DNA of 64,000 nucleotides from Candidatus Magasanikiibacteriota bacterium (GTDB lineage: Bacteria; Patescibacteriota; Patescibacteriia; Magasanikbacterales; UBA922), in contig JBAQFA010000009.1 in NCBI GenBank assembly GCA_049287025.1, positions 24,802-88,801 on the forward strand. The letters run 5' to 3'. Each line of letters begins with the position of its first letter. Positions within the stretch are counted from its first letter, which is position 1. Under the pieces are notes generated by a model. It saw only the letters and a list, made by a program, of their open reading frames with translations, was not told the DNA's origin and searched no databases. The position numbers and the translations under genes were made by a program. This document shows positions 1 to 64,000 of the stretch, one piece after another.

Positions 1-1
1 T

Positions 2-226
2 ATTCATGTCCATGATGAAGAAACTGATGCGGAAATAAAAGTTATGGAAGCCATGTACGCTACCAACAAAGAATATTTGGACAAATTAAAACGCCCCGAA
101 GTCCGCGACACTATTGCCATGAGTTTACAAAATAGAAAAGTAATGGAATGGCTCACAGCCAAAGTAAAGGGTGAGGAAGTAGAGGAACACAAATGCGATC
201 ATGATCATAAACATGAAGACAAATAA
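2..226 (+). CDS. 3' end of a gene entering from upstream; C-terminal fragment, possibly trigger factor
   Basis: The frame is open from the window edge, in the same frame as ORF 44..226, and ends at a stop at 224-226. It has an acidic, His-rich tail. Resemblance to trigger-factor C-termini is weak. Confidence 0.35.
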   Translation: MHVHDEETDAEIKVMEAMYATNKEYLDKLKRPEVRDTIAMSLQNRKVMEWLTAKVKGEEVEEHKCDHDHKHEDK

Positions 227-361
227 ACACTTTAACAGAACAACACCAAAACACTCCTACAAAAGGGGTGTTTTTTTACTTCCAAGCCTGCTATAATTAA
301 AATACTGTCATTTGTCATTCCTGCGAAAGCAGAAATCCACAATCACTTACACAAAAAAATT

Positions 362-592
362 ATGAAAAAAATAACTGTAAAAATTACTCCTCGTTCCAGC
401 AAAAATGAAATTGGCGAAACCATGTCTGATGGCACTATAAAAATAAAATTAAAAGCTCCCCCAGTTGATGGCGAAGCTAATAAAGAATTAATAAAATTTC
501 TAAGTGCTGAATGGAAAATCCCCAAATCAAAAATAAAAATTGTTAAAGGCCAAACTAGTAGAAATAAAATAATTGAAATTGATAAAAACTAA
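362..592 (+). CDS. DUF167 (YggU-like) small protein
   Basis: 76 aa. The pattern ITVKITPRSSKNEI...IKIKLKAPPVDGEANKELIKFLS...VKGQTSRNK is typical of the DUF167/YggU family. Confidence 0.7.
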   Translation: MKKITVKITPRSSKNEIGETMSDGTIKIKLKAPPVDGEANKELIKFLSAEWKIPKSKIKIVKGQTSRNKIIEIDKN

Positions 593-722
593 AGTAATGA
601 AGTAATATAGTAAAAAAAATTTTGAGATTCTCTTTATTACTTCATTACTCTATTACTCTTTAATCAAAAATCCCAACAACTAGTCGGGATTATTTTTTTG
701 TTATCTGCTATCTGCACCATGA

Positions 723-1865
723 TTATTGACGAATAGGCATCACAATATACAAATACTCGTCTTTACCTTTGGGAGAAAACAAACATGGGGCGTCGCCACT
801 ATTTACTTTAAATTCTATCTCATCAGTTTCCATATGTTGGAGACCATCCAAAACATAGCGATGATTAAGTAAAATTGAATTTTCTTCGCCTTTTAGTTCA
901 ACATCAATTTCTGATGAGTGTTCACCAGTCTGAGTACTAGTAGATGAAACTCCGATTGTCCCCTCACCCACATTTAGATCAAATGAAACTGCGTTTACCC
1001 CCATAGTTGTAAAAAGACTAGCGGTTTTAATTTTATTTGTCATTTGGGCCACGGGAAAAACGGCTGTGGTTTTGAATTCACCAGGAATAATCTGGGCATA
1101 GTCTGGATATTTGCCATCAATCAATCGGGAAGTCATTTCAAAATCATCAAAGCGCAAAGCAATTTGATTTTCTGTGAGCCACAATCTTATTTTTGTTTCT
1201 CCACTCTTGGCTTTGGAAATTGTTATGAGTCTAATCATCTCATAAACTGTCCGAGCTGGTACAATAATTTTCATTTCATCACTTCCTTGTTCAATATTTA
1301 ATTTTTTTTCAGCCAAACGATAAGAATCAGTGGCTGCCATTACCAAACCTTTGTACCTATCAGCAAATAATCCAAAATAAACTCCAGCCAATTCTGGTCT
1401 GATTTCATTTTTGGCTGTGGCCACCACTACTTGACCCAAAGAATTTTTAAAATCTTCGGCATCCAAAACATAGGCATGTTGTTCTTCAATTTCTGGCATC
1501 ACTGGATATTCGTCAGCTGGTACGCCTTTTATTTTTGTGCTAGAAGAACCACAAGTAATTTTTATTTCATTTTCTACTAGTTCCATTTCTACTTGTTCGT
1601 CTGGCAAAAGATGAACAAAGTCAGTGAGAGTTTTGGCTGGCACCGTAAAACTGCCTGTATTTTCTACTTTGGCGCGCAAATTAACTTGAATGGCCATTTC
1701 CAAATTGGTTGTCATTAATTTTACTCCAGTGTCGTTTACCTGGATTAAAATATTTAACAAGATTGGTAAGTTAACTTGCTTACCCGCGACTCCACTAACC
1801 AAGTCTAGAGCATGTGATAAATTTTCTTTAGTACAAGTAAATTTCATATATTTGGACTTATGCAC
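723..1865 (-). CDS. dnaN: DNA polymerase III beta sliding clamp
   Basis: About 375-380 aa with three-domain clamp-like length. The N-terminus MKFTCTKENLSHAL..., its position next to dnaA, and the C-terminal MPIR motif fit DnaN. The true start may be the ATG at 1847 rather than the GTG at 1865. Confidence 0.95.
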   Translation of the reverse strand: MHKSKYMKFTCTKENLSHALDLVSGVAGKQVNLPILLNILIQVNDTGVKLMTTNLEMAIQVNLRAKVENTGSFTVPAKTLTDFVHLLPDEQVEMELVENEIKITCGSSSTKIKGVPADEYPVMPEIEEQHAYVLDAEDFKNSLGQVVVATAKNEIRPELAGVYFGLFADRYKGLVMAATDSYRLAEKKLNIEQGSDEMKIIVPARTVYEMIRLITISKAKSGETKIRLWLTENQIALRFDDFEMTSRLIDGKYPDYAQIIPGEFKTTAVFPVAQMTNKIKTASLFTTMGVNAVSFDLNVGEGTIGVSSTSTQTGEHSSEIDVELKGEENSILLNHRYVLDGLQHMETDEIEFKVNSGDAPCLFSPKGKDEYLYIVMPIRQ

Positions 1866-1941
1866 CTCACGTGCATTTTTTAAAATCCCCTCTGTTGTTT
1901 GTTATATATTTATATATTAAATTGATAATAGTAATAGGTGT

Positions 1942-2127
1942 TGTGGATAGTGTGCAAAAGTCGTTTTTTATTTTAGTTTTAGATAAATTTTGGTGTTAAT
2001 AATTTCTTAATAATTTTTTGTCTTCTTGTTGATAATTTTGGTTTTTATTTTTGCCCTGTTTATAACTCATTAATTATGAACAGTTTAAATTTTTATAATT
2101 ATATTCTTATCCCAAGCTTTATCCACC
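1942..2127. promoter_or_regulatory. DnaA-box-like 9-mers in the dnaA-dnaN intergenic region
   Basis: tgtggatag at 1942-1950 (reverse complement ctatccaca) and ttatccacc at 2119-2127 each match 8 of 9 positions of TTATCCACA. The spacer is very AT-rich. Confidence 0.45.
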
Positions 2128-2144
2128 GTATTTGCAATTCTAGT

Positions 2145-3527
2145 TTAGATATTATCTACGTATAATCTTTGTTTGATCGCTTCAATTTCTTGTTTTAGTT
2201 TGGCGTCATTTTCAATCTCGGTTTTTATTTTGGTATGAGCGTGCATGGCTGTAGTGTGGTCGCGTCCGCCGAGTTCATTACCAATCGCCGGGTAAGACAT
2301 TTTTAATTCTTCACGTAGTAAGAACATAATAATTTGTCTGGGATTGGAAAGTCTTTTTTCTCGGCTCTTACCAGCAATATCATCAATCGCCACGTCATAA
2401 AATTCTGATACCACACTAGTTAACTCTTTTGGAGTAAGAGAGCGTTTCATACTTTGCGCTTCAAAACTTGATAAGACAGATTTTACGCTTTCTTTAGTTG
2501 GTTCAGTATTTTTTAATTCATGAAAAGCAATAATTTTATTTAGCGCGCCTTCTAGTTCCCGGATATTACTTTGGACAGTGGCCGCGATTAAATTTATCAG
2601 TTCATCGGACAAATTATATTTTTTCTCCTGAGCTTTTGATTTCAAAATGGCTGATCTCGTTTCCAAATCTGGCGCTGCGATATCTGCAATCATCCCCCAT
2701 TCAAATCTAGAGCGTAAACGATCTTCCAAAGCTGGGATGGCTTTTGGTGGGCGATCAGAAGTAAGCACGACTTGTTTGCCTTGTTGATGTAGTTCGTTGA
2801 AAGTGTGAAAAAATTCCTCCTGAGTTTGTTCTTTGCCACCAATGAATTGAATGTCGTCAATCAAGAGTAAATCAACATTGCGATAGCGATCTTTAAATTC
2901 TTTGGCTCGGCCTTCTTTTACTGAAGTGACAAATTCATTAGTAAATTTTTCTGAAGAAACATAGAGAATTTTTGTTTGCGGATTATTTTCTAGCATTTTG
3001 TGGCCAATCGCTTGCAGAAGATGAGTCTTGCCTAATCCGACCCCACCATAGATAAATAATGGGTTGTAGGCTTCTCCTGGTCGGTTAGCAGAGGCTTGGG
3101 CAGCAGCATGAGCGAGTTCATTGCCCTTACCAACAATAAAAGTGTCAAAAGTATATTTTATATTTAGACCAAATTTACTACCCAAAGATTGATTTTTTGG
3201 CGCCGAATAAATTGGCGTGGCTGCACTAGATACATTTGGTTCAGTGGACATGGTACATTCTTTTTCTTCAATCAATTTGGAATTTTCTACTTTATATTCT
3301 ACTTTTTTTACTGGCTTACCTGTCACTCGTTCCAAAATTTTTATAATTTCTGGATGATATTTTTTTTCCAGCCAGCTCTTGGTAAAAGTATTAGGCACAC
3401 AAATAATTACCTGACCAACTTCATATTGGCCAATACCAGTATTGCGGAACCAAGTAGTAAAATTAGCTTTGGAAACTTTTAATTCAAATTCAGCGAGAAC
3501 AGCTTGCCAGATTTCGTGATTTGTCAT
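2145..3527 (-). CDS. dnaA: Chromosomal replication initiator DnaA
   Basis: 460 aa with Walker A GGVGLGKTHL and Walker B LLLIDDIQF. The C-terminal DNA-binding helix-turn-helix region contains GGRDHTTAMHA. Confidence 0.97.
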   Translation of the reverse strand: MTNHEIWQAVLAEFELKVSKANFTTWFRNTGIGQYEVGQVIICVPNTFTKSWLEKKYHPEIIKILERVTGKPVKKVEYKVENSKLIEEKECTMSTEPNVSSAATPIYSAPKNQSLGSKFGLNIKYTFDTFIVGKGNELAHAAAQASANRPGEAYNPLFIYGGVGLGKTHLLQAIGHKMLENNPQTKILYVSSEKFTNEFVTSVKEGRAKEFKDRYRNVDLLLIDDIQFIGGKEQTQEEFFHTFNELHQQGKQVVLTSDRPPKAIPALEDRLRSRFEWGMIADIAAPDLETRSAILKSKAQEKKYNLSDELINLIAATVQSNIRELEGALNKIIAFHELKNTEPTKESVKSVLSSFEAQSMKRSLTPKELTSVVSEFYDVAIDDIAGKSREKRLSNPRQIIMFLLREELKMSYPAIGNELGGRDHTTAMHAHTKIKTEIENDAKLKQEIEAIKQRLYVDNI

Positions 3528-3828
3528 AATTAGAATGATGCTAATATACGAATTGTACTAATGATACTAATAATAATTTGTATAGCATCGGTATAATTCG
3601 TATGAATTAGTATATTAGAATCGCATTATTTTTTAAAGTGAACCTATTTTAGCACATAATTATTTATTAAAAAATGGCTTAAAAAAGGCAAAAAGTGTAC
3701 ATAATGGGGACAAGCTGTGGATTGTGGGGATAAGTCATATTTGGGTGGTATGAATTGGAAGTATCTTTCTCTTGACAAAATTCCTCAAATCAATTATAAT
3801 CCTCTCACTAATTATAAATAATAATTTT
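3528..3828. other. Putative oriC / dnaA promoter region
   Basis: This AT-rich, non-coding stretch lies upstream of dnaA. It holds the DnaA-box-like sites tgtggattg (3716-3724) and gtggggataa (3724-3733). The classical rpmH/dnaA divergent arrangement is present. Confidence 0.5.
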
Positions 3829-4005
3829 ATGCCAAAAAGAACTTACCAACCAAAGAAACGTAAGAGAGCCAAATGTCATGGTTTTTTGTCTCGCATGGAA
3901 ACTAGCAATGGTAGAAATGTATTAAAGAGACGTAGAGACAAAGGCAGAAAAAAATTGACTGTTAGCGATGAGAAAAAAGGCAAGAGAACTAGAAAGACTC
4001 GCTAA
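3829..4005 (+). CDS. rpmH: 50S ribosomal protein L34
   Basis: [23 protein letters not shown] is the canonical L34 N-terminus. I place the start at the internal ATG 3829 of ORF 3772..4005. The protein has an unusually long basic C-terminal tail. Confidence 0.9.
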
Positions 4006-4028
4006 AATTAGCCAAAAATATTAATAAA

Positions 4029-4052
4029 GGCCTCGTACGTTCGAGGCTTTTG
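4029..4052 (+). terminator. Intrinsic terminator after rpmH
   Basis: The stem gcctcg/cgaggc (4030-4035 and 4042-4047) is followed by a T-run. Confidence 0.7.
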
Positions 4053-4071
4053 TGTTATACTTTAACTATAC

Positions 4072-4140
4072 GGATATCCAGATAATCCAGATTTGCAGAT
4101 ACTGCGATCCGTCAATCTGGATTATCAGTATATCTGGATA
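4072..4140. repeat. Imperfect inverted repeat upstream of rnpA
   Basis: ggatatccagataatccagatt (4072-4093) faces aatctggattatcagtatatctggata (4114-4140). It may be an operator or an RNA hairpin. Confidence 0.5.
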
Positions 4141-4157
4141 GTAAAATCGCCCAAAAT

Positions 4158-4535
4158 ATGCTAAAACCAAATAACAGACTAACAAAAATGAAAGATTTTG
4201 AGATTCTCTTTAAAGAGGGTAAGTTTGTTAATGGCACTTTATCATCATTAAAGATTTGGAAAATTGAGCCAGAAAAGTATCCTAGACGTAAATACACCCA
4301 AGATGAATTAAGAATCGGTTTTGTGGTTAGTATTAAAATTAGTAAAAAAGCCGTAGACAGAAACAGAATCAAACGGCAAATGAGAGAAGTTGTCCGTCTT
4401 TTAATTAAGGATAATAAGATAAAATCCGGTTTTCATCTGGCTTTTATTACCAAACCAGAGGTCTTGGGTAAAGAATATAAGGAAATTGAAGACGATATTA
4501 TTAAATTATTACGCCGAGCTGATATAATGTTATGA
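4158..4535 (+). CDS. rnpA: Ribonuclease P protein component
   Basis: 125 aa and basic. It sits in the conserved rpmH-rnpA-yidD order. The N-terminal L.K..RL.K..DF pattern and the IKRQMRE motif are present. Confidence 0.85.
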
Positions 4536-4795
4536 AAAATTTAGTCTACAAAATAATTTATATTTTTAGATTACCATTTCTTTGGTTGATTCGTTTGTAT
4601 CAGAAAACATTTTCACCAGATCATGGACCTTTAAAACATTTTTATCCGCATGGTTATTGTAAGTATTATCCCACCTGTAGTCAGTATGGGTATGAAGTAA
4701 TAAAGAAACGTGGAATTATAGTTGGCGGTTTAAAAACAATATGGCGGATATTGCGATGTAATCCGTGGTCAAAGGGTGGAGTTGATTTACCTTAA
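4532..4795 (+). CDS. yidD: Membrane protein insertion efficiency factor YidD
   Basis: YQKTFSP...[19 protein letters not shown]...[12 protein letters not shown] is the YidD signature. The start overlaps the rnpA stop. Confidence 0.9.
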
Positions 4796-4820
4796 AAATG
4801 TACAGACTATTCTATACAAC

Positions 4821-4862
4821 TGTGGATAACTCTGGGGATAGAGTAACCAAAAAGTGGATAAC
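4821..4862. promoter_or_regulatory. DnaA boxes downstream of yidD
   Basis: There is a perfect box tgtggataa (4821-4829, reverse complement TTATCCACA). There is also gtggataac (4854-4862, the 8/9 box agtggataa at 4853-4861) and ggggatag in between. Confidence 0.5.
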
Positions 4863-4970
4863 ATTAGGTTTGAAAGCCTAATTTTTTATTTGTATAGGCT
4901 ACTCTATACATACTTATGCACAATTAAAATGGCTTATTTTAGCTAAATTTTGCTTATTTTAGCTAAACTA

Positions 4971-4999
4971 TTGACAAAAGTGGTATTTTATGCTATACT
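4971..4999 (+). promoter_or_regulatory. Sigma70-like promoter with extended -10
   Basis: TTGACA (4971-4976), a 17-nt spacer, then tgcTATACT (-10 at 4994-4999, TG at 4991-4992). No ORF lies downstream. Confidence 0.5.
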
Positions 5000-5005
5000 A
5001 TATTC

Positions 5006-5400
5006 AGTTCCTTCAAAATATAGATATGTTCGATTCGACTTTGTCGAATGGAGCATGTTTCCATCCACTGCTTTTTTACTAGGCTAACTCTTATGAATTT
5101 GTATAAAGTAATCTATACAAATTCCTTAAAACAAAAACAAAAGTTAAAAATGAGAGTAAAAGCTAGCCTAGACAGGTGACTCCCACCTTTCATGCATCAA
5201 GGGCTTCACAGCCACACTTGATGTCGGGAGCAAACACCGCCGAGTGGTGGAGGGAATTATACCGTCCCAGTATGACGGCTTGCCTAATCGGGCGTTCTAA
5301 GAGCTTAAAAATTTGAGATCTTGGATTGCCCGAGTGGCGCGTTTCTGGGATTTAAAGGTGGCACGCCACAAAATCACCGGGGCGATTGACCACCTTTTTT
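5006..5400 (+). ncRNA. Candidate structured non-coding RNA of unknown class
   Basis: This is a promoter-to-terminator unit with no ORF. The 3' half (about 5160-5400) is locally GC-rich, with hairpins accgtc/gacggt (5261-5278) and gtgg/ccac. The closing stem aaaggtgg...ccaccttt is followed by a T-run at 5394-5401. Confidence 0.35.
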
Positions 5401-5560
5401 TATTGCAAAAATACAGACTTACAAATAATCCGACTTAACGGGTGCCAAGCCATATGGATTGGGTTGAGTATTTAAATGTTGACTTTTAATTAACATATGA
5501 TATAATGACGTTCTTATAAATATGTGGTAAAATAAAAGCATATTTTGATTAAATACATAT

Positions 5561-5947
5561 ATGACCAAGACTAAATTTACAAAGACTTTTTTGGATGAAA
5601 TAAAGAAAAATTTATTAGAAGAGAAAATTCATCTGGAATCAGAATTAGAAAAATTTGCCAAGAAAAATTCTCATGCTGAGAATGATTATGATACCACTTT
5701 TCCAGAGTACGGTGATGAAGAGGATGAAAATGCTCGCGAAGTAGCTGATTATACGGCCAATAAACCACTAGAAATTTCTTTGGAAAATACTTTGCGTGAT
5801 GTGGTCAAATCTTTAAAAAGATTGGAAGATAATACTTATGGTTTTTGTAAGTATTGTGATAATCCAATTGAAGAAAAAAGATTATTGGCTCGTCCGACTT
5901 CTAGCGCGTGTGTAAGTTGTAAAAAAACACTAACACAAGAGGCTTAA
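5561..5947 (+). CDS. DksA/TraR-family C4 zinc-finger protein
   Basis: 128 aa with a coiled-coil N-terminus. The C-terminal zinc finger reads CKYCDNPI...ACVSCKK. A TTGACT / TGaTATAAT promoter lies at 5479-5506. Confidence 0.8.
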   Translation: MTKTKFTKTFLDEIKKNLLEEKIHLESELEKFAKKNSHAENDYDTTFPEYGDEEDENAREVADYTANKPLEISLENTLRDVVKSLKRLEDNTYGFCKYCDNPIEEKRLLARPTSSACVSCKKTLTQEA

Positions 5948-5997
5948 AGTAATCACGAATGCCATACGAATTAAACTAATTAATCACGAATTGTGAT

Positions 5998-6471
5998 TTG
6001 TATATGAAAAATAAAATCCACCTAACAATTTATATTGTAATCGGTGGATTTTTTTTATTGTTGGATCAGTTGTTAAAATATTTGGCGCGGACTAATTCTG
6101 ATTTTAGTTTTTATCTTTGGAAAAATTGGTTGGGCTGGGAATATTTCCCCAATCCTGGCATTGCTTTTTCTTTACCCGTACCAAATTGGTTAGTAGTTAT
6201 TTTTACGCCAATAATTTTATTAGGATTATTTATTTGGATAAGACGAACACATAACACATATCACATATCACATATCACAAGACAGTTATCACTATTTTTT
6301 ATTATTGCTGGGGCGGTTTCAAATTACATTGATCGCGTATTATTCGGTGTCACTATAGATTATATTCGTATTCTTACTGGGGTAATAAATTTGGCGGATG
6401 TGATGATTGTGGTGGGGGTAGGGTTGTTATTGTTGGATGAAAGATTGAAGAAAATTAATATTAAACTTTAA
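5998..6471 (+). CDS. lspA: Lipoprotein signal peptidase (signal peptidase II)
   Basis: It has four TM segments and the motifs NPGIAFS and IDYI...NLADVMI. The start is probably the ATG at 6004. Confidence 0.85.
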   Translation: MYMKNKIHLTIYIVIGGFFLLLDQLLKYLARTNSDFSFYLWKNWLGWEYFPNPGIAFSLPVPNWLVVIFTPIILLGLFIWIRRTHNTYHISHITRQLSLFFIIAGAVSNYIDRVLFGVTIDYIRILTGVINLADVMIVVGVGLLLLDERLKKINIKL

Positions 6472-6475
6472 TTAT

Positions 6476-7015
6476 ATGATAGAAAATAGTAAATTATTTT
6501 TTTTGATTTTAATTCTGTTTTTAGTTGGGGTTGGCTGCGTAAGTGTTCAGCAGAATACAATAGGTGAAGGTTCTGGTGGTAAAATGGATAACGAGATTGC
6601 AGAGACTAATGCACAGCTAGGAGGAAAAGAAGAGAGTGTTTCTTCTCTTCAAGATTATTCGTATGGTTGTAAAAAACGTTTAGGTGATAATAGTCATATG
6701 AATGAACAAACAGGAAAATGTGAGTGTGATGATGGACATGTCTTCAGTATCGAAGAACCTATTAAGTGTATATCAGCGAATGATTATTGCATATTTTTGA
6801 AAGGAAAGAATTCTATTTCTAATCTAAATGGAGAAAAATATGATTGTATGTGTAAGGATGGTTATAAGATAGATTTAAGTTTGTCACCGAAGTGTATTAT
6901 AGACTGTTCCCCAATAAATGGTGTGATTGCCACAGAAGATTTGTGTGCTTGTCCTAATAATTATGACTATGACTATGGTGTAAGCAAATGTATGCCGATT
7001 GATGATTTAAAATAG
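6476..7015 (+). CDS. Cys-rich secreted lipoprotein, function unknown
   Basis: It has a signal peptide with the lipobox LVGVGC and repeated CxC / C...C spacing. I recognise no family. Confidence 0.55.
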   Translation: MIENSKLFFLILILFLVGVGCVSVQQNTIGEGSGGKMDNEIAETNAQLGGKEESVSSLQDYSYGCKKRLGDNSHMNEQTGKCECDDGHVFSIEEPIKCISANDYCIFLKGKNSISNLNGEKYDCMCKDGYKIDLSLSPKCIIDCSPINGVIATEDLCACPNNYDYDYGVSKCMPIDDLK

Positions 7016-7040
7016 GTTAATTGAGAAATTAAAAAATAAA

Positions 7041-7065
7041 ATCACCTAGGTTCAGGTGATTTTTG
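7041..7065 (+). terminator. Intrinsic terminator
   Basis: The stem atcacct/aggtgat is followed by tttt. Confidence 0.7.
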
Positions 7066-7155
7066 TTATCTGATATCTGCACAATGTGGTATAATAAATG
7101 TAATTTTTAATGTGGGCGAACGCAACTTGAAAAGGGATTCTTCGCTTCGCTCAGA

Positions 7156-8688
7156 ATGACAGACGATATGTTTACCAAAATAAATTCCGCGGCCACTCTG
7201 GGTTTGGAATGTGAACCAATAATTGTTGAAACAGATATTTCCCCGACTTTTCAAGGTTTCCAGATTATTGGGTTACCTGATATGGCGATCCAGGAAGCTA
7301 AAGAAAGAATTAGAACAGTATGGCGAAACAGTGGTCTTACTTTTCCCAATGGCCATCGCATTTTAGTTAATTTGGCGCCAGCGGATGTTCGCAAAGAAGG
7401 CTCGGCGTTTGATTTACCCATTGCCGTGGGTATGTTTACAGCCAAAGAAGGATTAGAAATAAATTTATCTGATTGTCTTTTTATTGGGGAATTGGCTCTA
7501 GATGGGAGTCTGCGTCATACCAATGGAATACTTCCTTTAGCAATTCACGCCAAAGATCGGGGTTATAAAAAAATCTTTGTGCCAGCGGTGAATGCGCGTG
7601 AAGCATCTCTCATAAAAGAAATTGAAGTTTATCCGGTAGAAAATTTTCAACAAATGATTGCGCATTTATTAGGTAATGAATTGATAATTAAACAAGAACC
7701 ACAACCTTTGACTGATTTATTTGTAGTTAGAGAAATAGAAATGGATATGGCTTATATCAAAGGCCAGGAATTTGCCAAGCGCGCTTTGGAAGTGGCCGCG
7801 AGTGGAGCACACAATATTTTATTAAATGGTCCGCCAGGGTCAGGCAAAACTTTATTGGCTAGAAGTTTACCATCAATTTTACCGCCCATGACAGAAGAGG
7901 AAGCCATTGAAGTGACCAAGATTTATTCGGTAGCGGGATTGTTGCCCCATGATCAGCCATTAATTACTGAACGGCCGTTTCGTTCACCGCATCATAGTGC
8001 GAGCGCCATGTCTCTGGTTGGTGGAGGAAAATTTCCTCGGCCAGGAGAAATTTCTTTGGCTCACCGCGGAGTTTTATTTCTTGATGAGTTTACCGAGTTT
8101 CCTAGAATTGTTTTGGAAAATTTACGCCAGCCGTTAGAAGATGGTTTTGTGACCATTGCTCGCGTGCAAAGTACGATTTCTTATCCCGCGCAATTTACTT
8201 TGGTGGCCTCACAAAATCCTTGTCCATGTGGTTATGCCACAGATCCAGATAAGCGGTGTATATGTAGCCCAATGCAAGTAGCCAATTATCAAAAGAAAAT
8301 TAGTGGGCCAATGCTTGATCGAATTGATCTTCATGTAGAAGTACCGCGCGTGGAATTTGAAAAGTTATCCAAAGATAGTTTAGCCGAGTCTTCGGCAGAA
8401 ATTCGCCTGCGAGTAGAAGAAGCCCGTGATCGACAAACTGTAAGGTTTAAAAATTGTTCAGCCAAGACAAATAGTGAAATGAAAAATAAAGAAATAAAAG
8501 AATTTTGTAAATTGGATGAACAATCACTTGATTTATTGCGTCAAGCAGTTCAGCATATGCATTTGTCAGCGCGGAGTTATCATCGGATTTTAAAATTAGC
8601 GCGAACGATTGCTGACCTGTCTAAAAGTGATAATATTTTACAAACGCATGTGGCCGAGGCTCTGCAATATCGGGCAAAAGTTGATTGA
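7156..8688 (+). CDS. comM: YifB/ComM-family Mg-chelatase-like AAA+ protein
   Basis: 510 aa with an N-terminal Lon-protease-like domain. Walker A is GPPGSGKT and Walker B is VLFLDEF. The C-terminal Mg-chelatase subunit ChlI-like region is present. The real start may be the ATG at 7168. Confidence 0.9.
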   Translation: MTDDMFTKINSAATLGLECEPIIVETDISPTFQGFQIIGLPDMAIQEAKERIRTVWRNSGLTFPNGHRILVNLAPADVRKEGSAFDLPIAVGMFTAKEGLEINLSDCLFIGELALDGSLRHTNGILPLAIHAKDRGYKKIFVPAVNAREASLIKEIEVYPVENFQQMIAHLLGNELIIKQEPQPLTDLFVVREIEMDMAYIKGQEFAKRALEVAASGAHNILLNGPPGSGKTLLARSLPSILPPMTEEEAIEVTKIYSVAGLLPHDQPLITERPFRSPHHSASAMSLVGGGKFPRPGEISLAHRGVLFLDEFTEFPRIVLENLRQPLEDGFVTIARVQSTISYPAQFTLVASQNPCPCGYATDPDKRCICSPMQVANYQKKISGPMLDRIDLHVEVPRVEFEKLSKDSLAESSAEIRLRVEEARDRQTVRFKNCSAKTNSEMKNKEIKEFCKLDEQSLDLLRQAVQHMHLSARSYHRILKLARTIADLSKSDNILQTHVAEALQYRAKVD

Positions 8689-8757
8689 CACATATCATGA
8701 ATCACATAACACATAACAAAAACACCAACTTGTCAGTTGGTGTTTGTTTGTAAATTA

Positions 8758-10122
8758 TTATTTTACATACTTCAATGGGTTCATTCTACTGCCGTTAATT
8801 CTCACTTCAAAGTGGATATGTGGACCAGTGGATCGGCCAGTAGAGCCCATGAGAGCAATGGTTTGTCCTTGAACAACTTCTTCACCAACAGACACAAACA
8901 ATCTAGAAGCATGTGCATAAACAGTTTGTATTCCACCGCCATTGTTTAGAATAATATAACAACCATAACCACTATTGTATCCGCATTGTGATTTTATAAC
9001 TGTACCAGCTTTGGTAGCATATAATGGTGTACCGACTGGACCAGCAATATCTAGACCAGTATGGCGCCAACTGTAGTATTGAGTAATTCTTCTGACTGAA
9101 GTTGGCCATAAGTAACCAGAGCCAATAGCCGTAGCTGAAGCAGGTGGAGCAGAAATATTACTCAATTGATTATATTGGCGAGTAGGTTGGGTGTAGGTAT
9201 AAACTGGTTGAGGCATTTTTCCTCCAGGAATCATAATTTCCTCACCAATTACCAAGTCAGATCCATCATCTTTTAATTTATTAAATTCTATAATTTTATC
9301 TGCTTCTGCACTGTAAGTTTTGGCAATTTTTGACAGAGTATCACCTTTTTTAATTTTATGAATAAGACCAGAAGTGGGTAAAATTTTTAATTTATCTCCC
9401 GGACGAATGTAAGAGCGGAGAGTTAGACTGTTTGACCATAATAAAGTATTGACATCAATATTATATTTTTCTGCGATAGTGCCAATTGTATCACCAGTTT
9501 CTACATTGTGAATAATAATTTCTTCTCGGCCAGTGTCATTACTACTATTTGTAATATTAGCGCCGGTAATGATATTTGGTTTGGTAATAGCTGTTCCACC
9601 CAAAGCAATACTCGCGATGTTAGTGGGTTGATTGGTAGTCTGTCCAGAAAGAGTTCGGGGTTGAATTTGAATAGCACCTTGTTGCCAGGAATTTTCCACT
9701 GGCTTGATTGTGACATTGGCAGAATCTATTGTTATTTCGGTCAAATCAAAATCTTGTTCTCCTGGTCCAACAATTTTATAAAGAATGGTGTCTCTGCCAG
9801 GGATTTTGGTGGTGTCACGAGCATAGAGACGAGTATGAGGAATAGCGATCACAAAAATAATAATAAAGAGAATAATTTGTAAAGTACCGCGTTTGCCAAA
9901 GAGCTCTATGGCTTTGCTGTTCCAAGGCATTTTTAAAATGCCCGCGTGTTTTTCTAGTTGAAATTTGGCTTTGTAAAAACGAAAGCCAATGGTATTACGA
10001 AACCAATTTAATATATAAAACAGACCATTGCCATTAATTCTTAAAAGCCAAAATAGGGCTTTTTTCAAATATGTTAGGCCACGTAGTATATAGAGGAGAA
10101 TTTTATAGCCAAGTCTTTGCAT
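8758..10122 (-). CDS. LysM-domain M23 family metallopeptidase (cell-wall hydrolase)
   Basis: It has an N-terminal TM segment and two LysM-like repeats (HNVETGDTIGTIAEKYNI..., HKIKKGDTLSKIAKTY...). The C-terminal M23 motifs are HTGLDIAGP and GSTGRSTGPHIHFEVR. Confidence 0.85.
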   Translation of the reverse strand: MQRLGYKILLYILRGLTYLKKALFWLLRINGNGLFYILNWFRNTIGFRFYKAKFQLEKHAGILKMPWNSKAIELFGKRGTLQIILFIIIFVIAIPHTRLYARDTTKIPGRDTILYKIVGPGEQDFDLTEITIDSANVTIKPVENSWQQGAIQIQPRTLSGQTTNQPTNIASIALGGTAITKPNIITGANITNSSNDTGREEIIIHNVETGDTIGTIAEKYNIDVNTLLWSNSLTLRSYIRPGDKLKILPTSGLIHKIKKGDTLSKIAKTYSAEADKIIEFNKLKDDGSDLVIGEEIMIPGGKMPQPVYTYTQPTRQYNQLSNISAPPASATAIGSGYLWPTSVRRITQYYSWRHTGLDIAGPVGTPLYATKAGTVIKSQCGYNSGYGCYIILNNGGGIQTVYAHASRLFVSVGEEVVQGQTIALMGSTGRSTGPHIHFEVRINGSRMNPLKYVK

Positions 10123-10374
10123 AAAGTAGACAATATTATGCCTATAAAATGTGATTTTGTCAATTTTTTTATCGTTGTATAAGTGATTATTTTTGGCTAA
10201 TATAAGCTATTTTTTATTATTTTTAAGCTCGGGATAACTTTTTTAAAATATTGTTTTGGTTAGCTTTTTTTGGCTGTAGCAAAATTGACTTGTTTTGAAT
10301 TATTATATATAATAATGGCGCATAAAAAAGACGACAGAAAACGTCTTTATAATATTTATTCTTAATTATTTTCT

Positions 10375-12363
10375 ATGATTACGACATTGCTCGTACTTTT
10401 GCCAGCCTTGGCTGCCATACTTTATGGTGGAATTTTAATTGGCTGGATCAACAAACAGCCGGCCGGTTCAGAAAGAATGCAGGCCATTGCTAAGGCTATC
10501 CAAGAAGGCGCCAAAGCTTATCTCGGCAGACAATACAAGACTATTGCCATGGTGGCCGTAGTAGTATTTGTTTTGCTTTGGATTTTCTTAGGATTCAAAA
10601 CCGGTTTAGGTTTTGTGGTTGGGGCAACTTTTTCGGGAATTGCTGGTTATCTTGGTATGACTATTTCCGTCAAAGCCAATGTAAGGACAGCCGAAGCAGC
10701 CAAAAAAGGTTTTAAAGAAGCTTTGGACGTAGCCGTAAAAGGTGGTTCAATTACCGGCTTGTTAGTCGTGGGTTTGGGTTTGTTTGGAGTAGGAGCATTT
10801 TATTTAATTTTCAAAGATACTAATTCTTTAATTGGTTTAGCTTTTGGTGGTTCTCTAATTTCTATTTTTGCTCGTATTGGTGGCGGTATTTTTACCAAAG
10901 CCGCTGATGTTGGCGCTGACTTGGTCGGTAAAGTAGAAAAAGGTATTCCTGAAGATGATCCTCGCAATCCAGCGGTGATTGCTGATAATGTTGGCGACAA
11001 CGTCGGTGATTGTGCAGGTATGGCTGCTGACTTATTTGAAACTTATGCTGTGACAGCTGTAGCTGCTATGGTGCTTGGTGCCCTTACTTTTAAAGGTAAT
11101 GAAGAAGCAATTATTTTCCCATTAATCTTGGGTGGAATTTCTATTATTGGTTCAATCATCGGTACATTCTTTATTAGATTAGGCAAGACAAAAAATGTCA
11201 TGAATGCGCTTTATAAGGGTTTAGTTGTGTCGGGAGTTTTATCAATGATTGGTTTTTATTTTGCTAGTACAGTTTATAGTAAATATTTAAATTTAACAGT
11301 TAGTCAATTATTCTGGAGCGGTTTTATTGGTTTAGTTTTAACTGGTCTTATGGTTTGGATTACAGAGTATTATACCTCTACCAAATATGGTCCAGTAAAA
11401 AGTATTGCCAAAGCTTCTGAGACTGGTCATGGTACCAATGTGATTGCTGGTTTGGCTGTATCCATGAAAGCGACTGCTTTGCCAGTTCTATTCATTGCGG
11501 CTGCTATGCTTGGAGCTTATAGTTTGGCTGGTCTCTATGGTGTAGCTATTGCGGCTATGGCCATGTTGTCTATGACAGGAATTGTAGTGACAATTGATGC
11601 CTATGGTCCAATTACTGACAATGCTGGTGGTATTGCGGAAATGGCTGAGCTCGGTGATGAAGTGAGAGCAGTCACTGATCCATTAGATGCCGTTGGAAAT
11701 ACTACCAAAGCTGTGACAAAAGGTTATGCGATTGCCTCAGCTGCTCTGGCCGCTCTAGTTTTATTTGCCGATTACACTCACAAATTGGCTGAGAATGGTA
11801 TTTCTACAGTTTTTAGAATTGATGATCCAAAAGTTTTGGTTGGTTTGTTTATTGGTGGCTTACTGCCATATTTATTTGGTTCATTTTTAATGGAATCAGT
11901 TGGCAAGGTGGCGGGTAAAGTAGTAGAAGAAGTTCGTCGCCAGTTCAAAGAAATTGCGGGAATAATGGAAGGCAATGCCAAACCAGATTATGCCAAGTGT
12001 GTGGACATCGTAACCAAAGGAGCAATCGGTCAAATGGTTTTACCAGCTTTGATTCCAATAGTAGCACCGATTTTAGTTGGCCTAATTTTAGGACCAGCCG
12101 CTCTTGGTGGTTTATTGGTAGGTACAATCGTGACTGGTTTGTTTGTCGCAATTTCCATGACAGCGGGTGGTGGTGCTTGGGACAATGCCAAAAAATATAT
12201 TGAAAATGGTAATTACGGTGGCAAAGGATCTTTTGCTCACCAAGCGGCTGTTACAGGTGACACAGTTGGTGATCCATACAAAGATACTGCTGGTCCAGCC
12301 ATTAATCCGATGATTAAGGTGGCGAATATAGTTGCATTGTTGATTGTGGGGTTGTTGAAATAG
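10375..12363 (+). CDS. hppA: Membrane-bound H+/Na+-translocating pyrophosphatase
   Basis: 662 aa and polytopic. The motifs are [39 protein letters not shown] and [18 protein letters not shown]. Confidence 0.95.
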
Positions 12364-12413
12364 ACACGGATTATACGGAATTAAAGGATTATACGGAAAA
12401 TAAGAAAAATTAA

Positions 12414-12447
12414 AACACTCTGCTAAATTGGCAGGGTGTTTTTTTTG
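12414..12447 (+). terminator. Intrinsic terminator after hppA
   Basis: The stem acactctgc/gcagggtgt is followed by a T8 run. Confidence 0.7.
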
Positions 12448-12471
12448 TTTAACACTTTTTAAATCGTAAAC

Positions 12472-12500
12472 TTGACTTATCATATAAAATATAGTATAAA
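12472..12500 (+). promoter_or_regulatory. AT-rich promoter driving GC-rich cassette 1
   Basis: TTGACT (12472-12477), a 17-nt spacer, then TATAAA (12495-12500). ACTTGTTGTCTGTCG follows and resembles the CTTGTTCTGACG leader of the other cassettes. Confidence 0.45.
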
Positions 12501-12616
12501 TGTATGTCCGATAGACTTGTTGTCTGTCGTTTTGGTATATAAGGCAACTTTGCTTTGTTGTTGTGTGTGCTTGAGTGAACAACCATAATCCTTGGATGGG
12601 AGGTGAGACAGGGGAA

Positions 12617-13588
12617 ATGGCAAAGGATCTTTCGGAGAGAAAATTTCGAAGCACCGTGCGGTATGTGCGACGTCTATTGGGGGGTGGGACTGGTATTGTG
12701 ACTGCTCAACAGCTTCAGAAGGCTGGAAAACGAGCTCGCGGTCCTTTCTTTGACCCCAGAGACCATGGTCTGGTTCGTCCGTTCTTGGAGCGTGGAGCCG
12801 AAGAAGGACTCTGGGTGCTTGAGAACGGCGGTGGTCGGGCTGTCGTACCTGATGGTGTGTGGGAACAGTGGGATAGTCGTGGCGAGAGACGGCGTGAGGA
12901 ACGTCAGTCACAAGTTACGGCTCAAGCAGGAACCCGGCCAGCTTCAGTGCTGGCATCACTAGAGGAGGTCTCTATGACCGACGGTACGAAGAAGGGGGTG
13001 GGCGTATCCCCGAAAAATCCTATCTGGGTTTGGCTTCGGGCCAAGAAGGGTAGGTTGGGAGAGCTCATCGAGCTGTTCCAGGGGGTCCATGATGGTGCTC
13101 CGGTTCTCGCCAAGAAGGGTGGGGCTTTGAGTTTCCATTTTGCCCGCCCGCACCTAGTTCGGGGCCTGCAGAAGCTCGGGATGGAGCAGATCGACGATGG
13201 GTCAAAGATCCTGGCCACGGTCTTCTCCTACCTCGCCACGCCTGAGCAGGGGGTATTCGAGCGTGTGGGTTCTGGTGGGTACCCCCGCTACAAGCTCGGG
13301 CCGAAAGGGCAGAAGCTCTTGACCGAGGTCAGGAGCAGGGGCTCTGAGCCCATGCCACCGCCCGTTCCGTCCACGTCACCGACCGCTGCCCCCAGCCCGG
13401 GTGACCCGTTCGCCGAGGAGGAGGCCGCTCTCGTGGCCAAGCTCGAGGCGGTCCGTGCCAAACGCCGGCGCTTCATCGTGGTCGAGGACCTCGTGGTCAA
13501 GGCCATGAAGAAGGCCGGCATCGAGGGGACAGAGCAAGTTGAGTTCCTCAAGGCGCTCGTCAAAAAGCTCGGGGGTTCCTCCGAGTAG
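12617..13588 (+). CDS. GC-rich cassette ORF 1, unknown function (ORFan)
   Basis: This is a long ORF in a compositionally foreign block; the 60-nt line starting at 13321 contains 42 G+C. GGGAGGTGA lies upstream of the ATG at 12617, and the GTG at 12575 offered by the ORF track is unlikely. The protein has a Pro-rich linker and a C-terminal helical region. I recognise no family. Confidence 0.6.
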   Translation: MAKDLSERKFRSTVRYVRRLLGGGTGIVTAQQLQKAGKRARGPFFDPRDHGLVRPFLERGAEEGLWVLENGGGRAVVPDGVWEQWDSRGERRREERQSQVTAQAGTRPASVLASLEEVSMTDGTKKGVGVSPKNPIWVWLRAKKGRLGELIELFQGVHDGAPVLAKKGGALSFHFARPHLVRGLQKLGMEQIDDGSKILATVFSYLATPEQGVFERVGSGGYPRYKLGPKGQKLLTEVRSRGSEPMPPPVPSTSPTAAPSPGDPFAEEEAALVAKLEAVRAKRRRFIVVEDLVVKAMKKAGIEGTEQVEFLKALVKKLGGSSE

Positions 13589-13795
13589 TCAAATCTCTAG
13601 GCAGTCTTGACTGCCTACGACATCGTTCTTTCAACCTGTCCCGTTCGGGACACCAAAGTCAGGGAAGTGAGTATCACTCCACATCGGAGCGTACCTTCCC
13701 TGGCGCTCCATCAAAAGAACATCTCTAGTTAGGTGTTTTTTTGTTTAACATTGATTTTACAGATTTTAAAAAAGATTTTATTTTATAAAAATTAT

Positions 13796-14560
13796 TTATT
13801 TCAAACTGTTCCACAACATCTCCCAAACAAGACGTTGGTTATCAGCATTGGCTTGGTCTTCAATAATGACTAGGATCATACTCTCCCAAGAAACAGTCAT
13901 TACTCGATTGCCATAAATAACAGTGTGACTTTTGAATGATTTACCTTCGGGTAAAAATTTTACTTCACGTAATTCTTCTGTGGCACGTCTAGCTTCTAAA
14001 ATACCGGATTTGGATTTTTCCACAATTATTTTTGCTTTAACCCCTAATGAAATTCGTTCGTTGGTTAATTTTTTATACTCTTCTGGAAAAGTTGTTAATA
14101 GTTTTTCTGATGAACCATATACCAAATTTTCTTTTAGATTTACTTTGTGTCTAATCCTGTCTAGATAAGCATTCCATACATTTTTTCTACCCTCAAAATA
14201 TAATACTTTTGGTTTGTTGGCACCTTTGTTTTGTAAAGCCTCAAGTTCTGGTATTAGATCAGCAAAAAGTTGCTCTTTGTAACGAAGTGAATCCAAAAAT
14301 TTTTCTGGTTCCATGGCCACAAAATATCTTTTTCTGCCTTTGTTAACCACATTCATTAAGCCTTTAAGAATTAATTTTTCTATAATGTCGTATGTAGTTA
14401 CTCTATGTATGCCGGCTTTTTGAGCAATTGTCTGGACTGAAGCATGACCAAGCTCTAAGGTGGCTAAGTAAATTTCGGCCTCTTTGGCATCTAGACCAAA
14501 TTGTTGTAATTGATTAGGTAAAATCATAAAATGTTGTAGGAAAAGTTCTACATTTTTCAT
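13796..14560 (-). CDS. TrmB-family winged-helix transcriptional regulator (paralog 1)
   Basis: The N-terminal FGLDAKEAEIYLATLELGHASVQTIAQKAGIHRVTTYDIIEKLILKGL matches the TrmB wHTH pattern. The gene is low-GC. The start may be the internal Met at 14527. Confidence 0.8.
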   Translation of the reverse strand: MKNVELFLQHFMILPNQLQQFGLDAKEAEIYLATLELGHASVQTIAQKAGIHRVTTYDIIEKLILKGLMNVVNKGRKRYFVAMEPEKFLDSLRYKEQLFADLIPELEALQNKGANKPKVLYFEGRKNVWNAYLDRIRHKVNLKENLVYGSSEKLLTTFPEEYKKLTNERISLGVKAKIIVEKSKSGILEARRATEELREVKFLPEGKSFKSHTVIYGNRVMTVSWESMILVIIEDQANADNQRLVWEMLWNSLK

Positions 14561-14639
14561 TATATCTATTTACAATAAATAAGTCAATCTGCTAATCTAA
14601 TGTAGTATATTATCGACATAATTAATTTAAAATAATACT

Positions 14640-15674
14640 ATGAGAAAAAAATATCTAATTTGGGCAGTTGTGGCAGTGGCCATAATAATGGTTGGCTATT
14701 TAACAATTAGTAGAATACAACAAAATTCAAATCAGTCCGTCAGCTCTAACCAAGAAAAAATACTAGATGTAAAATTAGGTTTAAGTATTCAGCCATCAAA
14801 TGGTTTGTTGTGGGTAGCAGTAGATAAAAATTTTTTTCTAGAAGAAGGTTTGAATGTACAAGTGCAAGAATTTGCCGCTGGAAAATTGGCTTTGCAAGCT
14901 ATGCTTGGTGGATCAGTGGATTTAACTACCCCGGCTGAATTTCCTGTGGTTTTGGCTAGCGTGAATGGAGAAAAACTTTCTATTCTAACCCAAGTCAATG
15001 AAACCAGCGGAGGGTTTCCTATGATTTTTCGCAAAGACAATGAGGAAACATTTAATACTTCTACTTATTTTATTAAAAAAAGAAAAATTGGCACGTCAGT
15101 TGGTGGTGGGCCAGAATATTTTACTCAAGATTTTTTTAATAAGTATCAGATTAAACCCAGCCAATATGAAATTGTCGGAATGAAACCTGAAGATTTACCT
15201 ATTGCTTTGGTAAATGGTAGTATAGATGCTATGGCAATTTTTGAACCCTTTACTCATTTTGCGATTGAACGCGCGGGAGCAGAAAATTTATTTGTTATTT
15301 ATGACGAAGATTTATATTCCGAAACCATTGTTTTAACAGGTAAAACTGATTGGGTCAAGACTCATAATGAAGAAGTGAACAGATTCATTCGGGCTTTAAA
15401 AAAGTCTTATGATTTTATTAAAAGTAATCCTGATGAGGCCATGACTTCAGTAGCACTTCATACCAAATTGGATTTGGCAACTGTAATAAGCATCTGGCCA
15501 ACTTTTACTTATGAACTTGGTTTACAGAAAAAATTAATTGCCTCTATGGAGAATGAAGCTAAGTGGGCTAGTGAAACAGGCAAAACAAAAAATGAGATAA
15601 GTGGCATAGATTTTCAGCAAATTTTATTTCCTGAACCTTTACAAGCATTGCTGCCAGGTTTGGTGAATTTATGA
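14640..15674 (+). CDS. ABC transporter substrate-binding protein (NMT1/NitT/TauT-like)
   Basis: It has an N-terminal signal anchor and type-2 periplasmic-binding-protein length. A cognate permease and ATPase follow. Confidence 0.7.
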   Translation: MRKKYLIWAVVAVAIIMVGYLTISRIQQNSNQSVSSNQEKILDVKLGLSIQPSNGLLWVAVDKNFFLEEGLNVQVQEFAAGKLALQAMLGGSVDLTTPAEFPVVLASVNGEKLSILTQVNETSGGFPMIFRKDNEETFNTSTYFIKKRKIGTSVGGGPEYFTQDFFNKYQIKPSQYEIVGMKPEDLPIALVNGSIDAMAIFEPFTHFAIERAGAENLFVIYDEDLYSETIVLTGKTDWVKTHNEEVNRFIRALKKSYDFIKSNPDEAMTSVALHTKLDLATVISIWPTFTYELGLQKKLIASMENEAKWASETGKTKNEISGIDFQQILFPEPLQALLPGLVNL

Positions 15675-16462
15675 AATTAAAGAAAATATTTTTATACATT
15701 TTACCCACTTTCATTTTTTTACTGTTTTGGGAGTGGGTCTCACGCAAAGGGCCTGTCAATCAGGTCCTTTTTCCTCCACCATCAGAAGTTGTCATTTCTT
15801 GGTTGAATTTAGTAAAAGATAATATTCTTTTACCAGATATTGAAGTAAGTTTGAAGCGTTTATTTTTTGGTTTGGTTATTGGTAGTACAGTTGCCATTAT
15901 TACTGGTTTATTAACTGGCAGAATAAAAAAAATTCATAATATTATCACACCTTTTATTCAAGCCATACGACCTTTGCCAGCCGTGGCCGTTATTCCTTTA
16001 GTAATTGTTTGGCTGGGTATTGGAGACACGGCAAAAATATTCACGATTGCCTTTGGATCATTTTTTCCTATTTGGTTAAATACTCATGTGGGTGCTGAAC
16101 AAATACCAAGGATATTTTTGTGGTCAGCCAGATTGTTAAATCTCTCCCCACTTAAACTATTTACGAAAGTGATTTTTCCAGCGGCGTTGCCCTTTATTTT
16201 AACAGGTGTTCGTACTGGGGCAGCCACAGCTTATGCTATGGTGTTTGTTTCAGAGTTGGCCGGTGCTTCCAGTGGTATTGGCTATAGAGTTGCCGTAGCT
16301 CAATTGGTTTATCGTACTGATCAGATGATGGCTGCTTTAGTTACCTTGGGAATTTTAGGAGCTTTAACTGATTTATTAATTGTTTTTATAAGCAAAAAAT
16401 TAACCCCTTGGATTAAAAATCATGAACATGAGCCAAATTATCATCAAAAATTTATCAGTTAA
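15671..16462 (+). CDS. ABC transporter permease (NitT/TauT family-like)
   Basis: 263 aa with six TM segments. It has a BPD-type inner-membrane component pattern and is start/stop coupled to its neighbours. Confidence 0.8.
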   Translation: MKLKKIFLYILPTFIFLLFWEWVSRKGPVNQVLFPPPSEVVISWLNLVKDNILLPDIEVSLKRLFFGLVIGSTVAIITGLLTGRIKKIHNIITPFIQAIRPLPAVAVIPLVIVWLGIGDTAKIFTIAFGSFFPIWLNTHVGAEQIPRIFLWSARLLNLSPLKLFTKVIFPAALPFILTGVRTGAATAYAMVFVSELAGASSGIGYRVAVAQLVYRTDQMMAALVTLGILGALTDLLIVFISKKLTPWIKNHEHEPNYHQKFIS

Positions 16463-17123
16463 ACGCGGAGAAAATTTTATTTTAAAAAATCTTGATTTGG
16501 CAATTCAAAAGGGTGAATTTGTGGCAATAGTTGGCAAGTCTGGCAGTGGCAAAACTACTTTTCTTCACACTTTGGCTGATTTTTTGCCTTTTTCTGGAGA
16601 TATTATTATCCCCTCTAATTTGGGAATGGTTTTTCAAGAGTATAGTATTTTTCCTTGGTTAACTGTGGAAAAAAATATTTCGCTTGGTTTGGATAAATAT
16701 CATCCTGATAAAAGAAAAGAAATAGTTGAAGAACATCTGGTTTTAACAGAACTGGAACACAAGCGTGATTCCTACTCAGCTGAACTTTCTGGTGGACAAA
16801 TTCAACGAGTAGCCATTGCCCGTTCACTAGCGCCCGATCCCGAGGTGTTATTAATGGATGAGCCATATAGTGCCTTAGATGCTCACACTAGATATAAAAT
16901 GCAAGAATGGCTTTTGGAAGTGTGGCAAAAGAAACAAAAAACCATAGTTTTTGTCACTCACAATATTGAGGAGGCGATATTTTTGGCTGATCGTATATTG
17001 GTTTTGAACCAGGGTAATTTTGTTCATGAATTTATTGTTCCATTTGTTAGGCCCAGGGTAGATGATATGAGATTTACAATGGAATTCAATTTACTAAATC
17101 AAAGGATTAAGTCTTTTTTGTAA
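16422..17123 (+). CDS. ABC transporter ATP-binding protein
   Basis: Walker A is GKSGSGKTT, the signature is LSGGQIQRVAIARSL and Walker B is LLMDEP. Confidence 0.9.
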   Translation: MNMSQIIIKNLSVKRGENFILKNLDLAIQKGEFVAIVGKSGSGKTTFLHTLADFLPFSGDIIIPSNLGMVFQEYSIFPWLTVEKNISLGLDKYHPDKRKEIVEEHLVLTELEHKRDSYSAELSGGQIQRVAIARSLAPDPEVLLMDEPYSALDAHTRYKMQEWLLEVWQKKQKTIVFVTHNIEEAIFLADRILVLNQGNFVHEFIVPFVRPRVDDMRFTMEFNLLNQRIKSFL

Positions 17124-17225
17124 TAAATGTAAAATGACATAAATAAACATTCTTATAAATGGGGTGTTTTTTTGTTTTCAAAAATGTGCTAGAATATAGG
17201 AGATAATTTTTATTAATCATTATAT

Positions 17226-19670
17226 ATGGGAAGACGAGGACGAGGGAGACAATCAAATTTAGACCCGGTTTTATCCCGGGGCATTTTAGCCATTGTAGTC
17301 GCGATTGCCGCCATTATTTTTGGGCTTAGTTTTTTTGGCAAAGCGGGCGCAGTGGGAATCATGCTTGATGAATATGTGTTAAGTTTTTTGTTTGGATCAA
17401 TCCGCTATACTGTACCATTTGTTATGTTGGTGCTTGCTTGGTATTTGGTGCGCGACACAGAATATAATTATCATCCTACTCACGGCATTGGCGCGATTTT
17501 ATTTTTTTTGAGTCTGGCCAGTTTTATGCATATCAAGTTTGAACCAAGTGAAATGTGGACGATGTCCCTGGATGGTTTTGGTGGTGGTATATTTGGTATG
17601 TTTGCTTGGCCACTCAAAATGTATTTGGGTGCGATTGCTGGTAAAGTAATTTTGGTCGGTATGGTGGCTGTTGGTTTCTTTTTAATTTTTAATACTTCGT
17701 TTGCGCATTTTGTTTTGATCAACAAAAAGATTTTTGCCGGCTTGGGCTGGGTTGGTAAATCAATTTTAAAATTATTTGGTTTATTTGTAGAAAAAAATAA
17801 AAAACATTTACAGGTTAACGGTGATTATGATGAAGATGGTGAAGATGTGGATGATTTGGCAGATAATGAAGACGAAGGAAACTCTTCGGCTAACGCTCAG
17901 AGTGAAGAAGAAAATATTGATGAAGATGAAAATACTAAAAAAGTTTTTGCCAAAAAAATTATTGGTTCAACTGATGATAATTCTTCTGATGAAAATAATT
18001 CTTCGGAAGACGCAAAGAGTGAAGAGGATGGTGTAGCAGCTTGGCAGAGAAATGTGGTAATAAAAAATTTACCTAATTATGATCTGTTAAATAGTAAGCG
18101 AAGTAAGCCAACGAGTGGAGACATCAAAGCTAATGCCCAAACTATTCATGATACTTTTCAAGAATTTAATATTGGCGTGGAAATGGGCGAAGTACGCGTG
18201 GGTCCGACCGTCACTCAGTATTCTCTCAAACCAGACAAAGGTATCAAACTAACTCGCATTACAACTTTGTCCAATGATTTATCTTTGGCTCTGGCCGCTC
18301 ATCCGATTAGAATTGAAGCACCAATTCCAGGCAAATCTTTAGTCGGGATTGAAGTGCCCAATTTTAAAGCTGCCATGGTGACACTCAAAGAACTTTTGGA
18401 AAGTAAAGAATTTGTAACTCGCGAACACAACTTAATGATTGCCCTGGGTAAAGATGTTTCAGGTAAAGTTTGGTTTGCGGATTTGCCCCGTATGCCTCAC
18501 CTGTTAGTAGCTGGTGCGACTGGTTCTGGTAAAACAGTATGTATCAATACAATTATCATGAGTTTACTTTATCAAAATACAGCCGAGACATTGCGTTTGA
18601 TCATGGTTGATCCAAAACGGGTAGAGTTAACACCATACAATGGTATTCCTCATTTACTTACCCCAGTCATTACCAATGTCCAAAAAACTGTTAACGCTCT
18701 CAAATGGTGTATTGGAGAAATGGATCGTCGGTTTGAATTATTTTCCAAATCCCATAGCCGTGATATTGGTTCATACAACAGCAAACATCCCAATGAAAAA
18801 ATACCTCATATTGTGTTTGTAATAGATGAACTAGCTGACTTAATGGCCTCCGCTGCGTCCGAAGTGGAAGCCGGGATTATTAGAATTGCCCAGATGGCTC
18901 GGGCAGTTGGAATTCACCTCATTGTCGCAACTCAACGCCCGTCAGTGGACATTATCACTGGTCTTATGAAGGCTAACATTCCAGCTAGAATTGCTTTTTC
19001 GGTAGCGTCTATTATTGATTCACGGACAATTTTGGATTGCCCTGGTGCAGACAAATTACTTGGCCGAGGTGATATGTTATTTTTAACTGCCGAGTTATCC
19101 AAGCCAGTGCGTGTTCAAGGAGCATTTGTTTCAGAACAAGAAGTTCATAATGTTGCGGATTATCTAAAAGGCGATGGTAAGGTAGAATATGATGAATCGA
19201 TTGTAGAAAAACCAACAGCCGGAACCATGAATATGTTTGGTGGTAGTTCTGATGACCAAGATCCTTTGTTTGAAGAATCCAGACAAGCCATTATTCAAGC
19301 TGGTAAAGCGAGTGCTTCATTTTTACAACGTCGTTTAAAAATTGGTTATGCTCGAGCCGCCAGAATTCTAGATGAATTAGAAGCAGCGGGAATTATTGGT
19401 CCAGGTGATGGCGCCAAACCACGAGAGATTTTGACCACCGAAGTTGAGGTGGAAAATAGTGATATGGGTATGGGACAAAAATTTAATGTTTTTGGTGGTA
19501 GTGAAGAAATCGTTGAAGAAACTAATAGTGATGAAGAGGTAGTTGAAGAAGAAAACAATCCAGATGAAGAAATTTTAGAAGATGGTGTTGAAAGTGAAGA
19601 AGAGAATGAAAATGATGAAGACATTGATGAGAACGAGGAAAAAAAGGAAGATGAAGTGGGGCTGTATTAA
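17226..19670 (+). CDS. ftsK: DNA translocase FtsK/SpoIIIE
   Basis: It has N-terminal TM helices and an acidic low-complexity linker. The motor domain carries GATGSGKT and VIDELADLM. A C-terminal gamma wHTH (ASASFLQRRLKIGYARAARILDELE) and an acidic tail follow. Confidence 0.95.
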   Translation: MGRRGRGRQSNLDPVLSRGILAIVVAIAAIIFGLSFFGKAGAVGIMLDEYVLSFLFGSIRYTVPFVMLVLAWYLVRDTEYNYHPTHGIGAILFFLSLASFMHIKFEPSEMWTMSLDGFGGGIFGMFAWPLKMYLGAIAGKVILVGMVAVGFFLIFNTSFAHFVLINKKIFAGLGWVGKSILKLFGLFVEKNKKHLQVNGDYDEDGEDVDDLADNEDEGNSSANAQSEEENIDEDENTKKVFAKKIIGSTDDNSSDENNSSEDAKSEEDGVAAWQRNVVIKNLPNYDLLNSKRSKPTSGDIKANAQTIHDTFQEFNIGVEMGEVRVGPTVTQYSLKPDKGIKLTRITTLSNDLSLALAAHPIRIEAPIPGKSLVGIEVPNFKAAMVTLKELLESKEFVTREHNLMIALGKDVSGKVWFADLPRMPHLLVAGATGSGKTVCINTIIMSLLYQNTAETLRLIMVDPKRVELTPYNGIPHLLTPVITNVQKTVNALKWCIGEMDRRFELFSKSHSRDIGSYNSKHPNEKIPHIVFVIDELADLMASAASEVEAGIIRIAQMARAVGIHLIVATQRPSVDIITGLMKANIPARIAFSVASIIDSRTILDCPGADKLLGRGDMLFLTAELSKPVRVQGAFVSEQEVHNVADYLKGDGKVEYDESIVEKPTAGTMNMFGGSSDDQDPLFEESRQAIIQAGKASASFLQRRLKIGYARAARILDELEAAGIIGPGDGAKPREILTTEVEVENSDMGMGQKFNVFGGSEEIVEETNSDEEVVEEENNPDEEILEDGVESEEENENDEDIDENEEKKEDEVGLY

Positions 19671-19678
19671 ATAAAATT

Positions 19679-19783
19679 GTAATTAGTAATTAGTAAATAG
19701 TAATTGTGGTGTATTCGTATAGATTTTGGATTATATATAATAATTTGGAAATATAAAATTACTATTTACAATTTACTAATTAC
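19679..19783. repeat. Long AT-rich inverted 'word' repeat (hairpin) after ftsK
   Basis: gtaattagtaattagtaaatagtaatt (19679-19705) faces aattactatttacaatttactaattac (19757-19783). Confidence 0.6.
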
Positions 19784-19818
19784 AAAACAACTTCAATATA
19801 GAATTTTGTTTTGTAATT

Positions 19819-20493
19819 ATGACTTCAGTTTTTCACAAAAAGAAATTAACAACACCTCGTCGGGTGTGTTTGCGTTTAAAAGAAGCGAGAATAAAAGCTG
19901 ATATTAGTTTGGAAGAAATTTCTAGAAAAACAAAAATTGATAAAAAACATTTACAAGCTTTGGAAGAGTGTCGGTTTAGAGATTTACCAGAAGCAGTTAT
20001 TTACCAAAAGAATTTTGTAAAAAAATATATTGAAGCACTCGGATTAGATTCAACTCCTTTTTTGTCCCAATATGATAGTGAAGAAAAAGTTAATAAAAAG
20101 AAAAAACATCCTCACTGTGCTATTAAAGAAAATTTTTTATCGCAACTGCCAATGCTTGGAAAATATTTTGTTATGATTTTGGTGGTGGCGATTTTGGCAA
20201 TTTATTTAATTTTTCAAGTGCGAAATATTATTGAACCACCTTTGCTCGAAGTTTTTTCACCACAAGATGGCTATGTGACTAGTGACTCGGTACTACCTGT
20301 TCGAGGTAAGACTGATAAAGGAGTAGAAATTTACGTTAACGGTAAAATGATTGGAGTAAATGAACAGGGAAATTTTGAGGAAAAAATTGATTTGAATTTA
20401 GGTGTGAATACTTTTATTATTTCGGCAAAAAAGAAACATGGTAAAGTGACAGAAATAACTCGGTATGTGGTTTATAAAGATACAGGTAATTAA
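19819..20493 (+). CDS. RodZ-like HTH membrane protein
   Basis: It has an N-terminal XRE-type HTH (RLKEARIKADISLEEISRKTKIDKKHLQALE), a single TM segment and an extracytoplasmic beta-rich C-terminus. Confidence 0.55.
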   Translation: MTSVFHKKKLTTPRRVCLRLKEARIKADISLEEISRKTKIDKKHLQALEECRFRDLPEAVIYQKNFVKKYIEALGLDSTPFLSQYDSEEKVNKKKKHPHCAIKENFLSQLPMLGKYFVMILVVAILAIYLIFQVRNIIEPPLLEVFSPQDGYVTSDSVLPVRGKTDKGVEIYVNGKMIGVNEQGNFEEKIDLNLGVNTFIISAKKKHGKVTEITRYVVYKDTGN

Positions 20494-20666
20494 TTATTGT
20501 TTGTTGAAGTGAATTAAAATGTAGAGGAGTAAGGAATTAGGATAAGAAGCGGGAAAATTTTCTCGCCTCTAATTCCCAATTCCTAAATCCTGGTAGTTGT
20601 TGACACTTGTTTTACAAACCGGTATTATATAGGGTGAGGGAGGAAAAAACCTCACTTTTTTAATCA

Positions 20667-21737
20667 ATGAATAATAAAAATATGCCAAAAAAAGAAGAAG
20701 ATATTAAATTAGGGGCGGCTCAGACTGCGATTGACCAAATTAAAGAAAAATATGGTGATGGAGCGATTATGAGATTTAGTGAATCACGCGCTATGGATGT
20801 GCCAGCTGTCTCCACTGGTTCAATCTCTCTTGATATTGCTCTTGGTGTCGGTGGTATGCCTAGAGGTAGAATTATAGAAGTATTTGGTCCAGAAGCCAGT
20901 GGTAAGACTACACTAGCACAACACATTGTATCTGAAGTACAAAAATTGGGGGGAATTGCTGCTTTTGTGGATGCCGAACACGCTCTAGACCCAGATTATG
21001 CTAGAAAGATTGGGGTGGATGTGGATAATTTATTAATTTCCCAACCTGACACTGGTGAACAAGCTCTGGAAATCGTGGAAACATTGGTTCGTTCTAATGC
21101 TGTGGATATTGTGGTGATTGACTCTGTCGCCGCTCTTGTACCAAAAGCAGAAATAGAAGGAGAAATGGGAGACTCACACATGGGTTTACAAGCTCGTTTG
21201 ATGAGTCAAGCTTTGCGCAAGTTGACTGGGATTGTTAGTAAAACAAAAACAATTGTGATTTTTATTAATCAGATCAGACATAAGATTGGTGTGTTTTTTG
21301 GCAATCCAGAAACGACAACTGGTGGTAATGCTCTAAAATTTTATTGTTCTGTACGGGTAGAAGTGCGTCGAGCTGCTCAGATTAAACAAGGTGATAAAAT
21401 TATTGGCAATCGGGTAAAAGTAAAAGTCGTAAAAAATAAAGTAGCCGCTCCATTCCGCACCACTGAATTTGATATCATGTATAATGAAGGCATCTCTCTA
21501 TCTGGAGATTTATTAGATACTGGTGTATTGCACAGAGTGATTAGTAAATCTGGTAATAGTTATGCTTATGGTGAAGAAAAACTTGGTGTTGGTAGAGAAA
21601 AAGCTAAACAATATTTACGAGAAAAGCCAGAATTGATGACAGAGGTTAAAGCCAAGATTTGGGAAGTGGTAAAAGCTGGTGAAGCTCCAGATGAGGAACA
21701 AGGTAATATTACTGATGATGTGAGTGTGGAAGAATAA
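20667..21737 (+). CDS. recA: Recombinase RecA
   Basis: [33 protein letters not shown] and FINQIR are canonical RecA motifs. Confidence 0.97.
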
Positions 21738-21780
21738 ATTCATGAAGCATGAAGTATATAACATGTAACATAAAATAATT

Positions 21781-21806
21781 AAAAAGCGGGCTTAAACCCG
21801 CTTTTT
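21781..21806. terminator. Bidirectional intrinsic terminator (recA / ychF)
   Basis: aaaaagcgggcttaaacccgcttttt is a perfect GC stem flanked by an A-run and a T-run. Confidence 0.8.
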
Positions 21807-21836
21807 GTTATGTGATATGTGTCTCGTGTTATGTGT

Positions 21837-22913
21837 TTAAGTCGCCACATGGAAATATACCGTATCACCATCCTTAACAATATAATCTTTTCCTTCCAAT
21901 CTTAATTTTCCAGAAGTTTTGATTCCACTCCAACCACCATGTTCAACAAAATCTTTCCAATCACACACATCAGCTTTGATATAACCTTTTATAAAATCAG
22001 TATGAATCACCCCAGCCGCTTCTGGACCTTTGGCGCCAGACTTCACTGTCCAAGCTCTAGTTTCTGGTTCGCCACTGGTTAAAAATGTGACAAGGTTTAG
22101 TAATTTATAACTTTCAGTAATCAATTTATCCAAACCACTTTTTTCCATACCTAGCTCTTTCATATATTCTTTTAATTCTTCGCCATTCAGATCAGCTAGT
22201 TCTGCTTCCAATTTAGCACAGACAATAATTTGTGGAATACCTTCTTCTATCTGCGGAATTTGGGCATTCAAATTTGAAGTTTCATCTACATTTATTACAT
22301 AGAGCATGGGTTTCATAGTGAGCAAGTGCATGTCTTTCATTATGAGCATCTCATCTTCAGTGTATTCAAGCGCGCGCGCTGGTTTGCCAGCTTCTAGTTG
22401 TTTAAAAACTTTTTCTAAAACATCAATTTCTTTTTGCGCATCTTTCAAAGCTGTCCCCTTGGCGTTCTTTTTCGTTTTATCTAGGCGCTTACTCACAGTT
22501 TGCCAGTCGGCTAGGACTAATTCAAGATTTATTACCCCAGCATCTTCAGTTGGATCTACTTTGCCCGCCACGTGAATAATATTGTTATCAGTAAAATTTC
22601 TTACTACCTGAACAATAGCATCAGTTTCCCGAATGTGAGACAAAAATTGATTACCTAGGCCTTCACCTTCACTAGCGCCTTTGACTAGACCAGCAATATC
22701 ATAAAATTCTATGGCTGTTGGGATAATTTTTTTTGATTTAGAAACTTGAGCCAGTTTTTCCAACCGTTCATCTGGTACCTCAACAATCCCGATATTTGGT
22801 TCAATCGTACAAAAAGGATAATTTTGAGCATCAGCTTGTTTGCTACGAGTGAGAGCGTTGAATAGAGTAGATTTTCCTACATTGGGTAGGCCGACGATTC
22901 CAAGTGATAACAT
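21837..22913 (-). CDS. ychF: Ribosome-binding ATPase YchF
   Basis: The G1 motif is GIVGLPNVGKSTLFNALT. The protein is 358 aa with a C-terminal TGS-like domain. Confidence 0.95.
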   Translation of the reverse strand: MLSLGIVGLPNVGKSTLFNALTRSKQADAQNYPFCTIEPNIGIVEVPDERLEKLAQVSKSKKIIPTAIEFYDIAGLVKGASEGEGLGNQFLSHIRETDAIVQVVRNFTDNNIIHVAGKVDPTEDAGVINLELVLADWQTVSKRLDKTKKNAKGTALKDAQKEIDVLEKVFKQLEAGKPARALEYTEDEMLIMKDMHLLTMKPMLYVINVDETSNLNAQIPQIEEGIPQIIVCAKLEAELADLNGEELKEYMKELGMEKSGLDKLITESYKLLNLVTFLTSGEPETRAWTVKSGAKGPEAAGVIHTDFIKGYIKADVCDWKDFVEHGGWSGIKTSGKLRLEGKDYIVKDGDTVYFHVAT

Positions 22914-22940
22914 AAATTTTATAATTATTTAAAAAATTTT

Positions 22941-23834
22941 TTATTTAGTTTTTGTAAGATAGTATTGCAATGGTGCTAGAATTACATTGGTAGCGACAAT
23001 ATATGCCACGACACCAAGCAAAGCCGTTGAATCAAAACTATTTAGGGCAAGTACCGTTGCCAAACCAGTATTTTTATAAAAATTAGTGATTGACCAGGTA
23101 ATTTTTTCTTCTTTGCTTCGGCCAAATAAATTTCCCAAAATGATTTGGATAATTGCAATCAATAAAATAATTAGTAATGCTATTAAAAAAGAATGATTTT
23201 GCCAGGAAATTAAATAAGCTACTGGCGCTATTCCACCCCAATTAAGCATCGCTACAAAAATGGTATTGGATGATGTAATATATTTTTCCAAAAATTTATT
23301 CCATTTAAAATATTTAATAATTTCTGCCAAAATAATCGGAATAATCACTAACTTAAACACCAACCAAAACATTGATAAAATATTTATATCAATTACTTTG
23401 TGCACAAAAAGCCAGACAGTTGCTGGTATCAAAATTGGTGCTAGTAAATGTGCCAATGTAGTCGTGATTAATGCTTTGGTTGGTTGACCTTTGAAGATTA
23501 TAGAAAAAGCGACTACCGAAATTCCACAAGGTAGAGCAGCCGTTAATATCAGACCGAGATAAATATCTGAATTAAGATGAAGAAATTTTTGACAGAGAAA
23601 AATTAAAAAAGTTGAAAATAAATAAATATTTATTAAAACTAAGACATAACGCCACCAATCATGTTTAAAATTTTTTAGTTCCTTCAAATCAATTTTAAGT
23701 GAACTTAAGGTCATCATGACCATAAGAATTATTGTCAGCCAATTTTTAAATATTAGACCCGGAGCCTGCCAAACATAGCCCAAAATTATTGAGAATAAAA
23801 TTATCAGCCAAAAATATTTTTGTGTAAAATTCAT
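22941..23834 (-). CDS. Polytopic membrane transporter, bile acid:Na+ symporter (BASS/SBF)-like
   Basis: 297 aa with about 9-10 TM segments. LPCGISV and GLATVLAL-type segments resemble the SBF family. The assignment is tentative. Confidence 0.55.
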   Translation of the reverse strand: MNFTQKYFWLIILFSIILGYVWQAPGLIFKNWLTIILMVMMTLSSLKIDLKELKNFKHDWWRYVLVLINIYLFSTFLIFLCQKFLHLNSDIYLGLILTAALPCGISVVAFSIIFKGQPTKALITTTLAHLLAPILIPATVWLFVHKVIDINILSMFWLVFKLVIIPIILAEIIKYFKWNKFLEKYITSSNTIFVAMLNWGGIAPVAYLISWQNHSFLIALLIILLIAIIQIILGNLFGRSKEEKITWSITNFYKNTGLATVLALNSFDSTALLGVVAYIVATNVILAPLQYYLTKTK

Positions 23835-23932
23835 AAGATAATAATATGGGCATATTTTAGGTCTTTTTTAATTAAAAGTCAAACAAAAATCCCCCTCTTT
23901 TTTAAAAAAAGAGGGGGATTTAGGTAATATAA

Positions 23933-26299
23933 TTATTTTTCTAAGACGGGGTGTTGGCCAAACTGACCACGTAGAGCCGAGACTATTTGGCCAGTATAAT
24001 CTGGATTTTTCTGAGATTGCTTTCTAAATTTGAGTGATTCTTCAATTACTTTGGTCTTTATTTTCATGGCCTTGGCAGTTTTAATGGTCCACTCGCCTTC
24101 TCCAGAATGAGATACTTTACCACTAATTTTTTCTAAATTAGTACCGTAAGTATGAAAGGCTTCATGGAGCCAACCAACCAGACGGGATTCAATTACACTA
24201 CCCTCATTATATATGTCAGCAATGCGGTGTAGATCTAGTTTATAATCAGACTTTTTTAGAACATTAAATCCCTCGCCAATGGCTTGCATCATGCCATACT
24301 CAATTCCATTGTGAATCATTTTTACAAAGTGGCCAGCACCAGCGCCAGAAAAAAACTGATAACCATTCACTTGAGACATGTCTTTAAAAATTGGTTCACA
24401 ATGTTCAAATAATTTTTTCTCCCCGCCGATCATAATGCAGGCGCCATTTCTCGCTCCACCTGGACCACCCGATACCCCAGCATCGAGAAATTTAATACCC
24501 AGCTTTTTTAATTTATTGGCTCGAACAGTCGTATCTTTAAAATATGAATTACCGCCGTCAATAATGATGTCGCCTTTATCTAATTTTTTTACTATTCCTT
24601 CTTTACCAAACAAAGTCTCATCAATTGGTTTGCCATTGGGAAGCATGAGCCAGATAATGCGTGGGCTAGGTAATTTTTTTATCATGTCTTCTAATGAATA
24701 TACCGCGTTCAAATTTTCTTTGGCCATTTGTCTGGTCACTTCAGCGGTGCGATTATAACCAACTACATACCAACCCTTGTCAATTAATCTTCTGGCAAGA
24801 TTGCCACCCATTTTTCCTAAACCAATAATACCAATGCGTTTATTTAGTTTATGTTTTTCTTCTTCTAGAAAATTTTTCGCAGTTTTCGTAATTTCAAAAG
24901 TATCTGGTTTGTAAGTATGGAGTGGAGTTAAATTATTTTTCCAAGCATTAATAATTGGATCAACCACACGCCACATTTGAGCAATTTCGGCATTTCTCAT
25001 AAACCAAGTTTGATTACCAGCAATAGTGTCATGGAGTAATTTGGCGTATTCTTCTACATAGGGCAATTTGGTTTTATTTTTATGCAACATAAAAACAAAT
25101 TCTCGTTTTTCCAATTGCATATCAAAACCAGGTTTTCTTTGCCAAAATTGAATTTTTATTTCTTGCGTGGGGTGAAGTTTAAAAATTATTTTATTTTGCA
25201 CTGGACCAGCCGGTGGGCAAATGCAGGGTTCTGGGTGGCGGAAAGTGACGACAATTTCTTTTTTCACTTGTCCCATCCGTTTGCCACTTTCAATTGTAAT
25301 GGGTACGCCAGTCCAACGCGGTGAATCAAGTTCGGTCTGCCAACGGAAATATGTTTCCACATTAGAATTTTTATTTACCCCAGTAATATTTTTATAACCA
25401 TCATATTGGGCGCGGAAAGTTTTGGTTTTTATATCTTGCAAGCTAGGTTTAATTAATTGTTTCAAAACTTCTGCCCGAGCATTGCGCACTTCTTTGTCAG
25501 TATAGTTAATTGGATGCTCCATAGTTAAGAGCGCGAGAATAGACAGCAAATGGTTTTGTCCGACATCACGCAAAGCCCCGACACTTTCATAAAACGATCC
25601 TCTGGTTTCTACTCCAATTTCCTCCCACAGTTTCATACTAATTCTTTCAATATGCTTGTTGTTCCAAGCGTTTTCAAATAAGCCATTAGAAAAACGGAAA
25701 TTTAATATTCCCTGAACCATTTCTTTACCAAAATAGTGATCAATTCTATAAATTTGTTCACGTTTAAAAACTGATAAAGTTTTTTCTAATTCTTTGGCAG
25801 AGGCACCATCATCACCAAACGGTTTTTCTACAATCACTCTAGCCCAACCAGTACTGTCATCACAGGGCAGATTTAATTTGGTTTCTTTCAATCCCTTGGC
25901 AATCGGTTTGATCATGGCTGGTGGAACAGCTAAGTAATACAATTTGTTAGCACAAATCCCCCATTGATCCTGAATATTTTGAATGTGGCTTTTTAATTCA
26001 GTATAATCTTGCAATTGGGAAAAATCGCCTTGTTCATAATGAAAGAGTTTTAAAAATTTTTCAATTGGTTGTCGGGTTTTAACAAATTCTTTTTCTTTTA
26101 AAATATTAAAAACATGGGTTCTAAATTCTTCATCACTCATTGCTCGGCGGGCAAATCCTAAGACATCAAAATGAACTGGAAGTTTTTTTTGTTTGTATAA
26201 AAAATATAATGAAGGGACAATTTTTTTTGTCATAAGGTCGCCAGTGGCACCAAAAACAGTAAAAATTGTTGGAACATTATCAAAGTATGGTTGTTTCAT
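23933..26299 (-). CDS. zwf: Fusion protein: glucose-6-phosphate dehydrogenase (N-terminal) + 6-phosphogluconate dehydrogenase-like (C-terminal)
   Basis: The N-terminal ~480 aa carry the GATGDL NADP-binding site and RIDHYFGKE, close to the G6PD signature RIDHYLGKE. The C-terminal ~300 aa start with the Rossmann fold IGIIGLGKMGGNLARRL and carry the 6PGDH-like GGNSYF and HFVKMIHNGIEYG. It is one uninterrupted 788-aa ORF. Confidence 0.85.
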   Translation of the reverse strand: MKQPYFDNVPTIFTVFGATGDLMTKKIVPSLYFLYKQKKLPVHFDVLGFARRAMSDEEFRTHVFNILKEKEFVKTRQPIEKFLKLFHYEQGDFSQLQDYTELKSHIQNIQDQWGICANKLYYLAVPPAMIKPIAKGLKETKLNLPCDDSTGWARVIVEKPFGDDGASAKELEKTLSVFKREQIYRIDHYFGKEMVQGILNFRFSNGLFENAWNNKHIERISMKLWEEIGVETRGSFYESVGALRDVGQNHLLSILALLTMEHPINYTDKEVRNARAEVLKQLIKPSLQDIKTKTFRAQYDGYKNITGVNKNSNVETYFRWQTELDSPRWTGVPITIESGKRMGQVKKEIVVTFRHPEPCICPPAGPVQNKIIFKLHPTQEIKIQFWQRKPGFDMQLEKREFVFMLHKNKTKLPYVEEYAKLLHDTIAGNQTWFMRNAEIAQMWRVVDPIINAWKNNLTPLHTYKPDTFEITKTAKNFLEEEKHKLNKRIGIIGLGKMGGNLARRLIDKGWYVVGYNRTAEVTRQMAKENLNAVYSLEDMIKKLPSPRIIWLMLPNGKPIDETLFGKEGIVKKLDKGDIIIDGGNSYFKDTTVRANKLKKLGIKFLDAGVSGGPGGARNGACIMIGGEKKLFEHCEPIFKDMSQVNGYQFFSGAGAGHFVKMIHNGIEYGMMQAIGEGFNVLKKSDYKLDLHRIADIYNEGSVIESRLVGWLHEAFHTYGTNLEKISGKVSHSGEGEWTIKTAKAMKIKTKVIEESLKFRKQSQKNPDYTGQIVSALRGQFGQHPVLEK

Positions 26300-26542
26300 A
26301 AATTAGTAATTAGGTTTTAGTAAAACATTCTAATATGGTATGTAATATTATACTTTTATTTTTATCTACAATCAATATGTGGATATGGCATTAGTTGTCC
26401 TTACTTTTTGTAACCAATCCCGATTTTATCGGGACAAACAGTTTCGCCCCCGGACCCCCTTGGTGAGTTTGCTTGGTTTTAATTAATAATAAACCTTACA
26501 AGGTTTATTATGTGTTTCGTGGTTTGTGGTTTGTGGTTTGTG

Positions 26543-27505
26543 TTATTCTACAATTGCTTTCATTTCTTTATTAAATACAGCACTAGCTCGTTTCATGTAA
26601 TCTTCTATATTATCAGCAAAGTATGGTGGATATTGACTTTGAATTTTTCCAATTACATAATAGACTACTGCCATGAGAGTGGCATAGTTGGCATTATTTG
26701 GTAATGGGAAATACAGACGATTTTTTTCTAAGCCGTAATGTTTGTTTTCAATACCAAAACTAATAAATAATTCCGTGTCAGACATAACAACATTTTTGGC
26801 GTGCATACTTTGATCTATAGTAAAAACCCTGCCAGACACTTTTGGTTGAAGGAGTTCATCAAACTTGGTTAAAAACATGTCGCGTATAGCATCAAACCTA
26901 CTCTCAACTAAAATATAGTAAGAATCAAACTTGGAAAAATTGTTAGGGATTAAAGGGTTAATTTTTGTTTTTAAAAAATTATAAATATCTTCAGCGCTTT
27001 CTCCAGTATGTCCTATGATCATCCCCATATAAGTGCTCGTGTTGTAAGTATAAGGTTCTTTGTTTTTCGGAAAGACAAATACTTTGTCGTCATCCAAATA
27101 TTCTTTGGCTGGAGCTTTTGGATTGTTTGTTAGGAGTCTGGTTTCAATATTTTTTTCTTTAAAAAATCTGGCCATCTCAATGGCATGTTTGTCACCAGAA
27201 GCCGAAATCAAAATTATTCCATCAATTCCTTTTATATTCTCAAATTTTTGTTTATAGTCACTCTCATTGGCAAGTATGGCATCACTATTTTCAAATAATA
27301 TTTTGCCAGTAAAAAAAGCATTCACACTACCCACTACCATTGGTCTTTTGTAATTACCCAGATTAAGCTTTGGTACACCTTGAGAGATGAATAATTCTAG
27401 TGCTCCCATGACTGCTACATCTAAATTCGGAATATTTTTTAAAGTAAAATTTTGCATGGTTTGTAAATTTGTCATATTTCTATATTTATTATTTAACCCT
27501 ACCAT
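26543..27505 (-). CDS. SIS-domain-like protein (putative sugar-phosphate isomerase/binding)
   Basis: MVVGSVNAFFTG...IDGIILISASGDKHAIEMARFFKEKNI resembles a SIS fold. The assignment is tentative. Confidence 0.45.
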   Translation of the reverse strand: MVGLNNKYRNMTNLQTMQNFTLKNIPNLDVAVMGALELFISQGVPKLNLGNYKRPMVVGSVNAFFTGKILFENSDAILANESDYKQKFENIKGIDGIILISASGDKHAIEMARFFKEKNIETRLLTNNPKAPAKEYLDDDKVFVFPKNKEPYTYNTSTYMGMIIGHTGESAEDIYNFLKTKINPLIPNNFSKFDSYYILVESRFDAIRDMFLTKFDELLQPKVSGRVFTIDQSMHAKNVVMSDTELFISFGIENKHYGLEKNRLYFPLPNNANYATLMAVVYYVIGKIQSQYPPYFADNIEDYMKRASAVFNKEMKAIVE

Positions 27506-27584
27506 TATATATCTTATAACTATATATGAAAAGTGTGGATACTTGATTTATTTTTTTATATATGGTATTATGTTTGTGATTTAT

Positions 27585-27658
27585 GGGCCGTTAGCTCAGC
27601 TGGCTAGAGCGCTTCCATGGCATGGAAGAGGTCGCAGGTTCAATTCCTGTACGGTCCA
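27585..27658 (+). tRNA. tRNA-Ala (GGC)
   Basis: A cloverleaf can be drawn. The acceptor is gggccgt/acggtcc with G3:U70. The anticodon arm is cttcc-atGGCat-ggaag and the T-arm is gcaggttcaattcctgt. Confidence 0.9.
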
Positions 27659-27853
27659 CAATATGAGGGGGTATCTTTACTTTATTAGGAGCTGTAATTG
27701 TAAAAGACCTTTACTATCCACTAAATCACTTTTTATAGTGATTTTTTATTTAGGTTTATATATATTATTGTACGACGCATATATATAGCTTTAATTAGTG
27801 TAATAAAACTAAAATTACTACTTAACTACCTATTTTATCCCCTATTTGTTCTT

Positions 27854-28082
27854 TGTGGAACAATTTCAGTGAACAGTGGCCAGTATGCAGTATTCATAAA
27901 ATACTAAATTATAAAAAATACGTTAGTTTTATTGTAGACTGAAAATTTGGTGTTGTTGTTCTTGCGATCTGATTTGTTGGGAAGCATATTTATAATTAAT
28001 ATGTTCTATGTGGAACAATTATTTATGGTTTATACACAGATAGTGGCACTTATACACAAAAATATCCACTTTTGTGGATATT
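27854..28082. promoter_or_regulatory. Cluster of DnaA-box-like 9-mers in an ORF-free gap
   Basis: tgtggaaca occurs twice (27854-27862, 28009-28017) and ttatacaca occurs twice (28030-28038, 28050-28058). The palindrome atatccac-tttt-gtggatat lies at 28062-28081. Each matches 7-8 of 9 positions of TTATCCACA. Confidence 0.35.
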
Positions 28083-28107
28083 TGTATAGGATATTGTAGA
28101 CAATAAT

Positions 28108-28172
28108 ACAAAATACAATATACACGGAGCAAAATACAAAATCTATGTTGTTGTTTGTATATTGTATTTTGT
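28108..28172. repeat. Perfect 17-bp inverted repeat (palindromic element, second copy at 53548-53626)
   Basis: acaaaatacaatataca (28108-28124) faces tgtatattgtattttgt (28156-28172). Confidence 0.7.
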
Positions 28173-28177
28173 TTTTG

Positions 28178-28248
28178 TGGACCTAGGCAGAATCGAACTG
28201 CCGTCTCAGCAATGCGAATGCTATATATTACCACTATACTATAGGCCC
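28178..28248 (-). tRNA. tRNA-Ala (CGC)
   Basis: The reverse complement reads gggcctatagtatagtggtaa...tagca-ttCGCat-tgctg...ggcagttcgattctgcc-taggtcc-a, with G3:U70. Confidence 0.85.
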
Positions 28249-28254
28249 GCTTAG

Positions 28255-28326
28255 TGCCCCCAGCATGAATTGAACACACATCTTGTCCTTAGGACGGACC
28301 TGTTCTATCCGTTGAACTATGGGGGC
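28255..28326 (-). tRNA. tRNA-Arg (CCT)
   Basis: The reverse complement reads gccccca-ta-gttcaacggatagaac-...gtcc-gtCCTaa-ggac...gtgttcaattcat(g)c-tgggggc-a. There is one mismatch at the top of the anticodon stem. Confidence 0.8.
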
Positions 28327-28373
28327 ATAATTTGTTAGACAATCTTATCACTTCTTTTTCTTTTTGGCAAGCC

Positions 28374-29123
28374 TTATTTTATCTCTGGGCAATGATCCCA
28401 CATAAATTTAAACCAGGTTTTATAGCTAGTGGCCAGTGGACGACTAATATTTACAAAAATGGTAATATCGTCACTAATCTTTGTTATTCCGGCGCCAGTA
28501 AAAGACACAACATGATCACCAAAAATGTCTACCATTGAAGGCGTAGAATATTCTTTAGGTAGGTATTTGTAAGGTTTACCTACGGCTTTTGGTACATGAG
28601 GAGCTTGTTTTAGTACTTCAAAATCAAATAAATGTTTATATTTAATACCTCGACGATCCGCATCAACTAAAAATTTATCCAAAAAGGTATTGAGTCTTGG
28701 GTCGAACCAGGCTCCCTTGGCGCCAATACAATAAACATCTTCTTTAGTAGATAATACATCACGAAGAAAATTTTTAAATCCTTCCAGACCTTTATATATG
28801 TAGGCAGCCTCTAAAACAGGATGTTTTTGGTATTCGTGCATCAAGTGTGGCATTTCTTTTTCTAGCCTAGTACGTTTTTCATCAACCAGTTCCATTAGCT
28901 TGGCTGGTTCCACTGGTTTAAATAAAGTGTCGCCATGCCCAATAACTTGAAACACTAAACCTTTTTCAATTAAGCGATTCATTGAGTCATAAATATTCCG
29001 GCGATGAATTTTACTTTTTTTTGAAATATTAGAAACCGTAGTTTGTTTTTCTTGTAAAAGTGTTTCGTAAATTTTGGCTTCGTTTATTGACAATCCTAGT
29101 TCTGTTAAAATTTGGCTATACAT
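28374..29123 (-). CDS. TrmB-family wHTH transcriptional regulator (paralog 2)
   Basis: The N-terminus is LGLSINEAKIYETLLQEKQTTVSNISKKSKIHRRNIYDSMNRLIEKGLV. The gene is low-GC and divergent from GC-rich cassette 2. Confidence 0.8.
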   Translation of the reverse strand: MYSQILTELGLSINEAKIYETLLQEKQTTVSNISKKSKIHRRNIYDSMNRLIEKGLVFQVIGHGDTLFKPVEPAKLMELVDEKRTRLEKEMPHLMHEYQKHPVLEAAYIYKGLEGFKNFLRDVLSTKEDVYCIGAKGAWFDPRLNTFLDKFLVDADRRGIKYKHLFDFEVLKQAPHVPKAVGKPYKYLPKEYSTPSMVDIFGDHVVSFTGAGITKISDDITIFVNISRPLATSYKTWFKFMWDHCPEIK

Positions 29124-29170
29124 AGCAAAAATATATTAAAGTGGTGTGAAGCCACACCACGTGGTGGTAT

Positions 29171-29198
29171 TTGCCACTCTTTATATATTATATATAAT
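29171..29198 (+). promoter_or_regulatory. Promoter of GC-rich cassette 2
   Basis: TTGCCA (29171-29176), a 16-nt spacer, then TATAAT (29193-29198). GCCTTGTT follows and is the shared start of the leader. Confidence 0.45.
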
Positions 29199-29296
29199 GC
29201 CTTGTTACTTTGCAAGCCGCTGCTGTGCATAAAAGCTAGATGGTGAGCGGGTAATAAGGGGTTCTTTGATAAAACAATTTGAGAAGCGAGGGACAA

Positions 29297-29479
29297 ATGG
29301 AAACTGGAGAAAGGCAAGATGAAGTTACTTGTTTGAAGAAAGAGTTGGAACATGACAAAGATGAGATATATTATTTGCGTTTGGCTATCCTTAATTTGAA
29401 TAGGAAAAAGGAGTATGTCAGAATGCAAAGGATGTTCCGTGGTGGAGAAGCTGTTCTCGACATGTGGGCGCGCTATTAA
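29297..29479 (+). CDS. Small coiled-coil protein, unknown function (cassette 2, first ORF)
   Basis: 60 aa. GAGG lies 5 nt upstream of the ATG at 29297. The sequence is charged with heptad-like spacing. I recognise no family. Confidence 0.4.
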   Translation: METGERQDEVTCLKKELEHDKDEIYYLRLAILNLNRKKEYVRMQRMFRGGEAVLDMWARY

Positions 29480-29515
29480 CACGGGAGAGGGCTGAAAAAG
29501 CCTAAGGAGGACCTC

Positions 29516-30103
29516 ATGCGTACAATGTTAGTCGCGTTGCTGTCGCTGGTGCTGTTTTCAAGTATTGCTCAGGCCGAAACCTACAACACCAGGTTGCTCC
29601 TGCACGGTCACAAGACCGTCGGTGAGGGATTCGGAGTCGCGGGTTGGGTGATTGCGCCCAACATCACAAGCGTACCGAACAAGTGGGTAACCCTCGTCGG
29701 CCCGTGCTACGATGGACAGGGGTGGGGTGTAGAATTGTTGGCAGGAGCGGTTGTTTCTGGTGGCGAGAGCAAGTTTCTTGTAGATGTCAGAATAACGTTC
29801 ACTCCAAAATTCTTCGGCATCCCCTTGAACACCTGGCACAACTTCCAGTGGATTCGAACCGGAGGCTCTGGCACGGGTTACTGGTATGGACAGGTTGACT
29901 GGGTGTTGCCACTCGGACTTGGACTTCTCGGTACAGAAACCGAGAACACGTTCAACGTGAGTGGCAATGACTGGTCAGTCGCGCCTCACGTCGTGATCTC
30001 TTTCGGTGATCACTTCGCGCTAGTGTTCGCTCCACAAGCTCATTTCAATGCACGTGGCTACACTGGCACGCAAGCGTGGGTTCGTACGGTCGTGAGTCAC
30101 TAG
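29516..30103 (+). CDS. GC-rich secreted protein, unknown function (cassette 2)
   Basis: AAGGAGG lies 5 nt upstream of the ATG. The Sec signal peptide is MRTMLVALLSLVLFSSIAQA/ET. The mature part is Gly/Trp/Val-rich with an alternating, beta-like pattern. The 60-nt line starting at 29581 contains 36 G+C. Confidence 0.7.
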   Translation: MRTMLVALLSLVLFSSIAQAETYNTRLLLHGHKTVGEGFGVAGWVIAPNITSVPNKWVTLVGPCYDGQGWGVELLAGAVVSGGESKFLVDVRITFTPKFFGIPLNTWHNFQWIRTGGSGTGYWYGQVDWVLPLGLGLLGTETENTFNVSGNDWSVAPHVVISFGDHFALVFAPQAHFNARGYTGTQAWVRTVVSH

Positions 30104-30177
30104 TCGTTCTTTTATAGGGGGGAGGACTTACTTGAGACTAGTCATCTCACGTGGACCGGCACGTAAAAATCCGGGAT

Positions 30178-30197
30178 TCTAGTTAGTACTAAGTAGA
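30178..30197. repeat. 20-bp near-perfect palindrome TCTAGTTAGTACTAAGTAGA (cassette 3' boundary)
   Basis: The half-sites tctagttag and ctaagtaga match at 8 of 9 positions. An identical copy lies at 31851-31870 and a half-site lies at 13725-13733. A hairpin-and-T-run terminator follows at 30202-30232. Confidence 0.7.
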
Positions 30198-30254
30198 TAT
30201 CAAAAAACCACGCCTCATCGGCGGGTTTTTTGTTTACTTTGGGTAATTTATGAT

Positions 30255-31049
30255 TTATTTTTTCTTTTTGGCAAGTTGAGAGAGTGGTACGGCCGTATTC
30301 CAAGCTAGTTCATATAGCGCTTTTAGAATTTTTACCAAAGATGTACTTTCTATCATTACACCAATTTTGTGTGGTTTATGAGTGACGAAGACAATTTTTG
30401 ATTCAAAAATATTAATTTCACCAAAAAAGTCCTCAATTCCTGGTAGTTGATTAGGTTTAAGCCATTTAATATGAGTATAAGTCATTGATCCTTTATAATT
30501 CGTCATCCAAGTTCTAGCTGTAGGTGTATCCAAAGCAATAATACGTTCATGAATTTTACGTTTACTGCGTTCACGATTATAGCCTTCACCCCAAGTTTTG
30601 AATTCCGGCCAACTCCAGCCTTCAAAATCGGCAATAGAAAGAATTTCGGTTTTTGAATCTAAGCTCTCCCAATAAATATTTTTTAAACCCTGGGTACCTT
30701 CTTGATATTTGATAACTGGCTTTTCGGCAAACTTATAAATCGAAAATAATTTTGGTAAAACTTTTTCTACATTTAATAATTTATCTTCCCATTGCTTTTT
30801 TTTGTTTTTAATATGTTGAACCAGACGCCCTGGATTTTCCGAAGTATAAATCATTTTCGATCCTTTGCCAGTCGCGCGATCTACCAAACCATACCAACCT
30901 AACTTTTCCAAAGCATAATAACCAAGCGTTCGGTTGATACCAGCTTTTTTGGTTATCTCGGCTACAGTAGCAGGACCAAGTTCGAGCAAGGCTAAATATA
31001 CTTTGCCTTCGGTTTCATCTAAACCTAATTGACTGATTAAATCTTTCAT
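30255..31049 (-). CDS. TrmB-family wHTH transcriptional regulator (paralog 3)
   Basis: LGLDETEGKVYLALLELGPATVAEITKKAGINRTLGYYALEKLGWYGLV. It is clearly homologous along its full length to the ORFs 31929..32732 and 48975..49763. Confidence 0.85.
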   Translation of the reverse strand: MKDLISQLGLDETEGKVYLALLELGPATVAEITKKAGINRTLGYYALEKLGWYGLVDRATGKGSKMIYTSENPGRLVQHIKNKKKQWEDKLLNVEKVLPKLFSIYKFAEKPVIKYQEGTQGLKNIYWESLDSKTEILSIADFEGWSWPEFKTWGEGYNRERSKRKIHERIIALDTPTARTWMTNYKGSMTYTHIKWLKPNQLPGIEDFFGEINIFESKIVFVTHKPHKIGVMIESTSLVKILKALYELAWNTAVPLSQLAKKKK

Positions 31050-31164
31050 GTTTTTATTCTACTATATATTTGGAAATGTGTCAAATCTATTTAACAGAAA
31101 ATTATTTATATAGCAAAATACTTTATAATTAGCCAAATATTAATAATTAACTAATAAAACAATA

Positions 31165-31193
31165 TTGACAGTTATTGTAAAATGTGGAATAAT
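31165..31193 (+). promoter_or_regulatory. Promoter of GC-rich cassette 3 with an operator-like palindrome just downstream
   Basis: TTGACA (31165-31170), a 17-nt spacer, then TGgAATAAT (-10 at 31188-31193). GTTCTAGAAT-gaaa-ATTCTGGAAC follows at 31198-31221 with a 9/10 inverted repeat. Confidence 0.55.
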
Positions 31194-31301
31194 AAGTAGT
31201 TCTAGAATGAAAATTCTGGAACCAAATTGATTGGGAGTGTCTGAACACTCTGTATATATGGTCTGGCGTTCTTTACACACGTGCTAGTTGGAGGGAACAT
31301 C

Positions 31302-31727
31302 ATGAAAAGGTGCATCAAGGCTCCGGGAATTAACGCTTTCAGTGGCGAGGGTGAAGTGGGGAAGTTAGAAGATGTCCCCGGAAAACAAGGTTGCCTTCCA
31401 TTTGATCCTAGTCCGGCCGTAGGGGGTTGGATGAAGGACGACAATTGTAAAGTGGAGGCACCACCAGAGGGGTGCACGCTCGAAGTGCCCGAAACGATCC
31501 TATGCCCCAATGGAAAAAACATCCCAGCTGGAAAGTACAAGGTGGGAAAACTGCCTGATGACAAGATTCTGCATCGCTATCATGATCACGTTCTGCCCCT
31601 CACCGATGAGAAGGGGGTCACCCGGCATTATTGCATTGAAAGTTCCGGTAGGCATGTCGACTGGTCGGGATGCGTCTGCATCTTGATTCGTGTGGAGACG
31701 CGCGAAGAGCGACTGCTGATTCAGTAG
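31302..31727 (+). CDS. GC-rich Cys-rich protein, unknown function (cassette 3)
   Basis: GGAGGG lies 6 nt upstream of the ATG at 31302, and the GTG at 31281 from the ORF track is rejected. 141 aa with 8 Cys. I recognise no family. Confidence 0.65.
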   Translation: MKRCIKAPGINAFSGEGEVGKLEDVPGKQGCLPFDPSPAVGGWMKDDNCKVEAPPEGCTLEVPETILCPNGKNIPAGKYKVGKLPDDKILHRYHDHVLPLTDEKGVTRHYCIESSGRHVDWSGCVCILIRVETREERLLIQ

Positions 31728-31792
31728 CCATAAATTAAGGGGGGCAAGACGTAGTCTGGATTCGTCAACCAGTCCACCTGCCGGAGAGGTAG

Positions 31793-31818
31793 GCGTAGGC
31801 CGGCGCGTGAGCTCGGCA
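31793..31818 (+). repeat. Conserved cassette 3' motif GCGTAGGCCGGCGCGTGAGCTCGGCA (REP-like)
   Basis: Near-identical 26-mers occur at 31793-31818, 33336-33361, 34176-34201, 34799-34824 and on the minus strand at 47677-47702. Each lies within 100 nt downstream of a GC-rich ORF stop. Confidence 0.85.
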
Positions 31819-31850
31819 CCGTGCGCCCGACACATTCAAAACGGGCAAAT

Positions 31851-31870
31851 TCTAGTTAGTACTAAGTAGA
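31851..31870. repeat. Second copy of palindrome TCTAGTTAGTACTAAGTAGA + terminator
   Basis: It is identical to 30178-30197. The hairpin aaaaaaccacgc...gcgcggtttttt follows. Confidence 0.7.
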
Positions 31871-31928
31871 TAACAAAAAACCACGCCCTATCAGCGCGGT
31901 TTTTTGTTTGTTTTGAATAATTTATAAA

Positions 31929-32732
31929 TTATTTTTTCTTTTTACTAGTTTTAGCAAGCGGTGTAGCTGTAATCCACGCCAGTTCAAAAATCGCTTTTAA
32001 AATATTAGATAAAGCCGTGCTTTCTATAATTATGCCAATAGGGATTGGTTTCTTGAATAAAGCCATCATTACTTTATTATCATAAATATTAATTTCACCA
32101 CCTAAATCTTTGATAGTTGGTACTTGTTCGGGTTTTATCCAGCGATAATTAATATATTTTTTTGATCCTTGATAATGTTTCATCCAATCTCTTCCTTCGG
32201 GTGTATCTAAAACCAAAACGCGTTCAGAAATTTTTCTTTTACTACGTTCGCGGGTATATTCTTTGCCCCATTTAAAAAGATTAAACTCTGGTGTATACCA
32301 AGCTTGCAAATCCAAGACTGATAAAATTTCTGATTTGGCTTCTAAAGTTTCCCAATAAATATTTTTGGCACCCTCAACACCTTCTTGAAATCTAACGCTG
32401 GGTTTTTCGGCCACGGTATAGAGTAAATAAAAATCTGGCAATTGTGATTCTAATTCTTTTTCTTTTCTTTCCCAAGTATTAATTTTTGATTTTACAAAAT
32501 GTTTTAAATTTTTGGGATCTTTGGCTACAAATTGAATGCGTTTCTTTTGTCCAGAAGAACGATTGACTAGGCCAAACCAACCAAGTTTTTCTAGGGCATG
32601 ATAACAAAGGGTGTGACCAATGCCAGCTTTGCGGGCAATGGCGCTGGCGCCAGAAGGTCCAAGTTGTAAAAGGGCAATATAGACTTTGGCTTCTGTTTCT
32701 TCAAAGCCAATGCTTTTAAGAATTTCTAACAT
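31929..32732 (-). CDS. TrmB-family wHTH transcriptional regulator (paralog 4)
   Basis: IGFEETEAKVYIALLQLGPSGASAIARKAGIGHTLCYHALEKLGWFGLV. The C-terminus LKAIFELAWITATPL...KKKK parallels that of paralog 3. Confidence 0.85.
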   Translation of the reverse strand: MLEILKSIGFEETEAKVYIALLQLGPSGASAIARKAGIGHTLCYHALEKLGWFGLVNRSSGQKKRIQFVAKDPKNLKHFVKSKINTWERKEKELESQLPDFYLLYTVAEKPSVRFQEGVEGAKNIYWETLEAKSEILSVLDLQAWYTPEFNLFKWGKEYTRERSKRKISERVLVLDTPEGRDWMKHYQGSKKYINYRWIKPEQVPTIKDLGGEINIYDNKVMMALFKKPIPIGIIIESTALSNILKAIFELAWITATPLAKTSKKKK

Positions 32733-32875
32733 AGAATTTTATTTTAGAATTTATTAGATATATTTATTATAACACAAAAATAAATTTATTTCAATATCAA
32801 ATTGAAAATAATTACTAGATTGTAAATTTTTATTTAAAATAAGCCAAAAATGGTTTATTTATTTTAAATTGAGTA

Positions 32876-32904
32876 TTGACATACTCCATAATCTAATGCA
32901 TAAT
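32876..32904 (+). promoter_or_regulatory. Promoter of GC-rich cassette 4
   Basis: TTGACA (32876-32881), a 17-nt spacer, then CATAAT (32899-32904). The architecture matches the minus-strand promoter at 48721-48749. Confidence 0.55.
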
Positions 32905-32906
32905 TA

Positions 32907-32946
32907 CTTGTTCTGACGATCGAGGATTGGCCTTGAGAGTTGGACG
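32907..32946 (+). promoter_or_regulatory. Conserved cassette 5' leader (CTTGTTCTGACGATCGAGGAT..CCTTGAGAGTTGGACG)
   Basis: It matches 48718-48679 (minus strand) at 37 of 40 positions and is closely similar to 48294-48258 (minus strand). It contains the hairpin TCGAGG-N5-CCT(C/T)GA. The C-to-T change keeps a G:U pair, and the loops differ. Confidence 0.7.
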
Positions 32947-32963
32947 CTAACTGGGAGGGCATC

Positions 32964-33311
32964 ATGGCCGAAGAGCACGAGGTACGGTGTGATAACTGCG
33001 CCCACCACCACGTAGGAAGCGGGGGTTGTTTCGGCAAAGTAGAGAGCAGGTTCCCCATGTACGATTTTCATAGAGGAGTAAAATACTGCATGTGGGGGGG
33101 GACCCCCAGCCGAATTGTGACCTTTTCTAGATTGAAGGGGTGCCCGCTGGGTGTGGAGTTTGTGCCACTCCGCTGGTGTGGTACCTGTGGCAACTTGGTC
33201 CAAACGGACCAAGGGTGTGCTCACCGGTTGGAGGGTTGCGAGGACCCCAGCTACAGGTGCTGGAAGATTCACCCCGACCTCAAGGAGGGTATGAGACAAC
33301 AGTACCTCTAG
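32964..33311 (+). CDS. GC-rich Cys/His-rich protein, unknown function (cassette 4, ORF a)
   Basis: GGGAGGG lies 4 nt upstream of the ATG at 32964. 115 aa with CDNCAHHH, CGTCG and other Cys pairs that suggest metal binding. I recognise no family. Confidence 0.65.
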   Translation: MAEEHEVRCDNCAHHHVGSGGCFGKVESRFPMYDFHRGVKYCMWGGTPSRIVTFSRLKGCPLGVEFVPLRWCGTCGNLVQTDQGCAHRLEGCEDPSYRCWKIHPDLKEGMRQQYL

Positions 33312-33335
33312 ACTACCCACCTATGGGTTAAACAG

Positions 33336-33447
33336 GCGTAGGCCGACGCGTGAGCTCGGCATTCCATTTTTGTCCAAAATATTATTTTTTGCATAAAGAT
33401 GGAGGCGCTCTTTAAAAACAAACAATCCGCACTGGTGGTGTTGGTTG
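33336..33447 (+). repeat. Inter-cassette junction repeat, copy A (~112 nt)
   Basis: The 3' motif is followed by the AT hairpin ccatttttgtcc...gcataaagatgg (33364-33402). CGCTCTTTAAAAACAAACAA and CACTGGTGGTGTTGGTTG follow that. It aligns along its full length with 34176-34285. Confidence 0.8.
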
Positions 33448-33480
33448 AAGAGATATAGTTCTGACTTAACGGAGGCTAGA

Positions 33481-34149
33481 ATGGGATACGACCCAAACCA
33501 AATGGCCCAAAGGTATTTGAGGGTCGACTGGGCCGACGTGAAGGGCTATGCCGCTTACGCGGTAGAGTCCACGTTCGGGGACCAAGTACCACCACCCATA
33601 AAAAGGAGACTCGAGGTATTGGACGGTATAAGGGACAAGGAAGGTCCCGAAGCCGCCTGTCTCGAGGCAGCAAGGATCGAATGTGAATGCCAAGTCGTTC
33701 AGGAGAAAAGAACTGAACGACGGCAGTGGAGAACGGGAGACGACCCATACAAATATGGGTCTTCGTTCTCTTCGAAGTTTGTCATCATAGATTATAATGG
33801 TGAAAAAAGATTCTACATCGCTCATAATTGGCATATGCAGGCCGTTTTCGTTTTCGCCAAAATTCTGGTGGATAGAAATAAAAAAGTCGATTTTCACGTT
33901 CTGGGTGGGGGGTGGTTCCGTGCTAATCATCCCCTAACTGTTGGCGGTTTTAGCGGTGATTTTAGCTCGTTCAAAATCTCTGACTTGAGTGAGGCGTTGG
34001 GTGGGCTTGAATTCACCGACAAAGATCCCGGTGATTGGCGCACGAATTCCATGCGTGCCACCCATATTGATTGGGCTTTTATCGAAAAAGCCCGTGACTC
34101 CTCTGAGAAATACAGGGAGGTATGGAAACGGATCTTTGAGGAGGAATAA
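33481..34149 (+). CDS. Unknown-function protein (cassette 4, ORF b)
   Basis: AGTTCTGAC (33457-33465) precedes GGAGG, which lies 5 nt upstream of the ATG at 33481. The TTG at 33445 from the ORF track is rejected. 222 aa. I recognise no family. Confidence 0.6.
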   Translation: MGYDPNQMAQRYLRVDWADVKGYAAYAVESTFGDQVPPPIKRRLEVLDGIRDKEGPEAACLEAARIECECQVVQEKRTERRQWRTGDDPYKYGSSFSSKFVIIDYNGEKRFYIAHNWHMQAVFVFAKILVDRNKKVDFHVLGGGWFRANHPLTVGGFSGDFSSFKISDLSEALGGLEFTDKDPGDWRTNSMRATHIDWAFIEKARDSSEKYREVWKRIFEEE

Positions 34150-34175
34150 TAGACGTAATCTGATTTCGTCAATCA

Positions 34176-34285
34176 GCGTAGGCCGGCGCGTTAGCTCGGC
34201 ATTCCATCTTTGTATAAAAATAATTTTATATAAAGATGGTTGTCGCTCTTTAAAAACAAACAACTAACACTGGTGGTGTTGGTTG
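34176..34285 (+). repeat. Inter-cassette junction repeat, copy B (~110 nt)
   Basis: See copy A. The hairpin ccatctttgtat...atataaagatgg lies at 34204-34239. Confidence 0.8.
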
Positions 34286-34339
34286 GTGATATATAAAAAG
34301 GACTGGTGGCGGACACAACCCTTGGAGAAGGAGTTGAAA

Positions 34340-34759
34340 ATGAGTACTGTCAAGATACTCATCATCGACGACGGTGATGAGAAAGTCGATCGACTGAAAG
34401 GTTATGATCGACTTGGCCACCTCCATGGTGTGGAGGTGGTACGCCGATGGAATTTTAATTCGGCTCTTAAGGAAGGGCCGTACGCGTTTAATGATTTGGA
34501 GCAAACAAAGTTTGACGTGATTATTTTGGACTTTACACTGCCAATGGACAGATTCGGTCATGAGATCTTGGATAAAATTAGACACAGTCCCAGGTTTATT
34601 ATTAACGAAAGAACGGTAGTAATTGGCATTTCCACAGAGTGGAAACGTCTATTACAATATGATTTCGGTTTGAATCTTGCGATCTACAAGGAGGAAACGA
34701 TGGCTGACGAACTGGAAACAGCCATCAAGTCCTTCGTCGCCACTGGCAAAGTCAAATAA
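34340..34759 (+). CDS. Stand-alone CheY-like receiver (REC) domain protein (cassette 4, ORF c)
   Basis: AAGGAG lies 6 nt upstream of the ATG at 34340. KILIIDDG, the putative phospho-acceptor in DVIILDFTLP, and VVIGIST fit a receiver fold. There is no output domain, and no kinase lies in the window. Confidence 0.65.
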   Translation: MSTVKILIIDDGDEKVDRLKGYDRLGHLHGVEVVRRWNFNSALKEGPYAFNDLEQTKFDVIILDFTLPMDRFGHEILDKIRHSPRFIINERTVVIGISTEWKRLLQYDFGLNLAIYKEETMADELETAIKSFVATGKVK

Positions 34760-34798
34760 TTTGGGGAGGGAAAGACGAAGCTTGGGATTTGTCACCCA

Positions 34799-34824
34799 AC
34801 GTAGGCCGGCGCGTGAGCTCGGCA
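34799..34824 (+). repeat. Cassette 3' motif copy (ACGTAGGCCGGCGCGTGAGCTCGGCA), end of the array
   Basis: It matches the 26-mer consensus at 25 of 26 positions. It is preceded by AGACGAAGCTTGGGATTTGTCACCCA, which resembles the sequence preceding the copies at 31793 and 34176. Confidence 0.8.
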
Positions 34825-34959
34825 ATCTCCTTTTTCGCGAAAGAAAGAGCAAAAAAGATCCAGTAAAACTGGGCTTTTTTGTTTGTGGATAAAATAGTTG
34901 ACAATGTGTCTAATATCGTGTATAGTATATAATATATTATAAACTATATACTATAAACT

Positions 34960-35460
34960 ATGAAAACAGACACTACTGACAAAATTTTAGAGTATATTAA
35001 AGAAAAAGGACAGGTTAAACCAAAAGATATAATTAATTATATTGGTTTTGGTGCGCCTGCTGTTTTTAGACAATTAAAAAAACTCATAAGTGAAGGTAAG
35101 ATAGAAAAAAGTGGCACTCCACCAATGGTTTATTATCATTTTCCGATTGACATAAAAGATATAGAGGTTAACGAAAAGAAAATTTTTGATATAAAAATAA
35201 ATTTAAAAGAATTTGGTATTCATCTTTCAGATAGAGAATCAGCCAAAAGATCGTTATTGTTTATTAAGATGAGGTATAAGAAAATTATTGATAATGTCAA
35301 TAAAATTGAAATTAATTTTGAGGATATAAAAGTACTAGGACCTGGCTGGGCTGACGAATTTATTTCTAATTTATCAAAAGAGTATCCAGGAAAGATAGTT
35401 TTGTTGCCTAGTAATAATGCTAGCATAAAAGCTTCGTTACAATTTATTAATATAAAATAA
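34960..35460 (+). CDS. wHTH + STAS-like (DUF4325-like) protein
   Basis: The N-terminal winged helix is ILEYIKEKGQVKPKDIINYIGFGAPAVFRQLKKLISEGKIEK. The C-terminal ~80 aa resemble DUF4325. The assignment is tentative. Confidence 0.5.
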   Translation: MKTDTTDKILEYIKEKGQVKPKDIINYIGFGAPAVFRQLKKLISEGKIEKSGTPPMVYYHFPIDIKDIEVNEKKIFDIKINLKEFGIHLSDRESAKRSLLFIKMRYKKIIDNVNKIEINFEDIKVLGPGWADEFISNLSKEYPGKIVLLPSNNASIKASLQFINIK

Positions 35461-35484
35461 TTTAACATAATTAATTGTTATTTT

Positions 35485-35799
35485 ATGAGCATTGTTTTTC
35501 TTGATGATGATGTGGAAAATTTTATTTATAGTCTAGAAAATAAAACAAAAGCTAAGGTTTTGCGAACGTTGGATTTGCTAGAAGAGTTTGGTTATAATCT
35601 GGGCATGCCACATACAAAAAAGATTAAAAATAATCTTTTTGAATTGAGAGTATTGGGTAGAAATCAGGTGCGATTATTTTATACATTTTTAAAACCAAAT
35701 ATAATTGTTTTGTGTGGCTTTAGAAAGAAGACTCAGAAAATTCCTAGTCATGAATTGGAGAAAGCCCTGCATAAATTAAAGTTGCTTGACAAGATATAA
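35485..35799 (+). CDS. HigB/Gp49-like (RelE/ParE superfamily) toxin
   Basis: 104 aa. The pattern ...LEEFGYNLGMPHTKKIKNNLFELRV...VRLFYTF...IIVLCGFRKKTQKIP is typical of phage Gp49/HigB-type toxins. The antitoxin gene follows immediately. Confidence 0.7.
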   Translation: MSIVFLDDDVENFIYSLENKTKAKVLRTLDLLEEFGYNLGMPHTKKIKNNLFELRVLGRNQVRLFYTFLKPNIIVLCGFRKKTQKIPSHELEKALHKLKLLDKI

Positions 35800-35822
35800 C
35801 ATATATGTTATATTATAAATGT

Positions 35823-36095
35823 ATGAAAAATTACAATAAAATTAAATCAGAAATATTAAAAGACCCTAAGTTCAAAAAAGTCTATGACGATCTTGAGCCA
35901 GAATTTGAATTGGCTCGGCAAATTATTAAAAAGCGTTTGGAATTAGGTTGGTCTCAGTCAGAATTGGCTAGAAAAATGGGTACCAAGCAGTCGGCTATTG
36001 CCAGGTTGGAGTCTGGCGGATATAATCCAAGTATGGCTTTTTTGCAAAAAACAGTTAAGGCATTAAAGGCCGATTTACAGATAATTATTAGTTAA
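35823..36095 (+). CDS. XRE-family HTH antitoxin (HigA-like)
   Basis: The HTH is LGWSQSELARKMGTKQSAIARLESG. I chose the start ATG at 35823 (MKNYNK...). Confidence 0.7.
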   Translation: MKNYNKIKSEILKDPKFKKVYDDLEPEFELARQIIKKRLELGWSQSELARKMGTKQSAIARLESGGYNPSMAFLQKTVKALKADLQIIIS

Positions 36096-36098
36096 ATT

Positions 36099-37187
36099 AT
36101 GCAAAATACATTACTTATAATCCTGGCTTTTTTATTACTCGGAGCCATTGCTCTAATATTTTTGTTATACAGAAAAATGGAAAAAGTTGGTCAGCCAAAA
36201 GAAGGTGAACAAAATATGTTCTTACTTTTGCAACAACAAATGCAAGAGCTGAACAAAACCATGGATCAGAAAATGTCTGACACTCACAAGGTCTTGGGAG
36301 AAAATCAGTTGAATATAAATAAAACAATGCAGACCCAATTTGCCCAAAGTAGCAAAATCATTACTGATATCACAGAAAAATTAACTAGTCTAGATAAAAC
36401 TAATCAACAAGTGATTGGATTTTCGGCACAACTATCAAATTTGGAAAAAGTTTTGAAATCACAAAAGCAAAGAGGAAATTTAGGTGAGGCAGGATTAAAA
36501 ATGGTTTTGGAAAATATGATGCCACCAGGCAGTTTTCAACTGCAATATGAATTTCCCGATGGTGATACAGTTGATGCCCTGATAATAACCAAGGAAGGGA
36601 ATATTCCAATAGATGCTAAGTTTTCTTTGGAAAATTATCAACGACTGATAGATTTGGTGGATGAATCTCAACGTGAAAAATTGGAAACAGAATTTAAAAA
36701 TGATTTGAAAAAAAGAATTGATGAAACTTCTAAATATATTAAACCAAAAGATGGCACTTTGGAATTTGCATTTATGTTTATCCCGAGTGAAGCCATATAT
36801 TATGACTTACTTGTTAATGAAGTGGGGGCGGTAAAAGTAAATACGCGAAATTTAATTGATTATGCTTTTAATGAACGCAAGGTCATTATTGTTTCACCCA
36901 CAACTTTTGCTGCTTATCTCCAAACAGTCTTACAAGGTCTGCGGGCTTTCAAAATAGAAGAAGGAGCCAAGGAAATTAAAAAGAATGTAGAAGTCTTAGG
37001 CAAGCATTTACTGGCTTATGAAGATTTTATGAAGAAATTGGGTGTAAGCATGACCACGACAGTTAATCATTATAATACGGCTTATAAAGAATTGGGGAAG
37101 ATTGACAAAGACGTGGTGAGGATTACTGAGGGTGAGAAAAAGATGGAGCCAGTATTACTTGATAAACCAAAGATTGAAAATGATTAA
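36099..37187 (+). CDS. rmuC: DNA recombination protein RmuC
   Basis: It has an N-terminal TM segment, a long coiled coil, and a C-terminal RmuC nuclease-like region (FAFMFIPSEAIYYD...VIIVSPTTFAAYL). Confidence 0.8.
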   Translation: MQNTLLIILAFLLLGAIALIFLLYRKMEKVGQPKEGEQNMFLLLQQQMQELNKTMDQKMSDTHKVLGENQLNINKTMQTQFAQSSKIITDITEKLTSLDKTNQQVIGFSAQLSNLEKVLKSQKQRGNLGEAGLKMVLENMMPPGSFQLQYEFPDGDTVDALIITKEGNIPIDAKFSLENYQRLIDLVDESQREKLETEFKNDLKKRIDETSKYIKPKDGTLEFAFMFIPSEAIYYDLLVNEVGAVKVNTRNLIDYAFNERKVIIVSPTTFAAYLQTVLQGLRAFKIEEGAKEIKKNVEVLGKHLLAYEDFMKKLGVSMTTTVNHYNTAYKELGKIDKDVVRITEGEKKMEPVLLDKPKIEND

Positions 37188-37204
37188 TATTTAATTAATT
37201 TTTT

Positions 37205-37753
37205 ATGTCAGAAGAAAACAATCTTGAAGAAAAAAAAGAAGAAATTATAGTTCCACCAGTCGTGGTAGCTACAGAACAAAAAGTAGAGGAGAAAATTAAA
37301 AGTGGTGGTTTTTTAAATAGCGGTTGGTGGCCGTTTTTTAGTTGGTTATTATTTTTTGGAATTTTTTGGGGAGTATTTATTTATTTAAAACCAGTGGCCA
37401 GTGATATTGTAAATAGTAAGGCCTTGGAAATTTTTACAAAATATAGCCAATATGTCGGTGTCGTGTTTGGTTTATTATCCATGGTGATTATTTATATTTT
37501 ATTTGGTTTAAAAAAATTGATTTTAAAAGCCAGATTAAATTTTATTAATGCGATAATTTTGGCTTTGGCTTATTTACCTTGGTATTTATTTGCGCGATAT
37601 TTAATTTTATACGAAAAACGCTATACTGATATTGGTCGCGGAGTAATTACGTATGTGGCTGGACCATTAAAAATGGCAGTACTGGTTGTGTTCGTGTTGG
37701 CCGGGGTGTGGTTGATTATTAGTTTGTTATTAAATTTAAAAAAAAGTAAATAA
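37205..37753 (+). CDS. Integral membrane protein, unknown function
   Basis: 182 aa with four predicted TM helices. Confidence 0.5.
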   Translation: MSEENNLEEKKEEIIVPPVVVATEQKVEEKIKSGGFLNSGWWPFFSWLLFFGIFWGVFIYLKPVASDIVNSKALEIFTKYSQYVGVVFGLLSMVIIYILFGLKKLILKARLNFINAIILALAYLPWYLFARYLILYEKRYTDIGRGVITYVAGPLKMAVLVVFVLAGVWLIISLLLNLKKSK

Positions 37754-37754
37754 T

Positions 37755-39149
37755 ATGAAAAAAATATTTTTATATACCTTCATAATTATTGCGCCATTAT
37801 TTTTAACGGGGTGTGTAGGAGATTTACAATCACTGTTGTGTGATTTTTTACCAGATTCTGATCATTGTTTTCAATCGGCCGCGATTCAAGAAGGGCAAGT
37901 AGAAGAATGTGAAAAAGTATCAGGTGAAAATTTTAAAGACACTGGTTCTAATCCACCACGCGACAAATGTTATTTATTAATTGCTGAAAATACGGGCAAT
38001 CTTGATGCTTGTAAACAAATAAAAGGCGGACCAATGTCGTATACTCAAGAGGAATGTATCTTGGGTGCGAGTATAAAGAATGAAGATCCAGCTGGGTGTA
38101 AAATGTTGACTGGTTCTGCGGCGGCACAGTGTAGAAAAGAGCTTGGGGTTAAAATTGATGCTGTCAAAGTAATTGAAGTAGACAAACAAATTGAAGAAAT
38201 AAAAAATTATTTGAAAGATGGTTCGGATCCAGATTTGGAAAAACAACTTAAAGGTTTGGAACAAAGACGCGAAGATATGTTGGGGGTGTTAACCAAGGCC
38301 AATAAGGATGAGTATGAAAAATTATCAGACCCGATTAGTCAAGAAATAATTGGGGACTTTGCCGTGGGTGATATTGACTCAGCGACTAAAAATAAATTAT
38401 TAGAATTTAACAAAAAATTAAAAGATAGTGGGGTGAAAATGAGCACTGAACAATATGAATCTATTCGCGATTATTTGGCTTATGTAAATAATCCAGATAA
38501 TGATATTGAAAATATGGATGGTAGTGGTATGACGAAAGATCGTTGGAATGAAAAAGTGGGGAATGCGGTAGACAAATTAAAATTTTGGAAAACTAATCCC
38601 AGTGAAGCCGAGAAGGGTTGGGATGAACAATTGCGTTTTTATGAAAGAATGCTAGAAAGACAGGCTGCTATAAATCAAGGTATGACAGAGTTGCAGGAAG
38701 ATTTTAATCGTAATATGGGTATGGTGTATGACGCGGCTGGAAATAAAATAGTGGATGTGGCCAAGGATGCTTTTATTGAAAAGTTTTTTGGAGAAATTAC
38801 GGGCAAGACTGTAGGTTGGACAACAATGGTTGTGGGAGAAGCGATTGATACGGTGAAGGCCGAAGCCAAATCAATGGAATTTCGTGGTTTAGCCAGAGCC
38901 TATGATTTGGGCATGGCTGAAGAAGTTGGTAAATTTGGTGGTGATGTAGAAAAAGCTCATGCGGAAGTGGTAAAGAAAATGATGGCTAATCCATATGAAT
39001 ACGAAGATGGCAATCCTTATGCCAAATATGGTAATATTTTGGAAAACAAAGATTGTGATGGATCAAATCCTCATTGTGTGAATAAAGAAGTGTTTTGGAA
39101 AGCTATGAAGAAATCATATAAATATCAACATCAGAGTAGTGGTAGTTAA
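37755..39149 (+). CDS. Lipoprotein, unknown function
   Basis: The signal peptide carries the lipobox LFLTGC. 464 aa with a Cys-rich N-terminal part and a helical C-terminal part. Confidence 0.55.
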   Translation: MKKIFLYTFIIIAPLFLTGCVGDLQSLLCDFLPDSDHCFQSAAIQEGQVEECEKVSGENFKDTGSNPPRDKCYLLIAENTGNLDACKQIKGGPMSYTQEECILGASIKNEDPAGCKMLTGSAAAQCRKELGVKIDAVKVIEVDKQIEEIKNYLKDGSDPDLEKQLKGLEQRREDMLGVLTKANKDEYEKLSDPISQEIIGDFAVGDIDSATKNKLLEFNKKLKDSGVKMSTEQYESIRDYLAYVNNPDNDIENMDGSGMTKDRWNEKVGNAVDKLKFWKTNPSEAEKGWDEQLRFYERMLERQAAINQGMTELQEDFNRNMGMVYDAAGNKIVDVAKDAFIEKFFGEITGKTVGWTTMVVGEAIDTVKAEAKSMEFRGLARAYDLGMAEEVGKFGGDVEKAHAEVVKKMMANPYEYEDGNPYAKYGNILENKDCDGSNPHCVNKEVFWKAMKKSYKYQHQSSGS

Positions 39150-39279
39150 TTACCCAAACTTGACAATTAGCCTAGAATAATATATAATCCGAGCAATCTT
39201 AAATTATGGTTCTCAGCTGTAATTTAGGAAGGCTCTCAAATAATTAAAATTTATAATTTAAAATTGAAAATTTACAAGT

Positions 39280-39540
39280 ATGCCTAATAAACAATCAGCC
39301 AAAAAGGCTTTACGTCAAACAAAAAAGAGAACAGAATTGAATCTTAAAGTAAAAGATACTTATAAGAAAGCAGTCAAAACTATTAACAAAGCAGTGGAAG
39401 CTGGAGAAAAAGAATTGAAAGAACAATTGAGATTAGCGCAAAAAGCTCTTGATAAAGCAGCTAAACGTGGAGTGATTAAGAAAAATACCGCTGGTCGGAA
39501 ATTGAGTCGTTTGGCAAAGAAGGTAAAGAATGTAAAATAA
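39280..39540 (+). CDS. rpsT: 30S ribosomal protein S20
   Basis: MPNKQSAKKALRQTKKRTELN is the canonical S20 N-terminus. Confidence 0.9.
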   Translation: MPNKQSAKKALRQTKKRTELNLKVKDTYKKAVKTINKAVEAGEKELKEQLRLAQKALDKAAKRGVIKKNTAGRKLSRLAKKVKNVK

Positions 39541-39546
39541 AACATT

Positions 39547-39591
39547 AAAAAACAGTAGAGCCGTAGCAATGCTACGGCTCTACTGTTTTTT
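39547..39591. terminator. Bidirectional terminator (rpsT / holA)
   Basis: The 16-bp stem acagtagagccgtagc/gctacggctctactgt is flanked by an A-run and a T-run. Confidence 0.85.
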
Positions 39592-39602
39592 AAATGGTTT
39601 GA

Positions 39603-40574
39603 TTAAATAGATAATCTTCCAACAAACAAATCTAATAATAAGTCTGCCTGACCCTGACCAGTTTTTATTTTTTTATCAAAATCTAATAGAGACTGGTAAA
39701 TATTTTTTAGGGTTTGAAGATTATATTTTTTTACAAATGGCAGAGATTTTTTTACTACAAACGGATGCAATTCTAATTTACTGGCCATAATATTGCTACC
39801 AATATTATCCTCGCGGTCAAACAAATCACGCATTTCCAAAAGAATTCTAAACTGACGTAAGACCATAGAAAAAACATAATGGGGATCTTTGCCAATTTTG
39901 TATTGCTCGCGAATCATTTTGTAAACTTGCTTGGATTGGCCAGCGACAATTGCATCTACTAGATTAAATATATTGTCATCAGCACTGGCTTCTAAAAATA
40001 AGTTGACATCTTCAGTTTGAATTTCTTCATTACCTTTGTAAGCTAGCAGTTGTTCAATTAGAGAATTTATTAGCCAAATGTCGCCTTTGGTATTTTGGAC
40101 TAAGAGTTGCAAAGCATGAGAACTGATTTTTCCATTTTTTTCTTTAATTTCAGTGTCAATCCAGGCAGATAATTTGGCGCCAATAAGAGCAGGAAATTCT
40201 TGAGCATATTTTTCTTTTTCTAAACGTTCATAAAATTCCTTGGCCACTTTAGTTTTTGGTTTGCCTTCACCTTCCCAAAAAATATAAACATTATCTTCGG
40301 GTAAGTTTTTTTCTTCCACTCGTTTGAGAATTTGTTCTTGTAGATCACCTTTTTTGGTAGCCGATAACAAATTTTCTAATACTACCATACGTTTTTCGGC
40401 CAAGAATGGCATGGACAAAATTTGTTCCATAATCAAACCCGGTTCTTCTTTTTCACAATCCAAAATTGTCACATTCAAACCTTGGGGGTCGCGATCAATT
40501 TTAAATTTTTCAATCATTTTTTTTAATTGTTTGCGACTGCGAAAAGTGTCAGCGCCGTACAAGAAGATTATCAT
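39603..40574 (-). CDS. holA: DNA polymerase III delta subunit
   Basis: 323 aa. The N-terminus IIFLYGADTF and the length and helical C-terminal domain are typical of HolA. Confidence 0.75.
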   Translation of the reverse strand: MIIFLYGADTFRSRKQLKKMIEKFKIDRDPQGLNVTILDCEKEEPGLIMEQILSMPFLAEKRMVVLENLLSATKKGDLQEQILKRVEEKNLPEDNVYIFWEGEGKPKTKVAKEFYERLEKEKYAQEFPALIGAKLSAWIDTEIKEKNGKISSHALQLLVQNTKGDIWLINSLIEQLLAYKGNEEIQTEDVNLFLEASADDNIFNLVDAIVAGQSKQVYKMIREQYKIGKDPHYVFSMVLRQFRILLEMRDLFDREDNIGSNIMASKLELHPFVVKKSLPFVKKYNLQTLKNIYQSLLDFDKKIKTGQGQADLLLDLFVGRLSI

Positions 40575-40753
40575 ATTTTTTTTGTAATCCCGATCCCGAC
40601 TAAGTCGGGAGAGGGATCCCTTTTTAATGCATTTTAACTTGTAATATAAAGAATTTTATTTAGTTAGATGTTTTTTGTTTTGAAAAGGGATTCTTCACTT
40701 CCTCTTCCACTTCATTTCACTCAGTGTCAGAGTCCGTTCAGAATGACAGACGG

Positions 40754-43429
40754 TTATTTAAGTTCTCCCCACCTAGTACCAATATCCACATGGACTTCGA
40801 CTGGGACATTTAATTTTACCACATTTTCCATAGCTTCTTTTACAATTTTACCTACATCTTCAGCCAAACTTTTTTCTACTTCCAAAACAATTTCATCATG
40901 AACTTGTAATATCATTTTTACCTTGTCTTTGGGAAACTGTGTACTTTGAGCGGTTAACTGTGAATCAATTTCTATCATGGCCATTTTCATCAAATCAGCG
41001 GCTGTACCCTGGATAGGCATATTAATAGCCATGCGTTCGCCAGCATTTCGCAATTGAAAATTATCTGATTGTAATTCTGGTACGTATCTTTTTCTGCCAA
41101 ACAAAGTCTCTACATAACCATCTTTATGAGCAAGTTTTAGAGTATCATCAAGATATTTTTTTACACCACTAAAATTTTCAAAATATTTTTTTATAAAATC
41201 TTTGGCTTCCCAATTGGTAATACCAGTCCGAGAAGCGAGACCAAACGCACCCATACCATAGAGAACACCAAAATTTACTTCCTTTGCTGCTCTCCTCATT
41301 TCTTTGGTCACTTTTTCCAGTTTAACTCCGTTGATAACAGCGGCGGTGGCAGTATGAATATCTTTGTTTTGTTTGAAAATTTCAATCATTTTTTCATCTC
41401 TGGCGAGTGAAGCCACAATACGAAGTTCAATTTGAGAATAATCAGCCACGACCAAGACATTGCCAGGCTCAGCAATAAAAGCATTGCGAATTTCTTTGCC
41501 AAGTTCGGTTCTAATCGGAATGTTTTGCAAATTTGGATCAGAACTAGATAGTCTGCCAGTAGTAGTGACAGCTTGATTAAAAGTAGTGTGGATGCGATTA
41601 GTTTTTGGATTGATTAATTTTGGTAAAACATCTACATAAGTACTCTGTAATTTGGCTAACTCGCGATGTTCACGAATCATATCAATAATGGGATGGATAC
41701 CAGATAATTTATCTAGTTCTGACTCGGCTGTGGAATAACCAGTCTTACCTTTTTTTATACCCTCAGCCGGTAGGCCCATTTTTTCAAACAAAATATCTCT
41801 GAGTTGAGTTGATGAGGCGACATTGAATTCTTCGCCAGCTTCCTTATAGATTTTTTTGGTGACTTTATCAATCGCTTTGGCCACGTCTTTGGAAAGTTGA
41901 TTTAAAACCGGGACATCAACGGCTATACCATTTAATTCCATGTCTGCTAATATGGGAATTAGTTTCATTTCTACGTTGTTAAATAAACCAATGTCACTTT
42001 CTTCTTCTAAAGCTTTTTTTTGTTTAGAATAAATTTGTAAAATAATATCTAGCTCTCTAGCTACTAGATTTGGATCCACTCCAAACAAACTGCTTTGGTC
42101 TGAACCAGTCGGTAAATCAATCCCAAGTTCACGTAGAGCAATGGAACGTAAATCATGATTGCGGTTGCTGGAGTTGATTAGATAGGAGGCGATCATGACA
42201 TCGAACAACACAGAAAACACATCAACAGAACAACACCTCAACACTTTAACCAATTGCTTCAAATCATGTCCAACTATAATTTTATTTTTATCTTGAAAAA
42301 TTTTAAAAATATCTCTGCTTGGTTTTTCTATATAATAATTATTTTTGGCAGTAGAAAAAACTATACCAACCAATTCTCCATCCAGAATATTTTTTCCATT
42401 CAAGACCTCTTTACAAGCAATAATATTTTCGTTTTCTAATTCTTTAATTATATTCTCAATATTATTCTTGTCAGCAACTACAAGCTTCTTGGCTTTTGTT
42501 TTTTTTATGTTGGTCTGTTGTTCTGTTGACGTGTCTTTTTGTGTATATCCAGGAATCCTTTTTAACATGGAAAAGAACTCAAACTTTTTGAATAAGTCAG
42601 CTACAGTATTGATATCAAATTCATGAGTAATACAGTTTTCTAATTTAAAATCTAGATCAGGGACGTCGCGGATAATTGTAGCTAATTCATGGCTCATAAA
42701 GGCGTTTGTTTCGTCTTCTTCTAATTTTTTTACCACACCAGGTTTTAGAGTGGAATCTTCTTTATAATTTTTGTAAATTTCATTTATTCCACCAAATTTG
42801 GTAATAAGTTCAACCGCGGTTTTTTCACCAATGCCATTAACCCCAGGGATATTATCTGAAGTGTCTCCGCGCAAAGCTTTATAATCTACAATTCTTTCCG
42901 GTCCAAAGCCATATTTTTTCTTTACTTCTTCACTGTCATACATAACAATGTCGCTCATACCTTTTCTCAAAGCATATACCTTTGTATTTTTACCAACAAT
43001 TTGTAACAAGTCCATGTCGCCAGTGACCACAATGTTTTCTATATCTGGATTTTTGTTTTCCAGGATTTTTGTAACCGTGCCTATTACATCATCAGCTTCA
43101 TAGCCTGGTTTAACATAAATAGGGATATTAAAAGCCTCAACGATTTTATAACAAAGCGGAATTTGGTCGTAAAGTTCTTGATCAGCTCTGACACGAGTTG
43201 CTTTATAATCTTTGTAAACCTTGTCACGAAAAGTGCCACCAGCCACATCAAAACTAACCGCGATATAATCTGGTTTCAAATCAGCCATGACTTTTAGAAG
43301 CATGGAAGTAAAACCATAAACAGCGTTGATCATAGTACCATCTTTGGCAGTCAATGGTGGTAGGGCGTGATAAGCACGGTGGACTATGGCGTTGCCGTCT
43401 ATTATTACAAATTTTTTTTCTCCGGACAT
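40754..43429 (-). CDS. polA: DNA polymerase I
   Basis: 891 aa with an N-terminal 5'-3' exonuclease (GDTSDNIPGV). The C-terminal pol domain motifs are DYSQIELR, RRAAKEVNFGVLYGM and QVHDE. Confidence 0.95.
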   Translation of the reverse strand: MSGEKKFVIIDGNAIVHRAYHALPPLTAKDGTMINAVYGFTSMLLKVMADLKPDYIAVSFDVAGGTFRDKVYKDYKATRVRADQELYDQIPLCYKIVEAFNIPIYVKPGYEADDVIGTVTKILENKNPDIENIVVTGDMDLLQIVGKNTKVYALRKGMSDIVMYDSEEVKKKYGFGPERIVDYKALRGDTSDNIPGVNGIGEKTAVELITKFGGINEIYKNYKEDSTLKPGVVKKLEEDETNAFMSHELATIIRDVPDLDFKLENCITHEFDINTVADLFKKFEFFSMLKRIPGYTQKDTSTEQQTNIKKTKAKKLVVADKNNIENIIKELENENIIACKEVLNGKNILDGELVGIVFSTAKNNYYIEKPSRDIFKIFQDKNKIIVGHDLKQLVKVLRCCSVDVFSVLFDVMIASYLINSSNRNHDLRSIALRELGIDLPTGSDQSSLFGVDPNLVARELDIILQIYSKQKKALEEESDIGLFNNVEMKLIPILADMELNGIAVDVPVLNQLSKDVAKAIDKVTKKIYKEAGEEFNVASSTQLRDILFEKMGLPAEGIKKGKTGYSTAESELDKLSGIHPIIDMIREHRELAKLQSTYVDVLPKLINPKTNRIHTTFNQAVTTTGRLSSSDPNLQNIPIRTELGKEIRNAFIAEPGNVLVVADYSQIELRIVASLARDEKMIEIFKQNKDIHTATAAVINGVKLEKVTKEMRRAAKEVNFGVLYGMGAFGLASRTGITNWEAKDFIKKYFENFSGVKKYLDDTLKLAHKDGYVETLFGRKRYVPELQSDNFQLRNAGERMAINMPIQGTAADLMKMAMIEIDSQLTAQSTQFPKDKVKMILQVHDEIVLEVEKSLAEDVGKIVKEAMENVVKLNVPVEVHVDIGTRWGELK

Positions 43430-43616
43430 AAGAAGTAAGACTTAGGACATAGGATTATTATGGGAGTATTGTAGCATTAAAAGAGTAAGGAATAAAGAGT
43501 AAGGAATAAGGAATAAAAATTAAAGGCTTACTGGGCTCACAAAGCTGACAAGGCTTACTAAAATTAAACTAAAATGTGATATAAATTTAACAAAAATCCG
43601 CCGAAGAGGCGGATTG

Positions 43617-43688
43617 AGGTACCGGTGGGAATCGCACCCACGCATAGAGGTTTTGCAGACCTCTGCCTTACTGCTTGGCTACGGTACC
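43617..43688 (-). tRNA. tRNA-Cys (GCA)
   Basis: The reverse complement reads ggtaccg-ta-gccaagcagtaaggca-gaggt-ctGCAaa-acctc-...gtgggtgcgattcccac-cggtacc-t. The U73 discriminator fits a Cys tRNA. Confidence 0.85.
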
Positions 43689-43796
43689 GTATGTAAATTT
43701 TCAAAATGATTATAACAGGGTTTGTATTTTTTTTCAAGGGGTTAAAAACCCGCCTGTTGGCGGGTTGTTTAATGTTATTTGTTATCTGAATTCTGA

Positions 43797-44390
43797 TTAG
43801 AAGATTTCCATTTCAATTCTTTTCACGCCAAATTGTTTGGCTTCACTATATTCTGGTAACCAGACATCAACACGACCATGGCCATAGCGGGCGTTCATTC
43901 TATCGCGAACAATAAAAATTTTGTCGCCATAGATTTCAGGAAATTTGACCTGAGTACCCATAGGTAGGAAGTTGGCAGCAATTGTATTGCCAAAACCCTG
44001 TTCTTCGTATTGTTTACACAAATTATGACCATTGGCAGTAATACAAGGAGTTGAGTCAGTTTGTCCAACCAAACTATTATAAGCAGTGGCGACGACTTCT
44101 ACTGTTTTTACTGGTTTTTTGTCTTCAGCTATTGGAAAATTGACTGGTTCAGTAGAAGTATCAGACCTGAATATATCTATAAAAGGAGTAAGAATAGATT
44201 GAGCTTCTACAGTTTGAATAGGTAAAGCAGAGACAAAGACTGATATAGCTACCGCCACGGAGATTGACATCTTCAAAGTCTTATGATAAATTGTACTTTT
44301 GAAAATATTCATACTTGGATTAAAAAATCCTGAGGTTAACTCAGGAATTGAATTACGCGATATATTACCATGTTTTTGGTTATTTGTCAA
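43797..44390 (-). CDS. 3D-domain (MltA/RlpA-like) cell-wall protein
   Basis: It has an N-terminal signal anchor. The C-terminal sequence VATAYNSLVGQTDSTPCITANG...GTQVKFPEIYGDKIFIVRDRMNARYGHGRVDVWL fits the 3D-domain pattern. Confidence 0.65.
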   Translation of the reverse strand: MTNNQKHGNISRNSIPELTSGFFNPSMNIFKSTIYHKTLKMSISVAVAISVFVSALPIQTVEAQSILTPFIDIFRSDTSTEPVNFPIAEDKKPVKTVEVVATAYNSLVGQTDSTPCITANGHNLCKQYEEQGFGNTIAANFLPMGTQVKFPEIYGDKIFIVRDRMNARYGHGRVDVWLPEYSEAKQFGVKRIEMEIF

Positions 44391-44488
44391 CCCTATGAAT
44401 GGTGGGGTAAAATGTGGTATAATGTATTTAGACTTGTTTTTTTGCTAAAATAAGGTAAATTTATCATAAAAAGTTATACACACTAATT

Positions 44489-47476
44489 ATGTCTGAAATC
44501 AAACCAAAACGTCGAGTTTATGGTTATACCAATAATCATGATGAAAAAATTAACAAAATAGTTCATGGTTATAACAAACCTGTACAGACTAAAATTAATC
44601 ATCCTAATAATAAAAAATGGCTAAAAATAGCAGTTTTACCTTTTCTTGTTATTGGATGGATATTCAAATTTTTGTGGTTTTTGTGGACAAAAAGACCAAG
44701 ATTGTCTCAATCAATAAAGAAAAAACTGCGCGCTAAATTGGGCTGGGTGATTTTAACATGTATAGTAATAGGATTTTTATTAGCGACTATTTTGGTAGCT
44801 TGGGCAAGTAAAGATTTACCTGACCCAGACAAATTGACCGACAGAAAAGTGGCCCAGAGTACCAAAATTTATGATCGAACGGGGGAACATATCCTCTATG
44901 AGGTGTTTGCTGATCAAAAAAGAACCATGGTGACATTGGATAAGATTCCTAAAAATTTAGTTAATGGTGTAATTGCTACTGAAGACAGTCAATTTTATGA
45001 GCACCATGGCGTTAGAATTACTAGTTTTATTCGCGCAGTTGTATACGGTGTGTTTACTAGCAAACAAATTGGTGGGACTTCTACTCTTACTCAACAATTG
45101 GTAAAGAACGCGATTTTAACCACAGAAAGAAGTTATATAAGAAAGTTAAAAGAAATAATTTTGTCTTTGCGTTTGGAACAAAAATATAGTAAAGACCAAA
45201 TTTTACAGATTTATTTTAATGAAATTCCTTATGGTTCTACCAACTATGGTGTACAGTCAGCGGCGCATAGTTATTTTGGTAAAGATGTTTCAGAATTAAA
45301 TCTCCAAGAATGTGCTACTTTGGCTGGTTTGCCACAAGCCCCCTCTCGTTTTCTTGGTGATCCAGAAGCTTTAAAACAACGTCGAGATTTTGTTTTGGGT
45401 AGAATGTTTGCCGAAGGCTATATTACCGAAGAAGAAAAAAACAAGGCTCAAGCTGAACCAATAACTTTGGAAAAAAGATTTGGAGAAATTAAAGCGCCAC
45501 ATTTTGTTTTGTATGTACGTCAACAATTGGTAGATATGTATGGTGAACAGACCGTAGATACTGGTGGATTAAAAGTTTATACCACTTTGGATTGGGGAAA
45601 ACAAGAATCAGCCGAAAAAGCGGTGAAAGAACAATCAGAAAAATTATTTGAAGCGGCTAAAGCTAATAATGCGTCTTTGGTAGCACTAGATCCAAAGACT
45701 GGTCAAGTATTGGCCATGGTGGGCTCGCGTGATTTTTATGATGACAGTATTAGTGGACAGTTCAATGTTGCCACTTTGGGCAAGCGTCAGCCTGGGTCTT
45801 CATTCAAACCAATTATTTATACGGCCGCTTTTGAAAAAGGTTATACTCCAGATACTTTGTTGTGGGATGTAAAAACTAATTTTGCGGTGTCAGGTAATTC
45901 TTATGAACCACAAAATTATGATTTGAAAGAACGTGGACCAGTGAGAATGCGCGAAGCTTTGCAAGGTTCTTTGAACATCCCCGCTGTTCAAACCTTATAT
46001 TTAGTTGGCGCAAAAAAAGGCGTAGAGTTTGCCGAACGATTGGGTTACACCACCCTTAGTGAAGGTGAATTTGGTTTGTCTCTAGTCTTGGGTGGTGGTG
46101 AAGTAAAATTGATTGAACATACCAATGCTTTTGCTGTGTTTGCTAATAATGGTGTAAAACAGAATTATAATAGTATTATGAAAGTGGAGGACAATGACGG
46201 AGGAATTTTGTATGAATGGAAACAAAAAAAAGGTGAGCGGATTTTGGATGAAAAAATTTCAGCGACAATTTCTAATGTACTTAGTGATGATGAAGCTAGA
46301 GCATCTGTTTTTGGTGCGGGCGGAGTTCTTACTTTACCCGATAGAAAAGTAGCCGTAAAAACTGGTACGACAAATAACTATGTGGATGCTTGGACAGTTG
46401 GGTATACGCCAAATTTGGTTGCCGGAGTTTGGGTGGGTAGAACAGACAATAAACCAATGAATAAAGGTGATGGTGGTAGTAGATTGGCGGCGCCGATTTG
46501 GAAACAATTTATGGTGGATGCTTTGAAAGATATGCCTATAGAAAATTTTCCTGACATGCCAGCCAATGATGCCCAAAAACCAATTTTGCGTGGTTCAATT
46601 GGCGGGGGTATTACTTTGCCGATTGATAAAATTACGGGCAAGATTGCCACTAGTTCAACACCACAACAATATATTGTAGAGAGAAAATATTTACCAGCTC
46701 ATTCTATACTATATTATGTAAATAAAGATGACCCACGCGGAGATCCACCACAAAACCCTAGTGATGATCCACAATATGCCATTTGGGAACAGGCAATTCA
46801 AGATTGGGTAGCGAGAAAAAAAGCTGAGAATCCAGATTGGAGTATTAGTTTTGAAGAACCACCGACTGAATATGATGATCTTCATTCTTTGGAACAAGCG
46901 CCGACTTTGGAAATTATTTATCCACAAGTTAGTAGCACACTTTATTCTCGACAATTGGATACAGATATACGAGCGACAGCGGAGCGCGGAGTAAGTAAAG
47001 TGAGTTATAAAATTGATGATAAAAATATTGCCACGATAAAAGATTATCCATTTAATCTTAGTTATAATTTGCGCGAGTTTGCCCCGGGTTGGCATACTTT
47101 GACTGTGACAGTGGAAGATGATATTGGTAATCGACGACAAGAACAGGTGCCATTCAATCTAGATGCCGAAGAAGAACCACCAGCAATTTATTTTTCTGAA
47201 AAAGATATAACACTCCAGGCCAGTGATTTTCCTCGGACATTTTTTATGAACCATTTTCGGATTAATGAAATTAGCGCCGTGGCAATTTACAAAAGACAAA
47301 ATGACAATAATACTCTGATTGCTAGTGTAAATGATTTTTCTAATTTGTTTAATAATCAAGTAATGTTTAGATGGGACGAAACGCCAGCGCCAGGGGAGTA
47401 TGAATTAATTGCGGAAATAAAATTGAAAGATGGAAGTGTGAGGGAGAGTGGAAGACTCCACGTTGTTATTGAATAA
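44489..47476 (+). CDS. Class A penicillin-binding protein (transglycosylase/transpeptidase) with long C-terminal extension
   Basis: The GT51 motifs are ATEDSQFYEHHG and GGSTLTQQLVKN. The transpeptidase motifs are SSFKP, SLN and KTGTT. A ~300-aa extra C-terminal beta-rich region follows. Confidence 0.9.
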   Translation: MSEIKPKRRVYGYTNNHDEKINKIVHGYNKPVQTKINHPNNKKWLKIAVLPFLVIGWIFKFLWFLWTKRPRLSQSIKKKLRAKLGWVILTCIVIGFLLATILVAWASKDLPDPDKLTDRKVAQSTKIYDRTGEHILYEVFADQKRTMVTLDKIPKNLVNGVIATEDSQFYEHHGVRITSFIRAVVYGVFTSKQIGGTSTLTQQLVKNAILTTERSYIRKLKEIILSLRLEQKYSKDQILQIYFNEIPYGSTNYGVQSAAHSYFGKDVSELNLQECATLAGLPQAPSRFLGDPEALKQRRDFVLGRMFAEGYITEEEKNKAQAEPITLEKRFGEIKAPHFVLYVRQQLVDMYGEQTVDTGGLKVYTTLDWGKQESAEKAVKEQSEKLFEAAKANNASLVALDPKTGQVLAMVGSRDFYDDSISGQFNVATLGKRQPGSSFKPIIYTAAFEKGYTPDTLLWDVKTNFAVSGNSYEPQNYDLKERGPVRMREALQGSLNIPAVQTLYLVGAKKGVEFAERLGYTTLSEGEFGLSLVLGGGEVKLIEHTNAFAVFANNGVKQNYNSIMKVEDNDGGILYEWKQKKGERILDEKISATISNVLSDDEARASVFGAGGVLTLPDRKVAVKTGTTNNYVDAWTVGYTPNLVAGVWVGRTDNKPMNKGDGGSRLAAPIWKQFMVDALKDMPIENFPDMPANDAQKPILRGSIGGGITLPIDKITGKIATSSTPQQYIVERKYLPAHSILYYVNKDDPRGDPPQNPSDDPQYAIWEQAIQDWVARKKAENPDWSISFEEPPTEYDDLHSLEQAPTLEIIYPQVSSTLYSRQLDTDIRATAERGVSKVSYKIDDKNIATIKDYPFNLSYNLREFAPGWHTLTVTVEDDIGNRRQEQVPFNLDAEEEPPAIYFSEKDITLQASDFPRTFFMNHFRINEISAVAIYKRQNDNNTLIASVNDFSNLFNNQVMFRWDETPAPGEYELIAEIKLKDGSVRESGRLHVVIE

Positions 47477-47676
47477 TTTTTGGTTTGATGACTGTTTACG
47501 TACTAATTACGAAACTTACGAATCTACGAAACTACCATTGTTAAATTGCCACATTGTTAAATTGTTAATGATACACACAGAAGAAAGTCTGTTAATGTAA
47601 ATTTTACGGAAATTAAACAAAAAATCCCTTCCTAAATGGTTGGGATTTTTTTGTCTCGTTTGTCGACAAGTCGAGA

Positions 47677-47702
47677 TGCCGAGCTCACGCGCCGGCCTAC
47701 GC
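47677..47702 (-). repeat. Cassette 3' motif copy (minus strand)
   Basis: The reverse complement GCGTAGGCCGGCGCGTGAGCTCGGCA is an exact match to the copy at 31793. On the minus strand it is followed by the terminator hairpin atccc...gggat and a T-run (about 47615-47652). Confidence 0.85.
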
Positions 47703-47784
47703 CTATTTAATCCATAGATGGAGTGCCACTTTTGAATGTGTGTGGCGCACAGTGAAGAGGTGTGGAACAAGCCGGCCATGTTTA

Positions 47785-48228
47785 TCAGATTTTGAATTCC
47801 TGATAAATCCTGGCCAGCACCTTTGCAGCCGTATGAACTCGTTCCAGGATGTTCGTGAGTGCGTCGGAGAATTCGTGCCACTCCCAGACAGTCTCTTCCC
47901 CGTCACTTTTCAGGTTGTAGCTACCCATCATGGCGGCAAACACTTGGTAGGCGTTAACGCTTCGGCCTGTTTTTTCCCCACGCAGTATACTGCCGTGTAT
48001 GTGTTGCGCGTAGTTTTCAAGCCACTCAACCAAATCTTCGTTCCCCTCTATTTTCTGTAGAAGCTGGTCTGCGATTTGATCAACGCTTTCCTTACAACAC
48101 TCTTCATCTGCGTCAAGTCGTAAGTACAGGCAAACGATGGCGATCAGATTGGGTGGAAGGTCATAGCATCCCTCAGGATAAGTCCTGAGCATAGGCTCGC
48201 CTTCTCCCCAGCTAGAAAGGTAGAGCAT
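47785..48228 (-). CDS. Unknown-function acidic helical protein (cassette 5, ORF b)
   Basis: AGGAGG lies 6 nt upstream of the ATG at 48228. 147 aa. I recognise no family. Confidence 0.6.
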   Translation of the reverse strand: MLYLSSWGEGEPMLRTYPEGCYDLPPNLIAIVCLYLRLDADEECCKESVDQIADQLLQKIEGNEDLVEWLENYAQHIHGSILRGEKTGRSVNAYQVFAAMMGSYNLKSDGEETVWEWHEFSDALTNILERVHTAAKVLARIYQEFKI

Positions 48229-48257
48229 CACTCACCTCCTTGTTTACAAAGAACGTT

Positions 48258-48294
48258 GTCCAACTTTCGAGGTACATCCTCGATTGTCAGAACT
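48258..48294 (-). promoter_or_regulatory. Conserved cassette 5' leader copy (AGTTCTGACAATCGAGGATGTACCTCGAAAGTTGGACA)
   Basis: This is the third copy of the leader, at an internal (intercistronic) position. The hairpin is TCGAGG-atgta-CCTCGA. Confidence 0.7.
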
Positions 48295-48385
48295 TCCTCC
48301 ATCTTTATACAAAAAATATTTTGGACAAAGATGGAAGGCCCGGCGCTTTGTTGACGCGCGGCCGGGCGAAGCGTGGCGGAGTGTG
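48295..48385 (-). repeat. Inter-cassette junction, short version
   Basis: On the minus strand, the GC hairpin gcccggc...gccgggc occupies the place of the 3' motif. The AT hairpin ccatctttgtccaaaatattttttgtataaagatgg (48334-48299) follows and is nearly identical to 33364-33402. It then runs straight into AGTTCTGAC. Confidence 0.7.
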
Positions 48386-48652
48386 TTACTCCTTGGGTGT
48401 GGAGAGGTGGAGAAAGTGGCGGATTTTTTGCCAGAAGATTTTGTTGGCTTCTATTCCGGCTTCCTTTTTCGCTCGAGCCTCCCTGATGCCCTTGTTCCTT
48501 TCGAGGCCACACTGGGGGCAGTAGGACATGTGAGGTAAGAGTTCATTTCCACACAGGCATTGTGGAAGAGCAACTCTCTTTACACCACAATATTGACAGA
48601 ACTCTGAGTATCCCACGTGACTACACATCGGGCACAGCCTACTCTCAAGCAT
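48386..48652 (-). CDS. Double zinc-ribbon protein (cassette 5, ORF a)
   Basis: GGAGG lies 5 nt upstream of the ATG at 48652, and the TTG at 48685 from the ORF track would fall inside the conserved leader. CPMCSH...CQYCG and CLCG...CPQCG form two Cys4 ribbons. The C-terminal tail is basic. Confidence 0.65.
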   Translation of the reverse strand: MLESRLCPMCSHVGYSEFCQYCGVKRVALPQCLCGNELLPHMSYCPQCGLERNKGIREARAKKEAGIEANKIFWQKIRHFLHLSTPKE

Positions 48653-48678
48653 TTCTTCCTCCAGAGTGTAAGGAATTT

Positions 48679-48718
48679 CGTCCAACTTTCGAGGCCCATC
48701 CTCGATCGTCAGAACAAG
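48679..48718 (-). promoter_or_regulatory. Conserved cassette 5' leader copy
   Basis: The reverse complement is CTTGTTCTGACGATCGAGGATGGGCCTCGAAAGTTGGACG. Confidence 0.7.
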
Positions 48719-48720
48719 GA

Positions 48721-48749
48721 ATTGTAGATTATTTATGAGTAATTGTCAA
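48721..48749 (-). promoter_or_regulatory. Promoter of GC-rich cassette 5
   Basis: The reverse complement reads TTGACA (48749-48744), a 17-nt spacer, then TACAAT (48726-48721). TAAGTAGTTC at 48753-48762 also occurs at 31193-31202. Confidence 0.55.
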
Positions 48750-48974
48750 GATTAAGTAGTTCAAAAATGTATATAAAATAGGCTAAAATAAGCTAAATAA
48801 TTATTAACACATATAATTTTGTCGGGATGATTTGACATATATTGTTATATATGTTATATTAGTTATGGTTTAAAACATTATTTTGTTTGCTAAAGTGGTT
48901 AATTGTAGGAAAGATTCACCCTTCGGGTATCTTCGACCTCTCCGCCAGTCGGCGGATCGGAATGAACTAAAAAA

Positions 48975-49763
48975 ATGGAAAAAAATAATTTAGAAAAATT
49001 AATAGATTTGGGTCTACAAGAAAATGAAGCCAAAATATATTTGGCTTTGTTGGAATTGGGAAAAGGCAATGTGACCGAAATTAGTCGGCGCGCAGGATTG
49101 AACCGGACGACGGGTTATGATATTTTGGAACGTCTTGGTTTACATGGTATGGTGAACCGCGCCAGAGTGGGTAGTAAAAAAATTATTTATGTGGCCGAAC
49201 CGCCATCACATTTGCGTCAGTACTTGGAAGACAAAAAACGCGCCATGGAAAGACGGATGGAAGAATTAAATGATTTGTTGCCAGATTTGCAATCACTTTA
49301 TAAAACTGATATTAAACCAGTTATAAAATTTGCCGAAGGGAAAAGTGAAATGCAAAAATTGTATTTGAATGTTTTGGATGCGAAGAGTGAAGTTTATTCA
49401 ATTCTTAATTTAAAAGGTTATGCCGAAGTTTTTGATGAACTGGGTGCTTATCAATCCAAAGAACGACATAAAAAAGGCATAAAAGAAAAAGTTTTGGCTA
49501 TAAAAAATGATACCGCTCTGTGGTGGTATAATAAAACTTATAAAAATAAAACTGCCAAGGATAAAAAGTTAACCGAATATCGCTGGCTAGAAGATGCGGA
49601 AAAGTATTCTACCGCCGGAGAAGTAAATATTTTTGATGATAAAGTAATTGGTGTATTATCCAAACCAAGTGAAAATGTGGCATTTGAAATTCAATCACAG
49701 ACATTTGCGGATTTTTTGAAATTAGTTTTTGAAATGGCGTGGAAGAATAGTGAACAAAAATAA
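48975..49763 (+). CDS. TrmB-family wHTH transcriptional regulator (paralog 5)
   Basis: LGLQENEAKIYLALLELGKGNVTEISRRAGLNRTTGYDILERLGLHGMV. It is homologous to paralogs 3 and 4 and divergent from cassette 5. Confidence 0.85.
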   Translation: MEKNNLEKLIDLGLQENEAKIYLALLELGKGNVTEISRRAGLNRTTGYDILERLGLHGMVNRARVGSKKIIYVAEPPSHLRQYLEDKKRAMERRMEELNDLLPDLQSLYKTDIKPVIKFAEGKSEMQKLYLNVLDAKSEVYSILNLKGYAEVFDELGAYQSKERHKKGIKEKVLAIKNDTALWWYNKTYKNKTAKDKKLTEYRWLEDAEKYSTAGEVNIFDDKVIGVLSKPSENVAFEIQSQTFADFLKLVFEMAWKNSEQK

Positions 49764-49908
49764 AATAATAATTGTACATAAATTTTACGAAAATTAAACA
49801 AAAATTTTACAAATCATTTTAACAAATTTATAAAATATTAATACAATTCTAAATATAAAAAAGATTAATTTGTTTTGTTAAATTTATTTTATTTTTAATT
49901 TAGGGGGT

Positions 49909-52900
49909 ATGAAATATAAAATGCCTGTCCGCAATGTATTTCGCATTTTAGCGAATAAAGGCGGGTCTGTCATAATATCCATATTTTTTGTTATGGGTAT
50001 TTTTTTAATTATCAATTTAGCACGATCGGAAAATACTGATATTGTGATAAATGAAATTTGCCCCACCGGTTGTGCCGTGTCTGGTCACCAGTGGATTGAA
50101 ATATATAATAAAGGGGATGTTGCGGTTGATTTGAGTGGTTGGAAATTTTGGGAAGGAGAAACAAACCATGGATTAGATATTTCATCATCTAGTTTGGAAC
50201 AAGATTTTTTAATTGAACCAGGAGAATATGCCATTATTGCCCAAAATGATTTGTATTTTTTTGAGGATCATCCAGATGTTACATCCACTATATTTGATAG
50301 TTCGTGGGGAACATTGAATAAGGGTGGGGAATTGATTGGAATGAAAGATAATAATGGTGATTTGTTAGAAGAATTTATATATAAAGCAATTAATAATTTT
50401 TCTTTAGAAAGAAAAGATGCTAATGAATTAATTACAGATGAAAATAATTGGCTAGAACATCCAGATAGTAATTCTGTGGGCCAAGTAAATTATTGGAGTG
50501 GGTACACGGATGACACAGGACACGGAGATACGGAAGATGAGGAGGACACGGAAGATGATGGAGATACAGAGGGCGATGATGAAACAACGACATCTACTCC
50601 ACCCATTGCCACTTCAACTGATGCGGTTTTAGTTATAAATGAATTTGTCAGTGATCCAGATGAAGGACAAAATGAGTGGATTGAATTATATAATATTGGC
50701 ACTTCTACTATTGATTTGGATGGTTGGACATTGTCTGATGGAGTTGGAGTGATATCTTCACCAACTGGTACGATTGATGCTAATGGATTTTTTGTGATTG
50801 AATTATCTTCAACCAAACTAAATAATTCTGGAGATATTATAATTTTAAAAAATTTAAATGAAGAAACAGTTGATCAGGTGTGTTTTGGTAATTGGATTGA
50901 AGGTTGTTTACCCGAAGCGACCAGTGCTCCAGACAAAGGCAATTCTATTGCTAGAATTGTTGACGGCGGGGATACAAATAATGATAAAAATGATTGGCAA
51001 GAAACAACTACGCTGACAAAGGGTTTAATTAATATAATTACTGCACCAGTGGTCAATCCACCGCCATCGGGTGGTGGTGGCGGAGGAGGTGGAACAGAAA
51101 TTGTTTATTATAATGCCGGGGAAATTATTATTAATGAAATTAATTCTGATCCAGGCGATGGTGAAGATGAATTTGTTGAATTGTATAATAAAACTAGTGA
51201 TAGTATTAGTTTGGACAATTGGTGGCTAGAAGATGGGAGCGAAACCAAAACAAAATTAAGTGGCAGTATTAATGCTCGTGGTTTTTTTGTAATAGAAAAA
51301 CCGAGTGGCAATCTAAACAATGCTGGAGATTTGTTAGCCTTATTTTCTCCAGATGGTAAAGAAATTGACAAAGTATCTTATGGTACATGGGATGATGGTA
51401 ATATAAATGATAACGCCCCAGCCCCAGAAGATCCATTAAGTCTAGTGCGTAAAGTGGATGGTCAGGATTCGGATAATGATTACTATGATTTTGTTTTAAC
51501 TTCATCTATTACCAAAGGCAAGAGTAATAAAATTTCTGCCGTGTTGGAAGATGGAGAAATTTTGGAACAAATAATTGGTTCTAGTAAAATTATTCTTAAT
51601 GAAATTTTTCCCAATCCAAAAGCGAGTGACAATGATGAAGAATTTATTGAATTAAAAAATATTGGAGAAGAAACAGTGAATCTAAAAGATTGGCAATTGA
51701 GTGATTCAACCGCTAGAAAATATAAAATTACCCAAGGCAGTATTCCGGCTGGTGGTTATATAGTTTTTAAACGCATTATGACGGGTATTGCTCTTAATAA
51801 TACTGGCGGGGAAGAAATAAAATTATTTTTACCTAGTGGTAGTTTGGTTGATAGTGTAAAATATTCTGGTAGTGCAGATGATAATATTTCTTATGCGCAA
51901 CTGGAAGATGGTGGTTGGAAATGGACTACAAAATTAACTCCAGGCAAGGATAATATTATTGAAGGTAAAGCAGCTTTGCCAATAATTTCGATTGATGTAG
52001 ATACAGAAGTGGCTGTAGGTGAGTCAGTGGTTTTTGATGCGTCAGACACGACTGATCCAGATGGTGAGAAGATGACTTTTGTTTGGAATTTTGGTGATGG
52101 CGAAGACGATACTGGTGATGTGGTGGAACATAGTTTTAATACCGAGGGAGTCTATACTGTAATTTTAAATGTGACAAATAAAAATGGAGCAATAGCAGAA
52201 AAGAAAATAATTATTACGGTAAAAAATAAATTAAGTTTTGTGGGTGGTTATTATCAAGCTGATGATGTAAGTAAGATTGAAATTTCAGAAATTTTACCCA
52301 ATCCTATAGGCAGTGATACTACGGAATTTGTTGAATTGTATAATCCGACTGATAAGGATATTGATTTGGGTGGAATAAAAATTGATGATGAAGAAGGTGG
52401 TTCACGTGCTTATACTATTCCAGATAAGACAATTATTCCTGCCGGTGTTTATCTAGTATTCGGTCGACAAGATACAAAACTAGCCTTGAATAATACGAGT
52501 GATTCAGTTCGTTTATTATATCCAGATGGGACAATTTTTAAAGAAGTAAGATTTGATGATGTGTCTGAAGGGGCAAGTTATATCCAAGATGAGAATGATA
52601 GTTGGCAATGGACAAGCGCAATTACTCCTGGTGAAGAAAATATTGATACTTTGGTAGTGGAAAAGGCAACTACTAGAACACTGAGTAAATCAAAAGGAAT
52701 AAAACCAATAATTAATACCACTTTGGAAAAATTGCGCGATGAAGATATTGGTGACAAAGTAAGAGTGACTGGGGTCGTGGCTGTAGAACCAGGAGTTTTG
52801 GCTTCACAGTATTTTTACATTGTCGGTTCACCAGGCGTACAGGTGTATATGTACAAAAAAGATTTCCCTGATTTAAAAGTGGGAGATAGGATTGAAATTA

Positions 52901-53469
52901 GTGGAGAAATTTCCGAGAGTTATGGTAATACCAGAATAAAATTAGCCAGCAAAGATGATATTAAAAAGATTGATCACCCGGGTGATCCAGAGCCATTGAT
53001 AGTGGAAGTGGCCGATGTGCAAGAACAGATGGAAGGCTGGCTCGTGCAAGTGAGTGGAGAAGTTACAGAAATAAAAGGTTCATATATGTATGTGGACGAT
53101 GGGACTGAGGAGGTACAAGTTTATTTTAAACGTGGAGCCAATATTAATAAAAAGATTTATCAAGTGGGGGATATAGTAAATGTAAAAGGTTTGGTGGCAC
53201 AAACAAAAGCGGGGTATCAGATTTTACCACGGTCGCAAAGTGATATAGAAAAAACAGGCGTAGCCGAAGATGCTGTGATCCAGATTGCGGCGAGTGAAGA
53301 AGAAGGAAAAAAAGAAGTAGCGGAAAAATATTTAACAGCTACGGCTGGTGGATTGACTTCACTTTTGTTTGGTTTGTTTGCCAAAGCACGAGGAAAAATG
53401 GCTTTGGGTTTTGTAAAAAAAGTTGGCGTGGTGGCAGTGGATGTCATAAAGAGGAGGACGAAAGGGTAA
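49909..53469 (+). CDS. Giant surface protein: multiple lamin-tail-domain (LTD)-like repeats + PKD-like domain + OB-fold-like region + C-terminal TM anchor
   Basis: There are five repeats of the pattern (V/I)INE(I/F)...EF(I/V)ELYN...(I/V)(D/S)L.GW.L.D. The PKD-like segment is FDASDTTDPDGEKMTFVWNFGDG. A poly-Gly linker is present, and N- and C-terminal hydrophobic segments flank the protein. Confidence 0.75.
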   Translation: MKYKMPVRNVFRILANKGGSVIISIFFVMGIFLIINLARSENTDIVINEICPTGCAVSGHQWIEIYNKGDVAVDLSGWKFWEGETNHGLDISSSSLEQDFLIEPGEYAIIAQNDLYFFEDHPDVTSTIFDSSWGTLNKGGELIGMKDNNGDLLEEFIYKAINNFSLERKDANELITDENNWLEHPDSNSVGQVNYWSGYTDDTGHGDTEDEEDTEDDGDTEGDDETTTSTPPIATSTDAVLVINEFVSDPDEGQNEWIELYNIGTSTIDLDGWTLSDGVGVISSPTGTIDANGFFVIELSSTKLNNSGDIIILKNLNEETVDQVCFGNWIEGCLPEATSAPDKGNSIARIVDGGDTNNDKNDWQETTTLTKGLINIITAPVVNPPPSGGGGGGGGTEIVYYNAGEIIINEINSDPGDGEDEFVELYNKTSDSISLDNWWLEDGSETKTKLSGSINARGFFVIEKPSGNLNNAGDLLALFSPDGKEIDKVSYGTWDDGNINDNAPAPEDPLSLVRKVDGQDSDNDYYDFVLTSSITKGKSNKISAVLEDGEILEQIIGSSKIILNEIFPNPKASDNDEEFIELKNIGEETVNLKDWQLSDSTARKYKITQGSIPAGGYIVFKRIMTGIALNNTGGEEIKLFLPSGSLVDSVKYSGSADDNISYAQLEDGGWKWTTKLTPGKDNIIEGKAALPIISIDVDTEVAVGESVVFDASDTTDPDGEKMTFVWNFGDGEDDTGDVVEHSFNTEGVYTVILNVTNKNGAIAEKKIIITVKNKLSFVGGYYQADDVSKIEISEILPNPIGSDTTEFVELYNPTDKDIDLGGIKIDDEEGGSRAYTIPDKTIIPAGVYLVFGRQDTKLALNNTSDSVRLLYPDGTIFKEVRFDDVSEGASYIQDENDSWQWTSAITPGEENIDTLVVEKATTRTLSKSKGIKPIINTTLEKLRDEDIGDKVRVTGVVAVEPGVLASQYFYIVGSPGVQVYMYKKDFPDLKVGDRIEISGEISESYGNTRIKLASKDDIKKIDHPGDPEPLIVEVADVQEQMEGWLVQVSGEVTEIKGSYMYVDDGTEEVQVYFKRGANINKKIYQVGDIVNVKGLVAQTKAGYQILPRSQSDIEKTGVAEDAVIQIAASEEEGKKEVAEKYLTATAGGLTSLLFGLFAKARGKMALGFVKKVGVVAVDVIKRRTKG

Positions 53470-53547
53470 AAAACTCACCCCCTAACCCCCTCTCTTAAAA
53501 ATAGAGGGGGGAAAAAGACAAAATCAAAAAAATTTGCTATAATGTAA

Positions 53548-53626
53548 ACAATATACAAAATACAAATAATAATATTAAAAAATATTTTGTATTTTGTTAC
53601 GTGTATATTGTATTTTGTTTTTATGG
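53548..53626. repeat. Palindromic AT-rich element, second copy
   Basis: tgtatattgtattttgtttttatgg (53602-53626) matches 28156-28180 at 24 of 25 positions. The nested inverted arms acaatataca / tgtatattgt and acaaaatacaaa / tttgtattttgt are present. Confidence 0.65.
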
Positions 53627-55317
53627 ACAACATTTTTCTCCAAATTTCAGTCTTAATGGGAATCACAGTTAGTATTGCACTCATAATGCGTCTGCTTCGT
53701 CAGCCATTAATTGTCGCCTATATTATAGCTGGTCTAGTAGCTGGACCATTATTTTTAAATTTGCTTGGCCACAGTGAAGAATTTTTTAATACCTTTGCCA
53801 AGTTTGGGATTGTTCTCTTGTTGTTTTTGGTAGGTTTGAGTTTGAATTTTACTTATATAAAAAGAATGGGAAAGAAAGTTGTAATTGGTGGTGGTGTTCA
53901 ATTTATTTTGACTTCAATCATTGGAGTAGGGGTGGTAATGTTGTTAGGTTTTAGTTTTCAATCATCATTATTTTTATCAATCGCAGTCGCTTTTTCTAGC
54001 ACGATTATTGTAACCAAATTGTTGGCTGACAAAAAAGATTTGGAAACAGTTTATGGTCGCTATACTATTGGCGTGTTGTTGGTCCAAGACATTATTGCGG
54101 TTTTGTTAATGGTATTTTTTAATACTCCTGATGTCCAAGGCGATATTTGGTATAAGACTTTATTTATTATTTTGAGTAAGGGCTTTATTTTGTTGAGCGT
54201 GGTTTATATCATGGCAAAATTTTTATTACCAAAATTAATGGATCGAGTGGCGCGTAATGGTGAGTTATTATTTATTTTTACGATTGCTTGGTGTTTTGGG
54301 GTGGCGAGTATAGTTTATCTGGGTGGATTTAGTATAGAGATTGGAGCGATTATTGCGGGTATTTCTCTTGGCACTTCACCATATCAACCAGAGATTAGCA
54401 GTCGACTTCGTCCTTTGCGAGATTTTTTCTTAGTATTATTTTTTATTGTGCTTGGTAGCGAATTACAATTTAGTGATATTGGTCGGGCAATTTTTCCAGC
54501 GATTATTTTATCAATGTTTATTTTAATTATTGATCCGATTATTTTATTTTTTGCCATGAGGCGGATTAATTATACTAGACGCAATTCTTTTTTGGCCAGT
54601 ATTACGGCGGCTCAGGTAAGTGAGTTTGGATTTATTATAATTTTTACGGCTAGTGGACTAGGTTATTTACAAGGGGTAGAATTGGCAGTATTAACTTTGA
54701 CCGCTCTAATCACGATTATTGTTTCTTCATATCTTATTACTTACAATGAAAAAATTTATCAATGGCTTTTACCATTTTTTATTCTTTTTGGAAAAGATAA
54801 AGCCACTATGCAAGAAGAAGTAAAAGAAACTTACCAAGTATTTGTTTTTGGTTATCATCGGATTGGTTGGAAAGTATGTGAAGCTTTGGCACGTAAAAAA
54901 ATAAAATATGCGGTGATTGATTATAACCCAGACGCGATCACTCGACTCAAACAGCGTAATATTCCAGCTTTTTTTGGTGATGTGGCTGATGTAGAATTTT
55001 TATCAGAATTGCCATTAGAAAAAGCCGATATGATTATTTCTACTATTCCTACAGCCGATGATCAAATGACTATGATAAAACATATAAGAAAGATGACTAA
55101 TAAAACGGTTATTATTGCTAATCTATATTATAATGATCATTTGGATGATTTGTATGAAGCTGGGGCTAATTATGTGATGATGCCCCACCTACTTGGTGGA
55201 CAATGGATAGCCGAAGTTTTGCATAATCATGCTTGGAGCAAATCAACTTTTGAAAAATTAAAAAAAGAACAACGAGAGGAAATGAAGTTGAGATTTACAG
55301 TAGGGGTGCATGAATAG
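53623..55317 (+). CDS. CPA2-family cation:proton antiporter (Kef-type) with C-terminal RCK/TrkA-N domain
   Basis: It has about 12 TM helices followed by the Rossmann fold VFVFGYHRIGWKVCEAL. I chose the start at the ATG at 53623 (MDNIFLQ...). Confidence 0.8.
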   Translation: MDNIFLQISVLMGITVSIALIMRLLRQPLIVAYIIAGLVAGPLFLNLLGHSEEFFNTFAKFGIVLLLFLVGLSLNFTYIKRMGKKVVIGGGVQFILTSIIGVGVVMLLGFSFQSSLFLSIAVAFSSTIIVTKLLADKKDLETVYGRYTIGVLLVQDIIAVLLMVFFNTPDVQGDIWYKTLFIILSKGFILLSVVYIMAKFLLPKLMDRVARNGELLFIFTIAWCFGVASIVYLGGFSIEIGAIIAGISLGTSPYQPEISSRLRPLRDFFLVLFFIVLGSELQFSDIGRAIFPAIILSMFILIIDPIILFFAMRRINYTRRNSFLASITAAQVSEFGFIIIFTASGLGYLQGVELAVLTLTALITIIVSSYLITYNEKIYQWLLPFFILFGKDKATMQEEVKETYQVFVFGYHRIGWKVCEALARKKIKYAVIDYNPDAITRLKQRNIPAFFGDVADVEFLSELPLEKADMIISTIPTADDQMTMIKHIRKMTNKTVIIANLYYNDHLDDLYEAGANYVMMPHLLGGQWIAEVLHNHAWSKSTFEKLKKEQREEMKLRFTVGVHE

Positions 55318-55578
55318 AAAAGTTGTAAAGTTAAAAGTTATAAAGTTTCTAAAGTAAAAAAATTACCTCTAAACATAGAGGTAATTTTTTATTGACATTG
55401 TCGACCTGTAGATACTATACTTGAACTATATAATAATGTACTAAATAACTTGGAGTTGGTGACTAAATGGAATACTTCAGTTAAAGATTTTTGCAAACAA
55501 GAGATCAGGACTAACACACTTGCTTTTAGATAAAAAGTGGCTTAAAATAGGGTTATATAATGTTTAATCACTTAAAAT

Positions 55579-55761
55579 ATGAACTCACAAGACACTTATA
55601 GCCAAAAAGACAACCACACAGATGTTGCCGAAACACTACCAAATACTAACAACACACCAAGTGATAACCAACCAACAAACAGCCCAAACCAGCAAGTGGT
55701 GGCAAATGACGGAACTACTGTAACTTTAGGCCAAAATGGCCATTCTCATAAGACCAAATAA
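55579..55761 (+). CDS. Small low-complexity (N/T/Q/P-rich) ORF, doubtful
   Basis: 60 aa. I recognise no family and see no RBS. Confidence 0.25.
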   Translation: MNSQDTYSQKDNHTDVAETLPNTNNTPSDNQPTNSPNQQVVANDGTTVTLGQNGHSHKTK

Positions 55762-55813
55762 CTATAGGGCGATTTTCATTGAACTGTAGTTAATATAATA
55801 ATACTATAGTTCT

Positions 55814-56224
55814 ATGATTGATAATCAAACAAAAGAGAAATTCATCGAATTAAGAGCACAAGGAAAAAGTTATAACACAATCTCTAAAGAGATTGGTGTA
55901 AGCAAACCCACACTTATTCAGTGGAGTAGAGAGTTTGTGGACGAAATTTCCAATCTTAAAGCAATAGAATTTGAAGATTTACAAGAAAAGTATTATATAC
56001 ACAAAAGAAAAAGAATAGAAATTTTTGGCACACAACTGGAAGCCATAAAGCAGGAACTTTCTTCAAGAGATCTAAAAACAATTTCAACTGAAAGGCTTTT
56101 GGATTTATTGGCTAAATTTACGACGGTATTGAAAGCAGAAGAAACAACTATAAACTTTACTACAAAAGTCAGTCCCGTTGATGATTATTTAGATCTATCA
56201 GTTGTAAAAAATTGGATTGGATAA
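55814..56224 (+). CDS. HTH-domain protein (resolvase/terminase-small-subunit-like HTH)
   Basis: FIELRAQGKSYNTISKEIGVSKPTLIQWSREF is a typical three-helix HTH. A coiled coil follows. Confidence 0.55.
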   Translation: MIDNQTKEKFIELRAQGKSYNTISKEIGVSKPTLIQWSREFVDEISNLKAIEFEDLQEKYYIHKRKRIEIFGTQLEAIKQELSSRDLKTISTERLLDLLAKFTTVLKAEETTINFTTKVSPVDDYLDLSVVKNWIG

Positions 56225-56341
56225 AATATTACCAAAACTTTACTATTTTTTGACCGAGATATTCAAAGAAAGTATATATTGCTTTTATCTCGTTTTTATG
56301 ATAATATAGCGGTACTAAACATTCAGTAGACTTATAATTTT

Positions 56342-57085
56342 ATGAGTAATAAATATAACAAAAATTTCATTGGAAAGGTTGCTTTTCGTTTAGATTTCTC
56401 CGAAAATGTTGCAATTGGTTCATTGAAAGATCTTCATGAAGAAATAAATGATGTTTTTTCAATAAAAGAAGAAAAAGAGAGTGTGACAGGGTTTGTTCAA
56501 TTAGATTTTAAGAGCGGTGAAATGAGAAATGAAACTGAAAAAATGGCTTCTTGGTTATTTAGCAATACAGAAAAAAATAAAAGAATGGAAATAAATTCGA
56601 GATTTTTGTATTTAGAATATGATAAATACAATGAAAAAACTGAACTATTTGACGATATAAAAAATGTAGTTCAAAAATTCATATCAAAATATAATATAAA
56701 AACTTTTAATCGTATTGGTTTAAGATTTATAAACGAAATAAAGTTACAAGAAAGTGAGCAACTGGATTGGACTAAATATATTGACAAAAACCTAATTGCT
56801 AATCTTATTTTTGTTAAAGATCAAAATAAAAAATTAGCTCGTGCAATGAGTGCCTTAGTTTTCAAAGAAGAAAAAGGTGATATAAATTTTAATTTTGGTA
56901 TTTGGAATAGTGAGTATCCAAACGAGGTTAACAGAAAGGAATTTGTATTAGACTATGATTGTTTTTCAAATTTAGGAATTTCTGATGATGAAGTTTTAGA
57001 ACGCACAGAGCAGTTTCATTCATATATTGAAAAACTATTTGAAGCAAGTATAACGGAAGAATTTAGAGGATTGTTAAATAAATAA
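56342..57085 (+). CDS. Hypothetical protein (possibly TIGR04255-like)
   Basis: 247 aa. The N-terminal ...KVAFRLDF and overall size recall the TIGR04255 family. This is not verifiable here. Confidence 0.45.
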   Translation: MSNKYNKNFIGKVAFRLDFSENVAIGSLKDLHEEINDVFSIKEEKESVTGFVQLDFKSGEMRNETEKMASWLFSNTEKNKRMEINSRFLYLEYDKYNEKTELFDDIKNVVQKFISKYNIKTFNRIGLRFINEIKLQESEQLDWTKYIDKNLIANLIFVKDQNKKLARAMSALVFKEEKGDINFNFGIWNSEYPNEVNRKEFVLDYDCFSNLGISDDEVLERTEQFHSYIEKLFEASITEEFRGLLNK

Positions 57086-57088
57086 AAT

Positions 57089-57289
57089 ATGAATAATAAT
57101 TACTCGCAACAGTCTGCCCAGACAGCAGGTTCAAATGACTCTGGTTATTTTGCAAAACAAAATAATTCTACAGTAACGAGTGATTATATAACTAAAACCA
57201 AGGAAACAGCTGAATTTGTAGTTGTTAATGGTTCAGGTTATTCACAAAGACAGGCAAGAATTGTGAAAAGTAAATATGTTAGAAAGTAA
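57089..57289 (+). CDS. Small hypothetical protein
   Basis: 66 aa, tightly packed between neighbours and overlapping the next ORF by 14 nt. Confidence 0.35.
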   Translation: MNNNYSQQSAQTAGSNDSGYFAKQNNSTVTSDYITKTKETAEFVVVNGSGYSQRQARIVKSKYVRK

Positions 57290-57854
57290 TATTAAATCTT
57301 TTTATAAAAAACACAGCAAGGAGCGATTTTGCCAAGGTGATATTTTGAGAGATGTAAAAGTTTCAATTGACATTCCAATCGAATGGCAACAATCAGAGGG
57401 TAATACCACAGATTATGATTTACCGTATTGTGTTATTATGACACAAGATTGTGACTTGGATAGAGATTTCGAAAGTAAAAAAGGTGAAAAACTCACAAAC
57501 AACGACAAACATTTACCGACAATTTTAGTTTGTCCAGCATATCGTGATCTTCCTTTTTATGAGGGTAAACATCTTGTAGGCTGGAAAATGCAGGAATACA
57601 AAGGCAAGGCATTAGAAAAAATACAAAAAAACGATGAAATAAACAGGTGCCACTTTCTAAAAGGTGACAGTACCTTACAAATACCAAATCTTGTAATTGA
57701 CTTCAAACATTTCTACACATTGCCAACAAGTATACTTTATGAACAATACAACGATATTTATTTAGCAACTATAAATGAATTATTCAGAGAGAGGCTATCA
57801 CAACGTTTCGCTAATTATTTATCGAGATTTGGTTTGCCAGAATTAAAATCATAG
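57276..57854 (+). CDS. Hypothetical protein with a CVIMTQDCDLDRD motif
   Basis: 192 aa. I recognise no family with confidence. Confidence 0.45.
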   Translation: MLESNIKSFYKKHSKERFCQGDILRDVKVSIDIPIEWQQSEGNTTDYDLPYCVIMTQDCDLDRDFESKKGEKLTNNDKHLPTILVCPAYRDLPFYEGKHLVGWKMQEYKGKALEKIQKNDEINRCHFLKGDSTLQIPNLVIDFKHFYTLPTSILYEQYNDIYLATINELFRERLSQRFANYLSRFGLPELKS

Positions 57855-57910
57855 ATAAAGATTTTATAAAATACGATAATATATAACCAGCTGATAAAGC
57901 TGGTTTATTA

Positions 57911-57939
57911 TTGCTAAATAAACATCAGTATGGTAAAAT
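57911..57939 (+). promoter_or_regulatory. Promoter with extended -10 driving the structured RNA
   Basis: TTGCTA (57911-57916), a 17-nt spacer, then TGgTAAAAT (-10 at 57934-57939). Confidence 0.5.
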
Positions 57940-57945
57940 CATAAT

Positions 57946-58097
57946 GCTAACCCACAACTTAATATACACAAGAATGAATGAGGTTCTCCTCATCTTTTGT
58001 CCGTTTGCGACCAGAGATGGGGTAGCAACCTTCCACAAACGGGCATTCTTGTGTTCGCAAAGTGGGTTAGCAGGTATGCTATCCCTTTTTTGTTTTT
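57946..58097 (+). ncRNA. Riboswitch-like structured RNA / sRNA (unknown class) with overlapping terminator
   Basis: P1 pairs gctaacccac (57946-57955) with gtgggttagc (58062-71). P2 pairs cacaagaatg (57967-76) with cattcttgtg (58044-53). P3 is the hairpin atgagg-ttct-cctcat (57978-93). P4 pairs ccgtttg (58001-07) with caaacgg (58036-42). The terminator gggttagc-aggtat-gctatccc plus a T-run (58064-58096) shares the 3' strand of P1. Confidence 0.55.
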
Positions 58098-58228
58098 AAT
58101 TTAATAAAAGATTACACAGTCTTTTACAATTTTACACAAAAATTGGACAAAATTGGACAAAAATCATTCAAGTTCATACACAAATTACGGGTTTCACATT
58201 AACCCGACTAATTATTAACATAGATTAT

Positions 58229-58744
58229 ATGAAAAAATGTCAGTTTTGTGCTGAAGAAGTGCAAGATGAAGCCATAGTATGTAAACACTGTGGCAAAGAA
58301 TTAAATAAGCAGGCTGTAAAAAAGAAGGAGTATAATTGGACATTTCGCAAAATTAGTTGTGCGGTTATATTAGTCCCAGTAGTCTTGATTTTTGTAATTA
58401 CCATGGCGGGCGGATGCAATAATTCTAAATCAACCCCAACAGATAGTGCATTATCAAACGTGGGCGTTGGACAGGAAGGTTTCTTACGTACGAGTGATAC
58501 TGGTGCGGATGTTTTGTTAGCTACTTCAGAAAAATCATTTGATGATTTAATTAATGCATCGGTTGCAAAAGATACAATTGGTATGGCACAAATTGTCCTT
58601 AATGGTAATGCTTTTTACATCCCTTATAACACAAAAGTATTAGTGATCGAGTCTTCTTTTGCTAAAAGAAAAGTACGTATTTTGGAAGGTGAGAAAGTAG
58701 GCGAAACTGGTTGGATACCCTATGAGTTTGTTGTTGCAAAATAA
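58229..58744 (+). CDS. Zinc-ribbon membrane protein
   Basis: It has an N-terminal CQFCAEEV...CKHCG ribbon, one TM segment and an extracytoplasmic beta-rich (SH3-like?) C-terminus. Confidence 0.55.
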   Translation: MKKCQFCAEEVQDEAIVCKHCGKELNKQAVKKKEYNWTFRKISCAVILVPVVLIFVITMAGGCNNSKSTPTDSALSNVGVGQEGFLRTSDTGADVLLATSEKSFDDLINASVAKDTIGMAQIVLNGNAFYIPYNTKVLVIESSFAKRKVRILEGEKVGETGWIPYEFVVAK

Positions 58745-58804
58745 TGGAAAACAAACAAAAAACCTGCTATATTAATAGTAGGTTTTTTTATTAAAATAAA
58801 TATT

Positions 58805-60442
58805 ATGACAACCACACAAGATTTGTACAAAATGATCGGAACTGCACAACAGCAGGAAGAAGATAAGGATGACGTTTCAAAATATCGATACGTTATTTAT
58901 GCTCGAAAATCTACAGATGATAAAGAAAAACAAATCAGATCATTAGGTGATCAAATTAAAGAATGTAAGGATTATGCTGAAAGAAATGGACTTAGATGTT
59001 TACCGAAACCAATAACGGAGTCAGAGTCTGCCAAGGAACCAGACATAAGGCCAGAGTTTAAGAAATTAATTGATGACATTAAAAAAGCTAAATATGATGG
59101 TATTTTGGCTTGGCATCCAGACCGTTTGGCCAGAAATATGAAGGATGCTGGAGAGATAATAGATCTGTTGGATAAAAAGATAGTGAAAGACCTAAAATTC
59201 GTAACATTTACGTTTGAGAACAATACAATGGGTAAAATGTTGTTAGGGATGGCTTTCGTGCTGTCTAAGCAGTATTCTGACGCTTTAAGTGATAATGTAA
59301 AACGAGGAACAAGTAGAAGTATTGAAGAAGGTAGATGGTTGAACAAAGCTAAACATGGTTATTATAAAGATCGTAATCAAATACTGCATCCAGATGGTAG
59401 ATTTTTTAATCTGATTGAGAATATTTTTAGGATGAGAATAGATAATAAAAGTTTGGATGATATAGCTGATTATTTGAATGAAAATAGATATTGTTGTGCC
59501 CCACCTTCTAAGAATGAAGCTGACCGTAGCCCATTTCAAATGACCAAACAGATCGTCTCTAAAATTGTGAGAGACCCATTTTACACTGGCATTCTTAAGT
59601 ATGGAGAAAACAAGGTTGATTTAACTGAAATTTATGACTTTACTCCTGCTGTAAGTGTGGATGATTTTCTGAAAATAAACAACTTTTCTGATATTGAAAA
59701 AGCTCTAAAATTAACTGGAAAAATTTATAAAGACAACGCAATCAAGGCAGATTTGATGAGAGGAATGATAATTTGTGGTGAATGTGATGGAAGTATGACA
59801 TCTGGAATTACTCCTAAAAAAACAAAAAATGGTAAAACTAATTATTTTTATTACAGATGTGATAACCCTGTTTGTAAAAATAAAGGTAAGTCTATAAGGG
59901 CAAAAGTAATTATTGACTTTGCCTGTCAATATTTGGAAAAAAACAAATTTACCTCTCATTCTATATATGGGCATTATATCCAAGAAATGAAAAAAGTTGT
60001 AATGGAAAAAGAGAGGTCTCTCATACAAAAAATTCGTTCATTGACGGAGACCAGAGTACACAAAAAAAATCAATTTGAAAAGACAAAAAAATCTCTTATA
60101 CAAGAGACTGACGAAGACATCAAGGGTTTTTTTAAGGAAGATTTGAAACAATTAGAAAAGGACATCAATAATTTAGAAACCGAAATAGATGAATTGAAAG
60201 ATGAGAAAGAAAGAAATAATAGCGTCACGCTGACTTACTCAGAATACCTTGAACTGTTCAATAATTTAGCTGAGCGTATTAAAAAAATAGGCGTTATGGA
60301 AGACCTAAATTTTATAATGAAAAAAATCTTCTTGAACTTTACTATAAAAGAGGGAAAAGTGGCTCTATATACACTAAACTCCCCATTCGGGGAGTTCGTG
60401 AAAGACCGTATTGTCTTGACATGTCGGGGTGAAAGGACTTGA
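58805..60442 (+). CDS. Large serine recombinase (resolvase/invertase N-domain + recombinase domain + zinc ribbon + coiled coil)
   Basis: The catalytic-Ser region is YVIYARKSTDDKEKQIRSLGDQ. WHPDRLARN is present. The Cys4 cluster is CGECDG...YYRCDNPVC. The C-terminal coiled coil is long. Confidence 0.85.
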   Translation: MTTTQDLYKMIGTAQQQEEDKDDVSKYRYVIYARKSTDDKEKQIRSLGDQIKECKDYAERNGLRCLPKPITESESAKEPDIRPEFKKLIDDIKKAKYDGILAWHPDRLARNMKDAGEIIDLLDKKIVKDLKFVTFTFENNTMGKMLLGMAFVLSKQYSDALSDNVKRGTSRSIEEGRWLNKAKHGYYKDRNQILHPDGRFFNLIENIFRMRIDNKSLDDIADYLNENRYCCAPPSKNEADRSPFQMTKQIVSKIVRDPFYTGILKYGENKVDLTEIYDFTPAVSVDDFLKINNFSDIEKALKLTGKIYKDNAIKADLMRGMIICGECDGSMTSGITPKKTKNGKTNYFYYRCDNPVCKNKGKSIRAKVIIDFACQYLEKNKFTSHSIYGHYIQEMKKVVMEKERSLIQKIRSLTETRVHKKNQFEKTKKSLIQETDEDIKGFFKEDLKQLEKDINNLETEIDELKDEKERNNSVTLTYSEYLELFNNLAERIKKIGVMEDLNFIMKKIFLNFTIKEGKVALYTLNSPFGEFVKDRIVLTCRGERT

Positions 60443-60497
60443 ACCTTCGGCCTCCTGGTCCCAAACCAGGCGCTCTAGCCAACTGAGCTACACCCCG
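60424..60497 (-). tRNA. tRNA-Pro (TGG)
   Basis: The reverse complement reads cggggtg-ta-gctcagttggctagagc-g-cctgg-ttTGGga-ccagg-...gaaggttcaagtccttt-caccccg-a. Confidence 0.9.
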
Positions 60498-60541
60498 TTA
60501 AAGTTATAAAGTTGAAAGTTTTAAAGTTCAAAAAAATAACT

Positions 60542-60616
60542 TGGTGCCGAGGGCCAGGATCGAACTGGCGACACGTGGATTTTCAGTCCACTGCTCTACC
60601 ACTGAGCTACCTCGGC
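60542..60616 (-). tRNA. tRNA-Phe (GAA), CCA encoded
   Basis: The reverse complement reads gccgagg-ta-gctcagtggtagagc-a-gtgga-ctGAAaa-tccac-gtgtc-gccagttcgatcctggc-cctcggc-acca. Confidence 0.9.
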
Positions 60617-60624
60617 TTGTTTTG

Positions 60625-60698
60625 TGGACCTGAGGAGATTCGAACTCCTGACCCCCTGCTTGCAAAGCAGGTGCTCTAGCCAGCTGAGCTACAGGCCC
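60625..60698 (-). tRNA. tRNA-Ala (TGC)
   Basis: The reverse complement reads gggcctg-ta-gctcagctggctagagc-a-cctgc-ttTGCaa-gcagg-...caggagttcgaatctcct-caggtcc-a, with G3:U70. Confidence 0.9.
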
Positions 60699-60825
60699 TT
60701 TTTTAAAAACCCAAAACAAAAGTGGGGATATTATAGCAACTAGTGATATTTTTGTCAATCTTATTCTCATTTATCAGTTTTTATGGTAAAATATAAACAA
60801 TTATTAATAAATTATAAAAATAATT

Positions 60826-61239
60826 ATGGAATATTTATATTTTACTTTACAGATTTTATTAGCCATAGTTTTGGGTGGAGTATTAGGTTGGCAAAGAGAA
60901 AAAATTGGTAAGCCTGCTGGTCCACGTACTTATGCTTTGGTGGCTGCTGGGTCAGCTTTGTTTACTCTTTTATCTCTTTCGGCTTTTGGCACAGTCAATA
61001 CAGTACAGGTGGCCGCACAAATTGTGACAGGTGTGGGTTTTCTTGGGGCGGGAATAATCATTCATCGCGATGGTGGAATTGTAGAGGGTCTCACTACAGC
61101 AGCTGGTTTTTGGGCAGCCGCTGCTATTGGTATGGCAGTGGGGGCTGGTTGGTTGATTCAAGCGGGGATAGCTACTTTATTATTACTAATTATTTTATCT
61201 ATTGATGATCATAAATTTTTAAGAAAGAAAAAGAGATAG
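60826..61239 (+). CDS. MgtC/SapB-family membrane protein
   Basis: 137 aa with 4-5 TM segments. LGWQREKIGKPAGPRTYALV...GVGFLGAGIII is typical of the MgtC N-domain. Confidence 0.8.
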   Translation: MEYLYFTLQILLAIVLGGVLGWQREKIGKPAGPRTYALVAAGSALFTLLSLSAFGTVNTVQVAAQIVTGVGFLGAGIIIHRDGGIVEGLTTAAGFWAAAAIGMAVGAGWLIQAGIATLLLLIILSIDDHKFLRKKKR

Positions 61240-61303
61240 ATTTTAGCTTATTGACAAAAAGTGAACTTATTGTTAAAATAAATTCACTTTTTTATTTAAA
61301 CAA

Positions 61304-61477
61304 GCGGGTATCACCCTCCTTCGTCCATCCTTCGCTAATGCTTCGGAGGACTACGGATGGGCAAGTATAACGGTTATTACCTGCCCGACATGCCTGATGG
61401 CAATCAAGGTAGGTGGGTCCGAGTTTTCTCCCGCCCCGAGGGCGGGATCCCTCTGTGGAGGGACAAACTCATGAAAG
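61304..61477 (+). pseudogene. Mosaic tRNA-Gly-like sequence: tRNA-Gly 5' two-thirds interrupted by three GC-rich insertions, no T-arm
   Basis: The segments gcgggtatca / tataacggttatta / tccgagttttc / aaactcatgaaag are collinear with tRNA-Gly 61578-61625. They are separated by structured inserts of about 51, 38 and 35 nt. Confidence 0.5.
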
Positions 61478-61501
61478 AAAATTAATTTTACAATTTAACA
61501 C

Positions 61502-61577
61502 GCGGGTATCATATATGTTCCATATATAATACTCCTCGTTCGGAAGAGCGAAAATAAATTTTCTCTCTTCACTCACT
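61502..61577 (+). repeat. Second partial copy of the tRNA-Gly 5' end (gcgggtatcatata) plus unique spacer
   Basis: The 14 nt at 61502-61515 are identical to 61578-61591, after which the sequences diverge. Confidence 0.6.
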
Positions 61578-61649
61578 GCGGGTATCATATAACGGTTATT
61601 ATCCGAGTTTTCCAAACTCGTGAAAGGAGTTCGACTCTCCTTACCCGCT
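61578..61649 (+). tRNA. tRNA-Gly (TCC)
   Basis: gcgggta-tc-atat-aacggtta-ttat-c-cgagt-ttTCCaa-actcg-tgaa-aggag-ttcgact-ctcct-tacccgc-t. A terminator hairpin follows at 61657-61690. Confidence 0.85.
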
Positions 61650-61730
61650 CATTGTCAAACTTCGCTTAAACAGCGGAGTTTTTATATTTTTATCTATATG
61701 ATATAATTGAATCAAATTAGTTTTATAAAT

Positions 61731-62006
61731 ATGAAAAAAATAATTTTACCAGTTTTTATCGTTATAATAATGCTTTCAGCAGTGGTAATATTAAACATTC
61801 ACGTAATTAAATATAATCGACACTTAGTTCCGGAACCACTATATAAATATTTTACAGATAGTAAACTTCGTGTAGAATATAAAAAATATAAAATTTGTGA
61901 TTCATATACCAGTAAAGAAATTTGCACCTCTCAGCCGAGTTGTACATGGGCCAATTTTTGGTTTGATGGAATGGAAAAAGCAGAAGAATATTGTTCGACC
62001 AAATAG
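61731..62006 (+). CDS. Small secreted/membrane-anchored Cys-containing protein
   Basis: It has an N-terminal hydrophobic anchor (MKKIILPVFIVIIMLSAVVIL) and 4 Cys in the C-terminal half. I chose the start ATG at 61731. Confidence 0.45.
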   Translation: MKKIILPVFIVIIMLSAVVILNIHVIKYNRHLVPEPLYKYFTDSKLRVEYKKYKICDSYTSKEICTSQPSCTWANFWFDGMEKAEEYCSTK

Positions 62007-62117
62007 ATTAAGTAACCATCATATAGGTTCTAACATCTTCTACCAAGGAACTTAAAAACAAAACAGGGTATTACTCCTGTTTTGTTGATTTTATAAATAA
62101 CTAAACCAATTATTTTT

Positions 62118-62651
62118 TTAAGCTGAGACAAAGAACACATCTTCATTTTTTTCAATTGTTTTTTCACAAACCAATGTTAGTGAATCAATTACTTTATCTA
62201 GGTCATTTAAGAATGTTTTATCCAGATTATTTAATAATTCTTTTAGTTTTTTTATTTCTTCTACTGTCCAATAACCAACCGTTGTTTCATATTGATCACC
62301 CATTTGGTGAAAGCGTTCGCCATCAGTCACGCGTCGGCCTTCTGTAATGTAACTTAGTAAATCAGTTAATTCTTGATCCACGTTTGGGTTAGAAATCAAT
62401 TTTTCTATTAGATCCCAATAAGCTTGGTTAGTCCAATTATCATCAATATTTTCATGATCTATAAATTCCAATAAATACGCTGGATAATAATCAATTCCGT
62501 CAATATTGCCCTCATCAATAATTTGGTCAATAAATTGACTACCTTCTGGATCATCGCCAATTAGTTTGTCCTTTACATCTTCTCTTTTTGAACCAATTAA
62601 AGATTTTAAATCATCTAATTTGAGAGAATAGAAACTAACGCTTGAGCTCAT
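62118..62651 (-). CDS. Acidic hypothetical protein
   Basis: 177 aa and Asp/Glu-rich. It may be DUF1877-like; I cannot recognise it with confidence. Confidence 0.45.
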   Translation of the reverse strand: MSSSVSFYSLKLDDLKSLIGSKREDVKDKLIGDDPEGSQFIDQIIDEGNIDGIDYYPAYLLEFIDHENIDDNWTNQAYWDLIEKLISNPNVDQELTDLLSYITEGRRVTDGERFHQMGDQYETTVGYWTVEEIKKLKELLNNLDKTFLNDLDKVIDSLTLVCEKTIEKNEDVFFVSA

Positions 62652-62972
62652 ATGAATTAGTATTAAGAATAATATAGAATTATTATAACTTTTTAATGTA
62701 ATGTCGTCAATTTAGCGTAATTTTTTACTGTATAAAAATATCCCCTTTTAGATTGACAGGATATTTTTGTGGTCATATACTATTAATATATACTAAATTG
62801 GTATGAATTTAATCAATAATCTTTGTTTTGAAAAATGCTTATCATTTTTTAGGCCAAAGGTCGATGATAATTAACTAGACCGCTATATATCTAAAAATAA
62901 TAGAATAATTGTAATTTTTAATAAAACATGAGTAATAGAATATGGCGGTCTAAAATTAATAAATATAAACAT

Positions 62973-64000
62973 ATGAAAACAGAATTATTCAGGAAAGCCA
63001 AATTTTCCAGCTCATTGCTAAAAGTAGTTATGTCTCTTGTTTTAGTGGCATCTCCCTTTTCGTTAGTGGGTTCAGCTCTAGCCGCTCCAGTAGATAGCTC
63101 GGTGCCAGCCACATCAATAACAACGCCAACTAATAATAGTACGGTTTCTGGTGTAGTTGCTGTTTCAGCTTCAGCTACAGATGTTTATTCATCTTGTGTT
63201 GTTACGGTTTCTGGGCAATCGTACGATGTGTCATCATTAAAATCTGACCATTCTGGTGGTGATATTTTTGTTTGTGGAACAGATATGACAGCTGTTTACC
63301 AGGCAGTTCATGGTACAAGTGTAAGTCGTATAGCATCATTTTTGATTCCGTCAACCTATAATGGTGTTACACAAGTTGAGTTATATGTTGATAATAGTTT
63401 AGTATCAACTGATGTTTCTACCCCATACTCATTTTCTTTGGACACAACATCACTATCCAATGGCGTTCACGTACTTACCGCCAAGGCTTATGACCAGGCT
63501 GGTAATGTTGGTACTTCAACCAATGTTTCTGTCACAGTTAATAATGCAGTAGTCACACCAGTTTTAACAAGTGTTAGTTTGAATCCAGCAACATCATCGG
63601 TTGTAGTGGGAGGCACTCAACAATATACAGCTGTAGCTAAGGATCAAAATGGCGTAGCTTTATCACCTCAACCTACAATTACCTATACTTCTAGCGATAC
63701 AGCCAAAGCTACTGTTAATGCGAGTGGCTTAGCAACAGGCGTAGCAACTGGTACTGTGACTGTGATGGCTACTAGTGGTTCAGTTTCAAGTACAGCGAGT
63801 TTGACAGTGACATCTGCGCCACCAAATCGAGTTTTGACTACTGTTGTGGTGACACCAACAACTACAGGTTTATCAGTTGGAGATAGTCAACAATTGACAG
63901 TCACTGCACTTGATCAGTTTGGTGAACCAATTACGGTTGCTTTGTTATGGAGTTCAAGTAATCCTTCCGTAGCTACAGTTGATTCTAATGGTAGGGTGAC
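62973..64000 (+). CDS. Secreted protein with bacterial Ig-like (Big_2-type) repeats, 3'-truncated by window end
   Basis: This ORF is absent from the ORF track because it has no stop within the window. Manual translation from the ATG at 62973 gives the signal peptide MKTELFRKAKFSSSLLKVVMSLVLVASPFSLVGSALA/AP. Repeats such as VTSVSLNPATSSVVVGGTQQYTAVAKDQNG...YTSSDTAKATVNASGLATGVATGTVTV follow. Confidence 0.7.
   Translation, partial: MKTELFRKAKFSSSLLKVVMSLVLVASPFSLVGSALAAPVDSSVPATSITTPTNNSTVSGVVAVSASATDVYSSCVVTVSGQSYDVSSLKSDHSGGDIFVCGTDMTAVYQAVHGTSVSRIASFLIPSTYNGVTQVELYVDNSLVSTDVSTPYSFSLDTTSLSNGVHVLTAKAYDQAGNVGTSTNVSVTVNNAVVTPVLTSVSLNPATSSVVVGGTQQYTAVAKDQNGVALSPQPTITYTSSDTAKATVNASGLATGVATGTVTVMATSGSVSSTASLTVTSAPPNRVLTTVVVTPTTTGLSVGDSQQLTVTALDQFGEPITVALLWSSSNPSVATVDSNGRV

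Follow-up and report, generated by a model that had tools for sequence, protein, structure and literature searches.

The window analyzed here, a 64,000-nucleotide stretch from a genome of the tiny-celled Candidatus Magasanikbacteria (CPR/Parcubacteria, ~35% GC), contains nine cassette open reading frames (ORFs) whose composition is atypical for the genome (39% to 60% GC), each preceded by a purine tract resembling a Shine-Dalgarno (SD) sequence. The SD sites and their ORFs are as follows (spacing in nt to the ATG).

12599..12606, + strand: SD GGAGGTGA, spacing 10 to ATG 12617; ORF to 13588, 60% GC
12962-12968, + strand: second SD, GAGGAGG, spacing 5 to the in-frame ATG 12974
29288..29291, + strand: partial SD GAGG, spacing 5 to ATG 29297; 60-aa ORF, 39% GC
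29504..29510, + strand: SD AAGGAGG, spacing 5 to ATG 29516 (29503-29518 reads TAAGGAGGACCTCATG)
29516-30103, + strand: 195-aa ORF; signal peptide, 12-strand beta-barrel predicted
31290..31295, + strand: SD GGAGGG, spacing 6 to ATG 31302; ORF 31302-31727, 141 aa
32953..32959, + strand: SD GGGAGGG, spacing 4 to ATG 32964; Cys-rich ORF 32964-33311
33471..33475, + strand: SD GGAGG, spacing 5 to ATG 33481; ORF 33481-34149, 222 aa
34328..34333, + strand: SD AAGGAG, spacing 6 to ATG 34340; ORF 34340-34759
48658..48662, - strand: SD GGAGG, spacing 5 to ATG 48652; zinc-ribbon ORF 48386-48652, 88 aa
48235..48240, - strand: SD AGGAGG, spacing 6 to ATG 48228; ORF 47785-48228, 147 aa

An earlier note on this DNA had reported an SD-like tract upstream of all nine starts, and we could verify every motif and spacing, including the GGAGG/AGGAG cores 4-6 nt upstream of seven starts, the longer spacing at 12617, and the partial GAGG at 29297. 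The core is at least 5 nt long at seven of the nine starts (the other two being GGAGGTGA and GAGG), and the spacing is 4-6 nt at eight and 10 nt at 12617. The tract of the minus-strand start at 48228 extends to AAGGAGGTGA, which, like GGAGGTGA, matches the canonical 16S tail. NCBI annotation places the start of the 12617 ORF at the internal ATG 12974, and the 60-aa ORF at 29297 is also called as a gene in independent assemblies. Searches against Pfam and NCBIfam returned no match for seven of the nine ORFs; ORF 34340-34759 had a weak, sub-threshold match to a receiver domain. A PADLOC search for defense systems gave only weak, HTH-level matches.

Genes of the TrmB family lie next to these cassettes.

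13796..14560, - strand: TrmB-family HTH gene, convergent with the 12.6-kb GC-rich cassette
28374..29123, - strand: TrmB-family HTH gene, divergent from cassette A; no SD, T at -1
30255..31049, - strand: TrmB-family HTH gene, divergent from cassette B; orthologue in related locus L004 96% identical in amino acids
31929..32732, - strand: TrmB-family HTH gene, divergent from the three-ORF array 32910-34850
48975..49763, + strand: TrmB-family HTH gene, divergent from the minus-strand cassette 47640-48715

All five carry the N-terminal TrmB winged-helix domain (PF01978, 50-59 bits; Pfam cut-off 25.6). Their NCBIfam matches were mainly to the N-terminal 60-150 residues and far below cut-offs, and the C-terminal sugar-binding domain of archaeal TrmB was not found in that search. 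A G-rich tract was also observed at an AT-rich LTD/PKD gene located just downstream of a TrmB gene in two genomes.

To compare start signals, SD strength was scored as duplex energy against ACCUCCUUA, the canonical 16S tail, which may not be the lineage's own. The nine cassette starts in the window ranged from -8.3 to -12.7 kcal/mol (mean -10.2), whereas the 46 AT-rich ORF starts had a mean of -0.07 and a median of +0.4 kcal/mol (Mann-Whitney, 9 vs 46, p = 4.4e-6), bearing out the claim that ordinary genes here lack an SD. Just one AT-rich ORF reached -8 or lower, and the sole host start with a G-run, at 49909, reads TTTAGGGGGT-ATG with an unusually short spacing of 1 nt. Could GGAGG simply arise by chance in G-rich DNA, with ATGs picked because they follow one? 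The cassettes are indeed purine- and G-rich (23 GGAGG vs 2 CCTCC on the sense strand), and 24% of ATGs on their sense strands have a window at or below -8.3. However, only 11.5% of 20-nt windows on these strands score as strongly as the cassette starts, so base composition does not explain the SDs, and nine out of nine would occur by chance with a probability of ~3e-9 (3e-6 against the 24% background). Moreover, the chosen ATGs are those of gene callers and NCBI, and the pattern recurs across independent genomes. We therefore regard such an artefact as highly improbable. Chimeric assembly at the junctions was likewise ruled out, as identical TrmB/cassette junctions are present in three independent assemblies. 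SD-like motifs are not depleted within the cassette ORFs.

The motif contrast is hence confirmed, and the genome has two kinds of putative translation start signal, with ordinary genes lacking an SD and GC-rich, TrmB-adjacent accessory genes led by one. The two classes differ in further respects. A U at -1 is found at 34 of 42 host starts (81%), but at only 1 of 18 curated cassette starts, all 18 of which have an SD-like purine tract (mostly a full GGAGG/AGGAG core, otherwise a partial GAGG, GAGGTGA, AAGGGG, or CAGGAGA). Host leaders are A/U-rich and weakly structured: folding energies from -30 to +30 are -4.8 kcal/mol for host genes vs -11.4 for cassettes, and GC3 is 0.26 vs 0.59. T at -1 dominates the host context, A being only mildly enriched (at -5, -7, and -11/-12); the Bacteroidetes-type enrichment of A at -3, -6, and -11 to -14 was not seen at host starts. 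That cassettes depart from the host in both composition and initiation signals thus holds for duplex energy, GC3, and U(-1) alike, and the contrast goes beyond that proposed in the earlier note, because the U(-1) signature of host starts is missing from cassettes.

The same contrast was found in related CPR genomes. In loci L004, L005, L007, L010, and L012, 28 AT-rich ORFs had a mean duplex energy of -0.6 (two scoring -8 or lower), compared with -10 for five GC-rich ORFs, and the contrast is also present in L014, L016, and L017, the last of which has SD-led, GC-richer ORFs with no TrmB neighbor. In a sister genome of 40% GC, an SD-led ORF has 70% GC. TrmB-cassette pairs have been kept between two genomes at a dS of ~1, along with the SD and high GC3, and both features likewise survive where orthologous cassettes have diverged to a dS of 1.3-1.7. 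The window and UBA11710 share such pairs as conserved units in swapped order. TrmB2 orthologues differ by a dN of only 0.022, while their cassette is 44% identical with SD and GC kept; the L004 homologue of ORF 31302-31727 (44% amino acid identity) has AAGGAGG. The Cys-rich ORF 32964-33311 and its L004 orthologue have a dN/dS of ~0.34. On a Moranbacteria contig of 52% GC, an SD occurs solely on the ORF divergent from TrmB, which shows that SD use does not simply track GC; as this ORF is not GC-enriched, a need for SDs driven by mRNA structure is not a sufficient account either.

Each cassette is a variable unit of SD and ORF. One such unit, or an array of two or three, is placed in a host-style expression platform, which comprises a near-consensus sigma-70 promoter oriented divergently to a TrmB-family gene, a GTTCT leader/operator, a conserved 3' module of pseudoknot plus hairpin, and an intrinsic terminator. 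The elements located in the window are listed below (promoter matches out of 12 consensus positions).

29171..29198, + strand: sigma-70-like promoter TTGCCA-16-TATAAT, 11/12, preceding cassette A
31165..31222, + strand: promoter TTGACA-17-AATAAT, 11/12, with inverted repeat
31199-31222, + strand: operator-like inverted repeat GTTCTAGAAT-N4-ATTCTGGAAC at the predicted transcript start
32876..32946, + strand: promoter TTGACA-17-CATAAT, 11/12, with leader
48679..48749, - strand: promoter TTGACA-17-TACAAT, 11/12, with GTTCTGAC leader; two-ORF cassette
48286-48293, - strand: second leader copy, minus-strand cassette
30125..30149, + strand: variant of the 3' pseudoknot downstream of the 195-aa ORF; both stems show compensatory changes
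31748..31818, + strand: 3' UTR module; H-type pseudoknot (31748-31772) and hairpin core GTAGGCCGGCGCGTGAGCTCGGCA (31795-31818)
33338..33361, + strand: 3' hairpin core GTAGGCCGACGCGTGAGCTCGGCA after the Cys-rich ORF
34152..34201, + strand: 3' pseudoknot (34152-34176) and hairpin core (34178-34201) after the 222-aa ORF
34774..34824, + strand: 3' pseudoknot (34774-34799) and hairpin core (34801-34824)
47677..47700, - strand: 3' hairpin core, minus-strand cassette

A promoter scan of regions 29000-35000 and 47400-49000 showed that all 11/12 matches directly precede gene starts, namely those of cassettes, of TrmB genes, and of the gene at 34960. The shared 37-nt leader runs from GTTCTGAC through a CGAGG/CCTYG hairpin to GTTGGACG; its conservation among cassettes stops just before the SD, which is part of the ORF-specific, variable sequence. 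Several SDs have a GTTCTTT motif upstream, for example at 29261-29267 ahead of the partial SD of the 29297 ORF. On the 3' side, the hairpin core at 33338..33361 is followed by an AT-rich hairpin and a CGCTCTTTAAAAACAAACAA junction element, and the module at 34774..34824 has an SD-like GGGGAGGG in front and a terminator (34859-34880) downstream. SD-like GGAGG tracts thus also occur before the 3' pseudoknot, with no start codon after them. Covariation supports the pseudoknot, with 94.6% of cells paired and five of eight pairs changed on both sides, a result reached in 0 of 500 shuffles. GC-richness extends from the transcript start to the terminator, and unrelated ORFs share these lineage-specific 5' and 3' modules. 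Rfam searches of the window returned only tRNAs (no rRNA) at gathering thresholds and, at E-values up to 1, only terminator-like leader matches on the cassette regions; no known riboswitch or ribozyme in Rfam fits the leader or the 3' module. A phage origin received no support from IMG/VR, in which neither the 3' core nor the 5' leader was found by exact-pattern scanning.

The 195-aa ORF bears on where cassette genes come from. Its AlphaFold2 model (pLDDT 93.3, pTM 0.82) has a helix at residues 2-17 followed by 12 strands, and its best Foldseek matches were 4pr7 (KdgM, TM 0.55/0.61), 2wjr (NanC, 0.58/0.55), and general porins, although with E-values of only 6e-4 to 1e-2. The protein is accordingly predicted to be a 12-stranded beta-barrel of the outer-membrane type. 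It resembles KdgM/NanC porins in its signal peptide, 12 predicted antiparallel strands, TM scores of 0.55-0.6, and, for part of its family, a putative ...NF signal, and differs from them in sequence (10-14% identity to solved porins), in its C-terminus (...VSH), and in its occurrence in a group that putatively lacks an outer membrane. A C-terminal F/W/Y is present in 27 of 50 family members, typically in an xVxNF motif, whereas the C-termini are VVSH in the window copy and INL in the CPR copies closest to it. The family comprises 93 clusters, and one member is encoded on a contig whose 5.18 Mb greatly exceed the size of a CPR genome. The CPR host group is thought to be single-membraned, without an outer membrane; hence, a predicted family of outer-membrane barrels, part of which end in a putative Phe signal, suggests that the gene was imported from double-membraned bacteria.

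The foreign origin put forward in the earlier note is therefore well supported for the barrel gene. The ORFs at 12617 and 33481, for which no relatives exist among 5.8 billion proteins, are compatible with it, and so is the 70%-GC ORF of the sister genome; most of the remaining cassette ORFs may be foreign as well, although only one family points outside the CPR and the searches traced no donor lineage. A simple, recent import does not account for all observations. The GC-rich stretch is bounded by host-type sigma-70 promoters and terminators, unrelated ORFs share lineage-specific flanking modules, TrmB-cassette pairs keep their SD and high GC3 at a dS of ~1, and SD use on the Moranbacteria contig does not simply follow GC. 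Nor does simple import predict the extent of the GC-rich stretch or the lineage-specific flanks. The dedicated translational regime that the earlier note had raised as an alternative is thus at least as much in play.

Whether the cassette SDs can act in translation depends on the 16S rRNA. Magasanikbacteria presumably fall outside the uL1-lacking subgroup with reported anti-SD loss. GGAGG is underrepresented in host coding sequence (O/E 0.52) and is the most depleted of its five permutations, a composition that weakly hints at a working anti-SD. On the reading preferred below, the lineage's 16S 3' tail would retain the canonical anti-SD and the cassette SDs would be functional. Tsurumaki et al. 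(RNA 2022, PMC9297842) did not detect the CCTCCT motif in roughly half of the 16S genes of Parcubacteria; their text does not give the status of Magasanikbacteria. Should these be among the lineages lacking CCTCCT, the SDs cannot work as proposed.

The explanation we prefer, to which we give about an even chance, is that the cassettes hold captured foreign ORFs whose SD is retained since structured mRNAs need it. Most cassette ORFs would have been captured from GC-richer, SD-using bacteria, and their mRNAs would recruit the 30S subunit by pairing with the canonical 16S 3' tail. Selection may keep the SD in place, cassette mRNAs being too structured near the start codon for the SD-independent route of the host. 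Ordinary genes initiate without an SD; their leaders are rich in A/U and weakly structured, and U(-1) is strongly preferred. Alternatively, the cassettes may not be imports but lineage-specific, fast-evolving accessory genes of a native two-tier system, in which a separate SD regime serves only TrmB-controlled genes and GC, SD, and structured UTRs are maintained in place, e.g., for mRNA stability or for high or conditional expression under TrmB control. Several observations fit: TrmB-cassette pairs persist as units between the window and UBA11710 despite their swapped order, TrmB2 orthologues with a dN of 0.022 accompany a diverged cassette with SD and GC kept, unrelated ORFs have UTR modules in common, the sole SD of the Moranbacteria contig is on the TrmB-divergent ORF, the AT-rich LTD/PKD gene beside a TrmB gene has a G-rich tract in two genomes, and the homologue-less ORFs have no identifiable donor. 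Nonetheless, we consider a native system unlikely, given that the 195-aa family resembles an outer-membrane barrel of double-membraned bacteria and has a member on the 5.18-Mb contig, that a 70%-GC ORF would be hard to generate in place in a 40%-GC genome, that cassette starts lack the host U(-1) signature, and that L017 has SD-led ORFs with no TrmB gene nearby.

Loss or masking of the anti-SD has been reported for many Parcubacteria and for Bacteroidetes, and the cassette SDs could accordingly be non-functional relics, i.e., undecayed leftovers of recent transfers into a lineage without an accessible anti-SD. Cassettes would then be poorly translated, or translated by an SD-independent route. 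Preservation of the SD core and its 4-6 nt spacing in all homologous cassettes compared, at a dS of at least 1 and with the surrounding leader diverged, makes this quite unlikely, as do the tracts at 18 of 18 curated starts and the depletion of GGAGG in host genes. Host genes do make essentially no use of SDs, the spread of cassette GC from 39% to 60% is as expected of imports of differing age, internal SD-like motifs are not avoided in cassettes, and CCTCCT is undetected in about half of the Parcubacteria 16S genes covered by PMC9297842, all of which suit relics. We judge it very unlikely that the purine tracts serve mainly in RNA structure or regulation, whether by base pairing to the CCUCG arm of the leader's hairpin or as stabilizers that bind the 30S subunit, like the SD-like tracts of the 3' UTRs. 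GGAGG tracts in front of the 3' pseudoknot with no start codon after them, the CGAGG/CCTCG hairpin of the leader, the 23-to-2 strand bias of GGAGG over CCTCC, and the recurrence of GTTCTTT upstream of several SDs would suit such a role, but the tracts keep a fixed 4-6 nt to the first ATG of conserved ORFs (including ORFs without the shared leader), sit in the leader's variable part, and, where extended to AAGGAGGTGA and GGAGGTGA, follow the canonical 16S tail.

The preferred reading of captured ORFs with retained SDs can be extended to a TrmB-linked platform for gene capture and expression, housing foreign SD-led ORFs in a lineage that keeps its anti-SD almost only for them, and thus to two-tier translation in a minimal genome; we offer this speculatively and regard it as unlikely. 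On that reading, a single-membraned episymbiont could use the pore protein only outside its own envelope, e.g., in its host's outer membrane. The platform itself, in Magasanikbacteria and related CPR, may be previously undescribed. The CPR account for a large part of bacterial diversity and have unusual ribosomes, and to our knowledge their translation start has hardly been studied at the mRNA level. The window offers a clean internal contrast between SD-less U(-1) core genes and an accessory class with textbook SDs. If the anti-SD is kept, SDs would be reserved for regulated, probably imported genes, a natural experiment on SD loss and retention; if it is absent, the cassettes show how foreign genes are expressed without one. 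In addition, a cassette architecture linked to TrmB genes recurs at these loci, along with new conserved RNA/DNA modules, and a porin-like protein in a putatively single-membraned group bears on episymbiont-host interactions.

Among known systems, integrons carry arrays of promoterless ORFs with attC sites that are expressed from a platform promoter. The cassettes here are similar in that variable ORFs with their own ribosome-binding site stand alone or in short arrays downstream of a fixed promoter, with conserved structured junction elements between ORFs and a content that varies among related genomes. Unlike integrons, the platforms are dispersed, have no IntI, and each have their own TrmB-type regulator; mobility of the cassettes is putative. 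Their neighbors are TrmB-family HTH genes, with no IntI-type tyrosine recombinase or attI adjoining, and the sole recombinase found in the window by Pfam is a serine recombinase (58805-60442). GTTRRRY is matched by the leader end (GTTGGAC) and by GTTAAAC in some 3' modules, but inspection of leaders and 3' modules revealed no matching inverse core (RYYYAAC) or attC-like bulged stem. Membership in the integrons was thus rejected for lack of an integrase and of a convincing attC (R''/R' cores unmatched). As in horizontally acquired islets, GC lies 15-25 points above that of the genome, ORFs are homologue-less or patchy, and one array is located beside tRNA genes; unlike in islets, atypical GC is confined to the transcribed unit, mobility genes are absent, and pairs persist at dS ~1.

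With regard to translation, SD-poor Bacteroidetes/Flavobacteria reportedly have a minority of SD-led genes (Fredrick laboratory, among others Jha et al. 2021). The genome studied here is similar in that most genes are SD-less with A/U-rich, unstructured leaders, while a small and distinct set has strong SDs. It differs in that this set consists of GC-rich accessory cassettes beside TrmB genes rather than rpsU and housekeeping regulators, and in that the host context signal is U(-1) rather than A-rich "Kozak-like" positions. For the Parcubacteria themselves, PMC9297842 is concerned with 16S motifs rather than mRNA leaders and does not describe SD-led gene subsets; the possible lack of SD helices that it reports for about half of this group, within the same superphylum, matches the SD-less core genes of this genome.

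Starts of the GC-rich cassette ORFs and of the ordinary AT-rich host genes carry different Shine-Dalgarno (SD) signals. The nine cassette-start motifs and spacings listed in the earlier note were each correct on re-checking (e.g., TAAGGAGGACCTCATG at 29503-29518), and its claim that host starts carry no comparable tract was borne out by duplex-energy scoring. When the 20 nt preceding each start codon were scored against ACCUCCUUA (the canonical 16S tail, from which the host's own may differ), cassette starts averaged -10.2 kcal/mol (range -8.3 to -12.7), versus a mean of -0.07 and a median of +0.4 kcal/mol for the 46 non-overlapping AT-rich ORFs of the window (Mann-Whitney, P = 4.4e-6). Base composition is excluded as the source of this enrichment, since just 11.5% of 20-nt windows on cassette sense strands reach -8.3 kcal/mol (24% before any ATG). 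The ORF at 12.6 kb has two candidate starts, each with its own SD (NCBI start, 12974), and a G-run was found at a single host start of the 46 (49909; GGGGG, 1 nt from ATG).

The contrast is genuine and significant, and it holds generally in this CPR group. In five related contigs (L004, which is Magasanikbacteria UBA11710, L005, L007, L010 and L012), 28 AT-rich ORFs averaged -0.6 and five GC-rich ORFs -10. L014, a second Magasanikbacteria contig, carries an SD-led ORF in each of its three GC islands, and another related contig (L017) has four SD-led, GC-richer ORFs amid core genes without SD (fmt, def, rplI and rpmA). On a Moranbacteria contig of 52% GC, an SD (GGGAGG, spacing 5) precedes the TrmB-divergent ORF alone, and that ORF shows no GC enrichment; SD use therefore tracks the TrmB-linked setting and not GC content alone. 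The most extreme composition outlier seen was one of the island ORFs of L014 (4361-4852, complement; 70% GC on a contig of 40% GC), which encodes a signal peptide and is led by a GGGAGG SD. A few AT-rich genes have strong SD-like tracts (49909-53469; L010 1102-4830; L014 3751-4131) placed unusually close to the start (spacing 1-2 nt), where T again occupies -1 (TTAGGGGGT-ATG, TTAGGAGGAT-ATG and TAAGGAGGAT-ATG); in two genomes, the gene concerned encodes a giant LTD/PKD surface protein and lies immediately downstream of a TrmB gene.

The gene classes also differ at the nucleotide before the start codon. T occupies -1 at 34/42 host starts (81%, where T makes up ~40% of the leader; binomial P = 8e-8) versus 1/18 curated cassette starts (Fisher P = 4e-8), so that two independent initiation features separate them. 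Host genes of related loci share this "UAUG" context, and U(-1) is a possible initiation signal of the host itself, perhaps by extending the pairing with the anticodon loop of the initiator tRNA. Between -30 and +30, folding energy was -4.8 kcal/mol for host genes, whose leaders are weakly structured, versus -11.4 kcal/mol for cassettes, and GC3 was 0.26 versus 0.59.

The window belongs to a Candidatus Magasanikbacteria (CPR/Parcubacteria) MAG. At ~35% GC overall, it contains sharp GC-rich islands at 45-60% GC, each adjoined by a TrmB winged-helix gene:

12.56-13.7 kb, + strand, GC-rich island; TrmB gene 13796-14560
29.2-30.2 kb, + strand, GC-rich island; TrmB gene 28374-29123
31.2-31.85 kb, + strand, GC-rich island; TrmB gene 30255-31049
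32.9-34.85 kb, + strand, GC-rich island with three ORFs; TrmB gene 31929-32732
47.64-48.72 kb, - strand, GC-rich island with two ORFs; TrmB gene 48975-49763

A chimeric mosaic was ruled out because the TrmB/cassette junctions recur in one NCBI assembly and two independent Logan assemblies. A very AT-rich block at 55814-60497 (26-33% GC; small ORFs without homologues, lacking SD as in the host) ends in a large serine recombinase gene (58805-60442) abutting tRNA-Pro (60423-60497) and looks like an integrated element. The window also holds a 52-nt direct repeat (28131-28182 and 53577-53628; 79% identity, 25.4 kb separation), the first copy abutting tRNA-Ala, and an intergenic motif of ~27 nt, TTTTTGTTATCTG(C/A)TATCTGCAC (692-721, 7057-7086, 21799-21828 and 43773-43795; repeat families D5 and D10).

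Cassette ORFs are embedded in a recurrent architecture. All 11/12-match sigma-70 sites in the regions scanned (29000-35000 and 47400-49000) directly precede gene starts: four before cassettes, three before divergent TrmB genes and one (34898-34926) before the gene at 34960. The GC-rich stretch runs from near the predicted transcript start to an intrinsic terminator. A 37-nt leader, GTTCTGAC-(CGAGG...CCTYG hairpin)-GTTGGACG, is common to several unrelated ORFs; its conservation ends immediately 5' of the SD, which therefore belongs to the variable, ORF-specific segment. Operator-like GTTCT motifs at predicted transcript starts may be binding sites of the divergently encoded TrmB paralogues. In several cassettes of different genomes, a GTTCTTT(A/G) motif lies 3-25 nt upstream of the SD, with copies also in L004, L014 and L017 (L017 example, GTTCTTTAAAAGGAGGTG). 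Downstream of cassette stop codons come, in many cases, an SD-like purine tract (GGAGG), then a small H-type pseudoknot, GAC(G/U)-N4-[stem 2]-AUU-(C/A/U)GUC-A(A/U)-[stem 2'], and a 24-nt hairpin core, GTAGGCCG(G/A)CGCGTKAGC(T/C)CGGCA, closed by G.U, G-C or A-U:

32910-32946 (+), 48679-48715 (-), 48257-48293 (-): 37-nt leader, GTTCTGAC...GTTGGAC around a CGAGG/CCTCG hairpin
31199-31222: operator-like inverted repeat GTTCTAGAAT-N4-ATTCTGGAAC, in place of the 37-nt leader in the cassette of the 141-aa ORF
29261-29267, 31268-31274, 48248-48254 (-): GTTCTTT(A/G) motif
30125-30149, 31748-31772, 34152-34176, 34774-34799: H-type pseudoknot (copies in L004 and L005)
31795-31818, 33338-33361, 34178-34201, 34801-34824, 47677-47700 (-): 24-nt hairpin core
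33362-33457, 34202-34295, 48296-48336 (-): inter-ORF junction module of arrays, AT-rich hairpin TTCCATCTTTGT...AAAGATGG, then CGCTCTTTAAAAACAAACAA-N-CACTGGTGGTGTTGGTTG

Across seven pseudoknot copies, 94.6% of cells were paired, 5/8 pairs had changed on both sides and both stems covaried (0/500 shuffles equalled this; 20-48% in slid controls). Exact-pattern scans recovered the hairpin core from one GTDB species representative (UBA11710) and three metagenome contigs only, and Rfam holds no family matching the leaders, pseudoknot or hairpin core.

Between the window and UBA11710, units of TrmB gene, divergent promoter and cassette stay paired although their order is swapped, and the two partners differ in divergence:

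TrmB gene 30255-31049: dN 0.022, dS 0.90, amino acid identity 96%
141-aa cassette ORF beside it: dN 0.62, dS saturated, identity 44%
TrmB gene 31929-32732: dN 0.15, dS 0.98, identity 79%
Cys-rich cassette ORF beside it: dN 0.435, dS 1.27, identity 51%

The Cys-rich pair is therefore coding (dN/dS ~0.34). In the first unit, nucleotide identity collapses ~14 nt past the transcript start. Cassettes have either been resident since the genomes split and evolved fast, or been exchanged for distant homologues at platform boundaries.

Searches of 5.8 billion proteins returned zero relatives of the ORFs at 12617 and 33481, and Pfam, NCBIfam and PADLOC gave no useful match to cassette ORFs. The 195-aa ORF (29516-30103) is a member of a 93-cluster family. 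Its AlphaFold2 model (50-sequence alignment; pLDDT 93.3) has a signal helix and then 12 long antiparallel strands, with outer-membrane porins, including KdgM and NanC, as best PDB matches (TM 0.55-0.6); we thus predict with high confidence a 12-stranded, KdgM/NanC-like outer-membrane-type beta-barrel. An aromatic C-terminus of the ...NF type is the usual outer-membrane insertion signal; a C-terminal aromatic residue, typically ...NF, occurs in 27/50 members, and the window copy ends in ...VSH. A barrel of this kind would not be expected in this bacterium, a CPR member presumed to have no outer membrane. The family also occurs on a 5.18-Mb contig, far above CPR genome size, and on other CPR contigs, one copy being divergent from a TrmB gene (GC 52% versus 40%; AAGGAG SD). 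No other single line of evidence for imported content is as strong. The foreign origin proposed in the earlier note is supported in at least one case and plausible in the remaining ones, but the cassettes sit in host-made platforms and have kept an SD across long divergence.

The best-supported explanation is that SD-led foreign ORFs would be captured into host-made, TrmB-linked expression platforms and that selection would then keep the SD, because the SD-independent, U(-1)/AU-rich route of the host would be closed to GC-rich, structured cassette mRNAs. Alternatively, the two gene classes could form a native two-tier system, or the purine tracts could have a structural or regulatory role. The SDs could also be non-functional relics in a lineage that has no anti-SD. 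Tsurumaki et al. (RNA 2022, PMC9297842) report detection of CCTCCT in just ~48% of Parcubacteria and an overlap of the lineages lacking it with the uL1-lacking subgroup; their text leaves Magasanikbacteria unassigned in this respect. SD-like pentamers are under-represented within host coding sequence (59 vs 89.9 ± 11.3), with GGAGG showing the strongest depletion among its five permutations (O/E 0.52), a weak sign of a working anti-SD given that some non-SD pentamers are depleted too. Against pure relics, SD and spacing are kept in every cassette copy compared between the window and UBA11710, which argues for selection on the SD in this lineage.

The host/cassette contrast opens SD use in CPR to direct testing and brings to light a cassette architecture not described before. 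SD-poor lineages and acquired genes of atypical composition are already known phenomena. The junction modules recall inter-cassette sites, but no recombinase lies near them.

Follow-up and report, generated by a model that had tools for sequence, protein, structure and literature searches.

The window analysed here, by which we mean the whole 64,000-nt stretch of DNA, comes from an AT-rich bacterium of the Candidatus Magasanikbacteria/Magasanikiibacteriota and is ordinary chromosome near the origin, encoding DnaA, DnaN, RecA, FtsK, PolA, PBP1, G6PD and RmuC. It carries five TrmB-family regulators of host-like composition, namely the paralogues at 13796-14560 (-), 28374-29123 (-), 30255-31049 (-) and 48975-49763 (+), and one at 31929..32732 (-) that is divergent from a three-cassette array. 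Each regulator faces a predicted sigma-70-type promoter with one to three ORFs, and the arrays share a common plan, each combining a host-type promoter and a divergent regulator of the TrmB family with a hairpin at the 5' terminus, ORFan genes, a set of 3' modules and a terminator. The genes in the arrays (henceforth cassette ORFs) have a GC3 of 0.49-0.68, as against 0.25-0.30 for the host genes and the TrmB-family regulators. Of recombinases the window encodes just one, a large serine recombinase that lies at 58.8 kb, next to tRNA genes.

The cassette ORFs are real genes, as the Cys-rich protein encoded by ORF 32964-33311 is 48% identical to its counterpart in Magasanikbacteria UBA11710, with the cysteines conserved. 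Searches of the cassette proteins against Pfam, PHROGs, PADLOC and NCBIfam returned at most weak CheY-like or zinc-ribbon matches. In a word-indexed search of 5.8 billion protein clusters, ORF 32964-33311 had no match and ORF 33481-34149 matched itself alone, while the 323-aa product of ORF 12617-13588 had three homologue clusters among 1.84 billion representatives. Given this near-absence of homologues, no donor lineage can be named for the cassette ORFs. Scans of IMG/VR with the 26-nt motif described below and with the conserved leader of the arrays retrieved nothing relevant, and hence offer no evidence of a phage origin.

The 3' ends of most of these genes are marked by a GC-rich 26-mer, GCGTAGGCCGGCGCGTGAGCTCGGCA, which a pattern search allowing up to three mismatches found at exactly five sites in the 64 kb, each with 0-1 mismatch. 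These are the same five coordinates as in a preliminary description of the sequence, and no match was recovered from 100 dinucleotide-preserving shuffles of the window, none being expected by chance. All five copies lie on the sense strand of an upstream GC-rich ORF with a strong Shine-Dalgarno sequence, at 65, 24, 26, 39 and 82 nt from the stop codon to the motif (copies 1-5), which agrees with the earlier claim of a position 20-90 nt past the stops of GC-rich ORFs. Copy 1 (31793..31818, +) follows ORF 31302-31727 by 65 nt and consists of the linker CGUAG at 31794-31798, a bulged hairpin at 31799-31817 and a final A. The next two copies stand at internal cassette junctions: copy 2 (33336..33361, +; stem GCCGA/UCGGC) 24 nt past the stop of the Cys-rich ORF 32964-33311, and copy 3 (34176..34201, +; loop GUUA) 26 nt past that of ORF 33481-34149. 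Copy 4 (34799..34824, +) comes 39 nt after the CheY-like ORF 34340-34759, the array's final cassette; a hairpin, here called D, and a terminator at about 34859-34880 (+) come after this copy. Copy 5 (47677..47702, -), 82 nt past the stop of ORF 47785-48228 (-), is likewise succeeded by hairpin D and a terminator. Three of the five copies are thus terminal, with a terminator and no further cassette after them. Neighbouring copies are direct repeats spaced 623-1543 nt apart, and every copy sits on the coding strand, after a stop codon and ahead of either an intrinsic terminator or a further cistron. All copies are within cassette arrays. Overlooked coding sequence was considered and rejected: no consistent reading frame runs through the motif, and the frames that cross it are all shorter than 300 nt and differ from copy to copy.

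The preliminary description placed the motif at the 3' end of every cassette ORF, which turns out to be true of five of the eight GC-rich cassette ORFs in the window. One more is followed by a variant hairpin, and two (12617-13588 and 29516-30103) have other 3' modules and no 26-mer. With three of the eight ORFs lacking the canonical motif, it is evidently not essential for cassette expression. The variant hairpin, already noted as a different GC hairpin at the 48.3-kb junction, is present at 48338..48367 (-) after ORF 48386-48652 and reads GCCCGGC / bulged C / GC ... GC / GCCGGGC with an 11-nt loop; it has no GTAG head and otherwise keeps the layout of the 26-mer, with a stem, a bulged C and a GC/GC pair of arms. 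A covariance model of the 26-mer hairpin, run on the window and on the loci of more distant TrmB homologues, retrieved no further copy, divergent or otherwise.

The 26-mer has the general anatomy (G/A)-CGUAG, hairpin, A. The hairpin rises from a 5-bp stem (GCCGR/YCGGC) through a bulged C and two further pairs (GC/GC) to a GUNA tetraloop, and RNAfold predicts the fold (((((.((....))))))) for every copy. Across 10 distinct hairpins 100% of the cells are paired, with one pair changing from G-C to C-G and the innermost pair being G·U, A-U or G-C. No variation is seen at the unpaired positions (CGUAG, the bulged C, the G, U and A of the loop, and the 3' A), also in the most distant copies, those of contigs L006 and L017. 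Directly 5' of CGUAG there is one of two modules, A, an H-type pseudoknot, or B, a 5-bp hairpin with a GGGUUAA loop.

Module A is exemplified by GACG-uaau-CUGG-auu-CGUC-aa-CCAG. Its first helix (S1) occurs as GACG/CGUC, GACU/AGUC, GAUG/CAUC and GACG/UGUC, and its second (S2) as CUGG/CCAG, CUGA/UCAG, CAGG/CCUG, UUGGG/CCCAA and UGAGA/UCUCA. In the window it is found before three copies of the 26-mer, and the AGACG..CTGGATT.GTCA segment that had been observed ahead of these copies is real and corresponds to this pseudoknot. At 31748..31772 (+) it reads GACG-uagu-CUGG-auu-CGUC-aa-CCAG and is separated from copy 1 by a spacing hairpin at 31777-31793 (+). The version at 34152..34176 (+), with S2 CUGA/UCAG, starts 2 nt past the stop codon and abuts copy 3, and that at 34774..34799 (+), with S1 GACG/UGUC including a G·U pair and S2 UUGGG/CCCAA, abuts copy 4. 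A further version (30125..30149, +; GACU/AGUC and UGAGA/UCUCA) follows ORF 29516-30103, a cassette without the 26-mer. Module B abuts the remaining two copies, as CCUAU-GGGUUAA-ACAGG at 33320..33336 (+) and UCUAU-GGAUUAA-AUAGG at 47702..47718 (-).

In an alignment of five sequences spanning the pseudoknot and the hairpin, 98.7% of cells are paired and both sides have changed in 6 of 15 pairs, a degree of covariation that was equalled in none of 500 shuffles; the sample from which covariation was drawn amounts to about 12 related sequences of a narrow clade, comprising the window and related Magasanikbacteria contigs. Module B shows compensatory changes in three of its five pairs; an alternative stem for it, CCCA/UGGG, was rejected, the 5' arm being deleted in contig L012. 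The two flanking-helix alignments have one non-standard cell in each. In the copies examined, the non-Watson-Crick positions that still pair are all G·U on the sense strand, equivalent to an A·C mismatch on the antisense strand, and the sense strand folds better than the antisense by 1.5-7 kcal/mol. A loose descriptor of the pseudoknot proved too permissive (88 matches versus about 63 in shuffles), and the pseudoknot therefore rests on covariation at homologous positions only. At the gathering threshold, Rfam 15 matched only tRNAs and has no family for the 26-mer; at E-values up to 5 over 31100-34950 there were only terminator-like chance matches, none over the motif, and no ribozymes.

The 26-mer is one of several modules that recur in differing orders around the cassette ORFs. 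The module C hairpin lies 3' of the 26-mer at 31825..31846 (+) as GCCCG-acacauucaaaa-CGGGC, and 5' of module B and the 26-mer at 47725..47746 (-) as GCCAC-acacauucaaaa-GUGGC, with a covarying stem. Hairpin E lies between cassettes and is long and AT-rich, and its G·U pairs are conserved; it is found directly 3' of the 26-mer at 33362..33405 (+), again at the second internal junction (34202-34240, +) and at the D1/D2 junction (48299..48341, -). At both internal junctions of the three-cassette array it is succeeded by a boxA-like element, GCTCTTTAAAA, at 33407-33417 (+) and 34245-34255 (+; the hairpin and this element together span 34202..34255), and then a GU-rich tract. The published boxA consensus, GYTCTTTAANA (PMC5725501), is matched exactly at 33407 and 34245, starting 46 and 44 nt (gaps of 45 and 43 nt) past the two internal copies of the 26-mer, and has no match after the terminal copies. 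At least two exact matches occurred in 21 of 100 shuffles of the 64 kb, a count that is not significant alone, and the two spacers that bear them are duplicates of each other. Another boxA-like sequence, GTTCTTTA(A/C)CA, is found in the leaders of first cassettes, ahead of the Shine-Dalgarno sequence (31268; 48254, -), and also in the related loci L001 and L006. The terminators are preceded by hairpin D and a CAAAAAA tract. At the 5' end, a conserved leader at 32910..32963 (+) runs from the predicted transcription start through a two-tier hairpin, GUUCUGAC..CGAGG-loop-CCUYG..GUUGGAC, to the Shine-Dalgarno sequence, and the same leader is found in the minus-strand array at 48653..48715 (-). Hairpins C and E covary or keep their G·U pairs, and the 5'-terminal hairpins stand at predicted transcription starts; judged from these sequence patterns, the modules neighbouring the 26-mer appear to behave as RNA as well.

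A scan of 185,579 GTDB representative genomes recovered the motif on one contig only, with three copies at one locus, and metagenomes added about six distinct AT-rich contigs with a single pattern match each. Degenerate-pattern matches on GC-rich metagenome contigs all fall inside long open reading frames and were set aside as chance. The public copies are of the same locus type (L001/L025, from UBA11710, with three copies; L002/L008; L006/L009; L012/L029; L017; and L033, with three copies). Contigs of this kind come from groundwater and lake samples, for example the Ga0172367-Ga0172371 series. The motif is found behind unrelated ORFs, and on the distant contigs L006 and L017 its flanks are otherwise without similarity; in L017 the TAG of CGTAG is the stop codon of the upstream ORF. 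More distant relatives have ORFs of elevated GC3 beside TrmB genes next to rmuC and lack the 26-mer, making the motif a clade-restricted module of a wider phenomenon. In UBA11710, as in the window, the arrays lie between the G6PD/tRNA genes and rmuC. Over an orthologous unit of the two genomes, identity is 92% for the 26-mer and 84% for module B, and 60% for the ORF and 61% for the promoter region, so that the motif is conserved above the gene it follows. Homology with the window covers the promoter up to the start of transcription, is then lost, and reappears at the 3' modules.

Taking these findings together, we propose, with a probability of about one half, that the 26-mer is a transcribed, protein-recognised RNA element of 3' UTRs and intercistronic regions, with a role as an mRNA stabiliser or punctuation mark, akin to the RNA role of REP elements. 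It would form the core of a sense-strand RNA element with module A or B directly 5' of it, and is one module among shuffled UTR structures that frame compositionally foreign ORFan genes in short arrays. Its hairpin could protect and insulate the upstream cistron from 3'-to-5' decay, and could further insulate it from processing at the adjacent long hairpin E. The invariance of the unpaired bases suggests that the element is probably read by a specific RNA-binding protein. As far as sequence can speak to it, covariation combined with G·U pairs on the sense strand and a pseudoknot alongside points to a role at the RNA level rather than to a substrate of a REP-associated (RAYT) transposase.

Several observations were counted against this proposal. 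A folded single-stranded DNA site, such as attC or a REP, also gives rise to covariation and strand specificity and tolerates G·T pairs. In the terminal cassettes an intrinsic terminator lies 35-60 nt downstream, which means that the hairpin is not the primary 3' end there. The invariant loop and linker bases are needless for a simple exonuclease barrier. The hairpin shares with intrinsic terminators a GC-rich stem downstream of a stop codon, and differs from them in that a separate canonical terminator follows 35-60 nt past it and in that it also occurs between co-transcribed genes. Intrinsic termination by the motif itself was rejected: no U-tract follows the stem (AUUCCAU, AAUCUCC, ACCGUGC and AUCUCGA are found there), the terminator scan did not call the motif, and downstream of it there are terminators in their own right. 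An operator for the TrmB regulators was rejected too, as no similar repeat occurs in the promoter regions.

One possibility, which we consider unlikely although it would account for the differences in cassette content, is that the motif acts at the level of DNA: the GTAG hairpin would fold in single-stranded DNA and serve as a site at which a recombinase inserts or excises cassettes, thereby defining the cassette ends. This had been put forward in the preliminary description, and part of it is borne out, in that the motif's 3' edge is exactly where cassette content changes. The window genes 33481-34149 and 34340-34759, absent from UBA11710, lie exactly between the motif of ORF 32964-33311 and hairpin D with its terminator, and are bounded by two copies of the motif; in UBA11710 hairpin D and the terminator come directly after the motif of the ORF 32964-33311 counterpart. 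In L033 a different small gene has been added after the motif of the homologue of ORF 31302-31727, and units B and C have exchanged places between the window and UBA11710. The cassettes are, like those of integrons, ORFans of foreign composition, and TnpA(REP) recognises just such a combination of GTAG head and bulged stem (PMC8266576). Such breakpoints are nonetheless weak evidence, since homology necessarily ends at the only sequence that the units share. The recombinase that the earlier claim called for did not emerge: among window ORFs of at least 100 aa and the called genes of about 15 related loci, no tyrosine integrase, Y1/HUH transposase or other recombinase was found beside any array, and the lone recombinase of the window is the large serine recombinase near the tRNA genes, 11 kb away. 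RNA is also the better fit for the adjoining pseudoknot, for the abundance of G·U pairs on the sense strand and for the fixed place upstream of terminators.

The parallels with integrons are worth setting out here. As with attC, a structured, strand-specific repeat lies at the 3' end of several small, mostly ORFan genes of foreign composition, which run in one orientation from a shared promoter and whose content differs between close relatives at the repeat. In contrast to integrons, the repeat is 26 nt rather than 57-141 nt long, arrays hold one to three genes, and a genome holds several of them, with a separate TrmB-family regulator, leader and terminator for each. By inspection, no paired attC core sites R'' (RYYYAAC) and R' (GTTRRRY) are present in 33312-33480, 34150-34339 or 48229-48385, and an attC-type site with such inverted core sites was accordingly rejected, which also tells against recombination at the motif. 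In place of an IntI with attI and Pc, TrmB-family regulators head the arrays, and no tyrosine recombinase is encoded in the window or at the related loci. A broader version of the DNA-level proposal, speculative and rather improbable in our estimate, would make the motif the junction element of an undescribed gene-cassette platform of Patescibacteria, a recombination hairpin that doubles as RNA punctuation. Such a platform would be a chromosomal hot-spot beside rmuC with several short arrays, each with a TrmB-family regulator, a leader with a 5' hairpin and a boxA-like sequence, and a terminator; GC-rich ORFan genes might be captured, shuffled and exchanged via the REP/attC-like hairpin by a putative recombinase, perhaps encoded elsewhere.

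The boxA-like elements raise the question of an antitermination signal comparable to the nut sites, in which a hairpin resembling boxB or put would, together with boxA, load Nus factors or a dedicated protein onto RNA polymerase and so confer read-through into the following GC-rich cassette as well as Rho resistance. What the internal junctions of the array share with lambda/rrn nut sites is their place within a multi-gene transcript, a small hairpin whose loop is GNRA-like, a sequence of boxA consensus close by and, past it, a tract rich in GU. The order motif, hairpin E, exact boxA (33407 and 34245) and GU-rich tract parallels rrn leaders, and the GTTCTTTA(A/C)CA sequence before the Shine-Dalgarno sequence of first-cassette leaders is in keeping with it. 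With its 2-bp upper stem and GNRA-like GUGA loop, the 26-mer resembles phage boxB hairpins. However, the hairpin also occurs at array ends without boxA (three of the five window copies are terminal, with neither boxA nor a further cassette after them), the loop is GUUA or GUCA in several copies and hence not always GNRA, and a second long hairpin intervenes between the 26-mer hairpin and boxA. The two exact boxA matches are not significant alone, and their spacers are mutual duplicates. Unlike the case of lambda nut, we know of no N-like protein for the 26-mer system. Such a role fits the internal copies and not the terminal ones, and we regard it as quite unlikely for the motif as a whole.

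It might also be argued that the 26-mer is without function and that recent duplication and gene conversion among the cassette units have simply spread it as a short conserved block. Within the genome the copies are nearly identical, and the units are clearly paralogous over their full extent, regulator to terminator; the motif is also dispensable for three cassette ORFs. Against this, the motif is conserved above the adjacent ORF and promoter between genomes, its stems bear compensatory substitutions while the unpaired bases are invariant, and it is found behind unrelated ORFs and on the distant contigs L006 and L017 with no other similarity in the flanks. We therefore consider passive carriage very unlikely.

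The likeness to REP elements that had been pointed out at the outset merits separate comment. In REPs of the GTAG-3 (E. coli) type, a GTAG head is joined to a stem that begins with GCCGG and has an irregularity, an inner GC/GC mini-stem and a short loop (PMC3733652; PMC8266576). They often contain G-T pairs, lie just 3' of ORFs, are transcribed and can supply a TAG stop codon (PMC3733652), and they are presumed to have a role in the transcript (PMC3733652; PMC8266576). The 26-mer has the same form, with an unpaired GTAG head, a 19-nt imperfect palindrome starting with GCCGG, a bulge, an inner GC/GC mini-stem and a 4-nt loop. The unpaired 5' GTAG beside the palindrome is invariant in about 12 distinct copies, and the 23 nt from GTAG to the stem end agree with the 20-40 nt imperfect palindromes of REPs, which in group 2 have a stem irregularity or bulge. 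It shares with them, too, a place in 3' UTRs and between same-direction genes, the G-T pairs and the potential to supply a TAG stop. Form and 3' UTR location thus uphold the comparison, which fails on copy number, dispersal, dimers and RAYT. REPs are dispersed in high copy, tens to hundreds per genome, whereas the 26-mer occurs five times in 64 kb, always in TrmB/cassette arrays; REPs often form inverted dimers or BIMEs in both orientations, whereas the 26-mer copies are sense-strand singletons without head-to-head or tail-to-tail dimers; and REPs are paired with a RAYT (Y1/HUH, PF01797), of which there is none among the window ORFs of at least 100 aa or the called genes of the related loci. 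The 26-mer is further set apart by the pseudoknot or second hairpin that invariably accompanies it on the 5' side, and by its host, an AT-rich member of the Patescibacteria (CPR). That it is a canonical, non-autonomous REP, multiplied and processed by a RAYT/TnpA(REP), is accordingly highly improbable: the GTAG head, the GCCGG-initiated bulged palindrome with its GC/GC mini-stem, the 23-nt length, the position just 3' of ORFs and the use of the TAG of GTAG as the ORF stop in L017, as reported for REPs, are offset by the low, non-dispersed copy number (one GTDB contig and a handful of metagenome contigs), the confinement of all copies to cassette arrays in a single orientation without dimers, and the lack of a Y1 transposase in the window or related loci. 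The check for a RAYT, other HUH or tyrosine recombinase that had been suggested at the outset came back negative for both the window and the called genes of the related loci. We conclude that the 26-mer is REP-like in form and not a member of a RAYT-mobilised REP family.

Hardly any probability attaches to a self-cleaving ribozyme or a dedicated endonuclease site that would cut polycistronic RNA into single-cassette units: a compact pseudoknot and hairpin with invariant unpaired nucleotides do recur between cistrons, but no Rfam ribozyme family matches, even at E-values up to 5, and the 5' module is interchangeable among a pseudoknot, a hairpin and a spacing hairpin, which would be intolerable for a catalytic core. 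A pistol-like ribozyme was specifically considered and rejected, with only the string UUAAAUAG in common and no Rfam support.

The element is best described as a new structured motif, a REP-like variant of narrow phylogenetic range, for which we favor the role of an RNA stabiliser or punctuation mark as proposed above. Its context is unusual: in arrays headed by TrmB-family regulators, foreign ORFan genes are framed by shuffled RNA modules. The CPR/Patescibacteria have small, AT-rich genomes in which gene regulation is poorly understood, and here covarying RNA structures frame genes of foreign composition (GC3 of about 0.6 versus 0.27) that are essentially without homologues among billions of proteins. 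A GTAG-headed look-alike of REPs without the spread typical of RAYT-associated elements also bears on whether the form of REPs is dictated by their transposase or by RNA function. Were the motif instead a recombination site, it would imply an integron-like capture system that needs no integron integrase. If it is an RNA stabiliser or protein-binding site, it would constitute a new structured RNA motif and might open a way to learn how acquired genes are expressed and insulated in these bacteria.

The TrmB-family paralogues (n = 5) each lie divergent from GC-rich ORFan genes, forming units that we located at 28374-34900, 47600-49763 and 12490-14560 of the window and at 7250-12850 of L025, a related locus from UBA11710. 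Third-codon-position GC (GC3) is 0.49-0.68 in the ORFan genes beside the TrmB paralogues, versus 0.25-0.30 in the host. These units make up a hot-spot between the G6PD/tRNA genes and rmuC, whose position is conserved in relatives, with the order and content of the units shuffled. The cassette array is directly followed, ahead of rmuC, by a Gp49-like (RelE/HigB-type) toxin paired with an HTH_3 antitoxin and by a DUF4325/HTH gene (35485-36095), a neighborhood that looks like a variable or defense-type island.

Elsewhere in the window, a large serine recombinase with Resolvase, Recombinase and zinc-ribbon domains (58805-60442) adjoins a tRNA-Pro/Phe/Ala cluster (60423-60698). This recombinase probably marks the border of an integrated element; nothing was found to connect it with the cassette arrays. 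The repeated DNA families D3, D6 and D8 from the repeat search are internal domain repeats of a 1186-aa protein (49909-53469) with five lamin-tail domains, a PKD domain and an OB-fold. A GC-rich segment of about 300 nt, shared by the related loci L029 (4930-5235) and L008 (2480-2790), has neither a long ORF nor an Rfam match. The segment is preceded by a promoter-like TTGACA box, ends in a terminator-like T-run and has tRNA genes on both sides. Candidate identities are a degenerate cassette and a non-coding RNA that has not been described before.

For all cassette transcripts, the prediction places a stable hairpin at the 5' end, 0-2 nt from the transcription start (31200-31222, 32910-32946, 48715-48680 on the minus strand and 12507-12529); a hairpin at the mRNA 5' end is a known protection against 5'-end-dependent decay. 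Almost every module A pseudoknot has, 2-4 nt on its 5' side, a purine stretch that resembles a Shine-Dalgarno sequence, GGAGG or GGGGGG (31740-31745, 34140-34146, 34764-34771 and 30113-30121, with equivalents in the related loci L001, L002 and L033), and that is not followed by a start codon. This stretch might retain a 30S subunit in the manner of STAB-SD elements, or it might pair with the CUCC 3' of the 26-mer.

At its 3' end, the motif reads TCGGCA; this sequence and an AT-rich hexamer located 17-18 nt further on, within hairpin E, jointly give a weak sigma-70-like promoter score (33356-33385 and 34196-34224) and could drive the next cassette as an internal promoter. In L017, which holds the most distant copy (4872-4896, minus strand), the ORF upstream uses the TAG within CGTAG as its stop codon, and a terminator directly follows the hairpin; this locus too has a divergent TrmB-like regulator.

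Cassette leaders and the spacers between cassettes contain boxA-like sequences, of which those at 33407-33417, 34245-34255 and L006 4303-4313 (minus strand) exactly match the published consensus GYTCTTTAANA; others lie at 31268-31279 and 48254-48243 (minus strand). In the inter-cassette spacers, they are followed by a GU-rich tract, CACTGGTGGTGTTGGTTG. Taken together, the boxA-like sequences and this tract suggest foreign genes placed under Nus-factor or Rho antitermination.

Follow-up and report, generated by a model that had tools for sequence, protein, structure and literature searches.

Stem-loops located at the 5' terminus stabilize mRNAs, and RppH of B. subtilis requires at least two unpaired 5' nucleotides, as described in section 7 of PMC3997798 and its refs 94 and 95. 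Examples of stabilizing 5' stem-loops include those of ompA and papA in E. coli and those of the aprE/ermC type in B. subtilis. Other described arrangements that bear a resemblance to the locus studied here are the attI/attC arrays of integrons, the intercistronic RNase III signals of phage T7 type, and the REP/BIME palindromes. The mRNA leaders and RNA processing signals of uncultivated candidate-phyla bacteria are almost entirely uncharacterized, and the arrangement described below was not found reported for Patescibacteria in the literature. Here we describe a compact leader motif with predicted protected 5' ends from a 64,000-nt stretch of DNA that is referred to as the window. The element is a new, clade-restricted hairpin module of 5' UTRs that is absent from Rfam and forms part of an unusual arrangement of gene cassettes.

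Genomic setting of the GC-rich cassettes

The window is chromosomal DNA of a Candidatus Magasanikbacteria genome (about 35% GC) and carries dnaA, dnaN, recA, polA, and a fused G6PD/6PGD gene, as well as a PBP1A-type gene, the name of which is taken from a gene of a related contig that has Transgly/Transpeptidase domains and matches it by 85% at the nucleotide level. Five genes of the TrmB family (PF01978), related to TrmB and TrmBL2 of P. furiosus, are also present, and each of them has neighboring genes with a GC content of about 50%. The window further contains five GC-rich gene sets (GC 0.43-0.60; Table 1), each adjoining a TrmB-family gene of host-like composition. At third codon positions, GC3 is 0.49-0.68 in the cassette genes and 0.25-0.29 in the host genes. 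The high GC content of the cassettes may reflect a foreign origin or a recombination hot spot with biased gene conversion.

The cassette proteins are orphans. Searches with Pfam, PHROGs, and PADLOC gave nothing useful for these proteins, and the 222-aa protein of the c3 operon matched itself alone among 1.84 billion representatives. The homolog search with the 115-aa protein returned no match, itself included; this gene is evidently missed by gene callers. The Cys-rich gene of 110-115 aa found behind the leader is conserved at the protein level in two species; in public annotations it is uncalled or a gene is called on the opposite strand, and it is absent from an index of 5.8 billion proteins.

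Several other features are present in these genomes (Table 1). Small GIY-YIG nuclease genes (83-86 aa) recur beside TrmB-family genes in related contigs. A gene for a large serine recombinase abuts a cluster of three tRNA genes, and this junction may be the edge of an integrated element. A different family of intergenic repeats with TGTTATGTGATATGTG-like units (families D16, I13, and I16) is found at several positions. Finally, the dnaA start codon is about 530 nt away from a 40-nt inverted repeat (6-nt spacer), which is close to the likely replication origin.

Copies and fold of the leader

The 36-nt consensus GTTCTGAC-N-ATCGAGG-N5-CCTYGA-N-AGTTGGAC is matched by three full copies in the window (w1, w2, and w3; Table 1) with 0 mismatches each, and has 0 matches in 100 dinucleotide shuffles of the window. 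These copies are the same three that were listed in the original prediction, the coordinates of which take in one to three flanking bases. A truncated copy listed there does exist as sequence (AGTTCTGAC, a remnant or a chance occurrence) but is weak evidence by itself, because GTTCTGAC is expected about once by chance (five occurrences were counted in the window) and is also found in an unrelated context at 41716, inside polA. Copy w3 is located 24 nt upstream of the start of the 147-aa gene.

Table 1. Positions of the leader copies and of other features in the window; positions in related loci are preceded by the name of the locus.
Feature	Position	Strand	Remarks
Leader copy w1	32910-32945	+	Predicted 5' end of c3 operon message; inner stem with G.U from a C-to-T change
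Leader copy w2	48680-48715	-	Predicted 5' end of c4 operon message
Leader copy w3	48258-48293	-	Intercistronic; 5 nt past AU-rich hairpin
AGTTCTGAC	33457-33465	+	First 9 nt of the leader alone; 16 nt upstream of start codon of 222-aa gene
TTGACA-17-CATAAT	32876-32904	+	Promoter-like, 11/12 sigma-70; ends 5 nt before w1
TTGACA-17-TACAAT	48749-48721	-	Promoter-like, 11/12 sigma-70; ends 5 nt before w2
TAAGCCA-N4-TGGTTTA	32840-32857		Between two divergent -35 boxes; AGCC core invariant in all aligned loci
TrmB3	31929-32732	-	TrmB-family regulator, divergent from w1
TrmB4	48975-49763	+	TrmB-family regulator, divergent from w2
10-bp hairpin GUUCUAGAAU/AUUCUGGAAC	31199-31222	+	c2 locus, past promoter 31165-31193; one G.U; differs from leader
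TSS-proximal hairpin CGAUAGAC-UUGUU-GUCUGUCG	12509-12529	+	Past TTGACT-17-TATAAA, before GC-rich gene 12575-13588
c3 operon (GC-rich gene set)	32964-34759	+	Genes of 115, 222, and 139 aa, all GC-rich; GNRA-loop hairpin after each
c4 operon (GC-rich gene set)	47785-48652	-	88-aa zinc-ribbon gene and 147-aa gene, both GC-rich
Other GC-rich gene sets	12575-13588; 29516-30103; 31302-31727
Cys-rich gene of 110-115 aa	32964-33311; L005 between 9268 and 10001
3' module GCGUAGGCCGRCGCGUKAGCUCGGCA	33336-33361, 31793-31818, 34176-34201, 34799-34824; 47677-47702	+; -	26 nt; GC hairpin with GUGA loop
AU-rich intercistronic hairpin	48299-48334; 33364-33402, ~34203-34241; L019 4673-4708, 5041-5076	-; +;	13-16 bp
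Two further short UTR modules	33406-33457 and 34244-34295; 31821-31847 and 47724-47750		Order differs by operon
rpsT (S20) promoter and hairpin	39160-39235
Large serine recombinase gene	58805-60442		Abuts tRNA genes (60423-60698)
GIY-YIG nuclease genes	L005 13775-14035; L009 9358-9609; L021 5621-5878		Beside TrmB-family genes
TGTTATGTGATATGTG-like units	695-721; 7060-7086; 21802-21837; 6246-8722
40-nt inverted repeat	4061-4146		dnaA start codon at 3527, minus strand

As RNA, each copy folds into a single two-tier hairpin that consists of an outer stem of 6 bp (UCUGAC/GUUGGA, with tandem U.G/G.U), a purine 2x2 internal loop, an inner stem of 6 bp (UCGAGG/CCUYGA), and a 5-nt loop. The words GTTCTGAC and GTTGGAC, which had been described as flanking words, are therefore not separate elements: they pair with each other to form the outer stem of this hairpin. 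The statement that the C-to-T change keeps the pairing and that the loop varies among copies was correct, since a G.U pair is retained; the first two loop bases (AU) are conserved. When the full 5' UTRs were folded, the leader hairpin formed autonomously in 6 of 7 contexts. In the minimum-energy fold of the whole UTR of w1, CCUU pairs with the GGGAGGG ribosome site instead.

The folding energy of the leader RNA ranges from -13.9 to -16.5 kcal/mol (z -2.4 to -2.8), whereas the antisense RNA is much weaker (-2.9 to -11.8 kcal/mol). The sense RNA exceeds the antisense RNA in all six leader variants and in six unrelated hairpins at equivalent sites. As single-stranded DNA, the leader reaches -2.8 to -6.2 kcal/mol, with w1 no better than shuffles, and the bottom strand reaches -0.8 to -5.5 kcal/mol with loss of the outer stem. 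Because each imperfection of the palindrome is a G.U pair on the sense strand, and because the antisense and DNA folds are much weaker, the leader structure is most likely that of a sense-strand RNA. The original prediction of a selected structure is supported, although the strand asymmetry would also fit a hairpin of top-strand single-stranded DNA.

Promoters and hairpins at equivalent positions

Promoter-like sequences end shortly before w1 and w2 (Table 1), and for these two copies the leader begins at the 5' end of the transcript as predicted from the promoter consensus. Upstream of w3, a scan found no promoter-like site. Both positions had been anticipated, the one at the start of the message and the one between cistrons. 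An internal promoter candidate before w3, TTGTCC-13-TATAAA, was rejected for its wrong spacing. From +1 to +45, the cassette promoters have folding values of -16.3, -14.5, and -12.0, compared with a median of -3.7 for the 65 promoter-like sites of the window, and their initial transcribed regions are among the most structured of this set.

Hairpins unrelated to the leader are found at an equal distance from the -10 box in the TrmB3-orthologue loci L012 and L014, in the locus L016 of a more distant TrmB3 homolog, and in the c2 and c5 loci of the window. All of these hairpins favor the sense strand, and the one in L014 has the same two-tier shape as the leader. The c2 hairpin (-12 kcal/mol, z = -5.7) corresponds to a related palindrome that had been placed one base away, and it differs between the window and the related genome UBA11710 by a change from U-A to C-G. 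These comparisons indicate that structure rather than sequence is conserved at orthologous positions. In addition, the gene for ribosomal protein S20 (rpsT) has a perfect 12/12 promoter in front, followed immediately by a 15-bp hairpin (-16 kcal/mol), which is possibly an autoregulatory or stabilizing leader of S20.

Conservation among related lineages

Scans of sequence collections and protein-anchored contigs recovered the leader in only four close Magasanikbacteria lineages, namely the window, UBA11710 (c3 and c4 loci), Ga01723xx (L003, L004, and L011), and L015. A relaxed motif matched just one other genome among 185,579 species genomes and one further lineage in the JGI metagenomes. The strict motif had no matches in viral contigs, and collections of phage and plasmid DNA likewise gave no match. 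In Rfam 15, the leader was unmatched at E up to 1, and only tRNAs reached the gathering score in the window. The related contigs have one or two leaders each, compared with three in the window.

Pairwise identity among the leaders is 30-36/36 (83-100%) for all pairs, whereas the 40 nt downstream are at random level (4-16/40), as is the upstream flank of w3. Among the seven distinct copies, 91 of 91 cells are paired, and the three stem changes (G-C to G.U, A-U to G.U, and U.G to U-A) all preserve pairing. Considered alone, these three one-sided changes have a chance probability of about 0.04-0.125. Variable columns are more frequent at unpaired positions (9/14) than at paired positions (3/26; Fisher p=0.001). 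The covariation signature is nevertheless weak: one-sided G.U changes keep the pairing in three cases, but a two-sided compensatory change was not found in any of the seven copies. A covariance-model search, which had been proposed for collecting covariation, was run over 24 loci with filters off and returned near-identical copies but no divergent members, such that no covariation could be collected from it. Although strict covariation is absent, the pattern of conservation is in keeping with a constrained hairpin.

Gene replacement behind the leader and other cassette modules

The window and UBA11710 show conserved synteny. Their TrmB4 proteins share 97% identity, yet the gene content of c4 is wholly different. 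In c4, the two sequences are homologous up to the final base of the leader and again at the AU-rich hairpin (36/36), a further short module, the GC hairpin, and the terminator. Similarly, the leader is followed by an unrelated gene in L004/L011, the TrmB3 of which is 91% identical to that of the window. The Cys-rich gene of c3 (c3a) is 48% identical between the window and UBA11710, and the window has two extra cistrons that are bounded by repeated 3' modules. The original prediction stated that the leader is attached to the cassette and not to the promoter. This statement was not supported, as the leader stays with the TrmB gene and the promoter in the four lineages while the gene behind it is replaced, and in one relative (L012) a homologous gene is preceded by a different leader. 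Because close relatives carry different genes behind it, the leader belongs to the slot border and behaves as a separate 36-nt module of this border, not of a particular gene. The cassette genes also evolve or are replaced much faster than their neighbors.

The leader is accompanied by other repeated modules, all of which are confined to the sense strand of the cassettes (blastn-short). A GC hairpin with a GUGA loop trails almost every cassette cistron, and one of its pairs varies among the copies (G.U, A-U, or G-C). This module is preceded by a small hairpin that is variable yet complementary (CCUAU/AUAGG, CUUGU/ACAAG, and CCUGCC/GGUAGG). Long AU-rich hairpins, including the one of 13 bp upstream of w3, lie between cistrons; they look like processing signals for a double-strand RNase (RNase III-type), and one is identical between two species. 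The intercistronic order is a 3' hairpin, the long AU hairpin, and then a 5' hairpin. Two more short modules are found in the cassette UTRs, and CGCTCTTTAAAAA, which is a piece of the one at 33406-33457/34244-34295, lies directly after the leader in UBA11710.

A proposed protective hairpin at the 5' end of the message

Based on the repeats, their fold and strand asymmetry, their place relative to the promoter consensus, the conservation pattern, and the edges of the modules, we infer that the leader is a 5'-terminal protective RNA hairpin, i.e., a message-stabilizing module of the 5' UTR, with a probability of about one half. At two loci, a strong sigma-70-type promoter is predicted to start transcription at a distance of 0-2 nt from the first paired base, which would give a message that opens with the hairpin and has almost no single-stranded 5' tail. 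Such a hairpin may block 5'-end-dependent decay, including RppH-type removal of pyrophosphate, the 5' exonuclease RNase J, and 5'-sensing endonucleases, and the blocked decay would stabilize the cassette messages. The Shine-Dalgarno sequence is located 8-20 nt downstream, outside the hairpin. Within the polycistronic RNA, cleavage may occur at or near the long AU-rich hairpin upstream of w3; w3 would then protect the 5' end of the distal cistron, and the GUGA-loop GC hairpins would protect the new 3' ends. Such 5' protection would agree with the known substrate requirements of RppH and RNase J (PMC3997798). A related Magasanikbacteria contig carries a gene for RNase Y.

This explanation is limited by the lack of a two-sided compensatory change and by two other observations. 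First, a purely structural role does not account for the near-identical sequence (30-36/36) at paralogous loci with diverged promoters and downstream UTRs. A near-identical leader amid flanks at random level points to sequence-specific recognition or recent copying. Second, the c4 operon of the related species has the AU hairpins but lacks the internal leader copy, which indicates that a 5' hairpin is not required at every cistron.

Alternative explanations

The sharp boundaries of the leader may also be explained by recombination. Under this hypothesis, which is possible but on balance unlikely, the leader, the 3' GC hairpin, and the AU hairpin would provide a DNA site or short homology for the insertion, excision, and swapping of promoterless cassettes, in an integron-like manner without an integron integrase, and RNA folding would be secondary. 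The 36-nt island of high identity with random sequence downstream, and upstream as well in the case of w3, is consistent with such a joint. The same is true for the breaks in c4 homology at the leader end and the 3' modules despite the near-identical TrmB4, for the unrelated gene behind the leader in L004/L011, and for the two extra window cistrons with repeated modules at their edges. Moreover, w2 and w3 are direct repeats that flank the 88-aa gene, as after a single-crossover insertion of a one-copy circle. The layout of divergent gene, promoter, site, and ORF-hairpin units parallels intI-Pc-attI-(ORF-attC)n, and the deviating GC3 and the orphan proteins of the cassettes are in line with this hypothesis as well. 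However, no tyrosine recombinase or Phage_integrase domain was found by Pfam among the window ORFs of at least 140 aa, and the only recombinase is the large serine recombinase beside the tRNA genes, 10 kb away. The single-stranded DNA fold is weak and is worse on the bottom strand, and no circular intermediates or population polymorphisms were seen. The orthologous c3a genes of the window and UBA11710 have an equally unalignable spacer after the leader, suggesting that the sharp 3' edge partly reflects fast evolution outside the leader.

With regard to the likeness to integrons raised in the original prediction, GTTGGAC/GTTAGAC does fit the core-site consensus GTTRRRY, but this applies to one end only, as RYYYAAC is not matched by the partner GTTCTGAC. 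The opposite strand likewise matches at a single end, with GTCCAAC conforming to RYYYAAC and GTCAGAAC departing from GTTRRRY. The other parts of the likeness are missing: the window has no integrase among its ORFs of at least 140 aa, a 36-nt element with a 5-nt loop is outside the size range of attC and differs from it in shape, and the bottom strand folds poorly. A broader version of the recombination hypothesis, in which the leader, the AU hairpin, and the GUGA-loop hairpin would serve as joints in a Magasanikbacteria cassette system that resembles integrons but lacks an integrase, is more doubtful still. In such a system, each slot would have its own TrmB-family guard, and promoterless, GC-rich, fast-evolving orphan genes would be shuffled by site-specific or short-homology recombination.

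Sequence-specific RNA control is a comparably doubtful explanation, according to which the hairpin would be bound by a protein or RNA, or would toggle with the ribosome binding site, and thereby control the translation of the cassette. In the inner stem, a Shine-Dalgarno-like GAGGA is paired to an anti-SD-like CCUC, and sequence conservation among paralogous loci is very high, extending to the purine 2x2 internal loop and to the AU with which the 5-nt loop starts. The inner stem of w1 is weakened by its G.U pair, and it is in this UTR that the ribosome site is paired in the minimum-energy fold. Nevertheless, the hairpin forms in place of the alternative pairing in 6 of 7 contexts, other loci use unrelated hairpins without SD/anti-SD content, and no candidate binding partner was found.

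The position of the leader next to TrmB-family genes raises the question of a DNA operator. TrmBL1 binds a TGM motif of 6-N5-6 geometry. The inner palindrome of the leader, TCGAGG-N5-CCTCGA, is a perfect 6-N5-6 palindrome with a variable spacer in 5 of 7 copies, lies within +1 to +36 of promoters divergent from TrmB genes, and could be bound at the transcription start by the divergent TrmB-family repressor; the neighboring proteins are bona fide relatives of TrmB/TrmBL2. However, the leader is unlikely to be the TrmB operator because the leader type does not track the neighboring TrmB paralog. TrmB3 and TrmB4, which share 37% identity and differ in their recognition helices, adjoin the same leader, whereas P0004, which is 86% identical to TrmB3 of UBA11710 and has the same recognition helix, adjoins an unrelated hairpin. 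Furthermore, w3 has no promoter, and the outer stem is palindromic only through G.U pairs, which are mismatches in duplex DNA. A better operator candidate is the TAAGCCA motif, which is present between the -35 boxes in all loci and is likely a binding site of the TrmB-family regulators. We regard the operator hypothesis as very improbable.

Finally, a neutral remnant without a function of its own, left by recent duplication or by gene conversion among paralogous loci, would account for nearly identical copies that are limited to four close lineages, but it is the least credible explanation, as both flanks are at random level while the 36 nt remain 83-100% identical, substitutions avoid paired columns and preserve pairing, and the copies are strictly on the sense strand.

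Implications

The slots in which the leader occurs repeat a common plan, with a host-like TrmB regulator and a strong promoter followed by GC-rich orphan genes that are exchanged between genomes with flanking genes of 85-97% identity. Even if the hairpins are mere RNA stability modules, they provide covariance-model handles for finding cassette slots in metagenomes. If the hairpin modules are also recombination joints, they would represent a new way to organize a flexible gene pool in very small genomes.

Comparison with known systems

The TGM operator of TrmBL1 resembles the leader in the geometry of the inner palindrome and in the overlap with the transcription start. It differs in that the leader type is not tied to the TrmB paralog and in that pairing of the outer arms is possible only in RNA. 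The arrays of attI and attC sites in integrons are similar in that a divergent gene, a promoter, and a site are followed by promoterless ORFs, each with a hairpin-forming repeat behind it, and in that gene content varies between close relatives with breakpoints at the repeats. However, attC sites are 57-141 nt long, compared with 36 nt for the leader, which lacks the R''/L''-L'/R' organization. The neighbor of the leader is a TrmB-family regulator rather than IntI or another tyrosine recombinase. Furthermore, the bottom strand of attC is the recombinogenic one, whereas the leader folds best on the sense (top) strand, as RNA.

The intercistronic RNase III signals of phage T7 type are long, near-perfect hairpins between cistrons, flanked by smaller hairpins at the future RNA ends. 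This likeness concerns the neighboring AU-rich hairpin, not the 36-nt element, and there is no phage similarity here. REP/BIME palindromes are also short, imperfect repeats in transcribed intergenic regions that form mosaics with other short modules and are able to protect mRNA segments, as proposed for the leader. Unlike these palindromes, the leader has few copies in the 64 kb of the window and in the related contigs, all of which are at GC-rich cassette operons and at 5' rather than 3' ends, and the scanned ORFs of the window did not include a RAYT-type transposase.

The stabilizing 5' stem-loops of ompA, papA, and the aprE/ermC type differ from the leader in that one 36-nt sequence is reused here at several operons and once between cistrons, and in the two-tier form of the leader with its purine 2x2 internal loop. 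The host of the leader is also an uncultivated Magasanikbacteria lineage. Its similarities to these stem-loops are that the hairpin lies 0-3 nt from the predicted 5' end, that it precedes the ribosome binding site and is distinct from it, and that it is a portable module of which the structure, not the sequence, is kept at orthologous positions.
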